Assembly (NCBI GenBank): GCA_000004985.1
Contig: GG738848.1
DNA from: Naegleria gruberi
Lineage: Eukaryota
Length of the DNA stretch: 64,000 nt
Reading direction: 5' to 3' (one strand)
The translations under genes were made by a program, and so were the position numbers. Below the pieces are notes generated by a model that saw only the letters and a program-made list of their open reading frames with translations, had not been told where the DNA came from and ran no database searches. Shown piece after piece: positions 1 to 64,000 of the stretch. Positions within the stretch are counted from its first letter, which is position 1. Each line of letters opens with the position of its first letter.

Positions 1-1000
1 TCCAAATAAATAGCTAGTGCTTTGTAGACTTCTAGGGCCACATTCTTAGGTATTCTTTTGCGCTTAGACCAGTTAAGCCAGTCATTACGGGAGCAACGAC
101 CATCAAATTCTATCCTAAGTTGAGAGGATTCTGAGATATCAGGAGGGAAACGAATCTTGTTAAGGCTAAATTTCTGGGAGATAGCGTCCCATGTGGCATA
201 CAGTTCATCCTTTTCAGGATTGCATTTGGGACAAGTTTGGAATACGTGGGTCCAATCTTCCTTGACATTACATTTGTCACAAATACTGTCGTTACCTAGT
301 AAAATTGAGTGGTGGAGATTAAAGTAGAGGAGTCTTTGCTGATAATAAGACAAGAGAGAGTTTCTCCAGAAGGAGAGAGTGCTATTATGCCAATTATAGT
401 CATTGTCTAATTGGCCCAACTTATTAATAATTTTCTTGGATCGCTGAGTTTCAATGATAGCATTTCTAAGGTTGGAGACAGGCTTGTGATTGGTACGGTT
501 ACACAAGACCCATCCATTATCTGTGGATTTGAAGTAATATTTCAGATCTTTCATTGTAGCGGCAGCATTTTTCCACAGTGAATCTGTAGTTTCACCCTTG
601 AGCGCCTTATTTATCATGGCTCTTGCGATTTTGGGTGATAGGAGAGGTAGAATTGACAAACCTACAGACAGATGCCATCCTTTCCACGTGACTTATATCA
701 ACTGGAGATGAAAGTCCAAGTCCACCCTGGGATTTATCACCATATATAACGGCTTTAGAGAGCCTGTTGTCACATCCAATTCTTTTCTTAATAATTCCAC
801 TAATTTTGACTTCCAATTTTTCCAATAGTGAAAGTGGAATAGCATCTACGCTTGAGAGGTATCTAGGTACAGAAAGCACCTTAGATAATATTACGTTCCT
901 CATTGGACCGAAACAACTTTTAAGAGAACCTTATCATCGGAGGGAGACCAAGACATGTTACTCGTCATTCAATAAAAGTTAATATTTCTCAGAGCTGCAA
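1..1000 (-). mobile_element. Non-LTR (LINE-like) retrotransposon fragment covering the reverse-transcriptase C-terminal region. It is frameshifted and continues past the window start.
   Basis: The minus-strand ORF at 607..903 contains the RT thumb motif YGDKSQGGLGL. Downstream, a second long open frame from about 605 to 1 in a -1 frame encodes a Cys/His-rich tail (DSICDKCNVKEDWTHVFQTCPKCN), which is typical of LINE ORF2 C-termini. The frameshift near 605 argues for a degenerate copy. No ATG start was found. Confidence 0.5.
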
Positions 1001-1392
1001 GACTTGTTGTGCTGTTTATTTAAAAATCTCAATTTTTCCCTAATGACGGCATTTACCCCTGAACGGCAAAAAACAACCAACCTGAGCAAAAAAAAAATGA
1101 ATTTAGGTCCTACTTTGACACAAATCATCTACCACATTTCATCAGAATCACACAGCTAAACAACAGGGTTGGTGTTTTTCATAAATTGTACCCTGTATTT
1201 AACTATTAAGTTTTATTAAATTCGGGAGTTGATTTTTCGAAAAAAGAATAGAGGGCGGCTACTTTTGAAAAACAACTACCTCATTCCGAAAAACAACAGA
1301 CCACCAAAATTCAATTCCTAAATGGCTAACACACCATAGCACACAAATTTGGTTTATTCAATTTTTAGAATTGTCACACTCATCACACCAAT

Positions 1393-1651
1393 TTACAAGT
1401 CACAAACACTATTCAACTTCAATTCGACTCTTCTCTTTTTCCAAGCTGAACTCAAATAGTCTTTGATCTTGTCCTTGATTTCACTGAAGAGACACCCATT
1501 TTGAAAAGTCAAGCAAATATCCTCTACCAACTGAATGTCAAGGTGTTCTCCTTCATTGATTTTATCTGAAATAACAACCTCTTCAAATCTAATCTTGGCT
1601 CCAACACCATCTACAGAAAGCACTTTTATTGGGAAAGAAGAATTTCTAAAT
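1393..1651 (-). CDS. Probable terminal exon of a spliced minus-strand gene, about 86 codons, function unknown.
   Basis: The open frame at 1393..1651 has no ATG. The tool's M is a GTG. A consensus acceptor (tttag) sits at about 1652 and a GTATGT donor about 90 nt further upstream on the minus strand. The peptide ends ...KRRVELKLNSVCDL. Confidence 0.2.
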
Positions 1652-2786
1652 TAAGAAGTCTATCATTTATGAAACATTAAAAATGAATCAACAAGACGTT
1701 AAGAAGAAAAACATTCAATACACAAAAACATACAGAGAACGAAAACGTATCAAGAAGGTTGTAAAAGAGACTATGAAGATATTAGCAAAAATGTAACAAA
1801 GGAACAATTATTAACTGGAAATTTGAAATTGGAAATAGATGAATCAAATTTGAAATCTGGACAACAAGAAGTAATTTTTCATGAGCAAGTGAGTTTCAGT
1901 TTTGGAGAATTGGGAGGATTTGATTTAAATGACAATAGTAGTAGTATTGTTGACGAATCAACAATGTATAAGGGGTAGGCGGTGAATGTTGTTACAGCAA
2001 TAACAATTATTCTCTTTATTATTGTATTTTGCGAGATTGCAACATCAAAGATTGGATTGTTATTGAAATTATTAGGAGAATTGCTTTCCAAAGATCATTT
2101 ATTATGTAAAACTAAAGATGCTCTGTTGAAATATGTGCTCAACTTTGGCAAAATGGCAAAGGTATTTAATTCTACGACTAATCGATAAGAATCATGTAAG
2201 TATTTAAATTAATTAATTTATTGATATCTTTAGGATTTCCGTATTAATACATCCCTTTCAGATTTGGTGGTCAAGACTGTTTCAGGGAACATTGCTAGTG
2301 TCAAATCAATGGATTTTTCACTTAAATCAATCTCAATATGCTTTTACTAGCAGTGGAAAGTAAGTGGTTTCATGGCTAAATTGCAACTAATATTTTAGAA
2401 GTGTAATAATCACAAGTTTTATTGAGAAGAACAATACTGTATTTGCTATTTTGGATAATTATGTGGATGGGAAATTTACTCACACTTTCACGGAGCCAAT
2501 TACTAACCTCAAAGACCTCACATTTTCATTTGTTGATTCATTTGGTCTTGGTCATTTTTCCAACCATTCCATTCTGCTAAGTTGACTCTTAATAAAAGTT
2601 TAGGTTATGATTGTAAAAAATTCAAGTCCTCAATTTATTGCAAATCAACCCCTCACTTTTTCAAAAAGCCAGGTCTGGATTTGATAAAAACCACTGTTCA
2701 GATAGTGGTACCTGATTTTACCCCTCGATTTTTTGCAAACTACCACTTATTTCCGTCATTAGGGAATTTTGATATTTTAGAAAAAA

Positions 2787-4013
2787 ATGAGCAAACGAAA
2801 TAGACAAGATTTTGAAAATTATCATCAATTTATTAATTCGGAGGAAATATTCACTAACAATTTTAATATTATGGAAGAGAAGGCAAAAAAGAGTGTGAAA
2901 TTCCAACAAGAAATATTTTCAGATGATGTTTGTTTTGAAATAATTTCCATGATTGATGATTCATGGTTTATTTTAAATAATTGTTGTTTAATTTCAAAAC
3001 AATTCTTTAATGTGATCAAGGAACGTTCAAAACTTGTTATTCAATTTAACAAAAAATTTACAAAGAAACGAGTTCAATTATTCATGAAAAGTCAATTCAT
3101 GAATAGTATTGTTAATCTTAAAGTTTCTCGCCGGTTACTTGACTCTTTAGAACAACCCAAATTCATAAGTGAAATGAAACAATTAACATCACTTAATATT
3201 TCTGACAATCAAATTGGCTTAGAAGGAGCCAAATACATCAGTGAAATGACACAATTAACATCACTTGATATTAGTGTAAATCGAATTGGTGTTGAAGGAG
3301 CTAAATTCATAAGTGAAATGAAACAATTAACATCACTTGATATTAGTGTAAATCGAATTGGTGTTGAAGGAGTTAAATTCATAAGCGAAATGAAACAATT
3401 AACATCACTTGATATTTCTGACAATCAAATTGGCTTAGAAGGATCCAAATACATCAGTGAAATGACACAATTAACATCACTTGATATTAGTGTAAATCGA
3501 ATTGGTGTTGAAGGAGCTAAATTCATAAGTGAAATGAAACAATTAACATCACTTAATATTAGTGTAAATCGAATTGGTGTTGAAGGAGTTAAATTCATAA
3601 GTGAAATGAAACAATTAACATCACTTGATATTTCTGACAATCAAATTGGCTTAGGAGCCAAATACATAAGTGAAATGACACAATTAACATCACTTGATAT
3701 TTCTGTAAATCGAATTGGTGATGAAGGAGCTAAATTCATAAGTGAAATGAAACAATTAACATCACTTGATATTTGTGACAATCAAATTGGTGTTGAAGGA
3801 GCCAAATTCATAAGCGAAATGACACAATTAACATCACTTGTTATTACTAGCAATCGAATTGGTGTTGAAGGAGCTAAATTCATAAGTGAAATGAAACAAT
3901 TAACATCACTTGATATTTCTGGCAATCGAATTGGTGATGAAGGAGTTAAATTCATAAGTGAAATGAAACAATTAACATCACTTAATATTAGTGTAAATCG
4001 AATTGGTGGATGA
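2787..4013 (+). CDS. F-box-like plus leucine-rich-repeat protein. It has 24-aa RI-like LRRs with consensus LTSLDISxNxIGxEGAKFISEMKQ. The ORF probably continues to 4483 but is broken by frameshifts.
   Basis: The N-terminus has an F-box-like segment (DDVCFEIISMIDDSWFILNNCCLISKQFFNVI). It is followed by about 12 perfect 24-aa LRR units. A 1-nt insertion at about 4011, a 1-nt deletion at about 4210 and further indels around 4340-4380 break the frame. The in-frame natural stop is at 4481-4483. Confidence 0.6.
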   Translation: MSKRNRQDFENYHQFINSEEIFTNNFNIMEEKAKKSVKFQQEIFSDDVCFEIISMIDDSWFILNNCCLISKQFFNVIKERSKLVIQFNKKFTKKRVQLFMKSQFMNSIVNLKVSRRLLDSLEQPKFISEMKQLTSLNISDNQIGLEGAKYISEMTQLTSLDISVNRIGVEGAKFISEMKQLTSLDISVNRIGVEGVKFISEMKQLTSLDISDNQIGLEGSKYISEMTQLTSLDISVNRIGVEGAKFISEMKQLTSLNISVNRIGVEGVKFISEMKQLTSLDISDNQIGLGAKYISEMTQLTSLDISVNRIGDEGAKFISEMKQLTSLDICDNQIGVEGAKFISEMTQLTSLVITSNRIGVEGAKFISEMKQLTSLDISGNRIGDEGVKFISEMKQLTSLNISVNRIGG

Positions 4014-4483
4014 AGGAGTTAAATTCATAAGTGAAATGAAACAATTAACATCACTTAATATTTCTGACAATCAAATTGGCGTAGAAGGAGCCAAATACCT
4101 CAGTGAAATGACACAATTAACATCACTTGATATTTCTGACAATCAAATTGGCTTAGAAGGAGCCAAATACATAAGTGAAATGAAACAATTAACATCACTT
4201 GATATTTCTGCAATCGAATTGGTGATGAAGGAGCTAAATTCATAAGCGAAATGAAACAATTAACATCACTTAATATTAGTGTAAATCGAATTGGTGGAGA
4301 AGGAGCCAAATACATCAGTGAAATGAAACAATTAACATCACTTAATATTATGACAATCGAAATTGGTGACAAGGAGCCAAATACATAAGTGAAATGAAAC
4401 AATTAACATCACTTCATATTACTAGCAATCAAATTGGCGTAGAAGGAGCCAAATACATAAGTGAAATGAAACAATTATTGTAG
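3160..4483 (+). repeat. Tandem 72-bp coding repeat array of about 18 units. A 216-bp higher-order repeat of three units is visible at 3209..3640.
   Basis: The units are near-identical at the nucleotide level. Alternating DNQIGLEGAKYISEMTQ and VNRIGVEGAKFISEMKQ variants give a 216-bp periodicity. The minus-strand ORFs 3209..3424 and 3425..3640 are near-identical mirror images of this array. Confidence 0.85.
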
Positions 4484-5012
4484 TTTAATAAAACTATTTT
4501 TTGATTGATTGAGATGGAAAATAATAGATTTAATAGAATCGATCCATATCTAGAAACCTCATTGAACTGAGCTTGAAACTTTGGCTTTGATTTCTTTTGT
4601 TTCATTAAGCTTAGAAATAGTTTTTTCAAATTGCTTCTTTTACCTTCTTGAATCATCCCTTGGTTGGATGTCATTACAGGGAGTGCCTTAGCAATCACCT
4701 TATCGGTATTACCTAGTTGGCATCAGTGGCGATGGCATCGATAGGTTTAATTAAATTTGAAAGTGGTTGAATTTTCCTTACAATTTCGACCTCTAGATTT
4801 GTTTATCCAGGGCTATCATCCTCGTTCTAAGAAATCAAAGTTTAGATGAACAGCCAAGCATAATATCAATTTTTACAAAATATGAAACTTGCCAATTTCG
4901 AAGGAATGGGTATTCTGATAATCTTCTATCTAGAATGAACCAATGACAAGAAAATACCTATTTATTGTTTCAATTAAACCAACATTAAACCAACTACTGG
5001 TTTGCAACTCAT

Positions 5013-7124
5013 TCAGGGAGGAACCAGAGTTGTTTGAGAATGAACACTTGGAAATATAACATGCCACAAATATTTAAAGTCCAAAAAGAGAGTTTTCCAA
5101 TTTAGAAGCATATTTTGAAATCGAATATTGTTGAGAAAGACATATGAATCCGTTTCACATGCCTCCAAACTGTGTGATATGAAATATTTCAGTAGAGGTG
5201 AAATTACGTATCGTGTGAATAGATTTGAAATATTTTGAGGACGAAAGACTGCCTCTGCCAAGTAATCCACAAACCAAACATAGGAATAGGTATAGTGAAA
5301 GACAAGTTGAAGATTTCTACTAAACGTAAAGTTGAATGTGTAGGGAAGTGGATGTACGTGCTTTTGTCGATTCTTCTTCTTTTCCAATCGAGAAGCAACC
5401 AATGATTCATGCAATGCTAAACAAGATTCACACACCAGTGCAATTCCTCTTCCATAGTAAGGATTAAGTGAGGCAACAGCATCACCCAGAGCGAGGAATC
5501 CCTCTACAATTGATTTCTTACCTCTCTTATTGGTAAGAGAAGGCAAAGTATCCCAATGATTGAACAAGACATAATCTCTCCTGTAAATACTCCAATCCAT
5601 AACTGGTGGTTCTCCCTCTCCCACAAACTTGGTAAAACACTCCTCACATACTTTGAAAGCACTTGGAATTTCTTGCTTGATGAATTGGAGAACTGCATCT
5701 TTGGATTTTAGGTTTTTGGCCTTTTCAAATGTTCCCAATTTACTGACAATAAACATGGCAAGATTATTTTCAATTCTATAGACCATTACTCGTTCAGTTT
5801 TGGGAAATTCATTACTATAGACCGTTAGCCATTGAGGTTTCTTTTCTCTCATGTAGAAACCCTCAGAGAGACATTCTGGCTTGATCTTGAATATTGCCAT
5901 TACGTTTGTGATTTGAGACTTCTTTTTGGTTTTCTTCATTGGTTTGGCACGGTGATCAATTTCTGCCACCTCATTCAAAATCCACTCTGGTGTCTTGGTA
6001 TAAACACCACTGCAATCAATGACCAAGCTGGCATCAAGTGTGCTTGTCTTTCCATCTATTGAAGGATGTCCACCTATGGCATCAAACTTGTTCTCTCCAC
6101 TAATCTGTACTCCTACAGCTCTGTGAACGATATTTCCCAAATATGTGGGTGAATTAGATTGTTGTTGAGAGCTCGAACTCGATGTATCTGAAATGGTATT
6201 ATGATCTGGAATTTCACTATACGTTGCAGAGAAAATCTTCTTGGTAATACTGTCATATGAACTAAAGTGTTCCTCATGATATCGTTCCCAGAGAATATCC
6301 TTCACCTCTGTCTTTTCCAATACTATAATATTTTTCAAGTTTTTTACATAATCTCTGAGCCAACTTTCCAAAAAGGTCCTCGACATCATAATCATGTTGG
6401 GAAAGTTCAATAAATTAAGTGGTACTCTCGGTTTACCATTTGTTCTATAATCAGCCATATCAATACTCAATTCAAAGGCACCTTCTTCGACCATACTCTC
6501 AGTGAATGATTTTTCATTCTTGGTCAATAACTTGTCTAACAATTGGATACATTTCATCAATAGGATATGAGTCTGATGTCCGTGAGCCACCATCGTATGC
6601 CCAGGAACCATCTCCTTCTGTTCCACAATATAAACCTGATCAAAGTGATGTGAGAGAACACACCCAGACAACAACCCAGATATAGAACCACCAATAATTA
6701 CACAACTTTTACCAGCTTTGGGTATGTGCTTCTTTTCCAATTGTTCAATTTCCTTCTCCAATGTCAAATCAGAGTGTTGCTTAATCTCCAAGAATGGAAC
6801 TATAAACTTTTTAAATAACTTTACAATAATCGCCTTTAAAATAAATACTAGAATAAAAATAAATAAATAATACACCAATAAGTCAATACTATTACAAGAT
6901 ATATTTGAGGATTTGCAAAAATCTTCCTTCCAATCCCTCACTCGATCCTTATAAATCACAGTTTGATTCATCACCAAATGTGTCCAATTCTTTAAAGTTT
7001 CCCAATCATTCCGATGTTGTTGTTGATGATTCGTATGTTTTATCTGATGTTGATTATGATGACTATTCATCACTGATGATGATGATGCCTGTGATGATGG
7101 ATTACTCCTCAAACTTCCCGTCAT
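5013..7124 (-). CDS. FAD-dependent monooxygenase/hydroxylase-like flavoprotein with an N-terminal TM segment.
   Basis: A dinucleotide-binding GxGxxG motif is present (SCVIIGGSISGLLSGCVL). The flavoprotein-monooxygenase motif GDAVASLNPYYGRGIA (GD-x6-P-x2-G-x-G) is also present. The 703-aa ORF is uninterrupted. The N-terminus is His/Gln-rich with a hydrophobic segment (LLVYYLFIFILVFILKAIIV). Confidence 0.6.
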   Translation of the reverse strand: MTGSLRSNPSSQASSSSVMNSHHNQHQIKHTNHQQQHRNDWETLKNWTHLVMNQTVIYKDRVRDWKEDFCKSSNISCNSIDLLVYYLFIFILVFILKAIIVKLFKKFIVPFLEIKQHSDLTLEKEIEQLEKKHIPKAGKSCVIIGGSISGLLSGCVLSHHFDQVYIVEQKEMVPGHTMVAHGHQTHILLMKCIQLLDKLLTKNEKSFTESMVEEGAFELSIDMADYRTNGKPRVPLNLLNFPNMIMMSRTFLESWLRDYVKNLKNIIVLEKTEVKDILWERYHEEHFSSYDSITKKIFSATYSEIPDHNTISDTSSSSSQQQSNSPTYLGNIVHRAVGVQISGENKFDAIGGHPSIDGKTSTLDASLVIDCSGVYTKTPEWILNEVAEIDHRAKPMKKTKKKSQITNVMAIFKIKPECLSEGFYMREKKPQWLTVYSNEFPKTERVMVYRIENNLAMFIVSKLGTFEKAKNLKSKDAVLQFIKQEIPSAFKVCEECFTKFVGEGEPPVMDWSIYRRDYVLFNHWDTLPSLTNKRGKKSIVEGFLALGDAVASLNPYYGRGIALVCESCLALHESLVASRLEKKKNRQKHVHPLPYTFNFTFSRNLQLVFHYTYSYVWFVDYLAEAVFRPQNISNLFTRYVISPLLKYFISHSLEACETDSYVFLNNIRFQNMLLNWKTLFLDFKYLWHVIFPSVHSQTTLVPP

Positions 7125-7672
7125 TTTTGTATATTATTTACAACAACAATATTAAATAATTTAAATAATTTAAATAAATTGATGATCATTATCATAATTC
7201 TCAAAATCGAGAGCAGTAAATATTAATTTGCTGTTGATGATCAGAAAAAGTCGCGTTAAGGAAAAACTGAGCAAACAAGTGTTGTTATTTTTTTTGATTT
7301 GTTTTTGTGGCCCTAAAAAGGAAAATTAGCTGGAATAGATCAACCCAAATATGGTACTTTCATTTTACTGTAAAAATCTGAGAAAAATATTCTTTAATTT
7401 CAAAATTGCATTGCTAAAAGTTGAATAGATGAAACTAAACTCTGATTCTGATAAAGTGCTAATATTATTAATTTTGGAAATTAGTAAGTTTTGAGATTTT
7501 CTTTTTAGAGCTCTTCCACCTGCAAGAATATATATCTGGCAGTGTGTACCAGGATCCTCTGTGGTTGTAATTTGTTTCTATTGTAATTTGCTCACGTTAT
7601 AGAGAATCACGTTTCGAAATCCCTTTAAATTTGTCACACTGGTAAATTAAACTTGCTTATTCGAAACAAAAA

Positions 7673-9016
7673 ATGCTTTCTTTCGCCTTTAGAGTTTTTA
7701 AACCTTTAATTTATAGTGTAGTTGGACTTTTTCAACCTTCTGATCCTGCTGTATCTTCCTCCTATGTGAGATTGGCCAATACTCTATTCGAATTACATTT
7801 TAATTATATTGAGAATAAGAAACCAATTTCCAATTTCTTTATAACTTGTGAGTTTGATGGTAAAACAGTGAGAAAGCAAGTATTACTAAAAGGTGATGGA
7901 AAACGTGATGGTGGTATCTATCATCATGCAGTTGAACTTCATCCACAAAAGTTAATGTCCATTAAGGTGGAAACCGAAAGTGGAAGGTTGTTATTCGAAG
8001 CTCTAGATATTAATACCAACAGTTTCAAACAAGAAACTCTAACATTAATGGAAATGTCTATTCCAGACAGAAAGCAAGAACTATTCGATTCTATTAAGGA
8101 CAAATTAATTTCCATTTCCAAAAATGTAATCATTGGATCCATGTCCATCACATTTAGTGGCAAATCATCCCTCCTCAACAATATCTTCAAAACACTTGGT
8201 TCCAAACATGTTCCATTCCCAGTAGGAAGCACAGAACAAGCAAGAGAAGCTTACAAACTATTTTATGGAAGTTATCCAAGTAATGATTATTTGTCGTCGT
8301 TCACCACTGAAATTCTCAAGAAAAATGTGGATGATGTTGAGGGAATGGAATCTCTTTGGATTTGGGATTTGCCTGGAATTTTCGAATTTACCACTGCCGG
8401 TCAAATGCCAACACTTTTGAGTTTGACAGATGACTTATTGAACAAGTTATTTGTTACAAAGAATGGAATGATGAAATTGAATGGTAACCAAGAGGATAAA
8501 AAAGTCAATCGAGAAGAAGAAGAATTCTCACTGAAACCTCAAGCTTTAATTGTAACTCTTCCATTGGAGAATAGTTTCGCCTATAATTCCACAAGTGATA
8601 ATAATATTGCGTTATATTTTGGAAGAATTTCTGGATTTCTATCAAAGGAGCATAATGTGAAATCTGTTTATTGTTATACCAAGATAGACGAAACTTATAT
8701 TTACCAGAATTACATTTCAAAGAATGTGGGAATTACTAGCATGTTGGACGAAACTGATCCTACACCAGATCAAATGAAACTCAATTTACTCAAACAATTC
8801 CATGAATGGGATATTTTAGAAAGAAAGGATAATAATTTTCCAGATATGGTTAACAGTGATCATACAATTCCTTTTTTATCAATCAATTCCCCAACTAAGG
8901 AAATTGACAACTTTTTCCAAGTTCAATATTTGGAAGTGTTAAATCTGGCATTGGATAAATGTTTCCAGAAGAAATCATCCCTCTCATGTGAATCCATTTG
9001 CATTGTTAAAAAATAA
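7673..9016 (+). CDS. Hypothetical protein with degenerate P-loop GTPase-like motifs.
   Basis: The 447-aa ORF contains IIGSMSITFSGKSSLLNNIF, which is dynamin/AIG1-like G1 with extra residues. It also contains WIWDLPGIFEF, a DxPG G3-like motif. No further domain was recognised. Confidence 0.35.
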   Translation: MLSFAFRVFKPLIYSVVGLFQPSDPAVSSSYVRLANTLFELHFNYIENKKPISNFFITCEFDGKTVRKQVLLKGDGKRDGGIYHHAVELHPQKLMSIKVETESGRLLFEALDINTNSFKQETLTLMEMSIPDRKQELFDSIKDKLISISKNVIIGSMSITFSGKSSLLNNIFKTLGSKHVPFPVGSTEQAREAYKLFYGSYPSNDYLSSFTTEILKKNVDDVEGMESLWIWDLPGIFEFTTAGQMPTLLSLTDDLLNKLFVTKNGMMKLNGNQEDKKVNREEEEFSLKPQALIVTLPLENSFAYNSTSDNNIALYFGRISGFLSKEHNVKSVYCYTKIDETYIYQNYISKNVGITSMLDETDPTPDQMKLNLLKQFHEWDILERKDNNFPDMVNSDHTIPFLSINSPTKEIDNFFQVQYLEVLNLALDKCFQKKSSLSCESICIVKK

Positions 9017-9144
9017 GAAGAAGAAACATGACTAAAAGAATAAACCTTTCATTTACTTAAGAGGAAACAAATCTTAATTATTTTAAACTATTTGAATTTG
9101 TAAATATTGTAAAGTTTTTGTAAAGTTTTTTGTAAACTTGAAAT

Positions 9145-10008
9145 TTATTCCTTTACAGATTTAAGCAATTTTGATGCACTCGCCAAAATTTCAAAATGAT
9201 ACCCATTTCTCGAAATATATGGAGAGTGTACAATGCGTTTCATTTGTGCACCAACGAAAATGAAATCTTTTGGAGTCAAACTTTCAAGCGAATCTGGCGA
9301 TCTTCCTGATATAAAAATGAAACTCTTTACAATAATCTTTCGTGTAAATCTTGGTGATTTTTCAACGTGATTGAAAATCGTTTCGTCAAGTTTGTCCATG
9401 TGGGGAATATTTTCATAGAATAAATTGTCAATTCTTGGGGATTTGACAAGAGTTGGAGAATTAGGTGTGAATGAATTGTAATTTTCTTGAAATTTGTTTT
9501 CGAGAAGAGAATTGTTTTGATCTGGTTTTTTGGCAAAGTATTTGCATGTTACTAATGTTGGCTGGATCAAAAATAGAATGCTTATCATTATCATTTGAAA
9601 GATTGACAACAAGATGATTGAGATATACGAAAGTGAAACTGAAACCAAGACGGCAAGAGATGATTTTTGAGAGAATGTCAATTTCTGGGTAGTACAATAA
9701 CCCAAGGAAGTTAAAAATCTCAAATTGAACAAGAAAATTGAACCAGCATCTTCGTGATGAAGAATTGTCAATAAGAGTTCCCACCAATTTCTATACGATA
9801 CTCGACTATTGTCTGTAAAAAACAAAAGGAAGGGTAGAAAGTTTGCCAACAAGTAAATCCATCCATTTCTATCTTCCATAGCAAGCTCTTGGTGCATTCT
9901 GATTCTTTCGTAATTCATTTTTTTGTTATTCGAAACGTGATTTTCCTCCTTACCAATCTTAACATTCCTTGAAACGTGATTTTTCAACAATCCTAAACAG
10001 ACTGTCAT
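9145..10008 (-). CDS. Hypothetical multi-pass membrane protein.
   Basis: The 287-aa ORF has several hydrophobic helices (LLANFLPFLLFFT, ISIILLSIFQMIMISILFLIQ). No recognisable catalytic motif was seen. Confidence 0.3.
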   Translation of the reverse strand: MTVCLGLLKNHVSRNVKIGKEENHVSNNKKMNYERIRMHQELAMEDRNGWIYLLANFLPFLLFFTDNSRVSYRNWWELLLTILHHEDAGSIFLFNLRFLTSLGYCTTQKLTFSQKSSLAVLVSVSLSYISIILLSIFQMIMISILFLIQPTLVTCKYFAKKPDQNNSLLENKFQENYNSFTPNSPTLVKSPRIDNLFYENIPHMDKLDETIFNHVEKSPRFTRKIIVKSFIFISGRSPDSLESLTPKDFIFVGAQMKRIVHSPYISRNGYHFEILASASKLLKSVKE

Positions 10009-10040
10009 CAGAAAACGTGATTAAACTTTAAAAAAAAACG

Positions 10041-10742
10041 ATGGGTAGATTAGTATATCTTGCAGCTGCAGGATTAGTTGGATATTTGCTTGGAACGAGA
10101 CAAACTAATACTGACAGCCCAAGTTCACTTTCGAATAACTCGCCACAATCATTGATTGAGGTTTCTACAACAGACCCAGTTGTGGAATTTCAGCAATTGG
10201 CTGTGGTTTCTAATCCCAGTGATATTGAAGAAACATCATCTACAGCTTTGGAAGTTATTCTAAACGATTCGTCTCCCAAATCCCTCACATGGTATAATAC
10301 TGCACTCTATACTACAATTCTATTACTTTCATGTAAACTTGGAGTTTCGATTTATACCACACTGTTCACAACCTTCAGTATTCCAATGTCTTTGCAAGAA
10401 CAGATTCGTATTCCAATTCTAATAACTAAAAACTATTCCTCTGAATGCTACAATCACTCTCTCCTTCTCAATCTACTCAATAGCAAAATGAAAGATTCTC
10501 GCTTCACATTTGAATTTTGCTCAGCTCCCGAAAAACCTCATTTGAATTGTTGTTTCTATCTGGAAGATAGTAGAGATGTGAAAAGTCCATTCGACAAGTC
10601 AATTCTCTACATTGTGAATAGTAAAATAGCACAAGCAGTGAATAGACCTCACATGTTCGTGTGTGCTCATTCGACCAATATTTTGGAATTGAAGAATATT
10701 CAGAATTTGATGGAATATTTGGAGATTAATTTTGTGGTATAG
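10041..10742 (+). CDS. Hypothetical protein with an N-terminal signal/anchor and a Ser/Thr-rich region.
   Basis: The 233-aa ORF starts with the hydrophobic N-terminus MGRLVYLAAAGLVGYLLG. A low-complexity S/T segment follows. A second hydrophobic segment is TAL YTTILLLSCKLGVSIY. Confidence 0.3.
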   Translation: MGRLVYLAAAGLVGYLLGTRQTNTDSPSSLSNNSPQSLIEVSTTDPVVEFQQLAVVSNPSDIEETSSTALEVILNDSSPKSLTWYNTALYTTILLLSCKLGVSIYTTLFTTFSIPMSLQEQIRIPILITKNYSSECYNHSLLLNLLNSKMKDSRFTFEFCSAPEKPHLNCCFYLEDSRDVKSPFDKSILYIVNSKIAQAVNRPHMFVCAHSTNILELKNIQNLMEYLEINFVV

Positions 10743-10775
10743 ATATGGATTAGAATAAAAATATATAAAATTGGT

Positions 10776-13700
10776 TTATTGAAAGGATCCAAGTTGAATC
10801 TTGTTGTGTTTTTGAACCATTGCATAGAACATGGATGAGTGATCGTTTAATAATTGTGTTGGACTTGCAAATTCTTTCACAATTCCATCATCAATGACCA
10901 CAACTTTATCATAATCCAAAATAGTTTCCAATCGGTGGGCAACACAAATGACAGTACATTTCTGGGAGAATTCATTTCTCAAGACTTGTTGGATTAGTTT
11001 GTCAGTTTCCAAATCGCAGAGAGCTGTGGCTTCGTCCAATACGAGAATTTTACAGTTTCGAATAAGTGCTCTGGCAAGACAGAGTAATTGTCTTGTACCT
11101 GCTGAGATGTTTTCTCCATTTTCTGATATTTCCATTCCTAATCCTGTTGCTCGAGGTTGAATCTCATCACTTTCTTCATTCGAAAGTTGGAATAATTTAT
11201 CTTTCATTCCAACCTTTTCCAATGCATTCCAAAGCTCCCGATCTGTAAATTGTGAATATCCATCAAGATTATCTCTTAATGTTCCTTTAAAGAGTGTTGG
11301 CTGTTGAGGAATGATACACAAGGCACTTCTCAAAGTTTCTAAAGGAACATTTCTAATATCAATTCCATCTACCAAAATGGAAGATTCTGATTCAATTTCT
11401 TGCATTCTGAATAGAGATTGGATTAAACTTGATTTTCCACAACCTGTCCTTCCACAAACAGCAATTCTTTCCTTTTCCTTAATAGTTAAATTAATTCCTT
11501 TAAGAACTAATTTGTTAGTCACTTGATTATTCGACTCTAAACTCTTGTACCTCATTAATACATTGTTGAAATTAATGTTTCCCTCACTCGCAAAGCTTTC
11601 AACTTTTTCACCTACTCCCTCAGGTTCATATTTTTCACTTTCCAAATTTGAATATTGGTCAATTCTTTGAATGGAAACTAAACCATTTTCTATCAATACC
11701 AATAAATAAGACAAGTAATATAAAACATCAAAGTTTGAAGTAGCTTGTAGAATAATCATTCCAACAAGTGGACCTCCAGATGCTAAAACACTTGACATGA
11801 TAATAACCGAAACGGCAAGACCACCCAATATTTCATTTCGAATATCAAAGTATTTGTACATGCACTGAATATTATATCTCACGTGTACGTGGTTATCTGC
11901 CTTAAATTCGAATAAATCTTTCATTAATTCTTCCTTTCCAAATGCACGAATGGTTTGAAGGCCATTAAGAGTTTCGGATATTTGAGAACTGAGTGGAGAT
12001 GAATAAATTCCAGACAATGTTGACAATTCTCTCAATGTAACTCTAAAGTAACTTTGATAATACAAGATTATTGGGAATAAAATAACTAAAATAAATATGG
12101 AAAATGGAGAAAGTATTAAAATGGTAACTAGGCCAAAAATCCAAAACATGAGAACTGGAACAAACTCTCTCAACAATGAATTCAACTCACTATCAATTTG
12201 ATTAGTATCTCTGGTAAATCTTGCAATAATTCTACCCACTGGTGTATTATCAAAAAAGGTAATACAAGAATTAACAATACTGTTCATGAGTTTTTCATGA
12301 AGTTTCTTTGCAGTATTCAAATAATGGGATAGAGCAAGGAAATTACCCATCACATCTACGCATACATAAAGAATAGCACTTCCTAAATAAGTCATTAAAT
12401 AGAAAATTAAAGTGAAATTTTCATATTTCTCATCAGTTGACCATTTGGTAAGGACATATTGATGAACAACATCAAGAATTTTGAATATAATTCCAAGAAT
12501 GCAAATAACTACAAATATTGGCTTGTTATAACCAACAGCAAACTTGAGAAGAGTTTTGTAATTTTCCCAAACTGTTCCCTTCACTCGTTGTTCTTCTTCT
12601 ATGGATGTGAATTTCTCCAATGATTCGTCATCATTTGGAAGTAGTTGAAGAGTTGGCTTGATTTCTTCTTGTTCAGTTTCGAATAAATCTTCTTCGACTT
12701 CTTCCTTCTTTTTACTAAACTCATCAATCAAATTTCTAAATACATTATTGGAATCTTGATAAAGTTCATGATAAGTTCCATTCTGAATGATTTTTCCATC
12801 TTCAAATACAAGAATTCTCTCTGCTTTGTCAATAAAGTGAATTTGATTCGTGACCATAATTGTTGTTTTACCAGCTTCCAAAAGTGGAAGTATTCCAAAT
12901 TTCATAATATGATCTGCAGTGTGAACATCAACTGCTGAGAGAGGATCATCCAATAGATAAACATCTGCGTTCGAATAGAGACATCTTGCTAAGGAAACTC
13001 TCAATTGTTGACCTCCTGACAAGTTGACACCATTTTCACCAATCATACTCAAATCTAAAATTTCTTTTGAGATTTGATAAAGATCAGTTTCTAAATTGCA
13101 TGCGTGTAATACTTTGGAATATCTTTCCGAATTAAATTCTTCACCAAAAGTTATATTTTCACGAATAGTTTGGTTTCTAATCCAAGAATCTTGTGAACAG
13201 TAGGCATATTTGAGTTTAGATTGTTTTTGGAAAGTGGAACAGCCATCATCTATTAGTCTAGTTTCTCCCAATAATGAAGATAAGAAAGATGACTTTCCAG
13301 AACCGACCTTTCCAATAACACAAATAAACTCACTCTTTCTAATTGACAAATTCATTCCTTTCAAACAAGAAACAGGTTCAGTAGAATCAACAGGATCCCA
13401 AGTAAATGAAGCATCTTTCATTTCTGTAATTATTTCATCATTTTCCACTTGGGCAATTTGGTGTGAAACTTCTTCAGCTCTCAGAAACTTGACAATTCTG
13501 TTAAATCCAGTTACTGCTCTTGAAACTTGTAATGCAGATGAAGGAAGTTGAATTGTTTCATATCTTACCAATTCCAAAGCATTAAGGAAGGAGAATGCAA
13601 GACTAACACTCAAAGATTGATTGCTGAAATAACAAAAATGGACGAAACTGACAAATGAAATGAAAGGAGCAAAAGTATTCCACAAGCATTCCATTCCTGC

Positions 13701-14732
13701 GTCTGAAATGAACCCCTTCTTAATATTTCTCATCTCAGTTTCTCTAATATTCATAATCTTGTCTTTAAATAGTTTCTCCATTGTATAATATTTGACAAAT
13801 CTCATAGCAGAAACTAATTGTGAAATAATTTCACTTCTTTCGTCCTGGTTCGACTCTATAATCTTTTCCATTCTCTGCTCCCAAATCATACAAACAATAG
13901 AAATTGGAATAATCACAAGTAAAATGGCAGAGAATCCAACAAGTGCTGAAATTCCTAGAAGAAATATTGAGAAGGAAATGGAAACTGAAATGTAAACAAA
14001 AGCTCCAATGATAATTTCAACATGATAGTAAAACCATTCGAACTTTTCAGTGTCAGTCGTTGCAATATTCATAACCGTTCCAGTTGAGTATTCTTGCTTG
14101 GAGCTAGAGTTTAGTTTAAGTGTCTTGTTGTAAATTGCATTAGAAAGGGAACTCTTTGTAAACTCTCCAATTTCTTGAGCAATGAATAGGCCGTGATCTG
14201 CACAGAATGTTTTCACAACCTTACAAATAAATAGGATTATACAAAAACCAACAATATATGAAACTGATTCAATATTCAAGTCATTATTGGAAAGTGTACT
14301 TTCACAATATATCAAAATAATGTTCAAAATGAATAATCTTGCAACTTCTGAACCAATCAATATCAATTTCAATACAAATGCCCAAGCAATCTGTAAAAAG
14401 TACAACTTGACAAAAAACCAAGCACATTTCCATGTGGAAATTTCAGCTGAATTCTCAAATGTTTCAATAAACTTTTCAAAGGGTTTCGAGCTTGATCTAA
14501 ATCCCCATGATGGCTGCATCTTGGTCAATTCATTCAATTCTAAAAATCCTTTAGAAAAAACCTTCTTAATCATTGGCTGTACTGAACTAAACGTGAATGC
14601 ACTCCATAAATGTCCAATCGAACATCCATTAGAATATGCTGTTTCGTCATATATCGTTTCCTTCCTTCTAAATGTTGAAGAGCATTGGGACATTTCAAGT
14701 TGTTGTTGTGTTTTTTTGATATTTTCATTCAT
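10776..14732 (-). CDS. ABC transporter of the ABCC/MRP subfamily, full transporter with TMD-NBD-TMD-NBD layout.
   Basis: NBD1 has Walker A GKVGSGKSS, signature LSGGQQLRVSLARCLY and Walker B VYLLDDPLSAVD. NBD2 has Walker A GRTGCGKSS, the degenerate ABCC-type signature ISAGTRQLLCLARALIRN and Walker B ILVLDEATALCD. There are two blocks of 5-6 TM helices. The 1318-aa ORF is uninterrupted. Confidence 0.85.
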   Translation of the reverse strand: MNENIKKTQQQLEMSQCSSTFRRKETIYDETAYSNGCSIGHLWSAFTFSSVQPMIKKVFSKGFLELNELTKMQPSWGFRSSSKPFEKFIETFENSAEISTWKCAWFFVKLYFLQIAWAFVLKLILIGSEVARLFILNIILIYCESTLSNNDLNIESVSYIVGFCIILFICKVVKTFCADHGLFIAQEIGEFTKSSLSNAIYNKTLKLNSSSKQEYSTGTVMNIATTDTEKFEWFYYHVEIIIGAFVYISVSISFSIFLLGISALVGFSAILLVIIPISIVCMIWEQRMEKIIESNQDERSEIISQLVSAMRFVKYYTMEKLFKDKIMNIRETEMRNIKKGFISDAGMECLWNTFAPFISFVSFVHFCYFSNQSLSVSLAFSFLNALELVRYETIQLPSSALQVSRAVTGFNRIVKFLRAEEVSHQIAQVENDEIITEMKDASFTWDPVDSTEPVSCLKGMNLSIRKSEFICVIGKVGSGKSSFLSSLLGETRLIDDGCSTFQKQSKLKYAYCSQDSWIRNQTIRENITFGEEFNSERYSKVLHACNLETDLYQISKEILDLSMIGENGVNLSGGQQLRVSLARCLYSNADVYLLDDPLSAVDVHTADHIMKFGILPLLEAGKTTIMVTNQIHFIDKAERILVFEDGKIIQNGTYHELYQDSNNVFRNLIDEFSKKKEEVEEDLFETEQEEIKPTLQLLPNDDESLEKFTSIEEEQRVKGTVWENYKTLLKFAVGYNKPIFVVICILGIIFKILDVVHQYVLTKWSTDEKYENFTLIFYLMTYLGSAILYVCVDVMGNFLALSHYLNTAKKLHEKLMNSIVNSCITFFDNTPVGRIIARFTRDTNQIDSELNSLLREFVPVLMFWIFGLVTILILSPFSIFILVILFPIILYYQSYFRVTLRELSTLSGIYSSPLSSQISETLNGLQTIRAFGKEELMKDLFEFKADNHVHVRYNIQCMYKYFDIRNEILGGLAVSVIIMSSVLASGGPLVGMIILQATSNFDVLYYLSYLLVLIENGLVSIQRIDQYSNLESEKYEPEGVGEKVESFASEGNINFNNVLMRYKSLESNNQVTNKLVLKGINLTIKEKERIAVCGRTGCGKSSLIQSLFRMQEIESESSILVDGIDIRNVPLETLRSALCIIPQQPTLFKGTLRDNLDGYSQFTDRELWNALEKVGMKDKLFQLSNEESDEIQPRATGLGMEISENGENISAGTRQLLCLARALIRNCKILVLDEATALCDLETDKLIQQVLRNEFSQKCTVICVAHRLETILDYDKVVVIDDGIVKEFASPTQLLNDHSSMFYAMVQKHNKIQLGSFQ

Positions 14733-15962
14733 TGAAAAACGTGTTTTTGTGTTTTTTAAAGGATAACCGAAGGTTACCGTTCAAGAGGTTCAAAGGTGAA
14801 TTTGAAAGTAGTAAGGAAGCATTTCTTGTTGATTTCAAGGGAATCTCATTGTAAACTAATGAGACTCAGATATTGTGGTTAATTTGAACCTCAATCTTGA
14901 AAATGAGAATTTCAAAATTGATTGCCATTGGAATGTTTAAATTTGATTGAATATTTAGAAGTGAATTATAATAATTCATGTTGAATGAATACTCCGTGAT
15001 CCTCAGGAGGTTAAATTTACTAATTCTCAGCAATTGATGAAGGTGTGATGGGTGCTTCTAATGTTGGACATGATGATGTTTCGAATCGGAATGGTTACAT
15101 GTTGTTATAATAATAATTCGTAATTCGTTTCTTGAGCAGAAGACTCCTTGTTGGGTTGTTTTATCCAATCATGATGTTGTTGTAGTGTGGATTTTTTTAT
15201 TAAAATTTAAAAAGCAATCAAATTTGGCGGTTTTCCAAAGTAACGGTTTTTTCAAATAAAAAATAAACAAGACACTTTATTAGAGACATGTTCATCGTCT
15301 TGTTGTTTGTCTAAAAGCAATACACTTGGATGTACACCGTGTAGACGTGCGGTTCATACATGATACTAAAAGCTATTGGAGAACATAATATGATTATAAT
15401 TTAATCAGGCTTTTTGTTAGTCTGGTACCATCATAATATTAAATTCAGCATCATAGCGGTTTAAGGATTCCTACTCTGCAGCCCTTCAATACAACATCTA
15501 ACAACTATGACTCAAAATATGTTATATTGTTGATTGATGAAGAATGGAACGATAGCTACCAGGAAATGTTATTAGAAGGTAGATGAAATTTATATGGCAG
15601 ATGATGCTCTTGTTGCTTCATCAGGCTTCGACACTTGGCAAACAGACTAAGAGTTCGCAATTACCTTTTAATCATACTCAATATCCAGTTTATCACAATA
15701 TAGGAAGAGCCCACTTTGCAATATCACATGTTTTATTATTACAATATCATTTTGATATTGTTGAATATTATATAATTCAATTTAATGGTTTTCCACAAAA
15801 GAAGTCATGGTTTCGTTCATTTGAAAGGGTTAGAATGGTTTATTACAATATAATACATGGTGGTGTATGCCATTTTGTGGCAATACTGAATTCGCGCTAA
15901 ATGTGTTCAGTTAGAGAGAAATGGTTTCGTCAGAAGTATTGAGAGAAGAAGAAACGGTTTGT

Positions 15963-16136
15963 TTAGAATACCATTCCAATAACAGCCAAGATAGCAATCA
16001 ATAACATGGCAGCAAATCCTTGTTCAGCAGCACCAGCATATACTTCAGATTCGTGATATTGAGCATTAATTGGTGAGGCAAAGAAGAACATGATACAAGC
16101 CAAGAGCATCATGACGAGGAAAGTTTGAGTGTTCAT
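15963..16136 (-). CDS. Small 57-aa predicted secreted/membrane peptide. It is not in the ORF track because it is under 60 aa.
   Basis: The peptide reads ATG...TAA as MNTQTFLVMMLLACIMFFFASPINAQYHESEVYAGAAEQGFAAMLLIAILAVIGMVF. It has an N-terminal signal-like hydrophobic stretch and a C-terminal hydrophobic helix. Confidence 0.25.
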   Translation of the reverse strand: MNTQTFLVMMLLACIMFFFASPINAQYHESEVYAGAAEQGFAAMLLIAILAVIGMVF

Positions 16137-16670
16137 TTTGAATAGTTTTGATTAGTTTTGTTTAGTTGTTTTGTTTTGTTATTGTTTCAGAATCTAACGG
16201 CACAGTTGTTAATTTATAGGACTTTTCGAATACATACTGAAATGGTCAAGTGGTTCCGTAAATGCTTCCATTACGAAATTTGTGTTCATCACTACAATTT
16301 AAGAAAACGGCTGCCGATATGAATTTTCTTCAAATGTAGTATTCAGATAACAACATCGGCAATAATACAACCATTCTCAAATTCATCCACTTCTCAAAAA
16401 GACGAAACTAATCTCTACATGAATTTGAGAGAATCAAATCATGCGATATCAAAACGAATATTACACTCACTTTCCTAACATTCTATTTTATTGGCATATT
16501 AGAAAAATTCAATATGGAATTGGAAACACAAGTTTACAATTCTAAACATCTCTTAATATATTGACCTGACTTGAAAAACTTTACAAATCTCTTTACAAAG
16601 TCTTTCGGTGTAAGGAGGAATTGTTGTGGCATTTTGATCGATATCCGTAAAATTAAATAATAAAATGGTT

Positions 16671-16743
16671 TGCTGACGGACGGGATCGAACCGGCGACCA
16701 ATGGCTTATTAGACCAACGCTCTACCGACTGAGCTACGCCAGC
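16671..16743 (-). tRNA. tRNA-Ile (anticodon AAU), 73 nt.
   Basis: The cloverleaf folds by hand. The acceptor stem is GCUGGCG/CGUCAGC with one G-U pair. The D arm is GCUC-AGUCGGUA-GAGC, the standard A box. The anticodon loop is CUAAUAA. The T arm is GCCGG-UUCGAUC-CCGUC, the B box, with one C-U mismatch. A U27-U43 mismatch is also present. A T-run (TTTT) follows the 3' end. The two non-Watson-Crick pairs lower confidence and it could be a slightly decayed copy. Confidence 0.6.
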
Positions 16744-16908
16744 TTACATTCATTACAAATAACCTATAGAATTATGTAATAAAACAAATAACAATTTGTG
16801 CGAGATCCAATTTATCCTAGCTGTTAGCAATTCATTATTAAAATTGTTTTAATACAGCAGATCTCGTCAATCATCACAAGTTGATAGTGTGGTTGTATTG
16901 TAATGTAA

Positions 16909-16989
16909 GTTGAGGTGGCCGAGTGGTTAAGGCGCCAGCCTGCTAAGTTGGTGGAGAAATCCGCGTGGGTTCGAATCCCATCCTCAACG
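16909..16989 (+). tRNA. tRNA-Ser (anticodon GCU), type II with a long variable arm, 81 nt.
   Basis: The acceptor stem is GUUGAGG/CCUCAAC with discriminator G. The D arm is GCC-GAGUGGUUAA-GGC. The anticodon stem is CCAGC/GUUGG with loop CUGCUAA. The variable arm is 13 nt (UGGAGAAAUCCGC). The T arm is GUGGG-UUCGAAU-CCCAU. TTTT lies just downstream. Confidence 0.8.
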
Positions 16990-17082
16990 ATTTTGCTTGT
17001 TGGGTAAAATAAATTTTTGAACTGCTTTACTTGTTATTTCCATTTTGATTTTCTTCTGAAGAAGCATGTACAATATATTTCA

Positions 17083-18288
17083 TTATTTATTGAAAGAAGT
17101 ATTGTCAAATGCAACTTTTGTGTCTTGAAACAAATCTTGAAGAAATGAATAATCGACATCATTGTCGACCACCTTTTCCACAACTGGGACTGGATTTGAA
17201 ACATTGATAAATATCAATTTCTTCAGTTTCTCATAGAATTCAGAAATAATATCAGCAAGAGGTTGGACAAGAACTTGGAAGACACCTGTCAGAATATTCC
17301 AAATAAATTTCCAAGTAAATGAAACTGTGGCTGCACCCACTTTGGTGGATTCAATTAAATATTTGACAAATGATTGCAAATATCCATTAAAATTATAGTT
17401 GAATGAATCCTTTTCCTTAAATAGTGAAATAATTTGAGTAATTGTGAAATAGGCCAATCCTGCTACAGCTGTGATAAACAAAGATTTGAGATCTAATTTG
17501 ATTTTCTTCATGGCCAAAGCAGGAACTAGAACTGAAGTAATGGCCAGCAATTTTTCATAGCTGAAAGTTTTTAAAAGGTAAACTTCTGAAACAAGTTCCC
17601 AAATCTTTCCTAAAAATTGAGAAATGGTTTCGTCTTGAAAATCAAATGGACTTGAAATTGGGACTACCTTATCTCCACTACATAGTAATGCCAATTGTTT
17701 GAAATTAATCAAATTCTTTGCCTTTTTGAAAAGAGTTTTCATATCTGAACGTTGGTCAACTGTGGCATACGGTTGACAGTTCAGTGTCAAGATAGAAATG
17801 TCCTTGTCAGGATACTGTTTCTTCATCTTGTAAGCAACTTCACAGGCAACGCTTCCTCCAGCTTTATAGCCAGTTACAATAATGTTGTAATTGGTTGTTT
17901 TAACTGAAGGCGCAAACTTTTCATAAATCATATTCGAAACTTGGCTAATAGTTTCCAAATCCTCCTTCTCTTCATTAAATGACTTGCAAACCAAAACGAT
18001 CAATTGCTTGCCATCAAATTGAATAAATTGTCCAAGAGAAATTCTATTCTCAAAGTTACACGAAACGGTCGAATCTGCAATGAGAGGTTTTACGTCTTGT
18101 TGCGAAACAACTTGTGCAAGCCATTTCTTTGTTGGAAAATTGTCAATGTCAATGACTTGCAATTCTTCGAATGGTTGGCTAGTCACGACAGGAATGAGAG
18201 ATTCTAATGAATGGACCGATTCTAATGGTGTTAGTGATTCTACTGATTCGACTGAGGATGTGAACCATCCTGTTAACCAACTTGACAT
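17083..18288 (-). CDS. Class 3 (fungal-type) lipase-like protein whose nucleophile-elbow Ser is replaced by Ala, a probable pseudo-lipase.
   Basis: The 401-aa ORF has IIVTGYKAGGSVA where a canonical lipase_3 would have GHSLGGA. That is H to Y and S to A in the G-x-S-x-G position. The C-terminal half consists of amphipathic/hydrophobic helices. It is a paralogue of the adjacent divergent gene at 18461..19591. Confidence 0.5.
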   Translation of the reverse strand: MSSWLTGWFTSSVESVESLTPLESVHSLESLIPVVTSQPFEELQVIDIDNFPTKKWLAQVVSQQDVKPLIADSTVSCNFENRISLGQFIQFDGKQLIVLVCKSFNEEKEDLETISQVSNMIYEKFAPSVKTTNYNIIVTGYKAGGSVACEVAYKMKKQYPDKDISILTLNCQPYATVDQRSDMKTLFKKAKNLINFKQLALLCSGDKVVPISSPFDFQDETISQFLGKIWELVSEVYLLKTFSYEKLLAITSVLVPALAMKKIKLDLKSLFITAVAGLAYFTITQIISLFKEKDSFNYNFNGYLQSFVKYLIESTKVGAATVSFTWKFIWNILTGVFQVLVQPLADIISEFYEKLKKLIFINVSNPVPVVEKVVDNDVDYSFLQDLFQDTKVAFDNTSFNK

Positions 18289-18460
18289 TTTTTTGAAGAT
18301 TTGAAGCTTGACAGTTGCATTAGAGAATGATTAGTTGTGCTTCACGATCACGTTTTGATTAATAACCCAAAAAATCTTAAACGTGATAATCATTTTGTTC
18401 AAAGTGTCAAATATCAATCACGTTTTACATTTTAAATAATTAATTCGAAAAAAAATAGAA

Positions 18461-19591
18461 ATGACACTCACCAACATTGATATTGAAAATAAAGAGATTT
18501 TAAAGTGGCTATGCAAAAGAACAAACTCAATCTATAGCTCAACTTTGTTGCCAGAATTGTCAGAACTTCCGTTGAAATCTGGCAGCTTGATATTTCATGA
18601 TAACAATAATTCAGTATTGGCAGTAGCAGATATATATGATTCAATAGGATCAGTAGTGGTTACTTGTAAAGGAAGTCAATCAATCTATGACTGGGTGTCA
18701 AATTTCACTGAATTTCCAACAACTTCTAATCAAAATTCTATTCCTGATTTCATTTACGAGAATGCATTGAAAATTTCACAGAAATTTGATAGAGAATCGC
18801 CAAATATTTTCAATAATAAGAAGGTGATTTGTTGTGGGCATAGTAGAGGTGCAGGAATTGCTTCTTATTTGGGCTATCATATTGCTTCAAATTCCAAGAA
18901 CTGTCAAGTGTCTGTTTTGACATTTAGCTCAATTCCATATGCCAATGATCAATTTAAAACTGCTTTCGACAATGTAATTTACAAAGCTAAGAATATCATT
19001 TCAATTCTAGATCCACTTCAAACTTTATGGGTTTCTAGAAATATCCCAGGAGAAACTAGAATATTGGAATTCACCTATCCAGGTGCATCAGCAATTGCAC
19101 TCTTTACCATTCCACTAACAGCATTCGTTAAGGAGATTCATTGTCTGTTTGACAAAATTTTCCATTTGCAAGGAATTTCTGAAATATTGGAATGTGCAAC
19201 ATCTTTTGCCTTATTTAAAGGTACAAGTCAATTCTTGTCCTTTTCTGGACTGGTGACCATGTTTCTTATGGATGTTGGAGTTAATGTATTCCAAGGAAAG
19301 TGTCACAAGATGGATTATACACAGCATGTAGTTGGAGGTGGCGTTGAACCTCTTATTAAGGCAGTTTTTGAGTTGCTGTCTGATGTCAACAACAAGACAA
19401 CCAACCTGGTGAATTTGATAACTAAGTTTGTGATGGGACCATTATTTGGATTGTTGAAGAAACTTTTCGTGAATGTTGTTGATCTGATCGATCAATTATG
19501 GAACGCCCTAAAGGAATTTGTGGGACAAGCTGTTAATTTCTTTAAATCTAGTTTATCTTTGATTTCCTATCATCCAATAGTGCAAAATTAA
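18461..19591 (+). CDS. Class 3 lipase-like protein with an intact GHSxG nucleophile elbow.
   Basis: The 376-aa ORF contains VICCGHSRGAGIASYLGY, the GHS-x-G motif. Its overall layout matches 17083..18288, including a C-terminal amphipathic helix region. It is divergently transcribed from that paralogue with about 170 bp between the two starts. Confidence 0.5.
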   Translation: MTLTNIDIENKEILKWLCKRTNSIYSSTLLPELSELPLKSGSLIFHDNNNSVLAVADIYDSIGSVVVTCKGSQSIYDWVSNFTEFPTTSNQNSIPDFIYENALKISQKFDRESPNIFNNKKVICCGHSRGAGIASYLGYHIASNSKNCQVSVLTFSSIPYANDQFKTAFDNVIYKAKNIISILDPLQTLWVSRNIPGETRILEFTYPGASAIALFTIPLTAFVKEIHCLFDKIFHLQGISEILECATSFALFKGTSQFLSFSGLVTMFLMDVGVNVFQGKCHKMDYTQHVVGGGVEPLIKAVFELLSDVNNKTTNLVNLITKFVMGPLFGLLKKLFVNVVDLIDQLWNALKEFVGQAVNFFKSSLSLISYHPIVQN

Positions 19592-19617
19592 AATTTGTAG
19601 TAATATCCTTATTCTTT

Positions 19618-20862
19618 TTATAATGAAAAATGATAGAATTCTCTCGTAAAACTCAAAGGACGGCTATTATATAATTTACACAAAGATTTCAATTCAAATT
19701 TGTAAAAACCTGTATCAATAATTCCTCCATAGCTATCTCTTGAATATGCTCCATGATACCTATGAAATTCAGCAATATTTTGCACAATCAATCCATAACC
19801 TCCTCCTTGATAAGGGCATTCCAATATTTTTGGTTTAAACTTGGAATAAATAATATCAAAGGGATGGACTCTTGAACTCTTCATATGAACCCCTCCAGAA
19901 GAAGTTGTCATTCCATAGAAGAAACATCCAATTAATACTCGGTAGATTCCAACATCTTTGCAATCTTGAAAAGTGTTCGAATTATTCTTGCTGTAAATAC
20001 GACTTTTGAGAAATCCAGGAGTGTAGTATTGGTAAATTTGGTCAATTGTGGTCAAGTTTCTTGTATAGCAATTTATGTAAGTCACATCCAGCATGAAACA
20101 TGTCTCAGTTCCGTCGAGTTTTCCCATTAAAAAATAATGTACCAAGTTGGTTGTAGAACTTGCTGTGTCAAAAGTTTTGAGTTTGATGTAAACTTGTTTC
20201 TTTTCTTGATCCACATCAAGAATGTCAACCAATCTTGAAAGTATTTCATTTTCTAACATTAAATTGACATTCTTGCAATCTGAAATATTCAAATATTTGA
20301 CAATCTCCAAAATGGAATCAAATTTCAAATCAAATTCAATGTGCATAACATTTGTATTCTTCCGTTCAGCACCAATGATTGAATAGAAAGTCTCTTTCTT
20401 CATTCGTTCATTCCCCATATTAAAATTGTTCTTGACTTCGTCTAACGAATTGCAATCATTCTTTTCCAAATCAAAACTCTTTGTATGATCAAAACCACAT
20501 TTGAATCGAATAATTATCTTTGATCTCTTAATATTTACAACATGATCATGACCATTTGGCATGACTTTTCCCTCCTGTATAGATTGCTCCATCAAACCCT
20601 CATGATCATTCGATCCATCACTCACCACTGGAGCATAATTTCTACTATTCATAAATTGCTCCAAAAGTTGTTGATCTAAATTTTCTCTCTTCTTCCGATC
20701 ATGAAAAGTAATCCTTGTCTTGACAATAATTCCGAAACTCTGCAAAATTTCAATCAGGGATGATTTATCAGCATTCTTCTTGTTATTATTATTTGTATTC
20801 TTTTCCCTCCTCTTGTGATGATCAGAAGCTGATGAACCTCTCTTTACATCATGTTGAGACAT
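19618..20862 (-). CDS. Hypothetical protein with a basic, Asn-rich N-terminus.
   Basis: The 414-aa ORF is uninterrupted. It contains a KLDG tetrapeptide (FLMGKLDGTE) reminiscent of the nucleotidyltransferase KxDG motif, but no supporting downstream motifs were found. Confidence 0.35.
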   Translation of the reverse strand: MSQHDVKRGSSASDHHKRREKNTNNNNKKNADKSSLIEILQSFGIIVKTRITFHDRKKRENLDQQLLEQFMNSRNYAPVVSDGSNDHEGLMEQSIQEGKVMPNGHDHVVNIKRSKIIIRFKCGFDHTKSFDLEKNDCNSLDEVKNNFNMGNERMKKETFYSIIGAERKNTNVMHIEFDLKFDSILEIVKYLNISDCKNVNLMLENEILSRLVDILDVDQEKKQVYIKLKTFDTASSTTNLVHYFLMGKLDGTETCFMLDVTYINCYTRNLTTIDQIYQYYTPGFLKSRIYSKNNSNTFQDCKDVGIYRVLIGCFFYGMTTSSGGVHMKSSRVHPFDIIYSKFKPKILECPYQGGGYGLIVQNIAEFHRYHGAYSRDSYGGIIDTGFYKFELKSLCKLYNSRPLSFTREFYHFSL

Positions 20863-20932
20863 TTTTTATAAATTCCGAGATGAACAAATCTACCATCATC
20901 ATCATTTAAATTCACTGGGATAATTATTTGGT

Positions 20933-21670
20933 TTATTCACTTTCATTAATTGGCTTGATCTCATCATCTTCTAATTCTTGATTTCCATTCTTATTCTTCT
21001 TCATCTTGTTGATCACTCTACGGACAAGTCCCAATACTTTCAATGCGATGAAACTCATCACAATGAAACCACCATTAAGCATCATGACAATAAAAACCTT
21101 CCTTGGAATGTAAGTGACATTTGGTGGAACCATTGTTAAATCATTGAAATTATTAAGGAAACAATAATATTTCGTAAGGGGTTGCATACTTGCCAATACT
21201 TCATTGGCCAATGAAAAACTTGTGGTAACAACGCCTGAATAGAGAACTCCATCACTCGGAGTGTTGACCATTGATACTAGCCAAGCTGGTGAATAACAAG
21301 ATCCTCCAATAGAGCACGTCTCTGCACTCTTTGGAATCGTACGCCTATCAGATTCTTCTCTCGAATAGACCGGTGTAATAATTGTCTCTGAATTTTGATA
21401 ATACAATGATTTCAGATGAATTGGAGTAACAAAATTGAATTCTCTCTTTGCAATCTCACAATCATAAGCAGTACATCTGTGCTCATTCAATGAGGATAAA
21501 ATCATCTCACACGAACGAATGGTTTCCGTATTTTCCAATCCATATTGTCGGAAAAACTCTGTCAATATATAAGTAAATACCACAATGGAAACAATTAGAG
21601 TCATTAAGAGAATGAACCGAATAGGATCCTTCCTTGCCAATTCCTTAATCTGCTCCAATTTATCTAACAT
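20933..21670 (-). CDS. Hypothetical two-TM membrane protein.
   Basis: The 245-aa ORF has hydrophobic helices near the N-terminus (RFILLMTLIVSIVVFTYILTEFF) and near the C-terminus (VFIVMMLNGGFIVMSFIALKVLGLV). The tail is acidic. Confidence 0.35.
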   Translation of the reverse strand: MLDKLEQIKELARKDPIRFILLMTLIVSIVVFTYILTEFFRQYGLENTETIRSCEMILSSLNEHRCTAYDCEIAKREFNFVTPIHLKSLYYQNSETIITPVYSREESDRRTIPKSAETCSIGGSCYSPAWLVSMVNTPSDGVLYSGVVTTSFSLANEVLASMQPLTKYYCFLNNFNDLTMVPPNVTYIPRKVFIVMMLNGGFIVMSFIALKVLGLVRRVINKMKKNKNGNQELEDDEIKPINESE

Positions 21671-22338
21671 TGATTTTTTTCTTTTTGATTTTAAAATCGC
21701 GAATTTCCATTGAGCTTAATACTATTTCCAACCAACTTCCAAGATAAAGCTAGTTCGTGTAACTAGTTAAAGATATTACGGCATGTTACCTGTTGTTGTT
21801 TTTTAAAAGATTTGGAAAACGATCAAGCTTCTTATTATCGAGAGTTAAGATAACATGATGTGCCACCATGCCAATTTTAAGATCAATCCACTGATATCAA
21901 AGCCAACAAGCCCAAACTCAAGAAGTGTTAATGTTGAATGGTTATGTGAATGCTCATGTGTAACTCAAGTGCCCTAACTTCCTTATACTCAGTCAATTAC
22001 AACAGATCTACCCAAACTTTTCTTTTCTTGTTCAATATTTTCAATATTCTTGATAGGAAACAATAGACAATATATTGTTTTAATTTCACTCTACAGGAAC
22101 ACCTTTGGGACTTCATTCTTCCACAATCAAGAGCAAGTTTTCCGGTTGTAAATCATTCAATGAAATTGAGAGAGGATTCGTATAGGAGTTTGTTTCTAAT
22201 GTTTCTAATGATGAGAAGAGAAAAAATCTTGGTCACCACTTGGATATGAGCCCGATGAAAAGGCAAATATCAAGGTTGACTAACCGATTTGTGTTAAAAC
22301 TAATCAAAAAAAAATAATCAAACATCTGACACTTTCAC

Positions 22339-24897
22339 ATGACATCCGTCAATAAGAACAAGGCTCTGTTTGAAAAGCTGGATGCCAGCGCAGCCAAAGA
22401 CCAGCACATTTTGAATGGTGGAGCTACAACTACTGTACAAAAGAAACCATCATCAATTTCAACATCCAATAATTCGTCTAGTTTCGGCAAAGCAAAATCA
22501 TCAAATAATAATAATACTAAAACAACCAATAATAATAATACCAAAACGACAAATTCATCATCCACTTCATCATCATCCTTTCTAAACAAGACTAATAGTT
22601 CACCATCATTGAAATCGAATAATAATTCGAATAGTGCTTCAGCAACCAAGACCACACCAACTCCACCTCCTTTCAAACAAACCACCACAACTCCCACTGC
22701 GCCACCAAAAACCAGCACAGTTTCCACCACTTCTGTCAATTCACTCAACAAACTATCAACCAACAGTCAATCAAGTCCAACCTTGAAAAGTACTTCAACC
22801 ACCAGCAGCAGTATTAACAGTCCTAGTGGTAGCACACGTAAAGCACCTCCTCCACCATCATCCTCTTCATCATCAGCATCATCAACTTCTCCTAAACTGC
22901 CATCAACACCAAGTACGTCAGCCATCAAAAAAACATCAAACACTCCAAGTACTCCAAGCACACCAATTTCTGCACTTGTGGACAATGATTACTTTAGTTC
23001 AATTACTAAAGATGTTCCAAAGAGTGAAATTAAAATATCTGGTCCTAAAGGATTGACACACGTTGGTCATGCCTCAACTAATGATCCAACTGCATTGTTT
23101 AAGAAAAATGCTCGATCTCAAACGATTACTGGTGGAGAACTTTCGAATAGTTCAACAAAGAAGAGGGATGGAGTGAGTTTTGATGTTCCTGTAAGTGAAA
23201 AGAGTGAAAAGAAGGATGGAGAAGCATCTGGTTCGAGTGCTAAACAAGTTTTGAATCAGGCAACTGATAAATTGAAAAGTGGAATGTCCAAGATGACCAA
23301 TTTGGTCAAGACTACTTGGGCTGCTGTTGGAAATGATAGTCCATCTACTCCAACCAGTAGCTCCAGCTCTAGTGGTAGTAGCTTAACAAGTTCTAAGAAA
23401 TCAAAGCCAAAGAAATTGCCACCAGTTCCAAAACCTGCAAATTCAGTTCGTGTTGCAAATACCAAAGTTGTGAGTATTTACATTCCAGAGAATGATGCTT
23501 CCGAACATGATCGTGAATTGGAAAAGACCAGAACTGAATTGGAAAAGAGAAAGACCATGATGAACGAGAAAATTAAGGAAGAGGAAAAGAAGAAATTAGC
23601 AGAAATGAAACAAAATATTCTCCAAGAGGAGCAAGCCAAGAAGAAACAATTGGAAGAAACATTACAAAAGGAAGAACGTGCCAAATTGGAAAAACTTGAA
23701 AAGGAACTAGCCAGTTTATCAGACCAAAAGAGAGAAGAACAACTTAAACAATTGAGAAATGAAGAAGCCAGAAGAAAGGAGAAAATGCTCTCTGATTTGG
23801 ACAGAGATGCCAAGACTAAGATTAAGGAAATCGATAGTCAAGTTCGTGCTGAAAAAGAAGATCGTTTGAGACAACTCGAAGAGGAAATGAGAAAAGAAGA
23901 AGCTCTTGCCAGAAAGGACATTGAAAAGAAATTCAAGGAAGAGGAATTGAAAAAGAAACAAGAACTTCAAGCCAAGATTGAAAAGGAAGAAAAGGAAATG
24001 TTGCAACGTATTCAAAAGAAACTCCAGGAAGAGGAAGAAAGAAAACTCAAAGAGCTCGCTCGTAAAATGGAAGAAGAAGAACAGCAACGATTGGAAAAGA
24101 TTAAAGCCAACTTGAAAGAGATTGAAAATGCTAAAAAGCAAACACCTCAACATCAAGAAGTTTCACAATTGAGAAGAAAGTCAGTCACTGCTCGTCTCAT
24201 GCAGGAAGAAGAAGAAAAGATCAAACAATTAAGTCAACAAATTAAACAAGAAGAAATGAAACGAATTGAAGAATTGGAAAAGAAGATGAAACAAGAAGAA
24301 CAAGAAAGAAAGCAAAGAATGAAACAAGAACTCGAACGTCTCGAAGACGAACAACGTCAACTCTTAATGCAACAATTGGAAGAAGAGAAACGAAAGCTCC
24401 AAGAAAAATTCCAAAAGGAAGCCGAAAAGGAAGCTGAGGAACACCGAAAGAAACTCCTAGCTCAAAATTCTGCAATCATTTCGAATAATGTTTCAGTTCC
24501 ACCACCTCCTCCATCTTCTTCATCATCAGGTTCTATTCCTCCACCTCCAGGTGGTAGCTCTCTTCCACCTCCACCTCCAACTGCCATTCTTCCTGTCTCT
24601 ACTCCAAAAATTGAAATTCACATTGATTTACCAGAACTCTCTGGAAGAGGTGACTTGTTAGAAAGTATCAGAAAGGGAGCTAGTTTAAAGAAAGTCACTA
24701 CAGAACAAATCAGCAAACCTCAATCCTCAGGAAATGCCATCACTAACATGCTCAAAAAAGCCCTCGACCAAAAACGAATTCACATGGCAGACGAAAGTGA
24801 TGAAGAAGAAAGTGAAGACGAAGATGATGAATGGGATTCAGAAGCTCACAATTTAATTGAATCTAAAAAGAAATCATTAGTCAACTCTGATGAATAA
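22339..24897 (+). CDS. WASP-family actin nucleation-promoting factor-like protein with CRIB-like motif, long E/K-rich coiled coil, poly-Pro, WH2 and acidic Trp-containing tail. No WH1 domain is evident.
   Basis: The 852-aa ORF starts with an S/T/N-rich low-complexity N-terminus. The CRIB-like motif is IKISGPKGLTHVGHAS. A coiled-coil region of about 400 aa is rich in E, K, R and Q. The poly-Pro block is PPPPPSSSSSGSIPPPPGGSSLPPPPP. The WH2 motif is GRGDLLESIRKGASLKKV. The acidic tail with a conserved Trp is DESDEEESEDEDDEWDSE, an Arp2/3-binding A-region signature. Confidence 0.55.
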   Translation: MTSVNKNKALFEKLDASAAKDQHILNGGATTTVQKKPSSISTSNNSSSFGKAKSSNNNNTKTTNNNNTKTTNSSSTSSSSFLNKTNSSPSLKSNNNSNSASATKTTPTPPPFKQTTTTPTAPPKTSTVSTTSVNSLNKLSTNSQSSPTLKSTSTTSSSINSPSGSTRKAPPPPSSSSSSASSTSPKLPSTPSTSAIKKTSNTPSTPSTPISALVDNDYFSSITKDVPKSEIKISGPKGLTHVGHASTNDPTALFKKNARSQTITGGELSNSSTKKRDGVSFDVPVSEKSEKKDGEASGSSAKQVLNQATDKLKSGMSKMTNLVKTTWAAVGNDSPSTPTSSSSSSGSSLTSSKKSKPKKLPPVPKPANSVRVANTKVVSIYIPENDASEHDRELEKTRTELEKRKTMMNEKIKEEEKKKLAEMKQNILQEEQAKKKQLEETLQKEERAKLEKLEKELASLSDQKREEQLKQLRNEEARRKEKMLSDLDRDAKTKIKEIDSQVRAEKEDRLRQLEEEMRKEEALARKDIEKKFKEEELKKKQELQAKIEKEEKEMLQRIQKKLQEEEERKLKELARKMEEEEQQRLEKIKANLKEIENAKKQTPQHQEVSQLRRKSVTARLMQEEEEKIKQLSQQIKQEEMKRIEELEKKMKQEEQERKQRMKQELERLEDEQRQLLMQQLEEEKRKLQEKFQKEAEKEAEEHRKKLLAQNSAIISNNVSVPPPPPSSSSSGSIPPPPGGSSLPPPPPTAILPVSTPKIEIHIDLPELSGRGDLLESIRKGASLKKVTTEQISKPQSSGNAITNMLKKALDQKRIHMADESDEEESEDEDDEWDSEAHNLIESKKKSLVNSDE

Positions 24898-24993
24898 AAA
24901 ATTCAAGTAACACAAATAATAAATTTATAGTTTACAAAAAATTAGCGCGCCCAAAACTTTCCACCAAAATTTAGAAAATCAAAATCAAAAAAA

Positions 24994-25896
24994 ATGCCAA
25001 AAGCCGCCAGCAAAAAATCCACAGAATCAAATTCTTCGTCATCACCAAGCACTTCACAGAAGACAACTGCTCCTGCTGTAAAACCACTCACCAAGCCAAA
25101 GATTAAATCCTTTCCGTGCGCACCAGCTTTTGAATGTAAAAGTGGTGAATTATTGTGGGGTCAACTTCAACACATGATCAAAGGCTCTTCGGCTACGAGT
25201 CATGATACTTCGAATGGTCCGATCACTTCAGGATTTGGAGGAGGAACCATTTTGCAGAGCACTTTTAGATATAGATTGGCTGCTAGGAAGGGAAATTGGA
25301 TTGTGGAGAGATTTGAATCGGAGAGTGGTTTTGGATTTGTTGTTCATCATGAAGATTTGAGTGGACAGGAATTGTTGGATCGATGTGCAAAGATTGGTAT
25401 TTCGAATGGACAGACACACGATGATCACAATATTGTCTATGTGAATCGTTATGATTGGAGTTATCACAGTGGAGATCAAGATGAAGTTTCGAGGGAGGTC
25501 AAGCAATTTATTACTCCACCAAAGAAGAGTAAGAAGAAGAGTGATTCAAGTGATGAGGAAGATGACTTCTCATGTGACGATAATGAATTTTTGGATGAAA
25601 TTGGTCAACTCTTTGCTGGTAGATTGATTTTGTTGGATGCTCCTGAATACCAATCATATATGAAATTGGTTGCTTCTGGTAAACATCCTGAGAATGGAGA
25701 TTGTGTACAATTTAAATCATCTACTGGAACTTTTTGTGGTGCTCATCTTTCAGATGCAGATACAGAATATGAGTTAGGTTGGATGATTTTCTCTGGTGAA
25801 AAGCATAAGGATTTCCCACAAGATGATGAATTTGTAGGATTTGTCTATGATTCTTCATATTGTGGATTGGAAGAGGGTCCTTTCACTATTGTATAA
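24994..25896 (+). CDS. Hypothetical protein.
   Basis: The 300-aa ORF starts at ATG. It has an S/T-rich N-terminus and an acidic SDEEDD patch. No recognisable domain was found. Confidence 0.35.
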   Translation: MPKAASKKSTESNSSSSPSTSQKTTAPAVKPLTKPKIKSFPCAPAFECKSGELLWGQLQHMIKGSSATSHDTSNGPITSGFGGGTILQSTFRYRLAARKGNWIVERFESESGFGFVVHHEDLSGQELLDRCAKIGISNGQTHDDHNIVYVNRYDWSYHSGDQDEVSREVKQFITPPKKSKKKSDSSDEEDDFSCDDNEFLDEIGQLFAGRLILLDAPEYQSYMKLVASGKHPENGDCVQFKSSTGTFCGAHLSDADTEYELGWMIFSGEKHKDFPQDDEFVGFVYDSSYCGLEEGPFTIV

Positions 25897-26331
25897 TAAT
25901 ATTGTAAAGTTTTAATTTTTACTGTAAATTGCCTTTATTGACATGTTTCTTGGCTAATTGAATTTACATTTAGTCGGGCCATTCAAAATTTAAAACAATT
26001 GTGTGGTGAGGTTCTAAAAGTGAAGGATAATTGAAAATTTTGGCATTTATCCAATATGTCCAATAAGTTTTAACCTAAAACAAATCCCTCGCACAAAACT
26101 CTGCTGCAGAATAATAGAAAAAAAACACCATGCTTCATTTCATCCTGTTGTTATTGCAACTTGTATTCAGTTCATTCTCGTTTTTTGAGATTTTGGATGA
26201 TGAGTTGATTTATGGTGATCACCAGCAGGAGAGTATTGATTCTTTGCCAGATTTATAAATTCCCGTTCTGAAATCTTTTGCCTTATTTTGAAGAAATTTG
26301 TGTATTGTACAATTTATTTCAAAGATGACAC

Positions 26332-27340
26332 TTAATAATCATCCAGTCCAACATTATGACATTTAATATTAATGTCACACAACTGTTTCTTTTCACTCAT
26401 TTGACTAAGGTTCTTTTTGAATAACACTTTGCGTCCTTTTACAAGTTGATAAAGAGGATAATCAAAGTTCTTAATATATTCTGCAAGCTCATAGAAACCT
26501 CGATCTTTGGCAATTAACTCTGGACTCTTCTCCAGAGAACAAGACTTGTTCTTATCACATCCCTTCTTCAATAAATATTTCACTACTGAAAAGAATCCAA
26601 AATTTGCTGCAATCCAAACAGATGTCTTCACACAAGTTAACTTATAGATAACAATTTGATACTTACTTGCTTTGACTGGTTTCGGTGGTATTAAAATTGA
26701 TATTAATAAGGTATTTCATTATTACTTACTGGCTGTAACCATGAAAAGTAACCATGAAAAATCCACAATTATTAATAGTCATTGTATAAAATAGTGTTGG
26801 TTTTAAAATTAGTGATAGGATTAAACTTACTCCATTGACTTCATCTAGTCTAGATCCTTGTTGAACAAGAACTTTCACAAGTGGTAACATTCCCTTTGCA
26901 CAAGCAGAATATAAAGGAGTTCTATTGAAACACTTATCATAGGTATTGACCAATTCTGAGAGTGGAAGAATCTTCGACTTGCTGCTTGGACCTTCATGTT
27001 GATGTTGTTGCTGTTTTGAAAGAAAATTAAAGATAGATTCAATCTTGAGCACATCACCCTTCTCTATCCAATAAACAGTCTTGAAAATTAAATATTCCAA
27101 ATTAACGTCTTCCATAGGTTGTGTTTGGCCGTTTGCATTTGTTTGAACAATCCCTGCATCTCTTAAGGCATTCATCTGATGAATATTAATAGCTTCTTGG
27201 TCATTCTCCAGAGTTTGTTGATTCGGTTGGTTTCTTACTCTCAAGCCAGCTCCACCACTCGTAGTAGATGAAACTCTTCCATTAGTAGTTGCCATTTGTC
27301 TCGTAGCCGCTCTAGCCGGTTGTTGTCCTCCTTGATTCAT
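26332..27340 (-). CDS. Ankyrin-repeat protein with two exons, 27340..26831 and 26640..26332.
   Basis: Exon 1 ends DEVNG directly before a GTAAGT donor at 26830 on the minus strand. An acceptor (tatctataAG) ends at 26641. The splice is in frame at phase 0 and joins to LTCVKTSVWIAANFGFFSVVKYLLKKGCDKNK, which is ankyrin consensus. An upstream ankyrin repeat is TPLYSACAKGMLPLVKVLVQQGSRLD. The tool's M at 26631 is actually a GTG. Confidence 0.5.
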
Positions 27341-27817
27341 CCTCTATTGTTCCTTCCTTAACAAGCCTTAAATTTTTTTTCAGTTAATTTTTGTATTCGT
27401 TGTTGTTCGCCTCAATGATGATGAAAAATAAGCGCTGAGGTTCAAAGCAAGAAGATGGTTGTTGTTTTTTTTCTTAATGTTGTTTGCAAGTCCTTTTTAA
27501 TAATAGCATTTTGGCGCCTTATTTGCAAATAGAGATCCACCACAGCCGTCGTTCAATTGTTTGGATTGGAATATAAAATTTGTTGAGGATGTTATTGTTT
27601 GAATTTCATGGTTGGAAACATGGAATTAGATTGTATGGAGTGTATTTTTAAAGTCTGTTCACTCGTTCAATTATTTGTTTCTTTAACAATAAGAATCTGT
27701 TTGTGGTAATTTTTTGCATTGTATTGAAATTGTTGATTGGTGAAAAGTGGTCTGTTTGAATATGTAAATCTTGTAACAATTATGGTGTGGATTCATTACA
27801 TGCTTTCAGTTTATTTT

Positions 27818-30800
27818 TCAAAGTCTTATTTTATCTTCGTTTTCTTCAGTTTCTTGTTGTTCTATAGCTTGTTGGTCATCAACTGGTGGATATGTTTCTT
27901 CCTTTCTATCCATGAAGAATGCCCTAGTACTGCCCATCAGGTTCAAACTATTACGAAGAGATGCATTGTGCATATTTTCAGCTCTCATTCTGGTAGATCT
28001 AAATGATGCGAACTTGGAGTTTGATTCTGGTTGACTTGTGGCTGATTGTACTTGTGTTAGTTGTTGTAAATGTTTGAAAACTTCAACTTCTACTGGATTT
28101 TCATGATCTACATTATGAATTACAGACCCTCCAAAACTGACATGAGCATTAGAATCTGCACCTTCCTCTTGATGAGGGAAAATTTCAAGTGGATCAACGT
28201 GATGTTTCTTCTTGAGTAAGTAGGTCTGGCAAAGTCCTTTTCCTTTCACATCAATTTTCCGTTCCTCAAATTCCATTCCCAAATCGTGAACTCTTTCATA
28301 GGTAGTTCTAGAAATTTGGATACGACCTGGTTCTCCTGTTGATTCCATTCTTGAGGCAGTATTGATGGTATCTCCCCACAAGTCGTAGGCAAACTTTTTG
28401 ATTCCAATCACACCAGCAACAACTGGTCCTGTATGTAGGCCGACACGAATGTTTACATTGGTATTCTCGCTGCAATTGTATTCCTTGATTACCTGAAGTG
28501 TATCAATGGCGAATCTCAATGACCTTTCAGGGTGATCTGATTGAGCATTCAAATCAATACCTCCAACACAAAAGTAAGCATCTCCAATGGTTTTAATCTT
28601 TTCCAAATTATACTTTTCAGTGAGCAAATCAAATCCATTCACAATAGCATTCAACATTAATACAAGTTCAGATGGATTCATTCCAGAACTAATTCTTGTA
28701 AACCCAACCATGTCAGAGAAGAATACAGTTACATCATTGAATTTTTCAGCAATGAATGTCTCTCCTCCCTTCAATTTGGAAGCAACACTCTCTGGCATGA
28801 TATTCAACAATAACTGTTCAGATTTCTTCTTCTCTTCAGCTAGTAACATGTTTTGCTTCTTCTCAGGTGTGAAATCCTTGATGAAACAACTAATAACTGG
28901 CTTCTTGTTGAAAATACTAACAAACAAATTGACTTTGGAAGGGAATTTGGTTCCATTCTTTCTGTAGCATTCCAATTCAAGAGTTTCACCAAAAGGTTGT
29001 GTTGCATTGACCATTTGTTGAATAATGGTTTCCAAACGTTGTCTATTATTATCGGAAGGATCGAATAGCTTGGTGAGCTTTTCTCCTAAAACATCACTAT
29101 TAGTCATGCCAAACATCTTTTGAGCAACTGGATTGAAAAGTTCAATGTCACCTTGTGAGTTACACAAAATGGCTCCATCAACTGCTGCATTCAAAATGGC
29201 TCTCACCTTACCGTCTCCACCACTACCTTCTTCTTCGTTGGTTTGTTTCTTTGATATTCTTAATTTGCTTGGAAGATTATTGAAAAGAGCAAATTGTTTC
29301 AACTCTTCATTGGATTCCATAGCCTCAATTGGAAGGTAGTTGAGTAAACTTCTTAATTGGTTGGATTGATCCCAAATATTTTGAATTAAACCATATGTCA
29401 AATATCCTAAAATTGCTAAAATAATAAATCCAAAAACAGAAAATAGGATGGTAATGATGAGATTTGGAACTGACATTGATGATGAATAGAAAGTAAACAA
29501 GTTCAAGAATTTTTGCAACAAAATATTGCACTTGTCATCTGTAGTAAGCATTGTCTTGTAAAGGTCAATCAACTTGTAATTACTAAAGTAAACATCCTCT
29601 GAAAATGTATTACTAGCCGTAGAGAAATCAACAATTAAATCATTAATACTACTACAAGAGTAATAGGTGGTATTAGTACAGTTGGTACTTTCAAGAATAG
29701 CCGTAACTTCAGTGCTTGATGACGTAAATGAAGATTCATATTGTAAATTATTCCAATAACTTGCAAGTGATCCCGTCAGTGCCTTATTCTCATCATGGAA
29801 AGAGTCAATTTCTGAAGATGTTATCAGCCTGGGGTCATTGATACTGGAAATGTCTGCATATCTCTTGGCAATAAAAATCTCCGAAAGTCTAAATGTTATA
29901 GAGACAGAGGTGGTCATAATTTTAACACCACTTTCAATATTCTCGAGTGCAAGTATTGCTTTTTGGGAGTCTAATTGAAAATCCAAGAAAAGCATAGACA
30001 TGCAGCATACTGTCAAGAAAATAGTCGCAACAATCAAGAAGGAAACTGAAAATTGAGGTCTTTCAAATAATGTAGGATCTTTCACATCAATATCTTCACC
30101 ACTCTTTGATTCCAAGTGGTGATAGATTTTTCCAATATAGTCCTTTGTGATTGATCTTGACATGAACTTGATTGTTGACTTAATTTGTCTCAATTTAAAC
30201 GTAGAGAATGCCACAAAAACAATTGCAATAATACCATAAACAGATATCGAAATAGCATAAAAGTAAATAAACTGCTCTTGCAACATTGTGTACTGTTCCT
30301 TATTTCTTTGTAAAAATAATTCACACATGTTTGAAAAACTAGCGGTTTGAACTTTTCTATTCTTCCAGAAAAACATAAAGTTAGAAGCAGTTGTTGTGTT
30401 TGAATATGATGTCATGTCCATTGCCAAATATTCATTGGTGTTTTTGATTATAATATCATTGATTTCTGAAAGGGAGGCATTTCTCTTTTGATTGAAAGAG
30501 TCTGCACTTGTAAAGTTGTTATCATAGTAAACAACTGGTAAATAAAGATCATGAGTAGAACTGGTAAAATCAGATAGCATTCCTTTTGTGAATTTTGATG
30601 CTGATTTCTTGAGAGATTGAAGAACTGTTACATATGTTCTAACTCTTGCCTTGTGTGCTGCAAAATAGCTTGTTGTACTGTTGGATCCATTGACCATAGT
30701 TGCAGCAATATCGTTACTGTACAATGGAAACATCTTGTTAAAGTTTTGAATCATTCTAATCTCTTTTAACATGTATCTTGGGAAGAATTGTGGAATGCAA

Positions 30801-33067
30801 ACATAATGTGCAACTGCCACATTATTATCAATTTGAATAGAGAAACTCACACCGAGACCAATTGCAACAGTCAAAATACTCAATGAAAAGCAAAAGATAA
30901 AGCCAAAGAAGTACATCAAAATGTTTGATCCCTTTGTTCTATTGAGGGCGGATCTTATTTGCAACTCCTTCTTGATAATTGATGAACGATTTTCTACTCC
31001 ATCAAACTCAGACGACTCTGAAACAGACTTTTCATCAAAGTTGAACTTGTTATTTTTCGATTCAACATTTGGCATGTATGGCAGGACCTTATTTCCTTTG
31101 ACAACTGGTTTCTTGTGGGAAACTTTACGAGTTTCCTCATCCTCAATAGTTGCTGCCTCGTCATACATTTCATTGGCTCTTTCTTTGTCAAATTTAATTT
31201 CTTCCAAAAACTTGGCATATGTTCTTAAAACATTCTTATTGTTACCATAATTTGACATTAAATTGGTTAGCACAAGGGTACATTGTTTTGTGAGTGATGT
31301 GATTTGACTGTTCAATGAGTCAATCTTGTCTACGGATACTGATTCACTCATCATTTCCTTCCAAAATGATTTGTGTAAAGAGCTGATAATAGCATGCTTC
31401 TTTTCAATTTTCTGAATGATATGTTTGACTTCTAATAGCTTTTTACCATCTTCTAGAGATATCTCCAACTCTTTTGTTCTGAGACTGATGGAAAATCTTT
31501 GAATCAGATTTGGTAAGTTTTTAGTGGCCTTCTCCAAAAGTTTCAATCCAGCACTTTGTTGACCTTCAATAAAGTTTCCTGTAATCACAGCAGCAATTAC
31601 TAAAAGGTCAATATTCTGATAAGTTTTCTGACTAGCAACTCCTTTGATAAAGCATTTGGCCATTTCAATTTCTGTCAAATTACCAATTGATAAACCTTCC
31701 TTTGCAGTCTTGACACAAAATTTCAAGAAGAGAAACAATCTTCTAGTCTTTTTTGTTTCCTCAATTTCATGTAAAATGTTGAGCGCTTGTCTCTCAAGAA
31801 TATACTTGGGATTAATAAAATCCAAATTGTCACTCTTAATTAGAGAATCAAGACCCTTCTCCAAGTGATCGAGAAATACTGCCTTGATATCTTTCATAAT
31901 CATTCGAGTGTACATCTCTAATGAAATACTTCCAACTGCAAAGAAGACAATCATTACAAAGAAGGTTATTCCCATCAATCCTAAACCAAGTCCAAACTCA
32001 TTCTCTTTGTTTACATAGACAGATACCACTCCACACAAGGAAGAACCAACTGCAGCACACATAAAACCAAAGTAAACTGAATTCTCCCATCTTGTATAGA
32101 ATGGAATAAAGTACAGAAAAGATGCAGCAAGAATAAATCTTGTTAGAAAGTAATAAACTGCTTGAATGACAATGTAATCGTCTGAAACCAAGCATGTAAA
32201 AATGTAAAAACTTGTTGAAGCAAGAAAGTTGAAGAATAAAAAGTGCAAATCGTACGAAGCAAATGGTGTCTTACTTTTAGCATGTACATCCATCAATGTG
32301 TGGGTTCCAACAAATAATGAAAGTGGCACTGCAAACACTGACATAATTCCAAGAACCATCATGGCAATATTACCACTTCCGTAACAATATACATCTGGGT
32401 ATCTCTGTAAAACTTGATGTGGTGTCAAAGCTGGTGCAACAATCACCGATGATGCATAGTTACAATCGAGGAAACCCAACAAGAGCCAACTAATTGGCAT
32501 AGATAGTAGACACGTTGTTGCAATAATTATCTGCGTGGCAATCTTTATCTTTGGCCAATATTTGCTCATTGTATAGACTGACCTATAGGCCAATGCCAAA
32601 GTAATAACCGAAACAATAAGAAACGCAAAGAAAACCGAAGCAATAATTAAGGCTGGTATATATGGAACATTTTCCAATCCAAATGTCATTGGATAATTGA
32701 GTGCTCTAGCTATCCATTTACCATATTCTCCATAGTTATAGTCTGGTTGTATTCCAATGAATAGTCCTATCCAAATAATGTACAAGTGCACGCACAACAT
32801 GACGATTTTGTCTTTCCTTGAGATACATTCTGTCGAGTCGTGCAAACTCATCAACAAAGTTATCAGAGATTCTTCAACTTTTGCCATGAAGGTCATATTA
32901 TTAAATTCAGTGTCCAAATCAGTTACTGAAACAACAGATTCAGAGCCAGAACCTGCAAACTTTGGTGGGCCTGCATTACTCCCCACCGAAAATCTTCTTG
33001 CACGTGTATCATATTGAGAGGGATTGCCCATACTGATGGCATCGTCTGTAATGTTGAGATTATTCAT
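27818..33067 (-). CDS. Polytopic class III nucleotide cyclase with 6 TM, a cytoplasmic region, 6 TM, a PAS/PAC domain and a cyclase homology domain. Adenylyl-type by the Lys in KIKTIGD.
   Basis: The 1749-aa ORF is uninterrupted. Two clusters of about 6 hydrophobic helices are present. The PAS/PAC segment is [38 protein letters not shown]...[21 protein letters not shown]. The cyclase domain is [16 protein letters not shown]...[15 protein letters not shown]...[36 protein letters not shown]. Confidence 0.8.
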   Translation of the reverse strand: [1749 protein letters not shown]

Positions 33068-34557
33068 AATGTTGTTTGATTTAGTTTTTTTTGATTAGTG
33101 ACTGCAGTGTAAGAGCTCAATATTCATTATCGCCATCATTAAACTTCATTGTTGTACAACATTAGAATGGATGCAGTTTCGTATTTGTAAATATCTCTTT
33201 CTATCTAGCCAAGACCTATAGTTGAATATTAGTGGTTCAATTATTCCATACGTACTTGGTGGTATGGCACATCTTGGAACCATCACTAGGAATCAGAGGT
33301 TGTAGAATAACAATCACTTCCGCTCATCAAACAACAATAAACTTCAGACGAAATATTAGAGTGTGTTGTATCTTAAATTTGAGCGTTAATGAGGCATGAT
33401 AGCACCAATTTAAAGTCATTTCTATGTCTCGTGATTTTAATTTTCGCTTATTAAAACACACATCATTGAAAAGGTAACAGAAAAATCTAAATATGATGTT
33501 TGCTGGGGAGAACAAGTTGCTTGGCAAATAAAATTCTTTGATACGTTGTATAAGCTGTTCCTTTGTTTAATCTCACCGTGAGATGATGTTGGATGAGAGC
33601 GAATAAGTAGATATTACATTCCTACTTTGATAGTGTAAATTCTCTCATGTGATTCTATCTCTTCTCTTAAAGGATGCGTGATTAGATTGTGGCCTCTTGG
33701 AATACCACTATGATGAAACATGAAGATAAAAATCTCTTGAATTTTTTTGTTAATTGAATTTTACATTCGTGGTGATGTGGATTCTTATCATACGGAGCAA
33801 GATGAATAATTTATTATTGTTATTATTCTGTTAATTTTACTCCAAAGCATGATGGGGATCATGTGGATTTCAAAGCTTGTGTTTTTCTTGTTCAAAACAA
33901 GTTGAAGAAGGTATTAAAGACCAAACAAATGTCGTTAGACAATACAAGCATCGAACAATCATCAATACCTTGAGGTGGTAGATTTGAATCTCCTAATAGT
34001 GGTTTGAGAAGATCATCGCCTTCCTACATTAATTTATATTGCAAACCTTCAACAGCATCCGAAAAGAAGAAGAATTTTACTAACAACAACATGGTGGTCG
34101 GACAATCGCTTCCTTTAAATTTCCTACCAGAGAAGTACCCAACATCATTAAAATACACAACCATCCTCTGCCAATAACATCTTCCTTTCCAATAATTATT
34201 TCACTCTCCAAAATCTTCGAGGCCTCTGCTGTTTTATGTTGCATAGGAAAACACAGAAAATTTCCCATTTTCTTGCTCAAGCCATTTTTTTAAATTTTTT
34301 TAAATTTTTTTTTAGTAATTTTGCCCTTCAATCACTTTCACAATTTTTGTAACGGAGTGTCAACTTTCTGAGAGTACCTTTCTAATAGTGGAAACAATAG
34401 CAAGAAATGGAAGAGGCGTGAAGTGTGATCTTGGAAATAGTCTGCTTAACGAATCACACAAAAAAACGTCTCTCAACAATTCGTTTCGTCTTGTTATTTA
34501 GCATTGCAGGATTTTATTCGAAATTTGTTCTTGTTGGAAAGGAGAACAATTTAATAG

Positions 34558-36747
34558 ATGGGTCAGCAACAATCAGGAGCTCGTGTCGATGACATGGTCA
34601 TCCCTTCCACATCAAATTATTCAACTACAATACCCACAACTAACCTTTCGAATAATAATATTCGACAATTTTCAATACCACCAACTAACCTTGTACAATA
34701 TTCCACTTCTCCTCCATCAAATTCTAATCCAACAACAACATCATCTTCTCCTCCATCCATTGAAACTCTCTCACCACCATCAAAGAAAAAATTTATTACT
34801 CAACTCGTCAAGAGAATTAAAGCAACTTCACCAGTTCGTAAAAATCAACTTGTCGATGATCATTACATACCCAATTCGAATAGAAAAGCAGTAGCATCGA
34901 GTCCTACCTCTACTCCTGCTTGGTCAATTAATAAGAGATCAAATTCTATAGTGATGAATAATTCGAATGATGATTCACCACCTAATGAATTGATTATGGC
35001 ATCTGCTAGGAGTATTTCCTCCTCACAATATGATCAATATTTGACAGAAAGTGGTGGAGTACCTCTTTCACCAGATGGTCAATATACATTTAGTTTTAGT
35101 TTAGAATCAATTTTGGAACAGAATGAGAATGAATTGAGTGTAATTAGATCATTTTTTGAACAGTATGGATTTGTGATTATTAGAAATGTTATTTCACAGG
35201 AGCAAATTGATAAAACAATTGAAGAAATTTGGTCAATTATTGAAGGAAAAGATGAGTCAACTGTGGAAGTGATGGAATCTTTGAAATCTTTCCATCAATC
35301 TGCGTTTATTCCTGCTAATAGAAATGATCCAACAACTTGGAAAGAAGAATGTGGTTGGCCATCGTTTTCACAAGTTGGAATTCTTGGTAATCAACCAGCT
35401 CTTGGAAGATGTGCCATGGAAAATCGTCAGAATGAAAACATTTACAAGATTTTCAATTTTTTAATGGGCTGTAAGAATCCAATTTCCACACATTCGAGTA
35501 CGAGTAGTGGTCTATTGCAACCTCATCAGAGAATTAGTTCACTTTCGTTTTCTCCTCAATCTCCTTCTTCCATTTCACCAAATTCTCCTTCCTCTTTGAA
35601 TTGTGCATCTGGTAGTTCCTGGAATGGAGGTCTCTCTCCTAGTAATCCACAACAACAAATGTATTCCCAATCGAAAAAGGAGCATTCGAGAAGGAATTTC
35701 AATCACAAATTGTGGTGCAGTTTTGAAACGTATGGAGTGATGCGTCCAACGAAACAAGTTCTCATGAAAGATGGCAAGACAAGAAAGGATTTCCCTCAAT
35801 ACAAGACCAATGATAATTGGCTTCATTGGAGATTAAATCCATGGAAGCTCTATAAGGAATATCAAGCATTGAAGAATAATGTTAAGAAATTTTCACAATC
35901 TCCACAGGGAAGTTGTGGCAATTGCTTTGCGTCTGATCATTCATATTATGATCAGGACTATTCCATTTATTCTGAGGGTTATTTCAATTCATCGAGTCCA
36001 CTGAGTAGTAGTGTTACCATGCCAAGCGAAGGACAACAATTCTTGAATGGCAGCAGTGTCAATTCTCCTGGAGACTCGAAAACAAATCCAGAATCGAATG
36101 GACAAGCAAAGAAGAAACAATCATCCACTCCCTATGAGAAATCTCTTCTCCAATTGAAAACCTGGACAGGAAGAAAGTTTTTACTGAACGAAGATTATGG
36201 ATTATTCAAAGCTCTCTCTCAACAATCAAATGTAAATTATAATTATGTCAATCCAAGAGTTGACTACATGGGATCTGAAGTTAAATTGCAAGGAATGATC
36301 AACTTGATTGATAGCAAGGAACAAGATGGAGGATTAATGCTCGTTCCTTGTTTTCACACTCAATTCCTTTCCTATGCAAAGGCCACTTTTAAAAAGTTTG
36401 CTGGAAAATCTGATCATTTGGACAATTTTGTAAAAGTTCCACCAGGTTTCCACAATTTAGATTTGTACAAGATGGCCAAACCAATCTCCTTACCAGCTGG
36501 AGCAATTATTATTTGGGATTCCAGAATTCCAACTTGTACCTATCAGAATGATTCAGACAAATTCCACATGGCTCAATATGTGAGAATGTTCAAATGTGAA
36601 AAGTATCTCGTACCATCATCAGAATCCAGTCCTAGAAATCCATCACTTTTGGAAATGAGAAGACAATTAATTGAAAGATCAATGCCAAAAGATTTTGAAG
36701 TGACACCACTAGGAAAGAAACTCTTTGGATTGGATCGTCAATGGTAG
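34558..36747 (+). CDS. Hypothetical protein with an N-terminal MGQQQS motif (possible N-myristoylation), S/T/P/N-rich.
   Basis: The 729-aa ORF is uninterrupted. It has a Gly2 start followed by S6. Long low-complexity tracts are present. The C-terminal third is more globular (LMLVPCFHTQFLSYAKATF...IIIWDSRIPTCTYQNDSDKFHMAQYV) but was not confidently assigned. Confidence 0.35.
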   Translation: MGQQQSGARVDDMVIPSTSNYSTTIPTTNLSNNNIRQFSIPPTNLVQYSTSPPSNSNPTTTSSSPPSIETLSPPSKKKFITQLVKRIKATSPVRKNQLVDDHYIPNSNRKAVASSPTSTPAWSINKRSNSIVMNNSNDDSPPNELIMASARSISSSQYDQYLTESGGVPLSPDGQYTFSFSLESILEQNENELSVIRSFFEQYGFVIIRNVISQEQIDKTIEEIWSIIEGKDESTVEVMESLKSFHQSAFIPANRNDPTTWKEECGWPSFSQVGILGNQPALGRCAMENRQNENIYKIFNFLMGCKNPISTHSSTSSGLLQPHQRISSLSFSPQSPSSISPNSPSSLNCASGSSWNGGLSPSNPQQQMYSQSKKEHSRRNFNHKLWCSFETYGVMRPTKQVLMKDGKTRKDFPQYKTNDNWLHWRLNPWKLYKEYQALKNNVKKFSQSPQGSCGNCFASDHSYYDQDYSIYSEGYFNSSSPLSSSVTMPSEGQQFLNGSSVNSPGDSKTNPESNGQAKKKQSSTPYEKSLLQLKTWTGRKFLLNEDYGLFKALSQQSNVNYNYVNPRVDYMGSEVKLQGMINLIDSKEQDGGLMLVPCFHTQFLSYAKATFKKFAGKSDHLDNFVKVPPGFHNLDLYKMAKPISLPAGAIIIWDSRIPTCTYQNDSDKFHMAQYVRMFKCEKYLVPSSESSPRNPSLLEMRRQLIERSMPKDFEVTPLGKKLFGLDRQW

Positions 36748-36849
36748 AGAGAAATGAAATTTGAGCAATAAATTACTTTTATTGAAATCAATTTATTAGA
36801 ATGTAGATTGAGAGCTTGCATTGAGTGGAAAGTCCAATATATAGTTATT

Positions 36850-38010
36850 CTATTTCTTCTTTCTTACAAGTGCTCCAGGATGCGAAAGTGATGCCAATTT
36901 AACATTCAACACAATAAACACAATCAATCCAGCAAAAGCAATCCAATTAAACGTAGCACTCGCTCTAATATTCTCAAATATGTAATGAGCCGAAACCACA
37001 ACATTTAGCAAAGCAACCACAAATGGAAAATATTCAGCTGCTCTTTCTAATGAGAAACCATCCTCTCCTCCAAATATATTTGGAGTCAAATTGACTATTC
37101 CCATCACTAGGAAGAGAACGGCAGCTGTTCTTTGTAAATGTGAGCTACCACCTCCATATCCGTATAAATTATCCATATTTAGTTTACCTTCTCCTCCAAA
37201 ATATAACAAGAATGAATTGATGAGAAATAAGAAACCTGTGGACATGGTTGCAATTCTGTAATACTTTTTAGGTTCGTTTTCTTCCTTAGTAACGAATTTT
37301 CTGGTGTCCTTTGCAGCAGGAATGGTTTCGTCTGGACTTTCGATTAATTCGTCAACTTCTTCGTCAATGATTTCGTCTACAACTTCCTTCTTTCTTCTTC
37401 TTGGAGAAACTCTTTCAGAATGAAAACTATTTTCCAGAACCTTTTCCACATTCGAATCCTTTCTCTGTGGAGGCGAGACGATTCGTTTGCTACTATTCGA
37501 ATGAGGATTCGTTTGCCTAATTCTCTGAGTTGCATCTTCAACCAAATCTCTTTCATTCAAATATTGAAAAGAAGAAGAAGATTCGTATTCATCTTCAGTA
37601 TTTTGTTCGAAAGTCGAAGTCGTTGGCTGTTGATATGAATGTTGTAAAGTTTCGGATGTTAAATCCATGACCTTTCGTATTTTCTCTTTCATTTCTTCTA
37701 GATTCGAATCAATTTCTTCAAGTGGTGCTTCAAGCTTGTCCAAAGTGTGATCAATTTTATCAATTGAGTTTTCTACATTTTCTTGATTGATCAAACTGCT
37801 TGTTTCCGTATCACCTTTAGTTTTGAGGTAAAACTTGTCATTATTCGAATCTAATGAGAAACTTGGTCCAAACTTATCCTTTTCAATACTAAACAAGTCA
37901 ATCGTAGTATTGGGAACGTTACTATTAATTGGTGTAATCATTTTCTTTGCAATTTTTCTGTCTGAATAAAAAAGCAAATTTACAAAAATCTTGAAATGTA
38001 ATATTTCCAT
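36850..38010 (-). CDS. Hypothetical membrane protein with a soluble acidic/coiled N-terminal half and four C-terminal TM helices.
   Basis: The 386-aa ORF has hydrophobic helices FLFLINSFLLYFGG, AAVLFLVMGIVNL, FPFVVALLNVVVSAHYIF and IAFAGLIVFIVLNV. The true start may be the internal ATG at 37941 (MITPINSN), because the first 23 codons look UTR-like. Confidence 0.35.
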   Translation of the reverse strand: MEILHFKIFVNLLFYSDRKIAKKMITPINSNVPNTTIDLFSIEKDKFGPSFSLDSNNDKFYLKTKGDTETSSLINQENVENSIDKIDHTLDKLEAPLEEIDSNLEEMKEKIRKVMDLTSETLQHSYQQPTTSTFEQNTEDEYESSSSFQYLNERDLVEDATQRIRQTNPHSNSSKRIVSPPQRKDSNVEKVLENSFHSERVSPRRRKKEVVDEIIDEEVDELIESPDETIPAAKDTRKFVTKEENEPKKYYRIATMSTGFLFLINSFLLYFGGEGKLNMDNLYGYGGGSSHLQRTAAVLFLVMGIVNLTPNIFGGEDGFSLERAAEYFPFVVALLNVVVSAHYIFENIRASATFNWIAFAGLIVFIVLNVKLASLSHPGALVRKKK

Positions 38011-40134
38011 TTATGTCACATTAAAGATATGAACTTTTTTCTTGGAATAATCAGCAACGTAAAGCTCATTATTCACTTCATTCATACACATTCCATAAGG
38101 TCCTTGTAAATGTTCACTTTTGAAACTATGTAAATATCCGCCACTTTCGTCAAATAATTCGATTCTCTTATTGGACGAATCACAAATCAATAATTGTCTA
38201 GAAACCTTATCATACAACAGTCCTCTCACAAAATTGAATTCCCCAATTGAGCTACCACTCTTTCCAAATGAATATTTCAACTCGGCTTGATAATTATTCT
38301 TGAAATTGACTCCAGTTGCAAGTGGAGATTCTGGTGTGATGGAAAGTTTAAAGATTTGAATCTTATTCGAACCTGTTTCACTCACTATTAAATCACCATT
38401 CAGTGTCATGTCTATTCCCCATGGAGAGCTAAAGTTTATACCACAAGTTGATTGATCGAGTCTGTGAATTGGTTGACCAGTTTGTGAATTCAACAAGTGA
38501 ATGCAATTATTATTGTAATCACATACAAATAGCAGTTTGGAATTTTTACAAAATGTCATTCCACTTGGATAGGAAATTATTCCACTTGATTGTTTCCATT
38601 CGTAAAATTGAGATTGTTTGTCAATGATTGAAATTTTCAATAATTGTTCCAAATTGAACTTGTAAACTGAACGATCGTTGGATCCAATGAAGATGCTCGT
38701 TCTAGATGATGCAGAGGAAGGACTCTTTGGAGAGGAAACTGCATCACCTCTTATATCTTCCTCAATAATATACAAACAATGAGGTCTGAAGAAGGTCTTG
38801 ATGGATCCTTTAAATTTCTTTGTTTTCAAATCGTAAACCATTATTCTACTATTGAAATAGTCGCTCACTAAGAGAACATTTAAGAGGTGAGAGATTTTGA
38901 CATCGTATGGATTGGAGAGATTGTTCTTTTCATTTTCTTGTTGTTCCAGAGAGTGAGAATAAGCGATTGTTCGAGGAATGACTCTTCTCTTCATGATATT
39001 CGAAACAGAAGAGAAATGCTCCAACTCTGTTCGAATTTCCTCGACAATTTCACTCAAATCCATGAGTTGATTCTCATATAAATCTGAAATGTCAGTAAAC
39101 TGAAACAACAACTTGATTTTCTCAAATTCTTGAAGCGTTTTGTAATATTTTCGGTGTTTCCTTTCCAATAATTCATATCCTGACATGTCTGATAAACTAG
39201 CAAACTCCAAATACAACAATTTCACATCCTTCTTCAATGTTGCAATTTCTCTGACTATCATTTCGTATTCCAAACATTTCTTCTCAATGCTTTCGTTCAA
39301 TTTCTCTTGTTTCTCCCTCACTACTCTTTGTACATTCTCATAAAATTCATTCGATTGCTGTTTCATCCTCAATTTCATTTTAGAAATCTTGTTTAAATAG
39401 AATTGACATTGATCATTCGTCTTGTTTGGTTCCAAACCATGCATACTCTCCCATTCATTCACACTATTTTCCAATTCACTCAATTCTTGTGTCATTTTCA
39501 ATTTTTCTTCAGCTTCTATATTCTCAATTAGGAAAATATCATGTCCCTTATGCGAATCAACAGAACAAGCAGCACAAATTAATGATTGGCAAGTTTTGCA
39601 GACAGTATTGATAGCTACTGAGTGGAGAATACATTTGGGAGGTTTCTTTCGGGCAGAAAGTGGTGAGGGTTGATGCTGAGAGGGCGAAATTGTATTTAAA
39701 CTCAAGGGAGAAACTAAACTATTCTGAACCGAATCATGAGGAAAGATGTGATGATGTGAGCACTTCTTTAAATGTGTTTTTGTATGGAATTTACATAGAT
39801 ACAAATCACATTCCTTGCAAAAACAAGTTGATTCTTGATATTCTTCTGCTTTCTTCCAACATTTCGAACAAGGTTGAATTTTATAATAAACTCCATTCGA
39901 AACTAAAGATGACGGTGATGATTTAGGAGTTTTAGGTGAGGATTCGGTACTGCCAACAAGAGAAGATGAGGTCGTGTTGCTACTAGCACCACTTGAGGAA
40001 CGAGAATGAATCATGAACTTTTTTTTTATGAAGTTTTTATTAGAGTTGATTGTTGACATGTGTGTTGCATTTGGAAACAAGAAGAGAATGAGGAAACTTT
40101 CTTTCTTGAAACCATGTATGATTCGATTTTTCAA
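38011..40134 (-). CDS. TRIM-like protein with two B-box zinc fingers, a coiled coil and NHL repeats. No RING finger.
   Basis: B-box-like zinc fingers are CSKCWKKAEEYQESTCFCKECDLYLCKFHTKTH and CILHSVAINTVCKTCQSLICAACSVDSHKGHD. A heptad-rich region of about 200 aa follows. At least five NHL-type repeats are present (LLVSDYFNSRIMVYDL, LLFVCDYNNNCIHLLN, DLIVSETGSNKIQIFKL, QLLICDSSNKRIELFD, ELYVADYSKKKVHIFNV). The likely start is an internal ATG (MSTINS or MIHSRSS). Confidence 0.65.
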   Translation of the reverse strand: MKNRIIHGFKKESFLILFLFPNATHMSTINSNKNFIKKKFMIHSRSSSGASSNTTSSSLVGSTESSPKTPKSSPSSLVSNGVYYKIQPCSKCWKKAEEYQESTCFCKECDLYLCKFHTKTHLKKCSHHHIFPHDSVQNSLVSPLSLNTISPSQHQPSPLSARKKPPKCILHSVAINTVCKTCQSLICAACSVDSHKGHDIFLIENIEAEEKLKMTQELSELENSVNEWESMHGLEPNKTNDQCQFYLNKISKMKLRMKQQSNEFYENVQRVVREKQEKLNESIEKKCLEYEMIVREIATLKKDVKLLYLEFASLSDMSGYELLERKHRKYYKTLQEFEKIKLLFQFTDISDLYENQLMDLSEIVEEIRTELEHFSSVSNIMKRRVIPRTIAYSHSLEQQENEKNNLSNPYDVKISHLLNVLLVSDYFNSRIMVYDLKTKKFKGSIKTFFRPHCLYIIEEDIRGDAVSSPKSPSSASSRTSIFIGSNDRSVYKFNLEQLLKISIIDKQSQFYEWKQSSGIISYPSGMTFCKNSKLLFVCDYNNNCIHLLNSQTGQPIHRLDQSTCGINFSSPWGIDMTLNGDLIVSETGSNKIQIFKLSITPESPLATGVNFKNNYQAELKYSFGKSGSSIGEFNFVRGLLYDKVSRQLLICDSSNKRIELFDESGGYLHSFKSEHLQGPYGMCMNEVNNELYVADYSKKKVHIFNVT

Positions 40135-40302
40135 TCAACTTGTGGTTGTCCATGTGCAATACTGTTTATTGATGGATTTAAATAGTGTTTTATTATAAAG
40201 AAAGAGTTTATACAAGCAACTTGACACCAATAGTAGAGGATGGCCATGGATGATGGTGTGAAATCATCCATTCACACTTCTTCAAATAAATATTCGAATC
40301 TC

Positions 40303-41809
40303 TTAATATTTTTCATGTAATTCTTGGAAGTGTGTTTCGGTTTTCTTCCTATTCAAGAAAACTAGTAAAATACACACCACAATACACAATGCAATCAAAG
40401 ATAGAATAAATAATACACCAACAGCAATAATTGGCTTCAATGTAAATAAATAATCAACTGGAGCAGTACTGAATTGAAAGTTTCCACCTTTTGAGAATAC
40501 TACATAGTATTGAGTTGCTTCTCCTGAAAAGAGATAGAGATTAGTTGAATTTACATGATAGTCATAATTGAAAAATTGATTTCTTTCAATATTCCAAGTG
40601 ATTGGTTTCTTTCCAATATAAACATCTTGAATTGTTGCTGTATTTTCAATTCTGATTTCAAAATATGTTTGAGGTTGAGTGGTGAAAGTTGCTGTGAATG
40701 GTGCGGAATTATCACTTTGAATTGAGTATGTTTGTCCAATTTCAAGTTTAGTATAATTAAAACTAATCTTTTTAGCATAAAACAAATTATATACAGCACT
40801 GGGTGGAGAAATTGTGAATGAATAATCTGGATTTCTATTGGAGATGACTTGTTGTGTAAGATTTGATTGAACAATGGCTACCATTTCTTGATTTGAATTT
40901 GAGAATTGCCACACTGATTGAACTGGATCATTAGATTTCAACTCTTGAGCTATCAATGAAATGCAACCATAATTTTGATAGAAATGATCTTCTTTCACAC
41001 TTTCAATTGAATTCCATTCATTTACCAAACAATTCCCAATATAAAATAAAACATTTCGTTGCTGAATAGGATTCAGTTTCAACACCAAATTAGGTTGTCC
41101 ATAAACGNNNNNNNNNNNNNNNNNNNNNNNNNNNNNNNNNNNNNNNNNNNNNNNNNNCTGATTTCATTCTGGGAATGTTAAATTTGCAAAATCCACATTA
41201 ATTTCCATAACTTTTCCCCATTCAACTGGTTTTGTTTCTCCATATGGACAAGCAAGTTTAGATTTTCCAGAAAATCCATAATTGATAACACCACCTTCTT
41301 TTGATTCACCAGTGAATGTGAGAGTTGGTCTTTCAGCAGCAGTGAAATCACATGTTAAAGAAATAGACAATGCTCTTGTAACTCCATCAGTAGCAGGAAT
41401 ACCAGCATGGAAGACCTTTACACCAGCACTTTCATCTGCAGGATTGAGCAATGAAAGTTTAGGAGTACCTTTCTTACCGATAGGATAGCAGAGATTGTAT
41501 TGTTTAGCATATAGATATCCTTGAGCGTCAACAGTACAAACAGCATTGCTTGGATTGGTAACTCCTCCACAAATATTGCTAAAATTCCAACTAATTAGTT
41601 TCCGATAATAATAAACAAAATACATACAAATAAAAGTTGAAATTAGCATCGGTTGCTGCAACTTTATATCCTGAACCAGGAATATCAATATTAGAAAGGT
41701 CGATAATTCCTCTATAAGCAATTGGTAATGAACAAGTCGGTGCGGAGAATACAACATGCACACAACAAGCAAGCAGCAATGTGAGCAACACAAAGGTCAA
41801 TCGTAACAT
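40303..41809 (-). CDS. Surface protein paralogue A with a signal peptide, an extracellular domain and a single C-terminal TM with a short cytoplasmic tail. It has two exons and is interrupted by a 50-N assembly gap.
   Basis: Exon 1 is 41809..41628 (MLRLTFVLLTLLLACCVHVVFSAPTCS...) and ends at a GTATGT donor. A 49-nt intron spans 41579..41627. Exon 2 runs from 41578 to 40303. It is about 90% identical to gene B over the ectodomain. The C-terminus is IIAVGVLFILSLIALCIVVCILLVFLNRKKTETHFQELHEKY. A 1-nt deletion relative to gene B creates a stop just before the gap at 41108..41157. Confidence 0.45.
41108..41157. other. Assembly gap of 50 N inside tandem paralogue A.
   Basis: A run of exactly 50 N. 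The flanks align to adjacent positions of paralogue B, so little or no real sequence may be missing. Confidence 0.9.
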
Positions 41810-42238
41810 TTTTTTTAGTCACTTCCAAAACCAATCAATCATCATGGGTATTAATTTTACCAAAAATTCCGATTATACAAATTAATATTATATATTACAA
41901 CACAAGAGATTAAATCATTTTGACTATTTTATCTAAAACCATTAATTTGTGTATTCATCATCATCATGCTGTTGTGATATTTTTTTTTCAACTTTTTTTG
42001 AAGTTGGACCATAGAGTTTACAACAACTGATAAAGAATCAATTTGTTTGTAAAATAATAATGGGAACATTTTGATAGGATTCACTGAATCAACCTTAATG
42101 GATTATTCCTTGGGGATTAGTTGAGCGTATATTGATCATCAATACTTTAGATTGTCAGTAATATGAATGAGAAACACTCATGAGGTGTGAAATCATTCTG
42201 GCAACAATTTTTATTTTCCAATATTTCCTCTTTTCCTT

Positions 42239-43660
42239 TTAAACAAAATATAACAATGAAAAAATCAATGCAATGATCAACAATGAGCCACCAACACAAC
42301 GATTAGAATCATTTCTAAATGCATGTTCAGTTATAGTGACTTTGAATCCACCTTTTGAAGATACCAAATAGTATTGAGTTGCTTCACCAGAGTAGATTGT
42401 TTCTTTTTGTGTTAAATTCAAATGATAATCATAATTGAAAAATTGATTTCTTTCAATATTCCAAGTGATTGGTTTCTTTCCAATATAAACATCTTGAATT
42501 GTTGCTGTATTTTCAATTCTGATTTCAAAATATGTTTGAGGTTGAGTGGTGAAAGTTGCTGTGAATGGTGCAGAATTATCACTTTGAATTGAGTATGTTT
42601 GTCCAATTTCAAATTTAGTATAATTAAAACTAATCTTTTTAGCATAAAACAAATTATATACAGCACTGGGTGGAGAAATAGTGAATGAATAATCTGGATT
42701 TCTATTGGAGATGACTTGTTGTGTAAGATTTGATTGAACAATGGCTACCATTTCTTGATTCGAATTTGAAAATTGCCACACTGATTGAACTGCCTCATTA
42801 GAGTTCAATTCTTGAGCTATCAAAGAAATGCAACCATAATTTTGATAGAAATGATCTTCTTTCACACTTTCAATTGAATTCCATTCATTTACCAAACAAT
42901 TCCCAATATAGAATAAAACATTTCTTTGCTGAATAGGATTCAGTTTCAATACCAAATTTGGTTGTCCATAAACTGATTTCAATTCTGGAAATGTCAAATT
43001 TGCAAAATCCACATTAATTTCCATAACTCTTCCCCATTCAACTGTTTTTTTTGCATATGGGCAGGCAAGTTTAGATTTTCCAGAAAAACCATAATTGATA
43101 ACACCACCTTCTCTTGATTCACCACTGAATGTGAGAGTTGGTCTTTCAGGAGCAGTTAAATCACATGTTAATGAAATAGACAATGCTCTTGAAACTCCAT
43201 CAGTGGCAGGAATACCAGCATGGACGACCTTTACAACTAATCCATCACTAGTCGAATTCAAACTAATTTGGGGAACCCCTTTAACACCTATTGGAAAGCA
43301 GAGATTGTATTGTTTGGAATATTGATATCCTTGAGCGTCAACAGTACAAACAGCAGTGCTTGGATTGGTGATACTTCCACAAATATTGCTAAATTAGTTT
43401 ACATTAGTTTTCGAATAATCCACAAATATATGATTATTATAAAATGGGTTAAAAAATTAATATACATACAAATAAAAGTTCCAATTAGCATCGGTTCCTG
43501 CAACCGTATATCCTGAGCCAGGAATATCAATATTCGAAAGCTCTATAATTCCAACATCACCAATTTTTAATGAACAAGATGATGCAGAGAACACAACATT
43601 CACACAACAAGTCAACAGCAGTAGCAGGAGTGTGAGAAACCGAAAGGTCAATCGAAACAT
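42239..43660 (-). CDS. Surface protein paralogue B with a signal peptide, an extracellular domain and a C-terminal hydrophobic tail at the extreme C-terminus (GPI-anchor-like). Two exons.
   Basis: Exon 1 is 43660..43470 (MFRLTFRFLTLLLLLLTCCVNVVFSASSCS...) and ends at a GTATGT donor. An 81-nt intron spans 43389..43469 with acceptor aatttAG. Exon 2 is 43388..42239, phase 2, verified in frame with ORF 42239..43261. The protein ends NDSNRCVGGSLLIIALIFSLLYFV with no cytoplasmic tail, which is GPI-signal-like. Confidence 0.55.
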
Positions 43661-44866
43661 TTTTTTCTGTCAGGCAGGTGTTTAGTCAATCGATGATGTT
43701 GATGTGAAAATGTTGATGTTGAGTCTCATATCGGATAATTTCGATTTCAATTCATACTAATCCAAATTAAACTACCAAATTAAACTACAAGTAATTGGGT
43801 TCGTGCTTATACTGATAATAGACTTTCATCATTCTAAAAACCTATTAGAATCATTATTTTAAATTTATTAATATTGTTCATCAATGAAATACTGTTGTAT
43901 TAATGAAATCCTTTTATGGATAAATCACTTTTAAGGCAATTGAGAATCTTAGCCATATCCTACTAACCTTTTAAATATGATACAATTTGTTTATTACCAT
44001 TTTGAACAGGTGTACAAAAATGAACTGAATAAAGTTGCTGTGGTTGAGAGAGCAATTTCTTTTGAACTGTTTTTTAACTAAGTTTTTATTCATCTCAATC
44101 ATCAATTTGGAAAGATTGCAAAGGATGCAATCGTGTAATTTTTGATATATCCATATGAACTTGTTGACAATAATCTATTTAATACTGAGGTTAGGGACTA
44201 TCAGAGTTTCGTTTACTTTTAAATTTGAAGAGTTTTTTGAAAAATTTGCAACCTAACAACTCGTTCTTACTCATTTTAACATCTTTTTGAGAATATTGGA
44301 ATTCTTAGGGGTATGTCTATGCGTAGATTCATAATTTGAAGTCAGATTTCCAATCACACCTTAGTTCCACTGAGAAATCGTATTTTGTTGAATACAATAT
44401 TATTGGAAAATAAAAATTTATTTAAACTCTATTTGAAGAGAATCTGTAATATGTCAAAATTGAAGTAAACGTTCTGTAATAATATTCCACTTCACAGATT
44501 TTTTACAGATTGTATCAGGTTTCGAATAGTTTTGCATTTTTTTTATTGATTGATTTTTGTTTTTGATGACTTCCATTTTGGAAACTTGAATCCAGCTTAG
44601 TGTATCCTTCAATGTTTGCCTTGTTTCTCCTACAGAGCTTAAGGTTGACCTAATAATCCATCTGAATCCAAACTAAACCTTTCGTATGGTTCACGCGCAA
44701 CACAACAAGAGATTCATTCTTTCTCTTGCAAACGTTCACAGAACAAAAAAAGGCCAACGACCAGATCACTAGGAAGTATCAGTTCCCCATCAACAGACTC
44801 TTCATACTCTTGTCATTCGTTCACTTTCCAAGATAACAAACGAAACAAACCGAAACTAAAAGAAAA

Positions 44867-46258
44867 ATGGCAACGCTGGCACCTTCATCAACCACAAACT
44901 CTACCTCCTCTACAACAACCCCAGTTCTGGATGATAAGAAAATTCTTTCCTTCTTTCTTTCTTGTGATAAATTAAAGCAAAATCACAAATTTCCCAAAAT
45001 GGAAAAAATGTGCAGAGAATTTGTTGTGAAAAATTCAAATTCTGTTGAAATTAGATATATAGCCACTGTTCGATTGTATCTTGCACTGGCTCTTCGGGAA
45101 TTGTTATATTTCAACGATTCTGTTCATCATTTCAAATTGGCAATTTCTGAATGTCCATCTATGGGAAGAGATCCAATAATTTTGACAGATTTTGGACATT
45201 CATTGTTTTCTGCAGGACTTTATGAGGAAGCTCAGGCAAAATTTGATTTGGCACTTGAGATTTATTGTGGAGAATCGAATGAGAAAGATGTGGCTGCTGA
45301 TTCTTTGGATTGGTCACAAGATTCAATTCTGTCCAAGTTGACCAGAAATGCATTGGATATGGAGGAATTGAAAAGTGGATTGGCAATGTGTCAATTAATG
45401 ATTCTCGATCCAAAAACTCCAGAATATAAGGATATTCTATTTATTTTGAAACCTAACAATCAATATTCAATTACTCACTCGCTCACTTTCTATGCAATTG
45501 GACTTTATTATGAAATGATTAAAGATTACAATAAGGCAATTGATCATTACAATGGAGCTTTGAAGAAGGATCAACAGTTTGAGGCAGCACTTGAGAGAAT
45601 GGCTGTTTGTCAAATGAATTTGGGTCAATTTGATAAAGCCAAATCGAGTTATGATCTCACATTGCAAATGAATAAGCAAAATTATAGAGCTCTGTACCAA
45701 TTGGCTAAACTTCATATTAGAGCTGGAATGCCACAATTGTCAAAGAGCAAATTGAGAAGTATTTTGACTCTTGATAAACAGGTGGAAAAGATTGAATCGA
45801 GTGAGGACAGGTTGAAATTGATTTCATGTTTGGCAGAATCATATTTCCTTCTTGGAGTGTTGGAACATTCAAGTCATTCAGAAACTAAAAAGGTCATTCA
45901 TGAGCTATTCCAAAATGCCATCAAATATTTTACCATTTACAGAAATATGACAGTATCTGATCATCAGCAGAGAGAGGAGGAATATCATAATACCATTGGA
46001 TTATGTCAATATTATTGCGAGAAGTATGAAGAATCTCTGGACTGTTTCACACAATCCATCGCTTCAAATCCACAATCAGCTAACGGTTTTTACAACAAGG
46101 GAATGTTATTCGAAACTTTGAGAGATTACAAACAATCCCTGCAACAATACAAACATGCACTTCAACTTTCCCCTCACGACAGTGATTGTGCATGTTCTGT
46201 TAAAAGAATAGATAGACTTTTGAAGAAGAATGCATTCCTCCATCACGACCTTTTGTAA
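44867..46258 (+). CDS. Tetratricopeptide-repeat (TPR) protein.
   Basis: The 463-aa ORF contains several 34-aa TPR-like units (YNKAIDHYNGALKKDQQFEAALERMAVCQMNLGQFDKAKSSYDLTLQMN, ANGFYNKGMLFETLRDYKQSLQQYKHALQLSP). Confidence 0.5.
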   Translation: MATLAPSSTTNSTSSTTTPVLDDKKILSFFLSCDKLKQNHKFPKMEKMCREFVVKNSNSVEIRYIATVRLYLALALRELLYFNDSVHHFKLAISECPSMGRDPIILTDFGHSLFSAGLYEEAQAKFDLALEIYCGESNEKDVAADSLDWSQDSILSKLTRNALDMEELKSGLAMCQLMILDPKTPEYKDILFILKPNNQYSITHSLTFYAIGLYYEMIKDYNKAIDHYNGALKKDQQFEAALERMAVCQMNLGQFDKAKSSYDLTLQMNKQNYRALYQLAKLHIRAGMPQLSKSKLRSILTLDKQVEKIESSEDRLKLISCLAESYFLLGVLEHSSHSETKKVIHELFQNAIKYFTIYRNMTVSDHQQREEEYHNTIGLCQYYCEKYEESLDCFTQSIASNPQSANGFYNKGMLFETLRDYKQSLQQYKHALQLSPHDSDCACSVKRIDRLLKKNAFLHHDLL

Positions 46259-46649
46259 ACTAATTAAAATGCTTTTTTGAATTCACAAATCCTTAACCAT
46301 ACCATTTCTGATGATAACCAAGGTTTGCTTTGCTTATGGATAAATTCCTAAATGCTAGTTCCTTCAAAGCACTTTGCAACGTGGAAGGATTCGTAATTTG
46401 TTTTACTCTGATTTCCTTCATTTAGCATCTTTTACAAATAGAATAAGGATAATAGGATCCTTTCAAATTGAAGTTGAGTTGTTTGTTAAGCAGTAAGAGA
46501 GGAAAGAGAGGAAATTAGGGCCTTTCACAACAACCCAAACACTTCTCAAAGACTGGAAATGGAAGTCGAGTTGGTGGTGAATCGCAACAAGACGAAACAA
46601 ACTGAGAGATTAATTCCACAACACAAATCATAAAAAAAACCATCAAACC

Positions 46650-47765
46650 ATGTTAGTGAACCGCAATGTTTGTTGCATTATCATGATAACGTTGTTGCTG
46701 TTGTTGTTGGTTGCAAACGTTACTTTAGCAGAGCAACAAGATATTTCGCCATCCACCACAAAACGAACATCGGTTAGTGTTGGTTTCACAAAAGCTCTAG
46801 ATGTTGGAATGGCTCAAGTTGCAACAAGTGACAAATGGCAACAAATATTCGAATCATTGGGTATGTTGTTTGATATATCTCAGTACTAACAAGAGTAATA
46901 TTTCATTGCTTGTCAATGTTATTGTCGATCGAATAGGCATTCCATTTAATGTACCAAAATGTTCTTCAAAATTTGGATCGTCATTCCCTTCCAATCCATT
47001 TCCTTCATCTAAAACCCAATTGAATATTTGTTATGAAGAACCTGCTCAAGTTTGGGCTTCCATTTTCAAAGGTGCTGGTGATTTATTAGTGGAAGTGCTC
47101 AACAAACAATACAGCATCAATTTGAAAGCCAATCATTTAATTTTGAATACTACAGAGCTTGGATACTTTGATAGTATGAAGGCTGGTGTGGATTCTGGAT
47201 TGTGTGACATTTGTACCTCCAATGTAAGTTTTTTCTCGGATGTTGTTGTTAAATGATGATATACTAATGAAATCTTGTTGTTGTTGTAATTGAATAGATA
47301 ATTAAAACACAAACAAGAGCCGAACAAGTCAACATGAATTGTCCATATGGTAGCTCTAGTTTAGCATTCCTTCGTTCCGAACTTGATCCATCAAGATTTA
47401 ATACTAGCAAAGAACTCAACAATACTGATGCAATCATTGTTGTTTATGGAGGAACCTATTTTGAAACTGTTGCTAGAACAATGTTTCCTGCTGCCAAACT
47501 AATTCTAGAACCTGGTGGTTATGACGCCACTTATGGATATATCAAGGATAAACGTGCCCATGCAACCATTGCTGATGCTGTTGATTTAAGTTATTGGTTG
47601 AAAAACAACAAGAACCAGTGTACAAATTGTTATATTAGATTCTTTGGAGATCCATATGAGTACGGAAGCGTTACTACTAAATTGTATGATAGTGAAGGAA
47701 CGAAGAATGGTTATTCAATGTTAATGCTGTTATTGTTGGTGCTTTTCTGCTTGTTCAATATATAA
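46650..47765 (+). CDS. Secreted three-exon protein with an N-terminal signal peptide and a C-terminal hydrophobic GPI-like tail. The ectodomain may have a solute-binding-protein-like fold (speculative).
   Basis: The exons are 46650..46860, 46937..47223 and 47298..47765. Intron 1 is gtatgt...tactaac...gaatAG, 76 nt. Intron 2 is gtaagt...atactaatg...gaatAG, 74 nt. Phases were verified at 1/1 and 0/0, giving one continuous frame. The N-terminus is MLVNRNVCCIIMITLLLLLLVANVTLA. The C-terminus is NGYSMLMLLLLVLFCLFNI. Confidence 0.5.
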
Positions 47766-48146
47766 CATATCATGGTTACTAGATTACTAGGCATTAAATA
47801 AATTAAATTTGTATTATAATTATTGGTAATTGATGATGCCTTTCCACTTGAAAAATTCCGTACAGGAAATTACATTCCAATTTAATAGAAGTATTAAATC
47901 TTGTTGTTAATTCACTATTAATACTATTAGCACTAGGTATAAATGATGTCCTATTACTTCCAAACCATCACGATGTAACAAGAGCTAGCAAATCATCTCG
48001 TCCGTGTGCGTAATAAAATCAAAGCAAGTTGCTGAAGAATTTTGATAGATTTTTTATTTTTAAAAATTTTTTTATTGTAAAACTAATCACGAGTTCATCA
48101 TCAAGAAAGGAAGAAGCAAATGGAAATAATAAATTTATAAAAAAAA

Positions 48147-50132
48147 ATGATCAGAAAGAAGGTTCGTAGAAATCCTGCCTCCGGTGATGGAGCACAATCT
48201 CTCGAGGAATTGAATAGGATCAGAAAGGAACAATACTTGAAGAAGAAGGCCATGCTTCAAGATTTGGTCAATGCACAAAAAAAGGACATTCCGATCCAGT
48301 ATATTATCCTGATCAAACAATATGAAGATGAAACATTTGATGAAATTTATGTAGCCCTTGATCCGATGCTACATATATTTAGTTTTTTAAGTCCACATGA
48401 TTTATTGCTCAAGGTTGGATTGGTTTGTAAATCTTGGTATTTCCTTTCTTTTAGAACCAATTTCCTTTGGCAATCTTTGTATTATAAAGAATTTGGAGAT
48501 GTACAAGCAAGACCTATTCATACTGCTCTCCTTGATGAAGATGATGACTCTGAATTTGATGGACATTGGAAGAAGGTGTTCAGTTTTAGAGTGGATTTGA
48601 GAAACAAATGGTACAATAATTCACCAGACAGAGTTGGTTATTGTGATATTATGGAGAGTGAAATTGTAAAAAGTACAAGAACTAAATACACCAATAAGGG
48701 AGAACTTTTCAGAAAGGATGCACACACAGCTTGTGTTGGAGAGGATGAAATTGGAACAGAGTCAGAAAATAAGAAATTGTACAGAGTTAATCCAGAGGAC
48801 AGATCGACCATCACTACAATGTGTTTGATTGGATCAGATCGTTTATTGGCAGGTGATGCTAGAGGCGTCATTAAATTGTTCAACTTGCGATCTTTCCAAC
48901 AAGTGAAAAAGTTTGTTGGAGCTCATCAAACCAGTGTACACAAAATTGTTGCTATCACTCCTGAACACTTGAAATTCAAATCGGATGACATGTCAGTTTT
49001 GGGATATTCATTCAAACTTGAAGCAACACATCATTACTTCTTATCTAATGATTTCCAAAACAATTCTATTTGTGTTTGGGATTTGGAGACTGGTTTGCTA
49101 TTGAAGAGATTTAGAGGAACTGACAAGGTTCACTCTGTATCTGGATCATCCACACACCTGAATGGAACTGTATTAGATATGAGAATTTGTACTATTAATG
49201 AGTATGGACCTGTACTCTTTGTAATTACACCAAAGAATGTAGAAATTTATGAACTCAACACTTTAAGATTATTGAAATTATATAGACCTTTCTATGAGCC
49301 AAAGAAGCATGAAATTGTCACCAAGAAACTCATTGATGCTGCCATTGAATCCTTTGATAAGGATGACATTGAAGTAGAGCAGGAGGAAGAAGAGGCTGAT
49401 GATAATTTTGATGATGATACTGGTATGAATCAACCATCAAAAACTTTGGTTTGTTTTGAATTGTTAGATGGAAATACATTTGCCTTTGTCAGTGGTGATA
49501 TGAAACTCTATGTGTACAATTTGAGTAATGGTATTTGTGTCAAGAAAATGGACATGAAGCATACTAAGATGCTTGACATTGATAATTACAATAGGCCAAC
49601 TTCCATTGATTCCTTCAAGAAGAAGTATAACAAATTCAAAGAGTCTGACGTGCTCATCACGCAAATAGCCAAGACCAATTTGGAGGGTCAAATTGCTTTG
49701 GTATTGAGCTTGAGACCATCAGGTTATAATGGGTATGATCCACTCAAATCCTACATCAAGTACTTTGATTATAGATTTGGTTGTGAGAATCCTGTGAGGT
49801 CATGTCAAGTCGGAAATTATGACTATTACTCTTCTGGTAAAATCTTCTTTGATGACGATAAGATTATTCAATGCACTCAGAGTCATATTCAATTATTGGG
49901 ACGTTGGGATGGTACTTTGAAACAAGAATTGTTGCCAACTCTCAATGTTGGATATTATACGATTGCCAACTTTATTGCAGATGATCGTTTCCTAATTATG
50001 GGTACATCCTTTGGTGGTATTGTTGTGAATGATTATGGAGGAAATTTATTGTATTGGAGTGATTTGAAGGGTAGAAAACTTGTGGATGATGAACCAAAAG
50101 AGGAGGATAAAATGGATGATTCTCAAGATTAA
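48147..50132 (+). CDS. F-box protein with a WD-repeat-like C-terminal region.
   Basis: The 661-aa ORF has a clear F-box (LDPMLHIFSFLSPHDLLLKVGLVCKSWYFLSF). WD-like blades are present (LAGDARGVIKLFNLRS..., NSICVWDLETGLLLKRF). The tail is acidic. Confidence 0.5.
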   Translation: MIRKKVRRNPASGDGAQSLEELNRIRKEQYLKKKAMLQDLVNAQKKDIPIQYIILIKQYEDETFDEIYVALDPMLHIFSFLSPHDLLLKVGLVCKSWYFLSFRTNFLWQSLYYKEFGDVQARPIHTALLDEDDDSEFDGHWKKVFSFRVDLRNKWYNNSPDRVGYCDIMESEIVKSTRTKYTNKGELFRKDAHTACVGEDEIGTESENKKLYRVNPEDRSTITTMCLIGSDRLLAGDARGVIKLFNLRSFQQVKKFVGAHQTSVHKIVAITPEHLKFKSDDMSVLGYSFKLEATHHYFLSNDFQNNSICVWDLETGLLLKRFRGTDKVHSVSGSSTHLNGTVLDMRICTINEYGPVLFVITPKNVEIYELNTLRLLKLYRPFYEPKKHEIVTKKLIDAAIESFDKDDIEVEQEEEEADDNFDDDTGMNQPSKTLVCFELLDGNTFAFVSGDMKLYVYNLSNGICVKKMDMKHTKMLDIDNYNRPTSIDSFKKKYNKFKESDVLITQIAKTNLEGQIALVLSLRPSGYNGYDPLKSYIKYFDYRFGCENPVRSCQVGNYDYYSSGKIFFDDDKIIQCTQSHIQLLGRWDGTLKQELLPTLNVGYYTIANFIADDRFLIMGTSFGGIVVNDYGGNLLYWSDLKGRKLVDDEPKEEDKMDDSQD

Positions 50133-50213
50133 ATGATTTTTTAACAAGTTGTTTTTACTCTTATGGTTGGATTAATTTTAGAAAATTATTGAGGAAGGAG
50201 CATACTTTTGGTA

Positions 50214-51095
50214 TTACATTTTGAGTTTTTTTATTTGTTTCTTTAACCATGGTCCTAATGGTTCTCTAGTGAATGCAAAACCATGAGTCACTAAAAATGT
50301 TTGATATCCCTCTTCATAGGCCCATTTGACACTCTTTACAATTTCGACTTTATCATATAGGTAGAAGTGATAAGCTGGTTTTCCATACGAAATGAATCCT
50401 CCTCCCATAATATCATTAATAATGGCTGCCTTCTTGTTATCCATCAAGACCACCAAACAACCTTCAGTATGACCTTTCATATTCTTCAAAGTGGCCTTGA
50501 CTCCAAACTCCTCCAAGCTTTCTCCTCCCCAAAAGGTCAAATCAGGTTCGAATGGAATGATGATCTTTCTGTCACCTCTAATTTTCAATATCTTTGCAGA
50601 GATTCCTGCTGGAACACTTGGAGCTCCTTCTCCCTTCCTCAACAAGTCAGCCTCATATTCTGGGCAAGCAATTGGCACATGGGGGTAATGCTTTTTGAAA
50701 TACCAAGCTCCACCTGCATGATCAAAGTGAGCATGTGTAATGAGAATTAAGGAGAGATCATTTGGTGTGATTCCTGCTACTTTATCCAATTGTTTTATCA
50801 ATTCCAATTCGTCACCATGTGTAGCAGTGTCAATAAGAATGTACTTTGCCTTCTTGTTGATATTGAGATGAGCATATTTGTTCGATTCTTGTTGTAAATT
50901 GTTGCATTCTTCCCAATTACACTTGACTAGAAAGACATTACTCTTTGGAAAAATGTCAATGGCAATAACTTCATTATCAAGAATGCTGAATACTCTATCC
51001 TTTTCATTCATTCTTTGAATATCCTTATCGGATACTTTTCTAATATTATTGCTATTTGAGTTTGTTGATGAAGACTTGCTTTGAACTGATATCAT
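50214..51095 (-). CDS. Metallo-beta-lactamase-fold hydrolase.
   Basis: The 293-aa ORF contains the HxHxDH motif LILITHAHFDHAGGAWYF. A downstream His/Asp residue is in MBL-like spacing (VTHGFAF). Confidence 0.65.
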   Translation of the reverse strand: MISVQSKSSSTNSNSNNIRKVSDKDIQRMNEKDRVFSILDNEVIAIDIFPKSNVFLVKCNWEECNNLQQESNKYAHLNINKKAKYILIDTATHGDELELIKQLDKVAGITPNDLSLILITHAHFDHAGGAWYFKKHYPHVPIACPEYEADLLRKGEGAPSVPAGISAKILKIRGDRKIIIPFEPDLTFWGGESLEEFGVKATLKNMKGHTEGCLVVLMDNKKAAIINDIMGGGFISYGKPAYHFYLYDKVEIVKSVKWAYEEGYQTFLVTHGFAFTREPLGPWLKKQIKKLKM

Positions 51096-51699
51096 GATGA
51101 ATACTGTTGTTCTTTTGATGCTGTGGAAGACAATTTTTTCTTGTAGGTATTTTTCAATAACATCTCTGTTTGGAAGGTATTTATTTCAAAAAGTTTGCCC
51201 TGAGTCCGCTTGTTCGAGTAGTATTAACTCTGTGGTTAGTGCAGCATTATTTTGTTCCATTATATAAAAATGGAATTTTGAATATATTAGGTATCACAAG
51301 TCCTCCCGTGATATTTATAAAGGTAATAATAATCGAGATCCTACAACCAATTCCAACCGCAAGGTTTATAGCCACGATGTTCAACAATTATTCTGGTCTG
51401 CCATTTGATGGAAACAACACTGATGGCTTCCTTAATTATTTCTTCTATCACCAACAATGATTTGAGGTTAATTGTTGTTGGCTAGAGTTAAATCCATATC
51501 CAACAATTTACCCATACTCCCTGTCACTCTAGCCACACACCAACAACTACAACATGATTGGCCACACACAGAAGTTAAGAAAGACTACAACCATGTTAAT
51601 TTGGTCTTCCCAACCCTGAATAACTAGTTAAAGATCTTTCGCGAGATTAAGATGCTGATAAACGCAATCTCCCTGTTATACAGTGAATATTGGTAAAAA

Positions 51700-54013
51700 A
51701 TGACGAACATGGTTACACCCATGCATCACTCGATGGATCAATTTGCGTTTGATGAAGATCCCTCGCTTAATGATTCGCAGCGGAAGAAGAGAAAGATATC
51801 GGCAAGAAAGGTGCTTAGTTTGCGGAATATTATCATTACACTGATAGCTTTATTTATGGTGATTATTGCGTTTGTAGTGTGGATTATAGGATTCACAGCT
51901 AGTAATTCATCAACTCGTTTGTTGAGTGAGAGGCTGAAGGAGAGTTCTTCCGAGAGAGTAGTAGTAATGATTGAGAGTATGTTCTATCAGGCGCAGGATT
52001 TGGCTCTCACATTCAAGAATTTCTATGATCAACAATCCGATTACATGTCCAACTTTTTTGTAAATAGGACAATATATGAAAGAGCAGTCAAATCCATGTT
52101 GTTTTCCTCACTCATAACTAGGCAATCTGCAATGAATTCTGTTAATTTTGTTTTTAACACTGGTCATATTGTTGGATGGGAGTGCTATAACTTGGGTTGC
52201 AATTATATAATTTCGAGAGAGAGCGATTTAACCATGATGGCTTACAATTACGATTTTAAGGCAGGTAAGCTCAAAGATACTACAGTATATCAAGTACCTG
52301 GATTCAATGCTGCCACTATTATTCCAACATACAAGGTGGTTACAGATCCAATTTACAAAAATAGTACGGTGAGAGGAACTGGAATGTTTTTCCCAATTAG
52401 TAGACATGTTGTTTTCGTGGATACCTACGTTACATCGATTGCACTTCCGTACTATGATACGGATGAAAAGTTGGTAGGTGCTGCCAACGTTGTATTTTAT
52501 ACTGACACACTGAATAGTAAGGTCAGAGAAGCTAATCCTTCACAAGAGGGTTACATTATAGTTATCGAGGATAGTGGTGTGATTGTTGCTCACTCATTTG
52601 CTAATCAGACAGCCATTATGGAAAAACCATGTTATTTAGAAGGAAATGCAGCAGTGAAATCATTATGTTCCTATTTTTTTCCACCAAATGTAACTACCAT
52701 TAGTTCTAGATTCCCTAGTAGTACTCAAAAATTTTCTTTGGATGGTTTGTCAATTCAAAGAACTGAAACATCGTTCCCTGGTGTAAAGTGGCATATTTTC
52801 ATTGCCATTCCAGATAAGGAAATATTAGGTGATATTGTAGTGCAGTCGTATAATACCATTTGGATCTCTGCACTTGTATTGGTACTTGCAATTATAGTCT
52901 CTGTTCTGACAACCTTCTCACTGATGAGAACTCTTTCACAATTGGCCAGGTGTTTCGATGCTATTCGTAACTTGGATTTGGATGCATCCACCATTGTTAA
53001 AGCCACTTCAGGAAGAACCTATGTTTATGAATTGGGAGAATTACAAAACAATTTCAAGAGTATGATTGTTACCCTTAAATCTATTAGAAAGTTTGTTCCA
53101 GTCCAAATCATTAAAAAGATTCTCATCACTGGCAAGGAAGCATCACTGGGTATTCAAGATGCTGATGCAACTATCTTTTTCCTTGATATTGCTGGATTTA
53201 CCACTCTTTCAGAAAAGATGGAACCAAAGGCTTTGGTAGATATGATTTGTTCTGTATTTGAAACTTGTTCTCAGGCAATTTCAAGACGTGATGGTGTTAT
53301 TGACAAGTTTATTGGTGATGCAGGTATGTACATATTAATTCATGTATTTATTTATAATTATATTAGTTATGGCATTGTGGAATGTTCCAACTAAAACTCC
53401 AGATCACGAATATCATGCCATTCAAGCAGCCATTGAAATTCAAACAGAAATGGAAAAGAAGAATATACCAATTCGTATAGGAATCCATAGTGGTCGTGTA
53501 AAAGCTGGTAATATTGGAAGTGTTGATAGATTTAGCTTTAGTGTCGTTGGAGATGGGGCCAATTTAGCCAGTAGATTAGAAGGTGCCAACAAGGCTTACT
53601 CTTCAAAGATTATTTGTAGTAGTAGTACAATGGAGGTTGCTCTCATTAGTGAGGAACGATTAGTTCTTCATGATCCAAATATAAATCGACTCATGTATAG
53701 AAGATTAGATAAATTGAAAGTGAAAGGTAAAGAACAACCAGTATTGACCTACCAAGTCTTTCTCTCAAGCCATCCAAAACATACCAATGATTTAGACGCA
53801 AGAGATGTTAAACTCTACGAAAAGGCTTTTGATTTGTTGATGAAAAATCAATATAAGGAAGCTCTTGCAATATTTTATACTCTCATAGATAAGGCTCCTA
53901 AAGATGTTGTTTTGGAAAAGAAGATTGAGTTGTGCAAATCTTTAGTTGAGAATGGTGGTTTTTATGATGATGGAAAGAAGTTTGATGGCTCTATTGAATT
54001 TACTGAGAAGTAA
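51700..54013 (+). CDS. Receptor-type class III adenylyl-cyclase-like protein: TM, an extracellular sensor domain of about 330 aa, TM, a linker and a cyclase domain. Two exons.
   Basis: Exon 1 is 51700..53323 and ends GDA+G at a perfect CAG|GTATGT donor. A 43-nt intron spans 53324..53366. Exon 2 is 53367..54013. The splice restores the canonical cyclase motif KFIGDAVMALWNVP. Other cyclase motifs are ATIFFLDIAGFTTLSEKMEP and IRIGIHSGRVKAGNIGSVDRFSFSVVGDGANLASRLEG. TM1 is IITLIALFMVIIAFVVWIIGF and TM2 is IWISALVLVLAIIVSVLTTFSLM. A Lys lies at the substrate-specifying position (DKFIGD). Confidence 0.75.
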
Positions 54014-54282
54014 AAGTTGTCAGATGCAGTTCGATTCCGCAAGTTGAAATTATAAAAACCATCAATAGGGATTGTTCAATATCATGGAGAGAGTTTTTAT
54101 ATCTTTAATAAAAGTTTTTCTCTTGTTTCACACAACTAAGATTTTCCTTGAACCCAAATAAGTACATTAACAACAATTATCCAATCAATTTCAATCAAAA
54201 TGATTATCAAAATACCCACCTCAAATAGCTAATTCACGCATTTCCCAACAAATTCAAACATTGAAAAAATATAAACACAAAG

Positions 54283-54834
54283 ATGACATCATTCTCAACA
54301 GAATCCATCTTAATGAGTGGAATGTCAACAAATGGCACCAAGATGCATCCAATGCACATGTATTTCTCAATGGAATCATTTCAACCTTACTACAAATACA
54401 TTCTTTTCCAAAATTGGAATGCTGATACCGATTGGAAGTATGCTTTATCATTTTTAGGAGTGTTTTTATTGGCATTCTTCAATCAGTCGATATATTTCTC
54501 ACTTCACTTTCAAGTTGATGAGAAGAGGAGAAGAATTCTTCACTATCTAGTTTCATATATTGTAAAACCGATTGGTTTCTTTGTGGAAATGAGCATTGGA
54601 TATTTACTCATGTTGGTTTCAATGACGTATAACTTTGGATTGTTCATGGCAATAATTGTTGGTAACTTTATTGGATATATCATCTTCCAAATGTTGATTT
54701 CTGAATATTTGGAACGTAAACAAGCAAGAACCAGTGAAGAAGAAGTGGAAAGGCAATCGCTTACCAACCTTAAGGTCGGAGAAGAATCGGAACCAAAGAA
54801 GCCTTGTTGTAAGAAACAAAACGTAATAAATTAG
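54283..54834 (+). CDS. Ctr-family (SLC31-like) copper transporter.
   Basis: The 183-aa ORF has a Met-rich N-terminus (MSGMSTNGTKMHPMHMYFSME). Three TM helices are present. The last TM contains the GxxxG motif (IIVGNFIGYIIF). An MxxxM-type Met pair sits near TM2. The tail is acidic. Confidence 0.55.
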   Translation: MTSFSTESILMSGMSTNGTKMHPMHMYFSMESFQPYYKYILFQNWNADTDWKYALSFLGVFLLAFFNQSIYFSLHFQVDEKRRRILHYLVSYIVKPIGFFVEMSIGYLLMLVSMTYNFGLFMAIIVGNFIGYIIFQMLISEYLERKQARTSEEEVERQSLTNLKVGEESEPKKPCCKKQNVIN

Positions 54835-54923
54835 TTAGAAACGGTATGATGAGAATGATGTCTGAAATCTGGATTCATTACAACAAATCCTATTCCTTTA
54901 GTATCAGAATCTCAATGAAAATT

Positions 54924-56749
54924 TTATTTCTTGATTTCTTTTACTTCTTTATCTACCAATTTGATAGCTAGTTTAGCTCTTGCATGTATGATATCATCAA
55001 AAGTAAATCCACTTATCTTTTGACACTTTTCCAAAAGACTCTTTGTTTCATGTAAATATTTCAGTTTTTCCTCCTGTGAATTTTCAACTCCAGCAACAAC
55101 CTTATTAAAATAGGTGAACTCTGCCAATTCATAATATGAAAATGCTGACCAAATCTTTTCAATTTTGATCTTTTCAAATGAAGTGGTTTTGTGAAATTCT
55201 TGTAAACTTTCCTCAGCCTTGTTCAAAACTTGTAAAAAGTGTGCGTTAACGAAATGAATTCCAGAGCAAATATCTGGATAAACCTTTGATTTCTCATCCA
55301 CAACCTTTACATCCAACACAAATTGTTTGAAAAATTCATACAACGGTGTAATTAATTCCTCACTCATGTGTAACAAGTCTCTATTCCAATAGATATTCTG
55401 GAATAAAGAGAGAATTATAAATAGGTGTCTATCTTGCTCATTCTTGATATGTTTGAGAGTTTCTACCTTCTCGTGTGGGAATTTGTTTTGCTTGGAGACC
55501 TTCTTTGCCAGTGAATCAATGAGTTGATTTGCAGCTTGTTTATCACCCTTTTTGAGTTTACAAGCGGCCAAAAGAATGATACTATTACCTGTGGCATCAA
55601 ACTTTCCCTTCTCATGATTTGCCACTTGAGTTGACAACTCTTCAGCTTGTTCCAAATTGCCAGCATAAAATTGAGCTAGTCCCAAAACATAAATCATACT
55701 GATTGGTGTTTCTCCTGATGCTTGTGTCAAAACTTCAATGGATTGTGAAATGTTTTCTATTGCCTTATTCACCTGTCCATTTTTCACATTGTGATAAGCA
55801 ATTACAAATTTGAAAAATCCACTTTTTGGATAGAGATTGCCAACTTTTTGTAAAATTGGTTCTGCCAAATCCAAATTAATTTTAGGTTTTTGGAATGGAG
55901 TAGGAATGAATAGGTATTTCAAACAGAGCATAAAGGTTGCCTTTCCCAAGATTCTTCCACCATATTGCTGAGCTTTCTTCATCAATTCAAATCCCAAATC
56001 TCTATCAATATTGAATCCAATATGACTCAAAATGGCAAGTAGATCAGGAGGTAACACTGAAACCAATCCAACTCCAAAATACGTTGGATAAATCACATCA
56101 CTATGAATGAAATTATTTGAAGTTTTTGGTTCATTCTTAAATTGTTCAATTTTGTGATAAATTTCCTTATATTTCATAAAACAACTTCTAAAATTGTAAA
56201 ACCCTCTAATATATGATCCATCCATAAATTGCAATAAACTTCTCAATAAATGTGATTCAGCATCCACCAATTTCAAATCCAATTCATAATTAAACATTTG
56301 TTGATCTCTTGTCAATTCCTCTAATTTACAATAATTTTCACTTGTCTTTTCAGCAGAATCAAATCTTTCCAAATCTTCCACAGTAATCTCGGCATTCCAC
56401 TTTGAAATCTCATCAATCATCTTACTAATATCCTCAGATCGTTTATAACGTTGCAAAGTTGACTCCAATCCACCCAATTTATCAAAGGCAAATTTTCTCA
56501 TATTTTCATCACCACATGCAGCTGACACGAAAGCAGCTGAATTTAATATTTTACAAAATATTTAATTGATGAATTATTAAATAATAATATATTATCAATA
56601 CATAGTGTAATGATGAACAACAACTTACGAATTGTGGCCAATTCCAATGCCATCCTCGGAATGTGTGATTTATCAGCCATATACTCCTTGGCTTGCTCTA
56701 ATTCAGTATTCCAGACGAGGTAGTTTGCCTTGGTGATGCAGGCGTACAT
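54924..56749 (-). CDS. TPR-like helical-repeat protein with two exons.
   Basis: Exon 1 is 56749..56629 (MYACITKANYLVWNTELEQAKEYMADKSHIPRMALELATI) and ends at a GTAAGT donor. A 92-nt intron spans 56537..56628 with acceptor aattcAG. Exon 2 is 56536..54924, phase 1, verified in frame with ORF 54924..56528, whose M is a GTG. The body consists of alpha-helical repeat segments. Confidence 0.5.
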
Positions 56750-57120
56750 TTTTACTTGTTTTTTTTATTGTTTGTTGGATTGCATGATTTTGTGCGCTTG
56801 GAGTGGGTGTTTGTTTTTGAGGAGTAATAAAAAAACTCCGCGAACGGACTATGGTATTCTATTACTGTTATCTTTGGGACATTTATGCAATCTCACGAGC
56901 CATAGTACCAATTGGTATGAAGAAATCATTGAAAATGGTGGAAGCTAAGCTACGCGTTGTGGGATAGAGATCGATTTATTAAGAAGAACAAAAATTAGGT
57001 AATAAGGATTAATTTCCATCACATTTGACGTCATTTACTTGTTGGATTTTGTAAACTCTAAAAGTGTTATTCACAAAATCCAACAACTGCTATTGAAGCC
57101 ATGCAATCATGTAAAAAAAA

Positions 57121-57835
57121 ATGTCATTTGTGAGTTGCATTGGTGGCTTTCAATTTTTCAACATGTTTTCCAACTTGCTCTCAAAATTAACAACCCCAAA
57201 CAAGAGAAAGATTCAAATTTGCATGTTGGGAATTTGGTCTTGCGGAAAAACAACACTACTATACAAAATGGTGGGTCTTGATGGAGGTGGTCAAACCATT
57301 CCAACTATCGGATTTAATGTTGAATCAGTAGATTGTGAATCTCATACTCTTGAATTTGTATGTGCATTGAATGTTTCATGATCATTAATTATATATTTTA
57401 ATTAATAATTATTGTGCTGCAAATCATATGGATGAATATATATTGTATATTTTGATAATTACGTAGTGGGATATTGGAGGAGGATGTGCAATTCCACCAT
57501 TGTGGAAACACTACATCACTCCATCAGAAAATTTAAATACAAATTGTATCATTTTCATGATTGACAGCCAGAATACAGATAGACAGTACCTACAGGAATC
57601 TTTTAGGAATTTGAAAGATAATGTTTTACAGGTGGCTAATGTCAAGTTACTGATCTTGTTGAGCAAGTATGATTTTGATTCACATGATGGAACTGTGAAT
57701 CAGTGGGAAATTACAGATATTTTGAATGAGTGCAAGTTGGTTGATCCTTCTTATGAGTGGGTGATCAAGAAGTGTAATGCAAGGAATGGGAAGGGAGTCG
57801 AGGAAATTCTTGATTGGATTGTGGAGAATTGTTAA
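57121..57835 (+). CDS. Atypical Arf/Arl-family small GTPase with two exons. The catalytic Gln is replaced (WDIGGG) and NKxD reads SKYD.
   Basis: Exon 1 runs to 57357. G1 is LGIWSCGKTT and the Arf switch-I signature is IPTIGFNVE. The GTATGT donor is at 57358. A 109-nt intron spans 57358..57466 with acceptor acgtAG. Exon 2 is 57467..57835 and begins WDIGGGCAIPPLWKHYI. The Arf-like start MFSNLLSKL at 57163 may be the true initiator. Confidence 0.7.
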
Positions 57836-57894
57836 AATACATGAATATTGGACAGTGTTGGAACTCTCAGAAATTATGATGTGATTAGGATGTA

Positions 57895-59676
57895 TTGCAC
57901 CAATTTTATTTTAACCTTAAAAAAATGTCTATAAGCTCATCGTCAAGAATCACAGATTACTTCATCAATCCTCCTAAGGAAACACCTCCTAAGGCAGAGG
58001 AGAGCGTAATAAAGTACCCGTCTCTCGGTTGTGCTGGAGTGCTTAGTTCTGCTACAGTAGGAAGTGTAGCAACACAATTGTCACAACCTATGTTCCTTAA
58101 CAATTTCGGAATTAATGTTGATGCAGCACTAACTGATGATAAAGGAGAAAGAAACGAAGCAGAAAGAAATTTAGAGAAGGTGTTTTCACAGGACATTATT
58201 GATGACGCTTTGTTTAAAATAACACAAAGAAAATCTAATATTAAGGTTGGAGAAAACCACTCATGTGCTCTTGTTAATTGTAATTTGTTTTTGTCTATTA
58301 GATTTACAGATATGAAAGTGGATATGAACGGAAAAGAGTTAATACTTAAAGCTTCAGATGACGTTACTCACCACTCCAAATTCTCTAATCAAAGAGAAGA
58401 AGAAAAAGCCTCTTTTGATCTAACAGACGACGAGAAATCCTTCAATCTTTTATTGTATTACATGCAAAGTGTGTTGAGGGACACGTTGAAACCAGATTAT
58501 TACGTTATGCTTAATCAATGTAAATTTGTTACGGACCTTTTTGGCAAAAACATTGTTGAGATGTTCAGAGCAGAATCCAAAGAAATGAGGGAGGATTTTT
58601 TTGCAGATTTGTAAGTAGCTAATTAACTGGTTCAATGTTAATATTTCATAGTTTGAAAGTTATTATGCTGTCTCAAAGGCAATGCTTAGTGTTGATGGAG
58701 CAACTTGAAAAGAAAACAGGTTATATTTATCCCATTAAGGCTCCAAGTATGGGGAATGCTGGCGATTTTTACAGACTTTCAATGACAACAGTTCTCCCTT
58801 CGGAATTATTTTACTTTCTATTATTCGAATTGCAAATTACAAATCCAACTTTCACACAATTCAAATTGGCATCAATCATCCAACAGTTAAAAAACAAAAA
58901 GACCGATGTAAAGGCAGTCATAGATAACAAAAAGAGCGTTTCTGATGAAAATATACGTCTCATGGACAATCGTTACAAAAGTCTTGAACAAAAACTAACA
59001 ATACTAGAAAGCTTTTACCCAGAATTCTTAAGAGATCAAAATATTGTTATAGATAACACTGCATGCTGTTCAGCCATCGATAAACTCCAAGCAGGAATTG
59101 CTATTAAAGGAAGCATAATTTCTAATGAAAAAGATGTTAGAAGTCTTTTTTTGGATTGTCAAATTATTTCTAAATATGTAATTGAACTCACTAAGAGAGT
59201 GTTAAGAGAATTAGGAGTTGATATGAGTCTTATTATCACTAACACCGGAAAGGAGTTGAGTGATATAGACATTGACAACCATTTTGATTGTCTAAATATT
59301 AGATTCAAAAGAATGGTAAGTATCAAAACGACTTGAAGTTAAATCATATTGTAGCCAACAAACAGAAATAACAGATCTCGTGTCTTCATTGTTGAGAAAT
59401 ATTTGAATGATAAATGGTCCAAAACTCATATAATCAAACACTATGATGACAAAGATTACTTTGACAACGAAACTTATAGCAACCCTTTAGTTCTTAATAA
59501 GCATCACCGTGACCAAGTCCCTAACCTTTTTGTAGCAATTATGCCATTTATTGTTCATGATCATTCATATTGTACCCAAGAAAACATGCTTAAGATACTG
59601 TACTCTGCATCTCTATGTCTCTCAAAAACTCACAAGATGAAACATGTTCACGGAGACATAAAACCTGATCATATTT
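57895..59676 (+). CDS. Multi-exon gene ending in a protein-kinase catalytic domain. Partial, because the 3' end runs into the assembly gap.
   Basis: Exon 1 is 57895..58610. The ORF-track stop TAA is actually part of a GTAAGT donor. Intron 58611..58651 is 41 nt with acceptor tcatAG. Exon 2 is 58652..59315, with a GTAAGT donor right after ...FKRM. Intron 59316..59354 is 39 nt with acceptor ttgtAG. Exon 3 is 59355..59676+ and encodes RVFIVEKYLNDKWSKT (subdomain V-like) ... KMKHVHGDIKPDHI (catalytic loop HxDxKxxN-like). All junctions were checked in frame. Confidence 0.45.
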
Positions 59677-62600
59677 NNNNNNNNNNNNNNNNNNNNNNNN
59701 NNNNNNNNNNNNNNNNNNNNNNNNNNNNNNNNNNNNNNNNNNNNNNNNNNNNNNNNNNNNNNNNNNNNNNNNNNNNNNNNNNNNNNNNNNNNNNNNNNNN
59801 NNNNNNNNNNNNNNNNNNNNNNNNNNNNNNNNNNNNNNNNNNNNNNNNNNNNNNNNNNNNNNNNNNNNNNNNNNNNNNNNNNNNNNNNNNNNNNNNNNNN
59901 NNNNNNNNNNNNNNNNNNNNNNNNNNNNNNNNNNNNNNNNNNNNNNNNNNNNNNNNNNNNNNNNNNNNNNNNNNNNNNNNNNNNNNNNNNNNNNNNNNNN
60001 NNNNNNNNNNNNNNNNNNNNNNNNNNNNNNNNNNNNNNNNNNNNNNNNNNNNNNNNNNNNNNNNNNNNNNNNNNNNNNNNNNNNNNNNNNNNNNNNNNNN
60101 NNNNNNNNNNNNNNNNNNNNNNNNNNNNNNNNNNNNNNNNNNNNNNNNNNNNNNNNNNNNNNNNNNNNNNNNNNNNNNNNNNNNNNNNNNNNNNNNNNNN
60201 NNNNNNNNNNNNNNNNNNNNNNNNNNNNNNNNNNNNNNNNNNNNNNNNNNNNNNNNNNNNNNNNNNNNNNNNNNNNNNNNNNNNNNNNNNNNNNNNNNNN
60301 NNNNNNNNNNNNNNNNNNNNNNNNNNNNNNNNNNNNNNNNNNNNNNNNNNNNNNNNNNNNNNNNNNNNNNNNNNNNNNNNNNNNNNNNNNNNNNNNNNNN
60401 NNNNNNNNNNNNNNNNNNNNNNNNNNNNNNNNNNNNNNNNNNNNNNNNNNNNNNNNNNNNNNNNNNNNNNNNNNNNNNNNNNNNNNNNNNNNNNNNNNNN
60501 NNNNNNNNNNNNNNNNNNNNNNNNNNNNNNNNNNNNNNNNNNNNNNNNNNNNNNNNNNNNNNNNNNNNNNNNNNNNNNNNNNNNNNNNNNNNNNNNNNNN
60601 NNNNNNNNNNNNNNNNNNNNNNNNNNNNNNNNNNNNNNNNNNNNNNNNNNNNNNNNNNNNNNNNNNNNNNNNNNNNNNNNNNNNNNNNNNNNNNNNNNNN
60701 NNNNNNNNNNNNNNNNNNNNNNNNNNNNNNNNNNNNNNNNNNNNNNNNNNNNNNNNNNNNNNNNNNNNNNNNNNNNNNNNNNNNNNNNNNNNNNNNNNNN
60801 NNNNNNNNNNNNNNNNNNNNNNNNNNNNNNNNNNNNNNNNNNNNNNNNNNNNNNNNNNNNNNNNNNNNNNNNNNNNNNNNNNNNNNNNNNNNNNNNNNNN
60901 NNNNNNNNNNNNNNNNNNNNNNNNNNNNNNNNNNNNNNNNNNNNNNNNNNNNNNNNNNNNNNNNNNNNNNNNNNNNNNNNNNNNNNNNNNNNNNNNNNNN
61001 NNNNNNNNNNNNNNNNNNNNNNNNNNNNNNNNNNNNNNNNNNNNNNNNNNNNNNNNNNNNNNNNNNNNNNNNNNNNNNNNNNNNNNNNNNNNNNNNNNNN
61101 NNNNNNNNNNNNNNNNNNNNNNNNNNNNNNNNNNNNNNNNNNNNNNNNNNNNNNNNNNNNNNNNNNNNNNNNNNNNNNNNNNNNNNNNNNNNNNNNNNNN
61201 NNNNNNNNNNNNNNNNNNNNNNNNNNNNNNNNNNNNNNNNNNNNNNNNNNNNNNNNNNNNNNNNNNNNNNNNNNNNNNNNNNNNNNNNNNNNNNNNNNNN
61301 NNNNNNNNNNNNNNNNNNNNNNNNNNNNNNNNNNNNNNNNNNNNNNNNNNNNNNNNNNNNNNNNNNNNNNNNNNNNNNNNNNNNNNNNNNNNNNNNNNNN
61401 NNNNNNNNNNNNNNNNNNNNNNNNNNNNNNNNNNNNNNNNNNNNNNNNNNNNNNNNNNNNNNNNNNNNNNNNNNNNNNNNNNNNNNNNNNNNNNNNNNNN
61501 NNNNNNNNNNNNNNNNNNNNNNNNNNNNNNNNNNNNNNNNNNNNNNNNNNNNNNNNNNNNNNNNNNNNNNNNNNNNNNNNNNNNNNNNNNNNNNNNNNNN
61601 NNNNNNNNNNNNNNNNNNNNNNNNNNNNNNNNNNNNNNNNNNNNNNNNNNNNNNNNNNNNNNNNNNNNNNNNNNNNNNNNNNNNNNNNNNNNNNNNNNNN
61701 NNNNNNNNNNNNNNNNNNNNNNNNNNNNNNNNNNNNNNNNNNNNNNNNNNNNNNNNNNNNNNNNNNNNNNNNNNNNNNNNNNNNNNNNNNNNNNNNNNNN
61801 NNNNNNNNNNNNNNNNNNNNNNNNNNNNNNNNNNNNNNNNNNNNNNNNNNNNNNNNNNNNNNNNNNNNNNNNNNNNNNNNNNNNNNNNNNNNNNNNNNNN
61901 NNNNNNNNNNNNNNNNNNNNNNNNNNNNNNNNNNNNNNNNNNNNNNNNNNNNNNNNNNNNNNNNNNNNNNNNNNNNNNNNNNNNNNNNNNNNNNNNNNNN
62001 NNNNNNNNNNNNNNNNNNNNNNNNNNNNNNNNNNNNNNNNNNNNNNNNNNNNNNNNNNNNNNNNNNNNNNNNNNNNNNNNNNNNNNNNNNNNNNNNNNNN
62101 NNNNNNNNNNNNNNNNNNNNNNNNNNNNNNNNNNNNNNNNNNNNNNNNNNNNNNNNNNNNNNNNNNNNNNNNNNNNNNNNNNNNNNNNNNNNNNNNNNNN
62201 NNNNNNNNNNNNNNNNNNNNNNNNNNNNNNNNNNNNNNNNNNNNNNNNNNNNNNNNNNNNNNNNNNNNNNNNNNNNNNNNNNNNNNNNNNNNNNNNNNNN
62301 NNNNNNNNNNNNNNNNNNNNNNNNNNNNNNNNNNNNNNNNNNNNNNNNNNNNNNNNNNNNNNNNNNNNNNNNNNNNNNNNNNNNNNNNNNNNNNNNNNNN
62401 NNNNNNNNNNNNNNNNNNNNNNNNNNNNNNNNNNNNNNNNNNNNNNNNNNNNNNNNNNNNNNNNNNNNNNNNNNNNNNNNNNNNNNNNNNNNNNNNNNNN
62501 NNNNNNNNNNNNNNNNNNNNNNNNNNNNNNNNNNNNNNNNNNNNNNNNNNNNNNNNNNNNNNNNNNNNNNNNNNNNNNNNNNNNNNNNNNNNNNNNNNNN

Positions 62601-62885
62601 NNNNNNNNNNNNNNNNNNNNNNNNNNNNNNNNNNNNNNNNNNNNNNNNNNNNNNNNNNNNNNNNNNNNNNNNNNNNNNNNNNNNNNNNNNNNNNNNNNNN
62701 NNNNNNNNNNNNNNNNNNNNNNNNNNNNNNNNNNNNNNNNNNNNNNNNNNNNNNNNNNNNNNNNNNNNNNNNNNNNNNNNNNNNNNNNNNNNNNNNNNNN
62801 NNNNNNNNNNNNNNNNNNNNNNNNNNNNNNNNNNNNNNNNNNNNNNNNNNNNNNNNNNNNNNNNNNNNNNNNNNNNNNNNNNNNN
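59677..62885. other. Assembly gap of 3209 N.
   Basis: A run of N. The 1198-aa minus-strand ORF at 59622..63218 is an artefact of translating N as X. Confidence 0.95.
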
Positions 62886-63627
62886 TTGGTTACAACATTT
62901 ACTCAACCTAAAGGTATTACCATGTTCAATGGTGATATTTATGTGGCAGACACAGGAGTAGCTGTTGTGTGGAAAGTTAAAATTACATACAGAAATGTTG
63001 GTACAGCAACTATTTATGCTGGAAGTTTCAGTACTTTGAATAATAATTATTGCAATGTCATTTATGCTACCAATTGTAAACTTATCAAACCAACAAGTGT
63101 AACTTTCTTTCAAGATGGGACTATGGCAATAGCTGATGGTAGTAGAGTTATTATGGTTAGTAAAGACCAAACGGCTTACCCAGCCCCTTTTTCCATGAGT
63201 GTTACTAATCCTATTCATGTTGTTGCATATTATGCTTCCAACATGTTAGTTTCTGATGCAGGTTTATCACGTTTCATTCAATTCAATAAGGATCAAGCTC
63301 AACCAAATACCAATGAAGTTTTGCGTAATGGATGGTCAGGAAATACATATTTTGGTATTGTTAAACAAGCTGATAATTCCAAGAATGTGTTTTTCCTCAC
63401 ATCTCAAGATCGCAATAACCAAAGAAATCAAGTTGCTTTGTTTAATTTTATTGACAGCGATTTACCAAGCACCAGTATAACAACACTGTATGGCATGTAT
63501 AGTTCTTTCAATTTTGACAATCCACATAATGCTTTGGGCATTTACTTGCCTGAGCCACAACAAATGAGATTGACTTCTAGTAATCAATTATATTTCCCAG
63601 TTTTCAATTCTGCTGTTGTTAAAGTTG
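62886..63627 (+). pseudogene. Subtelomeric open reading frame fragment, beta-propeller/NHL-like, open from the gap edge into the telomere repeat with no stop.
   Basis: There are 247 sense codons with no stop in AT-rich DNA (LVTTFTQPKGITMFNGDIYVADTGVAVVWKV...[11 protein letters not shown]). The frame then continues through the (GGGTTT)n repeat, which has no stop in any frame. The 5' end is lost in the gap. Confidence 0.3.
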
Positions 63628-64000
63628 GGGGTTGGGTTTGGGTTTGGGTTTGGGTTTGGGTTTGGGTTTGGGTTTGGGTTTGGGTTTGGGTTTGGGTTTG
63701 GGTTTGGGTTTGGGTTTGGGTTTGGGTTTGGGTTTGGGTTTGGGTTTGGGTTTGGGTTTGGGTTTGGGTTTGGGTTTGGGTTTGGGTTTGGGTTTGGGTT
63801 TGGGTTTGGGTTTGGGTTTGGGTTTGGGTTTGGGTTTGGGTTTGGGTTTGGGTTTGGGTTTGGGTTTGGGTTTGGGTTTGGGTTTGGGTTTGGGTTTGGG
63901 TTTGGGTTTGGGTTTGGGTTTGGGTTTGGGTTTGGGTTTGGGTTTGGGTTTGGGTTTGGGTTTGGGTTTGGGTTTGGGTTTGGGTTTGGGTTTGGGTTTA
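63624..64000 (+). repeat. Telomere-like hexamer repeat (TTTGGG)n, about 62 copies, G-rich strand 5' to 3' toward the window end.
   Basis: A perfect tandem GGGTTT array runs from about 63628 to the end of the window. It is preceded by a short degenerate GTTGGGGGTTGGG start. Orientation and position fit a right-arm chromosome terminus. Confidence 0.85.

What the first reader, a model, noticed from the sequence alone, without database searches (positions are those of the whole stretch)
51700..54013. A second, receptor-type cyclase has a large extracellular sensor domain, and an ORF-splitting intron falls inside the catalytic motif
About 19 kb from the first cyclase lies a gene with TM, an ectodomain of about 330 aa, TM, a linker and a cyclase domain. 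This layout resembles bacterial and protist receptor adenylyl cyclases. A 43-nt intron (CAG|GTATGT ... tattAG) interrupts the conserved GDAVMA motif. Automated ORF calling therefore splits it into two ORFs, and the first acquires a spurious tail (MYILIHVFIYNY...). Splicing restores a perfect KFIGDAVMALWNVP. Two sensory cyclases in one subtelomeric window hint at a locally expanded signalling family.
Basis: partly seen in the sequence, partly recalled or inferred. Interest (0 to 1): 0.6.

Follow-up and report, generated by a model that had tools for sequence, protein, structure and literature searches.

The report
Annotated Naegleria receptor adenylyl cyclase gene

Summary
ORFs 51700..53394 and 53342..54013 join when 53324..53366 is removed. 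This 43-nt segment runs GTATGT...TTAG and is 14% GC. The joined 756-aa protein reads KFIGDAVMALWNVP across the junction.

That protein is an exact match to the annotated N. gruberi protein NAEGRDRAFT_62835 (XP_002682025.1, UniProt D2V1C3). The window is therefore N. gruberi, and the public gene model already uses this intron.

All six catalytic positions are occupied (D496, K536, D540, S600, N607, R611), which predicts a homodimeric adenylyl cyclase.

Cache-bearing "bacterial-type" cyclases in Naegleria were reported in 2016. Bacteria carry colinear full-length relatives.

The "locally expanded family" idea is not supported. The other cyclase in the window has a TPR-PAS-cyclase layout and is only about 30% identical in the catalytic domain. 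The window is subtelomeric.

Verdict: real, correctly read and already known. Interest is low.

The parts
51700..53323 (+). Exon 1 of NAEGRDRAFT_62835. It covers codons 1-541 plus the first base of codon 542.
   Evidence: ORF list and sequence. The spliced product is an exact match to XP_002682025.1 / D2V1C3.
53324..53366 (+). Spliceosomal GT-AG intron, 43 nt, phase 1, 14% GC. It lies between A541 and V542 of the GDAVMA motif.
   Evidence: Sequence. The annotated model uses it. Paralog P0001 is colinear across it. It is present with intact GT/AG in the independent ENA contig L086. That contig differs from the window at 2 of 43 intron positions against 6 of 872 exon positions, and 5 of the 6 exon differences are synonymous.
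53367..54013 (+). Exon 2: the last two bases of codon 542, codons 543-756, and the stop codon TAA at 54011..54013.
51829..51897 (+). TM1 (residues 44-66, IIITLIALFMVIIAFVVWIIGFT). It is preceded by the basic stretch RKKRKISARK, which fits a cytosolic N-terminus.
   Evidence: Hydropathy scan; translation check.
51898..52860 (+). Extracellular double-Cache (dCache-type) sensor domain, residues 67-387. It has five N-x-S/T sequons and four Cys (162, 167, 311, 323). The C311/C323 pair is invariant across the six aligned family members. The C162/C167 pair is kept in the paralog P0001 only.
52861..52929 (+). TM2 (residues 388-410).
   Evidence: Hydropathy. It is a continuous helix from the ectodomain into the linker in the AF2 model.
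52930..53094 (+). HAMP-like linker (residues 411-465): helix, connector, helix.
   Evidence: AF2 secondary structure. It aligns with the HAMP segments of bacterial dCache_1-HAMP proteins. hhalign against HAMP segments gives probability 51% and E 1.5e-4. Pfam HAMP is not detected in this protein itself.
53095..53163 (+). Short conserved helix just before the catalytic domain (residues 466-488, VPVQIIKKILITGKEASLG...). I read it as the transducer or signalling helix.
   Evidence: The conserved K[FY]VP...L....EA.LG pattern across the family and its bacterial relatives. Its role is inferred.
53164..53755 (+). Class III nucleotidyl cyclase catalytic domain (residues 489-671), interrupted by the intron. 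Catalytic codons: D496 53185..53187, K536 53305..53307, D540 53317..53319, S600 53540..53542, N607 53561..53563, R611 53573..53575.
   Evidence: Pfam PF00211 77.1 bits. Alignment to P. aeruginosa CyaB 3r5g and OaPAC 5x4t. Invariant columns. Codon check.
53756..54010 (+). Conserved C-terminal tail (residues 672-756): three TPR-like helices and a terminal ...DGSIEFTEK motif. The tail is shared with paralogs and with bacterial relatives.
   Evidence: Alignments. AF2 model of paralog P0001: helices 697-747 at pLDDT above 90. Bacterial matches extend to the C-terminus.

Best explanation
The region is the two-exon N. gruberi gene NAEGRDRAFT_62835. It encodes a type-II-like, two-pass membrane receptor cyclase of bacterial design.

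Shown here:
- The gene structure and the domain order.
- The dCache fold of the ectodomain.
- Occupancy of all six class III catalytic positions: metal-binding D496 and D540, adenine-specifying K536 partnered by S600, and transition-state N607 and R611.

Inferred:
- The protein works as a homodimer with two symmetric active sites at the interface of the catalytic domains.
- A small-molecule ligand, still unknown, binds the membrane-distal Cache module outside the cell.
- Ligand binding displaces the long helix that continues into TM2.
- The HAMP-like linker and the short pre-catalytic helix convert that movement into a change in catalytic-domain packing, which changes cAMP synthesis.

The K536 and S600 pair predicts ATP rather than GTP as substrate. 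The 43-nt intron is an ordinary short Naegleria intron. It happens to fall inside the GDAVMA metal-binding motif.
For: Identity of the gene:
- The spliced product is an exact match to XP_002682025.1 / D2V1C3.
- The neighbouring gene is 100% identical to NAEGRDRAFT_78228 on the same 712,659-nt scaffold.

Intron:
- Canonical GTATGT...AG boundaries and low GC.
- Other introns of 39-45 nt in the window.
- 45-nt and 43-nt GTATGT introns in the cyclase domain of paralog locus L004.
- Colinearity with the 68%-identical paralog P0001.
- Kept at the same length in the independent contig L086, where it diverges more than the exons do.

Catalytic domain:
- Pfam E 1.6e-21.
- The best solved relatives are class IIIb cyclases: CyaB, OaPAC and CyaC.
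- The catalytic residues lie in invariant alignment columns.
- Definitions of the six residues and of class IIIb are taken from PMC2613629.

Ectodomain:
- AF2 pLDDT 84 and pTM 0.69.
- Foldseek probability 1.0 to MkcA, PctD, McpX, Mlp24, PctC and TlpA.
- Distant sequence hits to bacterial dCache_1-HAMP proteins.

Bacterial design:
- The protein aligns over residues 21-737 to Bradyrhizobium and other bacterial proteins, E about 1e-50.
- Upadhyay et al. 2016 (PMC4822843) already describe a Cache domain in a 'bacterial-type adenylate cyclase' of Naegleria.
Against: - No transcript data could be consulted, so splicing rests on comparative and annotation evidence.
- Pfam dCache_1 is below its gathering score (30.3 against 45 bits). 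Pfam HAMP does not hit this protein at all.
- The second substrate-specifying position is Ser. It is neither the Asp of class IIIa nor the Thr of class IIIb, so the subclass and any CO2/bicarbonate response are open.
- The structural models are predictions from shallow alignments of 16-20 sequences.
- Dimerisation, ligand, substrate and direction of regulation are all inferred.
- The divergence excess in the intron is marginal (2/43 against 6/872, one-sided Fisher p = 0.05).
Confidence: 0.85

Rival explanations
1. The 43-nt segment is not spliced. The locus would then be a disrupted gene or pseudogene, or the segment would be an assembly artefact. Only a truncated 564-aa protein lacking half the catalytic domain would be made.
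For: Read-through does give a long ORF of 564 aa.
Against: - The segment has canonical GT-AG ends with a GTATGT donor, like other short introns here and in a paralog.
- Removing it restores the frame and a motif identical to the paralog's.
- Exon 2 stays open for 214 codons with all catalytic residues intact.
- An independent isolate has the same segment, and all four of its exon-2 substitutions are synonymous. This shows purifying selection on the downstream exon.
- The public gene model splices it.
Confidence: 0.04
2. The enzyme is a guanylyl cyclase, or a catalytically inactive pseudo-cyclase that acts only as a receptor or scaffold.
For: The Asp/Thr substrate position is Ser (S600), which is atypical. 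At least one family member (P0040) has lost the metal-binding Asp residues, so degenerate members exist.
Against: This protein keeps both metal Asp residues, the adenine-specifying Lys, and the Asn and Arg pair. The Glu and Cys pair typical of guanylyl cyclases is absent. That typical pair is stated from established knowledge of class III cyclases.
Confidence: 0.08
3. The ectodomain is a CHASE or other PAS-like periplasmic sensor rather than a dCache domain.
Confidence: 0.03

Closest known systems
N. gruberi NAEGRDRAFT_62835 (EFC49281.1, XP_002682025.1, UniProt D2V1C3), 'predicted protein'
   Same: Identical in all 756 residues. It therefore has the same start, stop and intron, and lies on the same scaffold as the neighbouring gene.
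   Different: Nothing differs in sequence. The public record gives no function. Pfam would list only the cyclase domain for it, because dCache_1 is below threshold.
N. gruberi paralog NAEGRDRAFT_63679 (XP_002681105.1, D2V4C8; P0001)
   Same: 68% identity over the full length. Same TM-ectodomain-TM-linker-cyclase-tail layout, the same four ectodomain Cys, and identical KFIGDAVMALWNVPT.
   Different: It is on a different scaffold (693,645 nt). Its N-terminus is 10 residues longer. Its genomic DNA was not retrievable, so its intron position is unknown.
Naegleria dCache_1-cyclases reported by Upadhyay et al. 2016 (D2V3A4_NAEGR at 745 aa, D2VLR9_NAEGR at 894 aa)
   Same: Same organism and the same dCache_1 plus Guanylate_cyc combination. 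The authors call it a bacterial-type adenylate cyclase and attribute it to horizontal transfer (PMC4822843).
   Different: They are different paralogs. D2V1C3 does not appear in the part of their supplementary table that is held. Their main text speaks of a single protein, whereas at least four such genes exist in N. gruberi.
Bacterial TM-dCache-TM-HAMP-cyclase-tail proteins (Bradyrhizobium spp., Mesorhizobium, Polyangiaceae and other MAGs; P0002, P0008); M. tuberculosis Rv2435c as a named dCache cyclase
   Same: They are colinear over nearly the full length. The window protein's residues 21-737 align at 24-33% identity with E about 1e-50. The alignment includes the C-terminal helical tail and the terminal DG..L..K motif. 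Rv2435c is cited as a dCache cyclase in PMC4822843.
   Different: The bacterial genes have no introns. Their HAMP is recognisable by Pfam. The Naegleria ectodomain carries insertions in the distal module and conserved Cys pairs.
P. aeruginosa CyaB catalytic domain (PDB 3r5g) and other class IIIb cyclases (OaPAC 5x4t, CyaC 1wc0)
   Same: These are the best solved sequence relatives of the catalytic domain, E about 1e-18. They share the metal Asp residues, the Lys and the Asn and Arg pair.
   Different: They have Thr where this protein has S600. Their sensor modules differ: MASE2 for CyaB (from established knowledge) and BLUF for OaPAC.
Protist receptor cyclases: trypanosomatid ESAG4/GRESAG4 and Dictyostelium ACG (compared from established knowledge, not tested here)
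   Same: Each has an extracellular sensor coupled to a single class III catalytic domain that must dimerise.
   Different: Trypanosomatid enzymes have one TM helix and a periplasmic-binding-protein-like ectodomain. ACG is described with a CHASE-type osmosensor. The Naegleria protein has two TM helices and a dCache fold.

Membership tests
Class III nucleotidyl cyclase (Pfam PF00211) | Catalytic-domain profile match above the curated threshold | tested here: met
   77.1 bits against a cutoff of 21.9, E 1.6e-21, residues 489-671. 55 PDB cyclase sequences are matched.
Class III nucleotidyl cyclase (Pfam PF00211) | Two metal-binding Asp residues | tested here: met
   D496 (FFLDIAGFT) and D540 (IGDAVMA) are aligned to CyaB and OaPAC and lie in invariant columns.
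Class III nucleotidyl cyclase (Pfam PF00211) | Transition-state Asn and Arg | tested here: met
   N607 and R611 in GANLASR are invariant columns.
Class III nucleotidyl cyclase (Pfam PF00211) | cAMP or cGMP synthesis by a dimer | not testable with these tools
   This needs an enzyme assay.
Class IIIb adenylyl cyclase subclass | Adenine-specifying Lys, with the partner Asp replaced by Thr (PMC2613629) | tested here: inconclusive
   K536 is present. The partner position is Ser (S600), aligned to the Thr of CyaB. Ser is chemically close to Thr, but it is not the defining residue.
dCache_1 (Pfam PF02743) | Profile match above the gathering score | tested here: not met
   30.3 bits against 45, E 3.9e-7, covering only residues 208-304. 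Family members score 20-23 bits.
dCache_1 (Pfam PF02743) | Fold: a long N-terminal helix with two tandem PAS-like modules, located between two TM helices outside the cytoplasm | tested here: met
dCache_1AA amino-acid sensors (Gumerov et al. 2022, PMC8915833) | AA_motif Y121, R126, W128, Y144, D173 (PctA numbering) | tested here: not met
   Where dCache_1 proteins have R-P-W-Y, this protein has I-P-T-Y (208-211). The Y144-equivalent position aligns to Ser in FFPIS. This is based on alignment only.
HAMP (Pfam PF00672) | Profile match; a helix-connector-helix of about 50 residues directly after the last TM | tested here: inconclusive
   There is no Pfam hit in this protein even at E up to 10. Two of 13 aligned relatives hit, best E 4e-4. 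hhalign against HAMP segments gives probability 51% and E 1.5e-4. The predicted helix-connector-helix is at the right place.
CHASE sensor domain | Profile or fold match better than to other sensor families | tested here: not met
U2-type spliceosomal intron | GT...AG ends; removal restores the frame and a conserved protein sequence; size typical of the genome | tested here: met
U2-type spliceosomal intron | Absent from mature mRNA | not testable with these tools
   No transcript data were accessible. The public model, which is identical to the spliced product, is indirect support.
Trypanosomatid-type receptor adenylyl cyclase | Single TM helix and a periplasmic-binding-protein-like ectodomain (from established knowledge) | tested here: not met
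   Two TM helices and a dCache fold.

The most novel reading that the evidence does not exclude
The gene may belong to a heterolobosean-wide family of bacterial-type dCache-HAMP-like-cyclase receptors. The family has at least four N. gruberi paralogs, a Pharyngomonas kirbyi transcript and several environmental contigs. It would descend from one old bacterial transfer and then have acquired introns repeatedly.

Three members carry an intron within the same 11-codon stretch around K[FY]IGD[AC]xMAxW, but at three different positions and phases. These are after IDK (phase 0), after GDA (phase 1) and after MAQW (phase 0). That could mark an intron-gain or intron-sliding hotspot.

The ligand is not an amino acid of the dCache_1AA type. 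It could be a signal from prey or from the environment.
Probability: 0.25. Interest if true: 0.35.

Novelty: already known. Interest (0 to 1): 0.12.

Why it matters
It matters little beyond tidy annotation. The gene model has been public since the N. gruberi genome release. The presence of Cache-type, bacterial-style adenylyl cyclases in Naegleria was published in 2016.

This work adds four modest points:
- This particular 'predicted protein' (D2V1C3) and its paralog D2V4C8 can be labelled dCache receptor adenylyl cyclases. The evidence is structural, because Pfam misses the sensor at threshold.
- The sensor lacks the amino-acid-binding motif.
- The family extends to Pharyngomonas and to bacteria with a shared C-terminal tail.
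- Family members carry short introns at different nearby positions in the catalytic motif.

None of this opens a long-standing question. It could help anyone who wants to de-orphanise Naegleria's very large cyclase repertoire.

Tried and rejected
1. I first took P0001 (68% identity) for the ortholog and concluded the window came from another Naegleria species. That was wrong. The neighbouring gene is 100% identical to N. gruberi, and the spliced protein is an exact N. gruberi entry. The entry was hidden because its 90% cluster is represented by a 214-aa ENA fragment.
2. The ectodomain-only word-index search found nothing, not even P0001. This was a sensitivity failure of the tool and not evidence of orphan status. 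The exhaustive HMMER search found 15 relatives.
3. The metagenome-contig scan failed. The first alignment was too diverse. The second attempt matched 450 patterns but none was confirmed.
4. Genomic DNA for P0001 and P0047 was not on record, so the paralog's intron position could not be checked.
5. The afdb50 fold library was unavailable.
6. Fritz-Laylin et al. 2010 is not held. The N. gruberi cyclase count is therefore not cited. The N. fowleri count of 80 is used instead.
7. CHASE was considered and rejected.
8. An amino-acid-sensing dCache_1AA was considered and rejected.
9. Pfam HAMP was not detected, and hhalign support is only moderate. The linker is therefore called HAMP-like.
10. A linker profile searched against PDB gave only chance coiled-coil hits.
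11. No paper mentions the locus tags or accessions.
Full report
**1. The observation.** On the + strand, ORF 51700..53394 (564 aa) ends in the tail GDAGMYILIHVFIYNYISYGIVECSN. ORF 53342..54013 (223 aa) begins MYLFIIILVMALWNVP. The segment 53324..53366 is 43 nt long and starts GTATGT. It ends TTAG and is 14% GC, against 36.5% for the coding sequence. Exon 1 is 1624 nt, so the intron is in phase 1. Removing the segment gives a 2271-nt reading frame and a 756-aa protein that reads ...GVIDKFIGDAVMALWNVPTKT....

**2. Identity of the locus.** The adjacent gene at 54924..56528 (minus strand) is 100% identical to N. gruberi NAEGRDRAFT_78228 on a 712,659-nt scaffold. The N. lovaniensis, N. fowleri and Willaertia orthologs of that gene are only 37-42% identical. 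An exact-sequence look-up of the spliced 756-aa protein returns EFC49281.1 / XP_002682025.1 / UniProt D2V1C3 / NAEGRDRAFT_62835, 'predicted protein [Naegleria gruberi]', on the same scaffold. The two raw ORF products are not in the collection.

The first homology search missed this entry. Its 90% cluster is represented by a 214-aa fragment. The best hit of that search, P0001 (NAEGRDRAFT_63679, D2V4C8, 68% identity, full-length colinear), is a paralog on another scaffold and not an ortholog.

**3. The intron.** Five lines of evidence support splicing:
- The ends are canonical, and the spliced product is identical to the public model.
- The paralog reads KFIGDAVMALWNVPT without interruption.
- A scan of the window for GT...AG segments that join long open frames finds other short candidates of the same kind. 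These are 58611..58651 (41 nt), 59316..59354 (39 nt), 46861..46936 (76 nt) and 47224..47297 (74 nt).
- Family member L004 (GC 33%) has two GTATGT introns of 45 and 43 nt in its cyclase domain. L005 (GC 50%) has one of 204 nt. Splicing restores full-length proteins in both cases.
- An independent environmental contig, L086, is 98.4% identical over 1.2 kb. It carries the same 43-nt segment with intact GT and AG.

In L086, 2 of 43 intron positions differ from the window, against 6 of 872 exon positions. Five of the six exon differences are synonymous, and all four in exon 2 are. A 10-nt deletion lies in the downstream non-coding DNA of L086. The excess of differences in the intron is marginal (one-sided Fisher p = 0.05). 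No transcript data could be consulted, so that step remains inferred.

**4. Protein anatomy.**
- Hydropathy gives two TM helices, at residues 44-66 and 388-410. A basic stretch (RKKRKISARK) lies before the first helix. This predicts a cytosolic N-terminus, a 321-aa ectodomain and a cytosolic C-terminal half.
- The ectodomain has five N-x-S/T sequons and four cysteines. C311 and C323 are invariant across the six aligned family members. C162 and C167 are shared with the paralog P0001 only. This is consistent with an extracellular location.
- Pfam finds Guanylate_cyc at 489-671 (E 1.6e-21). It also finds a sub-threshold dCache_1 match at 208-304: E 3.9e-7, 30.3 bits against a cutoff of 45.

**5. 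The ectodomain.** An exhaustive HMMER search of 1.84 billion representative proteins found only 15 relatives at E below 1e-3. Most of them are cyclases of the same layout. They include a Pharyngomonas kirbyi transcript and metagenomic contigs. The most distant hits are bacterial dCache_1-HAMP-GGDEF and dCache_1-HAMP-SpoIIE proteins with clear Pfam dCache_1 matches.

The ectodomain is therefore a divergent double-Cache domain. The amino-acid motif of dCache_1AA (PMC8915833) is not present. I-P-T-Y replaces R-P-W-Y, and Ser replaces the Y144-equivalent residue. The ligand is unknown.

**6. Linker.** Residues 411-465 are predicted as helix, connector, helix directly after TM2. They align with the HAMP segments of the bacterial dCache_1-HAMP relatives. 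Pfam HAMP does not hit this protein. It hits 2 of 13 aligned relatives. hhalign against six bona fide HAMP segments gives probability 51% and E 1.5e-4. I call the region HAMP-like. A short conserved helix (K[FY]VP...EA.LG) follows it and leads into the catalytic domain.

**7. Catalytic domain.** The best solved relatives are P. aeruginosa CyaB, OaPAC, Cya-type and CyaC cyclases. The six canonical positions of a homodimeric class III cyclase are occupied (PMC2613629). D496 and D540 bind the metals. K536 and S600 specify the substrate. N607 and R611 stabilise the transition state. S600 aligns to the Thr that partly defines class IIIb, so the subclass is close to IIIb but not strictly met. The Lys predicts ATP as substrate.

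Residues 672-756 form a conserved tail. In the full-length model of paralog P0001 (pLDDT 76.8 overall, above 90 in the catalytic domain and tail), the tail is three helices plus a short terminal strand. The tail and its terminal [WF]DG..x..x.K motif are shared with paralogs and with bacterial relatives.

**8. Relatives and origin.** The nearest non-Naegleria full-length relatives are bacterial. P0008 lies in a MAG next to sucA/sucB. P0002 overlaps its upstream gene by 4 nt. A scan of one genome per prokaryotic species found many colinear full-length homologs. They come from a Polyangiaceae MAG, Bradyrhizobium, Mesorhizobium, Verrucomicrobiota, Spirochaetes and others. The window protein aligns to them over residues 21-737 at 24-33% identity, with E about 1e-50.

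Upadhyay et al. 2016 state that in Naegleria the Cache domain occurs in 'a bacterial-type adenylate cyclase' and attribute eukaryotic Cache domains to horizontal transfer. Their supplement lists D2V3A4_NAEGR and D2VLR9_NAEGR as dCache_1 plus Guanylate_cyc proteins. D2V1C3 is not in the held part of that table. No held paper mentions this gene by accession.

**9. The 'second cyclase' and 'local expansion'.** The other cyclase in the window is ORF 27818..33067 on the minus strand (1749 aa). It carries TPR_TmcB, PAS and Guanylate_cyc domains. Its catalytic domain is about 30% identical to this one, and nothing else in the window resembles either gene. They are not tandem duplicates.

Naegleria genomes carry very many cyclases. 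N. fowleri has 80 in about 28-30 Mb, and 62 of them are expressed in trophozoites (PMC9283941; genome sizes from PMC9928731). That is about one per 360 kb. A second cyclase within a 64-kb window is then expected in roughly 15% of cases.

The window is indeed a chromosome end. (TTTGGG)n runs 63624..63999 with the G-rich strand pointing towards the end, 9.6 kb beyond the stop codon. Two runs of N lie at 41108..41157 and 59677..62885.

**10. Mechanism.**
- Shown: the gene structure, the domain order, the fold of the sensor and an intact catalytic residue set.
- Inferred from what is established for dCache receptors and homodimeric class III cyclases:
  - The protein dimerises.
  - A small ligand binds the membrane-distal Cache module.
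  - The helix continuous with TM2 shifts.
  - The HAMP-like linker and the pre-catalytic helix transmit the change.
  - The two symmetric active sites at the catalytic-domain interface alter cAMP output.
- Unknown: the ligand, the sign of regulation and any CO2 or bicarbonate sensitivity.

**11. Verdict.** It is also an existing annotated gene of a kind already described for this organism. The added value is modest. Interest is low.

Noticed in passing
window 63624..63999: About 63 perfect copies of GTTTGG, that is (TTTGGG)n, run to the window end with the G-rich strand pointing 5'->3' towards the end. This looks like the telomere of this N. gruberi scaffold.
   Followed up: partly
window 41108..41157 and 59677..62885: Runs of N (50 and 3209 bases), which are scaffold gaps. 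The listed 1198-aa 'ORF' 59622..63218 on the minus strand, and an apparently open + frame from 59355 to the window end, are artefacts of translating N.
   Followed up: yes
window 27818..33067 (minus strand): The 'first cyclase' is a single 1749-aa ORF with TPR_TmcB (543-647), PAS (1287-1400) and Guanylate_cyc (1440-1619). This exact ORF product is not in the protein collection, so the public model for it probably differs in start or introns.
   Followed up: partly
window 3157..4477: Tandem repeat with a 72-nt period (also 216 nt), about 18 copies at 86-90% identity. It starts inside ORF 2787..4013 and extends beyond it. The period equals 24 codons, which suggests a leucine-rich-repeat-type protein.
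   Followed up: no
window 58611..58651, 59316..59354, 46861..46936, 47224..47297: Other short GT...AG segments with GTAAGT or GTATGT donors. Removing each joins long open frames. They look like further ORF-splitting introns of 39-76 nt in neighbouring genes.
   Followed up: partly
L004 4063..4107 and 4269..4311; L005 2842..3045: Paralogous dCache-cyclase genes carry introns in the same catalytic region but at different sites. The sites are after GDCIMAQW (45 nt, phase 0, in-frame and read through by the gene caller), after GQVLVG (43 nt) and after GGVIDK (204 nt, phase 0). Together with the window intron, which lies after GDA in phase 1, three introns fall within 11 codons.
   Followed up: partly
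L086 (ENA ERZ929261, PRJEB11402) against window 53099..54317: An environmental contig is 98.4% identical to this locus, so a close N. gruberi-like strain exists. It has one amino-acid change (R530H, window 53288 G->A) and a 10-nt deletion in the 3' flank (54127..54136).
   Followed up: yes
P0032 (ENA, 108 aa) against window residues 145-229: A 97%-identical fragment from another ENA contig leaves homology abruptly after ...RGTGM and continues CCFHQMADQ.... The window gene is continuous at that point. This could be a chimeric contig or a rearranged copy.
   Followed up: no
P0040 (JGI metagenome, 855 aa): A family member has lost both metal-binding Asp residues (VVRIANQ and KLSHDS) and carries a long acidic insert before the catalytic domain. 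It is probably a catalytically dead pseudo-cyclase within the family.
   Followed up: no
P0036 (Pharyngomonas kirbyi transcript, 1642 aa): A dCache-cyclase of this family is fused in one transcript-derived ORF to an Integrator subunit 2 (INTS2) domain. This is likely a chimeric or read-through transcript assembly.
   Followed up: no
tool behaviour: The exact N. gruberi entry for this gene was invisible in the clustered homology search, because its 90% cluster is represented by a 214-aa fragment. The ectodomain-only query also returned nothing, although a 63%-identical paralog is in the database.
   Followed up: yes

What the first reader, a model, noticed from the sequence alone, without database searches (positions are those of the whole stretch)
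57121..57835. An Arf-like GTPase lacks the catalytic glutamine and has an altered guanine-specificity motif
G1 (GIWSCGKTT) and the Arf switch-I signature (PTIGFN) are canonical. The G3 motif reads WDIGGG instead of WDVGGQ, so the Gln needed for GTP hydrolysis is absent. G4 is SKYD instead of NKxD. The protein is likely locked in the GTP-bound state or hydrolysis-deficient, like some ARL or pseudo-GTPase members. The 109-nt intron splits the gene exactly between switch I and G3.
Basis: partly seen in the sequence, partly recalled or inferred. Interest (0 to 1): 0.5.

Follow-up and report, generated by a model that had tools for sequence, protein, structure and literature searches.

The report
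Divergent Naegleria Arf-like GTPase, already catalogued
This is a real two-exon gene of the amoeba Naegleria gruberi for a very divergent Arf-type small GTPase that lacks the residue needed to hydrolyse GTP, but the gene is already in GenBank and in a published catalogue, and such losses are common in this gene family.

Summary
Window 57121-57357 plus 57467-57835 (+), joined across a 109-nt GTATGT...TAG intron, encodes a 201-aa Arf-family protein (Pfam Arf, E=6.8e-34). Its motifs are GIWSCGKTT, PTIGFN, WDIGGG and SKYD. No alternative splice restores GGQ.

The window is Naegleria gruberi NEG-M. The gene is XP_002682027.1, "ARF/SAR family small GTPase". Vargová et al. 2021 list it as NgrArlX4, a divergent family member they left unassigned.

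An exhaustive HMMER search found no orthologue. The best single domains are generic Arf1-like sequences (about 40% identity, at most 100 bits), although N. fowleri, N. lovaniensis and Willaertia proteomes are in the database. Arl13, the classic Gly-for-Gln Arf relative, scores only 36-49 bits. Tree placement is unstable.

Besides Gln-to-Gly and Asn-to-Ser, the protein has Trp in place of the family's P-loop Asp and Pro in place of the switch-II Arg. It also has no Gly2 for myristoylation.

By my count, 16 of the 36 N. gruberi Arf-family genes lack the catalytic Gln or His, so the loss is unremarkable here.

The most likely reading is a nucleotide-binding, hydrolysis-deficient Arf1-derived paralogue. 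That is inferred, not tested. Interest is low.

The parts
57121..57357 (+). Exon 1 (codons 1-79). It covers an N-terminal hydrophobic and amphipathic segment, the P-loop, switch I and the first part of the interswitch.
   Evidence: Searches show the ORF from the ATG at 57121, with an in-frame TAA at 57112-57114 upstream. tblastn of Arf1 and of the spliced protein hits exactly this block.
57163..57165 (+). Second in-frame ATG (Met15). This is the start used by the RefSeq/GenBank model XP_002682027.1 (187 aa).
   Evidence: P0001 is 100% identical to the query over 93% of its length and starts MFSNLL. Its context, TTCAACATG, lacks the A-run seen before 11 of 21 long ORFs in the window. Met1 has GTAAAAAAAAATG.
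57229..57255 (+). G1 / P-loop, GIWSCGKTT. The Walker-A Gly-Lys-Thr is intact, but the Arf-family Asp (Arf1 Asp26) is replaced by Trp39.
   Evidence: Read. All 81 aligned relatives have Asp at this column. Trp occurs once among about 385 P-loops surveyed.
57301..57318 (+). Switch I / G2, PTIGFN, including the Mg2+-coordinating Thr (Arf1 Thr48 equivalent). It is fully conserved.
   Evidence: P47, T48, G50 and F51 are invariant columns in alignment A1.
57358..57466 (+). Intron: 109 nt, GTATGT...TAG, phase 0, between Phe79 and Trp80.
   Evidence: Size and splice sites resemble the neighbouring gene's intron (GTAAGT...CAG, about 95 nt). The annotated protein P0001 spans the junction exactly.
57467..57835 (+). 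Exon 2 (codons 80-201 plus the TAA stop). It covers G3 and switch II, a 5-residue insertion, G4, G5 and the C-terminal helix. The protein ends right after the G domain.
   Evidence: The AlphaFold2 model of the 187-aa form has mean pLDDT 86.3 and pTM 0.83, with the normal Arf order of strands and helices.
57467..57499 (+). G3 / switch II, WDIGGGCAIPP. Asp and Gly of DxxG are kept. The catalytic Gln (Arf1 Gln71) is Gly85 (57482-57484). The conserved Arg (Arf1 Arg75) is Pro89.
   Evidence: At these columns 95% of relatives have Gln and 96% have Arg.
57662..57673 (+). G4, SKYD in place of NKxD. The Lys and the guanine-specifying Asp are kept. Asn (Arf1 Asn126) is Ser145.
   Evidence: All 81 relatives have Asn. 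SKxD also occurs in other divergent family members: EgrArl16 SKGD, NgrArlX1 SKVD and AgoArlX2 SKCD.
57773..57784 (+). G5 region, CNAR, aligned to Arf1 TCAT. The conserved Ala is kept.
   Evidence: Alignment to Arf1. A170 is a nearly invariant column in A1 and is kept in the query.

Best explanation
This is the Naegleria gruberi gene for NgrArlX4 (XP_002682027.1). It is an intact two-exon gene for a lineage-restricted, fast-evolved small GTPase of the Arf family, most similar to Arf1.

What the protein keeps:
- the Arf fold;
- an amphipathic N-terminal segment;
- the residues that hold the phosphates, Mg2+ and guanine base: P-loop Gly-Lys-Thr, switch-I Thr, DxxG, and the Lys and Asp of G4.

What it has lost:
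- the switch-II Gln that positions the attacking water;
- the P-loop Asp, now a bulky Trp at the position equivalent to Ras Gly12;
- the switch-II Arg;
- the G4 Asn;
- Gly2, so it cannot be myristoylated.

The most likely working model is that it still binds guanine nucleotide but cannot hydrolyse GTP, alone or with an ArfGAP. It would then sit mostly in the GTP-like 'on' form. It would be controlled by its abundance or by partners rather than by a GTPase cycle, as in Arl13b, the TRIM23 Arf domain and the Rnd/RhoH proteins.

Shown here: gene structure, family membership, motif changes, absence of close orthologues, prior annotation.
Inferred: nucleotide binding, lack of hydrolysis, membrane association, and that the gene is expressed.
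For: Identity:
- 100% match to XP_002682027.1 / EFC49283.1 / D2V1C6, 'ARF/SAR family small GTPase [Naegleria gruberi]'.
- Listed as NgrArlX4, 'unannotated', in Supplementary table 1 and dataset 1 of Vargová et al. 2021. Their definition of ArlX is a divergent member with no consistent affinity to any orthogroup.

Family and fold:
- Pfam Arf E=6.8e-34.
- Arf1 chains in the PDB score about 94 bits.
- AlphaFold2 mean pLDDT 86.3. Foldseek top hits are Arf1, Arf6, Arl1 and Arl3 with probability 1.00.

Affinity:
- Arf1-group references score 95-99 bits, Arl1 87, Arl3 73 and Arl13 36-49.

Motif changes at columns conserved in 95-100% of relatives are listed.

An amphipathic N-terminal segment is retained. 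The hydrophobic moment is 0.61 for residues 12-23, against 0.52 for Arf1 residues 2-13.

Evidence that it is not a dead gene:
- No stop or frameshift in 201 codons, although the protein is about 60% diverged from every relative.
- From the window's base composition, about 7% of random codons would be stops. A chance open frame of this length has probability of roughly 2e-7 (my arithmetic).
- The splice sites are canonical and match the local intron type.

Precedent: Arl13b characteristically lacks this Gln, and Gln-to-Leu is the standard GTP-locking mutation (PMC6140319).
Against: - There is no biochemical or expression evidence. No transcript-derived copy of the protein was found in the databases; the cluster has one member on one genomic contig.
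- No orthologue exists to show that the changes are conserved.
- The Trp in the P-loop and the Ser in G4 could weaken or abolish nucleotide binding altogether.
- Some GTPases that lack the Gln are still switched off by GAPs that supply a catalytic residue in trans.
Confidence: 0.6

Rival explanations
1. It is a nucleotide-free or very low-affinity pseudoGTPase. The Trp in the P-loop, Ser in G4 and Pro in switch II together prevent stable nucleotide binding. The protein would act as a static scaffold, or as a decoy for Arf exchange factors, GAPs or effectors.
For: Four changes cluster at near-invariant nucleotide-pocket or switch-II columns. The P-loop Trp is unique among about 385 P-loops surveyed. 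Switch I and the interswitch, which are partner-binding surfaces, are well conserved.
Against: All residues that directly contact phosphate, Mg2+ and the guanine base are kept: GK[T], switch-I Thr, the Asp and Gly of DxxG, the Lys and Asp of G4 and the Ala of G5. SKxD occurs in other family members.
Confidence: 0.2
2. It is still a cycling switch. GTP hydrolysis would be supplied in trans by a dedicated GAP, as with the RapGAP Asn thumb, or by another residue of the protein.
For: The nucleotide-binding skeleton and switch I are conserved. Many Arf-family members in this genome lack the Gln, which suggests the family tolerates or compensates for the loss.
Against: No candidate compensating residue is evident in switch II (GGGCAIPP). 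A Trp at the Ras Gly12-equivalent position would be expected, from knowledge of Ras Gly12 mutants, to block an arginine finger. No partner was identified.
Confidence: 0.1
3. It is a decaying or unexpressed duplicate, a pseudogene in the making. The loss of invariant residues would reflect relaxed constraint rather than a new function.
For: No orthologue was found in N. fowleri, N. lovaniensis or Willaertia, although their proteomes are searchable. No transcript-derived sequence was found. Ten of 28 nearly invariant family columns are changed.
Against: The 201-codon frame is intact across a correctly placed intron despite about 60% divergence. The hydrophobic core and fold are retained (pLDDT 86). 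Twelve invariant columns are kept. Vargová et al. excluded putative pseudogenes and sequences with disrupted motifs from their table, yet they kept this gene.
Confidence: 0.1

Closest known systems
Arf1-group ('true') Arfs, e.g. NgrArf1a, Neovahlkampfia Arf1a, human ARF1
   Same: These give the best sequence scores (95-99 bits, 37-41% identity). They share the fold, the PTIGFNVE switch I, the Trp-Asp interswitch, an amphipathic N-terminal segment and a single G domain of about 180-200 aa.
   Different: Gln71 is Gly, Asp26 is Trp, Arg75 is Pro and Asn126 is Ser. There is no Met-Gly N-terminus, so no myristoylation. There is a 5-residue insertion after switch II. The margin over Arl1 is only about 8-12 bits, and Vargová et al. 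did not assign it to Arf1.
Arl13 / Arl13b (ciliary Arf-like GTPase, exchange factor for Arl3)
   Same: Gly replaces the switch-II catalytic Gln: DVGGG in NgrArl13, DLGGG in Euglena and Andalucia Arl13 (PMC6140319).
   Different: Sequence affinity is low (36-49 bits). N. gruberi has its own Arl13. The coiled coil that follows the Arl13 G domain is absent, because this protein ends at the G domain. The shared Gly is therefore convergent.
Other N. gruberi Arf1-derived paralogues without the Gln (NgrArf1g/h/i/j/k/l, NgrArlX2/X3), and the Arf domain of TRIM23
   Same: They are Arf1-like G domains in which the catalytic Gln is Lys, Leu, Ala, Asn or Ser. TRIM23 reads WDVGGK and is among the best-scoring single-domain hits.
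   Different: Several of these are fused to BTB or TRIM modules or carry long tails, whereas this protein is a bare G domain. None shares the Trp in the P-loop or the SKYD motif.
Rnd and RhoH atypical Rho GTPases (constitutively GTP-bound; from general knowledge, not tested here)
   Same: They combine substitutions at the positions equivalent to Ras Gly12 and Gln61. This predicts a protein that binds GTP but does not hydrolyse it and is regulated by its abundance.
   Different: They belong to a different Ras-superfamily branch. The resemblance is mechanistic only.
N-terminal domains of tandem-Arf proteins from 21% GC, gene-sized metagenome contigs (P0002-P0014, P0160)
   Same: They share WDIGGG (WDIGGGC in P0160), TTLLY and NCIIFM-type strings. 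They grouped with this protein in 141 of 200 NJ bootstraps with the first taxon set.
   Different: They score only 75-93 bits per domain, no better than generic Arf1. The grouping fell to 14-19% when more sequences were added. The source looks ciliate-like and is unrelated to Naegleria. These proteins also carry a second, canonical GGQ domain.

Membership tests
ARF family of small GTPases (Pfam PF00025) | Profile match above the curated threshold over the whole G domain | tested here: met
   117.3 bits against a cut-off of 22.3, covering residues 17-201 and profile positions 2-174 of 174.
ARF family of small GTPases (Pfam PF00025) | Arf-type switch I and interswitch (PTxGFN ... W/F-D-x-G-G) | tested here: met
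   PTIGFNVE and WDIGG are present. The corresponding columns are invariant or nearly invariant in A1.
ARF family of small GTPases (Pfam PF00025) | Arf G-domain fold | tested here: met
   AlphaFold2 mean pLDDT 86.3, pTM 0.83. Foldseek top 50 hits are all Arf, Arl1 or Arl3 structures, TM normalised by target up to 0.83.
ARF family of small GTPases (Pfam PF00025) | N-terminal amphipathic helix | tested here: inconclusive
   The hydrophobic moment is 0.61 for residues 12-23, against 0.52 for Arf1. AlphaFold2 gives this segment low confidence and no helix.
Arf1 orthogroup (true Arfs) | Clear best affinity to Arf1 over other orthogroups. Vargová et al. required a profile-score margin of at least 20 bits or phylogenetic support. 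| tested here: not met
   Arf1 references score 95-99 bits and Arl1 scores 87 by pairwise phmmer. NJ placement is unstable. The published catalogue lists it as 'unannotated'.
Arf1 orthogroup (true Arfs) | Gly2 for N-myristoylation and catalytic Gln71 | tested here: not met
   The N-terminus is MSF... or MFS..., and the Gln71 position is Gly. The myristoylation column is blank in the published table.
Arl13 | Gly in place of the switch-II Gln | tested here: met
   WDIGGG. Arl13 proteins read D[VL]GGG.
Arl13 | Sequence affinity to Arl13, and a coiled coil after the G domain | tested here: not met
   36-49 bits to three Arl13 proteins against 95-99 to Arf1. The protein ends at residue 201, directly after the last G-domain helix.
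PseudoGTPase (nucleotide-binding but catalytically inactive class) | Loss of catalytic residues while binding residues are retained | tested here: met
   Sequence evidence only. Gln71 is Gly, while GK[T], the switch-I Thr, DxxG and xKxD are kept.
PseudoGTPase (nucleotide-binding but catalytically inactive class) | Measured absence of GTP hydrolysis together with measured nucleotide binding | not testable with these tools
   This needs recombinant protein assays.
Pseudogene | Disabling mutations (stops, frameshifts, broken splice sites) | tested here: not met
   The frame of 201 codons is intact, and the intron has GT...AG ends in phase 0.
Pseudogene | Absence of transcription | not testable with these tools
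   No read-level RNA data are available here. No transcript-derived copy was found in the protein databases.

The most novel reading that the evidence does not exclude
NgrArlX4 could be a functional, Naegleria-specific 'always-on' or nucleotide-independent Arf derivative. Its unique P-loop Trp together with Gly71 would define a new way of disabling the Arf switch. It might, for example, act as a decoy that traps Arf exchange factors, GAPs or effectors through its conserved switch I and interswitch. A still bolder version is that it shares ancestry with the Gly-bearing N-terminal domains of ciliate-type tandem-Arf proteins. The unstable tree placement gives that version little support.
Probability: 0.1. 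Interest if true: 0.35.

Novelty: already known. Interest (0 to 1): 0.15.

Why it matters
It matters little beyond bookkeeping.

- The gene is one of six Arf-family members of N. gruberi that a family-wide study could not place. Loss of the catalytic glutamine recurs throughout the Arf family.
- If it is expressed, it would be one more natural example of a small GTPase turned into a non-cycling protein.
- The Trp at the P-loop position equivalent to Ras Gly12 is an unusual natural variant that a biochemist might find instructive.
- A practical point: the RefSeq model may start 14 codons too late.

Tried and rejected
1. Alternative splicing that restores DxGGQ. All in-frame GT...AG pairs were enumerated and none gives GGQ.

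2. A tandem duplicate or paralogue within the window. tblastn with this protein and with human ARF1 found only this locus.

3. Orthologue search.
   - The word-indexed search and the exhaustive HMMER search of 1.84 billion representatives appeared to give strong hits, up to 168 bits.
   - Per-domain rescoring showed these are two-domain proteins whose scores add up. No single domain exceeds 100 bits.
   - The best single-domain hits come from vertebrate TRIM23 or from unnamed metagenome and sequencing-run assemblies. The plant hit is a two-domain protein.

4. Synteny. The neighbouring Iml2/TTC39-like gene has orthologues in N. lovaniensis, N. fowleri and Willaertia magna. Nothing else around it is conserved, and there is no Arf-like gene within 10 kb (about 5 kb on one side in Willaertia, where the contig ends) in those genomes. 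Synteny therefore gave no answer.

5. Arl13 orthology, suggested by the shared GGG. Rejected on score and architecture.

6. Kinship with ciliate-type tandem-Arf N-domains. The first NJ tree gave 70% support. This fell to 14-19% with more taxa, with or without the switch-II columns. I treat it as long-branch behaviour.

7. Literature search for the accession numbers in main texts found nothing. The gene appears only in supplementary files.

8. An RNA gene in the intron or flanks. Rfam found only two tRNAs, far away.

9. The spliced 201-aa protein could not be submitted to the representative search, so the 187-aa database form was used instead.

Full report
**1. The observation**

Gene structure:
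- An ATG at 57121 is preceded by an in-frame TAA at 57112-57114.
- It opens a frame that runs to 57357.
- A 109-nt intron follows at 57358-57466 (GTATGT...TAG, phase 0).
- The frame resumes at 57467 and ends with TAA at 57833-57835.
- The spliced product is 201 aa.

| Motif | Sequence | Coordinates |
|---|---|---|
| G1 | GIWSCGKTT | 57229-57255 |
| Switch I | PTIGFN | 57301-57318 |
| G3 | WDIGGG | 57467-57484 |
| G4 | SKYD | 57662-57673 |

I enumerated every in-frame GT...AG pair around the junction. None gives GGQ. The neighbouring gene has an intron of the same type (GTAAGT...CAG, about 95 nt).

**2. What it is**

- The protein matches Pfam Arf (PF00025) end to end: E=6.8e-34, 117 bits against a cut-off of 22.3.
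- Its best solved relatives by sequence are Arf1 proteins, at about 94 bits.
- It is 100% identical to XP_002682027.1 / EFC49283.1 / UniProt D2V1C6, [quoted passage not shown]. That model is 187 aa and starts at the second ATG, Met15, at 57163.
- The window is therefore N. gruberi genomic DNA, at 32% GC with two assembly gaps.
- The gene is also in the family-wide survey of Vargová et al. 2021 (Genome Biol Evol 13:evab157, PMC8358228) as NgrArlX4.
  - Its annotation there is "unannotated". The myristoylation column is blank, there is no transmembrane segment, and no palmitoylated Cys is listed.
  - The authors define ArlX as divergent members with no consistent affinity to any orthogroup.
  - They state that putative pseudogenes and sequences with disrupted motifs were left out of the table.
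- No main text in the library mentions the accession.

**3. Relatives**

- The word-indexed search and the exhaustive HMMER search of 1.84 billion representatives returned hits of up to 168 bits.
- All hits above 100 bits are two-domain (tandem Arf) proteins whose domain scores add up.
- Rescored per domain, nothing exceeds 100 bits. The top domains are ordinary WDVGGQ Arf1-like sequences at about 40% identity.
- The named clusters among the best hits are vertebrate TRIM23 and a plant tandem protein, plus JGI entries with only generic names. The rest are unnamed metagenome or sequencing-run entries.
- As a positive control I searched the neighbouring gene. It has orthologues in N. lovaniensis and N. 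fowleri (42% identity) and in Willaertia magna (37%). Those proteomes are therefore in the database, and they hold no NgrArlX4 orthologue that stands out from generic Arfs.
- Synteny could not help. Only the neighbouring gene itself is conserved around those loci, and no Arf-like sequence lies in the flanking DNA retrieved (10 kb each side, about 5 kb on one side in Willaertia).
- There is no paralogue elsewhere in the window.

**4. Placement within the family**

Scores against classified references taken from the Vargová dataset:

| Reference group | Score (bits) |
|---|---|
| Arf1 group | 95-99 |
| Arl1 | 74-87 |
| Arl3 | 63-73 |
| Arl13 | 36-49 |

- The shared Gly with Arl13 is convergent. 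N. gruberi has its own Arl13 (DVGGG, with a coiled-coil tail).
- A first NJ tree put the protein next to the N-terminal, Gly-bearing domains of tandem-Arf proteins in 141 of 200 bootstraps.
- Those proteins come from 21% GC, gene-sized, intron-free metagenome contigs that look ciliate-like.
- With 15 more sequences the position became unstable. It was sister to P0138_N in 30-40% of replicates and to that group in 14-19%, with or without the switch-II columns.
- I read this as a long branch that cannot be placed, which agrees with the published "ArlX" label.

**5. What is changed and what is kept**

I aligned the protein with 81 relatives (alignment A1).

Kept:
- all 12 invariant columns: both P-loop Gly residues and the Lys, the switch-I Pro-Thr-x-Gly-Phe, the Asp of DxxG, the Trp and Tyr after switch II, the Lys of G4 and a C-terminal Gly;
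- the Asp of G4 and the Ala of G5.

Changed (residues in 201-aa numbering):

| Arf1 residue | Here | Conservation among the 81 relatives |
|---|---|---|
| P-loop Asp26 | Trp39 | 100% Asp |
| Gln71 | Gly85 | 95% Gln |
| Arg75 | Pro89 | 96% Arg |
| Asn126 | Ser145 | 100% Asn |
| Met-Gly N-terminus | absent | nearly invariant |

- Trp at that P-loop position occurred once among about 385 P-loops surveyed, and that one is this protein. "G1 canonical" is therefore only half right.
- SKxD is not unique. EgrArl16 has SKGD, NgrArlX1 has SKVD and AgoArlX2 has SKCD.
- The AlphaFold2 model is confident (pLDDT 86.3, pTM 0.83) and has the normal Arf topology.
- Foldseek returns only Arf, Arl1 and Arl3 structures. 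The query-normalised TM-score is somewhat higher for GTP-form than for GDP-form chains (about 0.69-0.73 against 0.61-0.63). That is weak evidence, because the chains differ in length.
- Residues 12-23 have a hydrophobic moment of 0.61, like the Arf1 N-terminal helix at 0.52. AlphaFold2 does not model a helix there.

**6. How it most likely works**

- By established Arf and Ras biochemistry, the switch-II Gln positions the hydrolytic water. Gln-to-Leu is the standard GTP lock, and Arl13b naturally lacks the Gln (PMC6140319).
- From general knowledge of Ras Gly12 mutants, a bulky residue at the equivalent position should also hinder a GAP arginine finger.
- The phosphate, Mg2+ and base contacts are kept.
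- The best-supported model is therefore a protein that binds guanine nucleotide but does not hydrolyse GTP. It would stay mostly in the "on" conformation on membranes and be regulated by abundance or by partners.
- This part is inference. The rivals are:
  - a nucleotide-free scaffold or decoy;
  - a switch completed in trans by a special GAP;
  - a decaying, unexpressed duplicate.
- Against decay: the frame is intact over 201 codons and a correct intron, despite about 60% divergence. From the composition, about 7% of random codons are stops, so a chance open frame of this length has probability of roughly 2e-7 (my arithmetic).
- In favour of caution: no transcript-derived copy was found.

**7. 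Context and novelty**

- I counted from the sequences. Sixteen of the 36 N. gruberi Arf-family genes lack Gln, or His in the Sar1 and SRβ group, at the catalytic position.
- These are Arf1g/h/i/j/k/l, Arl6b, Arl13, Arl16, ArlX1-4, Arfrp1, Sar1d and SRβ.
- Loss of the catalytic residue is thus routine in this genome and recurs across eukaryotes. Of the 335 domains rescored, 74 lack it, although that set is redundant.
- The gene is annotated and catalogued, and the kind of protein is known. Only the particular combination (Trp in the P-loop, Gly71, Ser126) seems not to have been commented on.
- I rate it as already known and of low interest (0.15).

**8. A side point on the gene model**

- Met1 (57121) sits in GTAAAAAAAAATG. 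This is the A-run context found before 11 of 21 long ORFs in the window and before both neighbouring genes.
- The RefSeq start, Met15, sits in TTCAACATG.
- The true protein may therefore be 201 aa, with a hydrophobic 13-residue extension (SFVSCIGGFQFF) ahead of the Arf-like amphipathic segment. Only transcript 5' ends can decide this.

Noticed in passing
window 57121-57165: The RefSeq model XP_002682027.1 starts at the second ATG (57163). The first in-frame ATG (57121) has the A-rich context typical of gene starts in this window, so the annotated protein may be 14 residues short at the N-terminus.
   Followed up: partly
window 54924-56749 (-): The upstream neighbour is an Iml2/TTC39-type TPR gene (NAEGRDRAFT_78228, 577 aa, one intron of about 95 nt). 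It is transcribed divergently, and its ATG lies 371 bp from the Arf-like gene's ATG. It has orthologues in N. lovaniensis, N. fowleri and Willaertia magna, but the genes around it are not syntenic.
   Followed up: partly
L004 (ENA metagenome contig, 1348 bp) and proteins P0002-P0014, P0146, P0160: This is a family of roughly 350-aa tandem-Arf proteins on 21% GC, gene-sized, intron-free contigs that look ciliate-like. The N-terminal domain has WD[IV]GGG and a degenerate G4 (GNIF or GNKF). The C-terminal domain is canonical, with WD[IV]GGQ and NKxD. It looks like a pseudo-GTPase paired with an active GTPase in one chain.
   Followed up: partly
N. gruberi Arf family (sequences): By my count, 16 of the 36 Arf-family genes of N. 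gruberi lack Gln or His at the catalytic switch-II position. They include several BTB-fused Arf1-like proteins.
   Followed up: partly
window 57925-58614 (+): The downstream neighbour begins about 90 bp after the Arf-like gene's stop codon. Its first 229 codons are open, and this ORF has no Pfam match. Its full structure was not worked out.
   Followed up: no
window 16671-16743 (-) and 16909-16989 (+): Two divergently oriented tRNA genes lie about 165 bp apart. They are the only Rfam matches in the window.
   Followed up: no
window 41108-41157 and 59677-62885: There are assembly gaps (runs of N) of 50 and 3209 bases. The second begins about 1.8 kb downstream of the gene.
   Followed up: no
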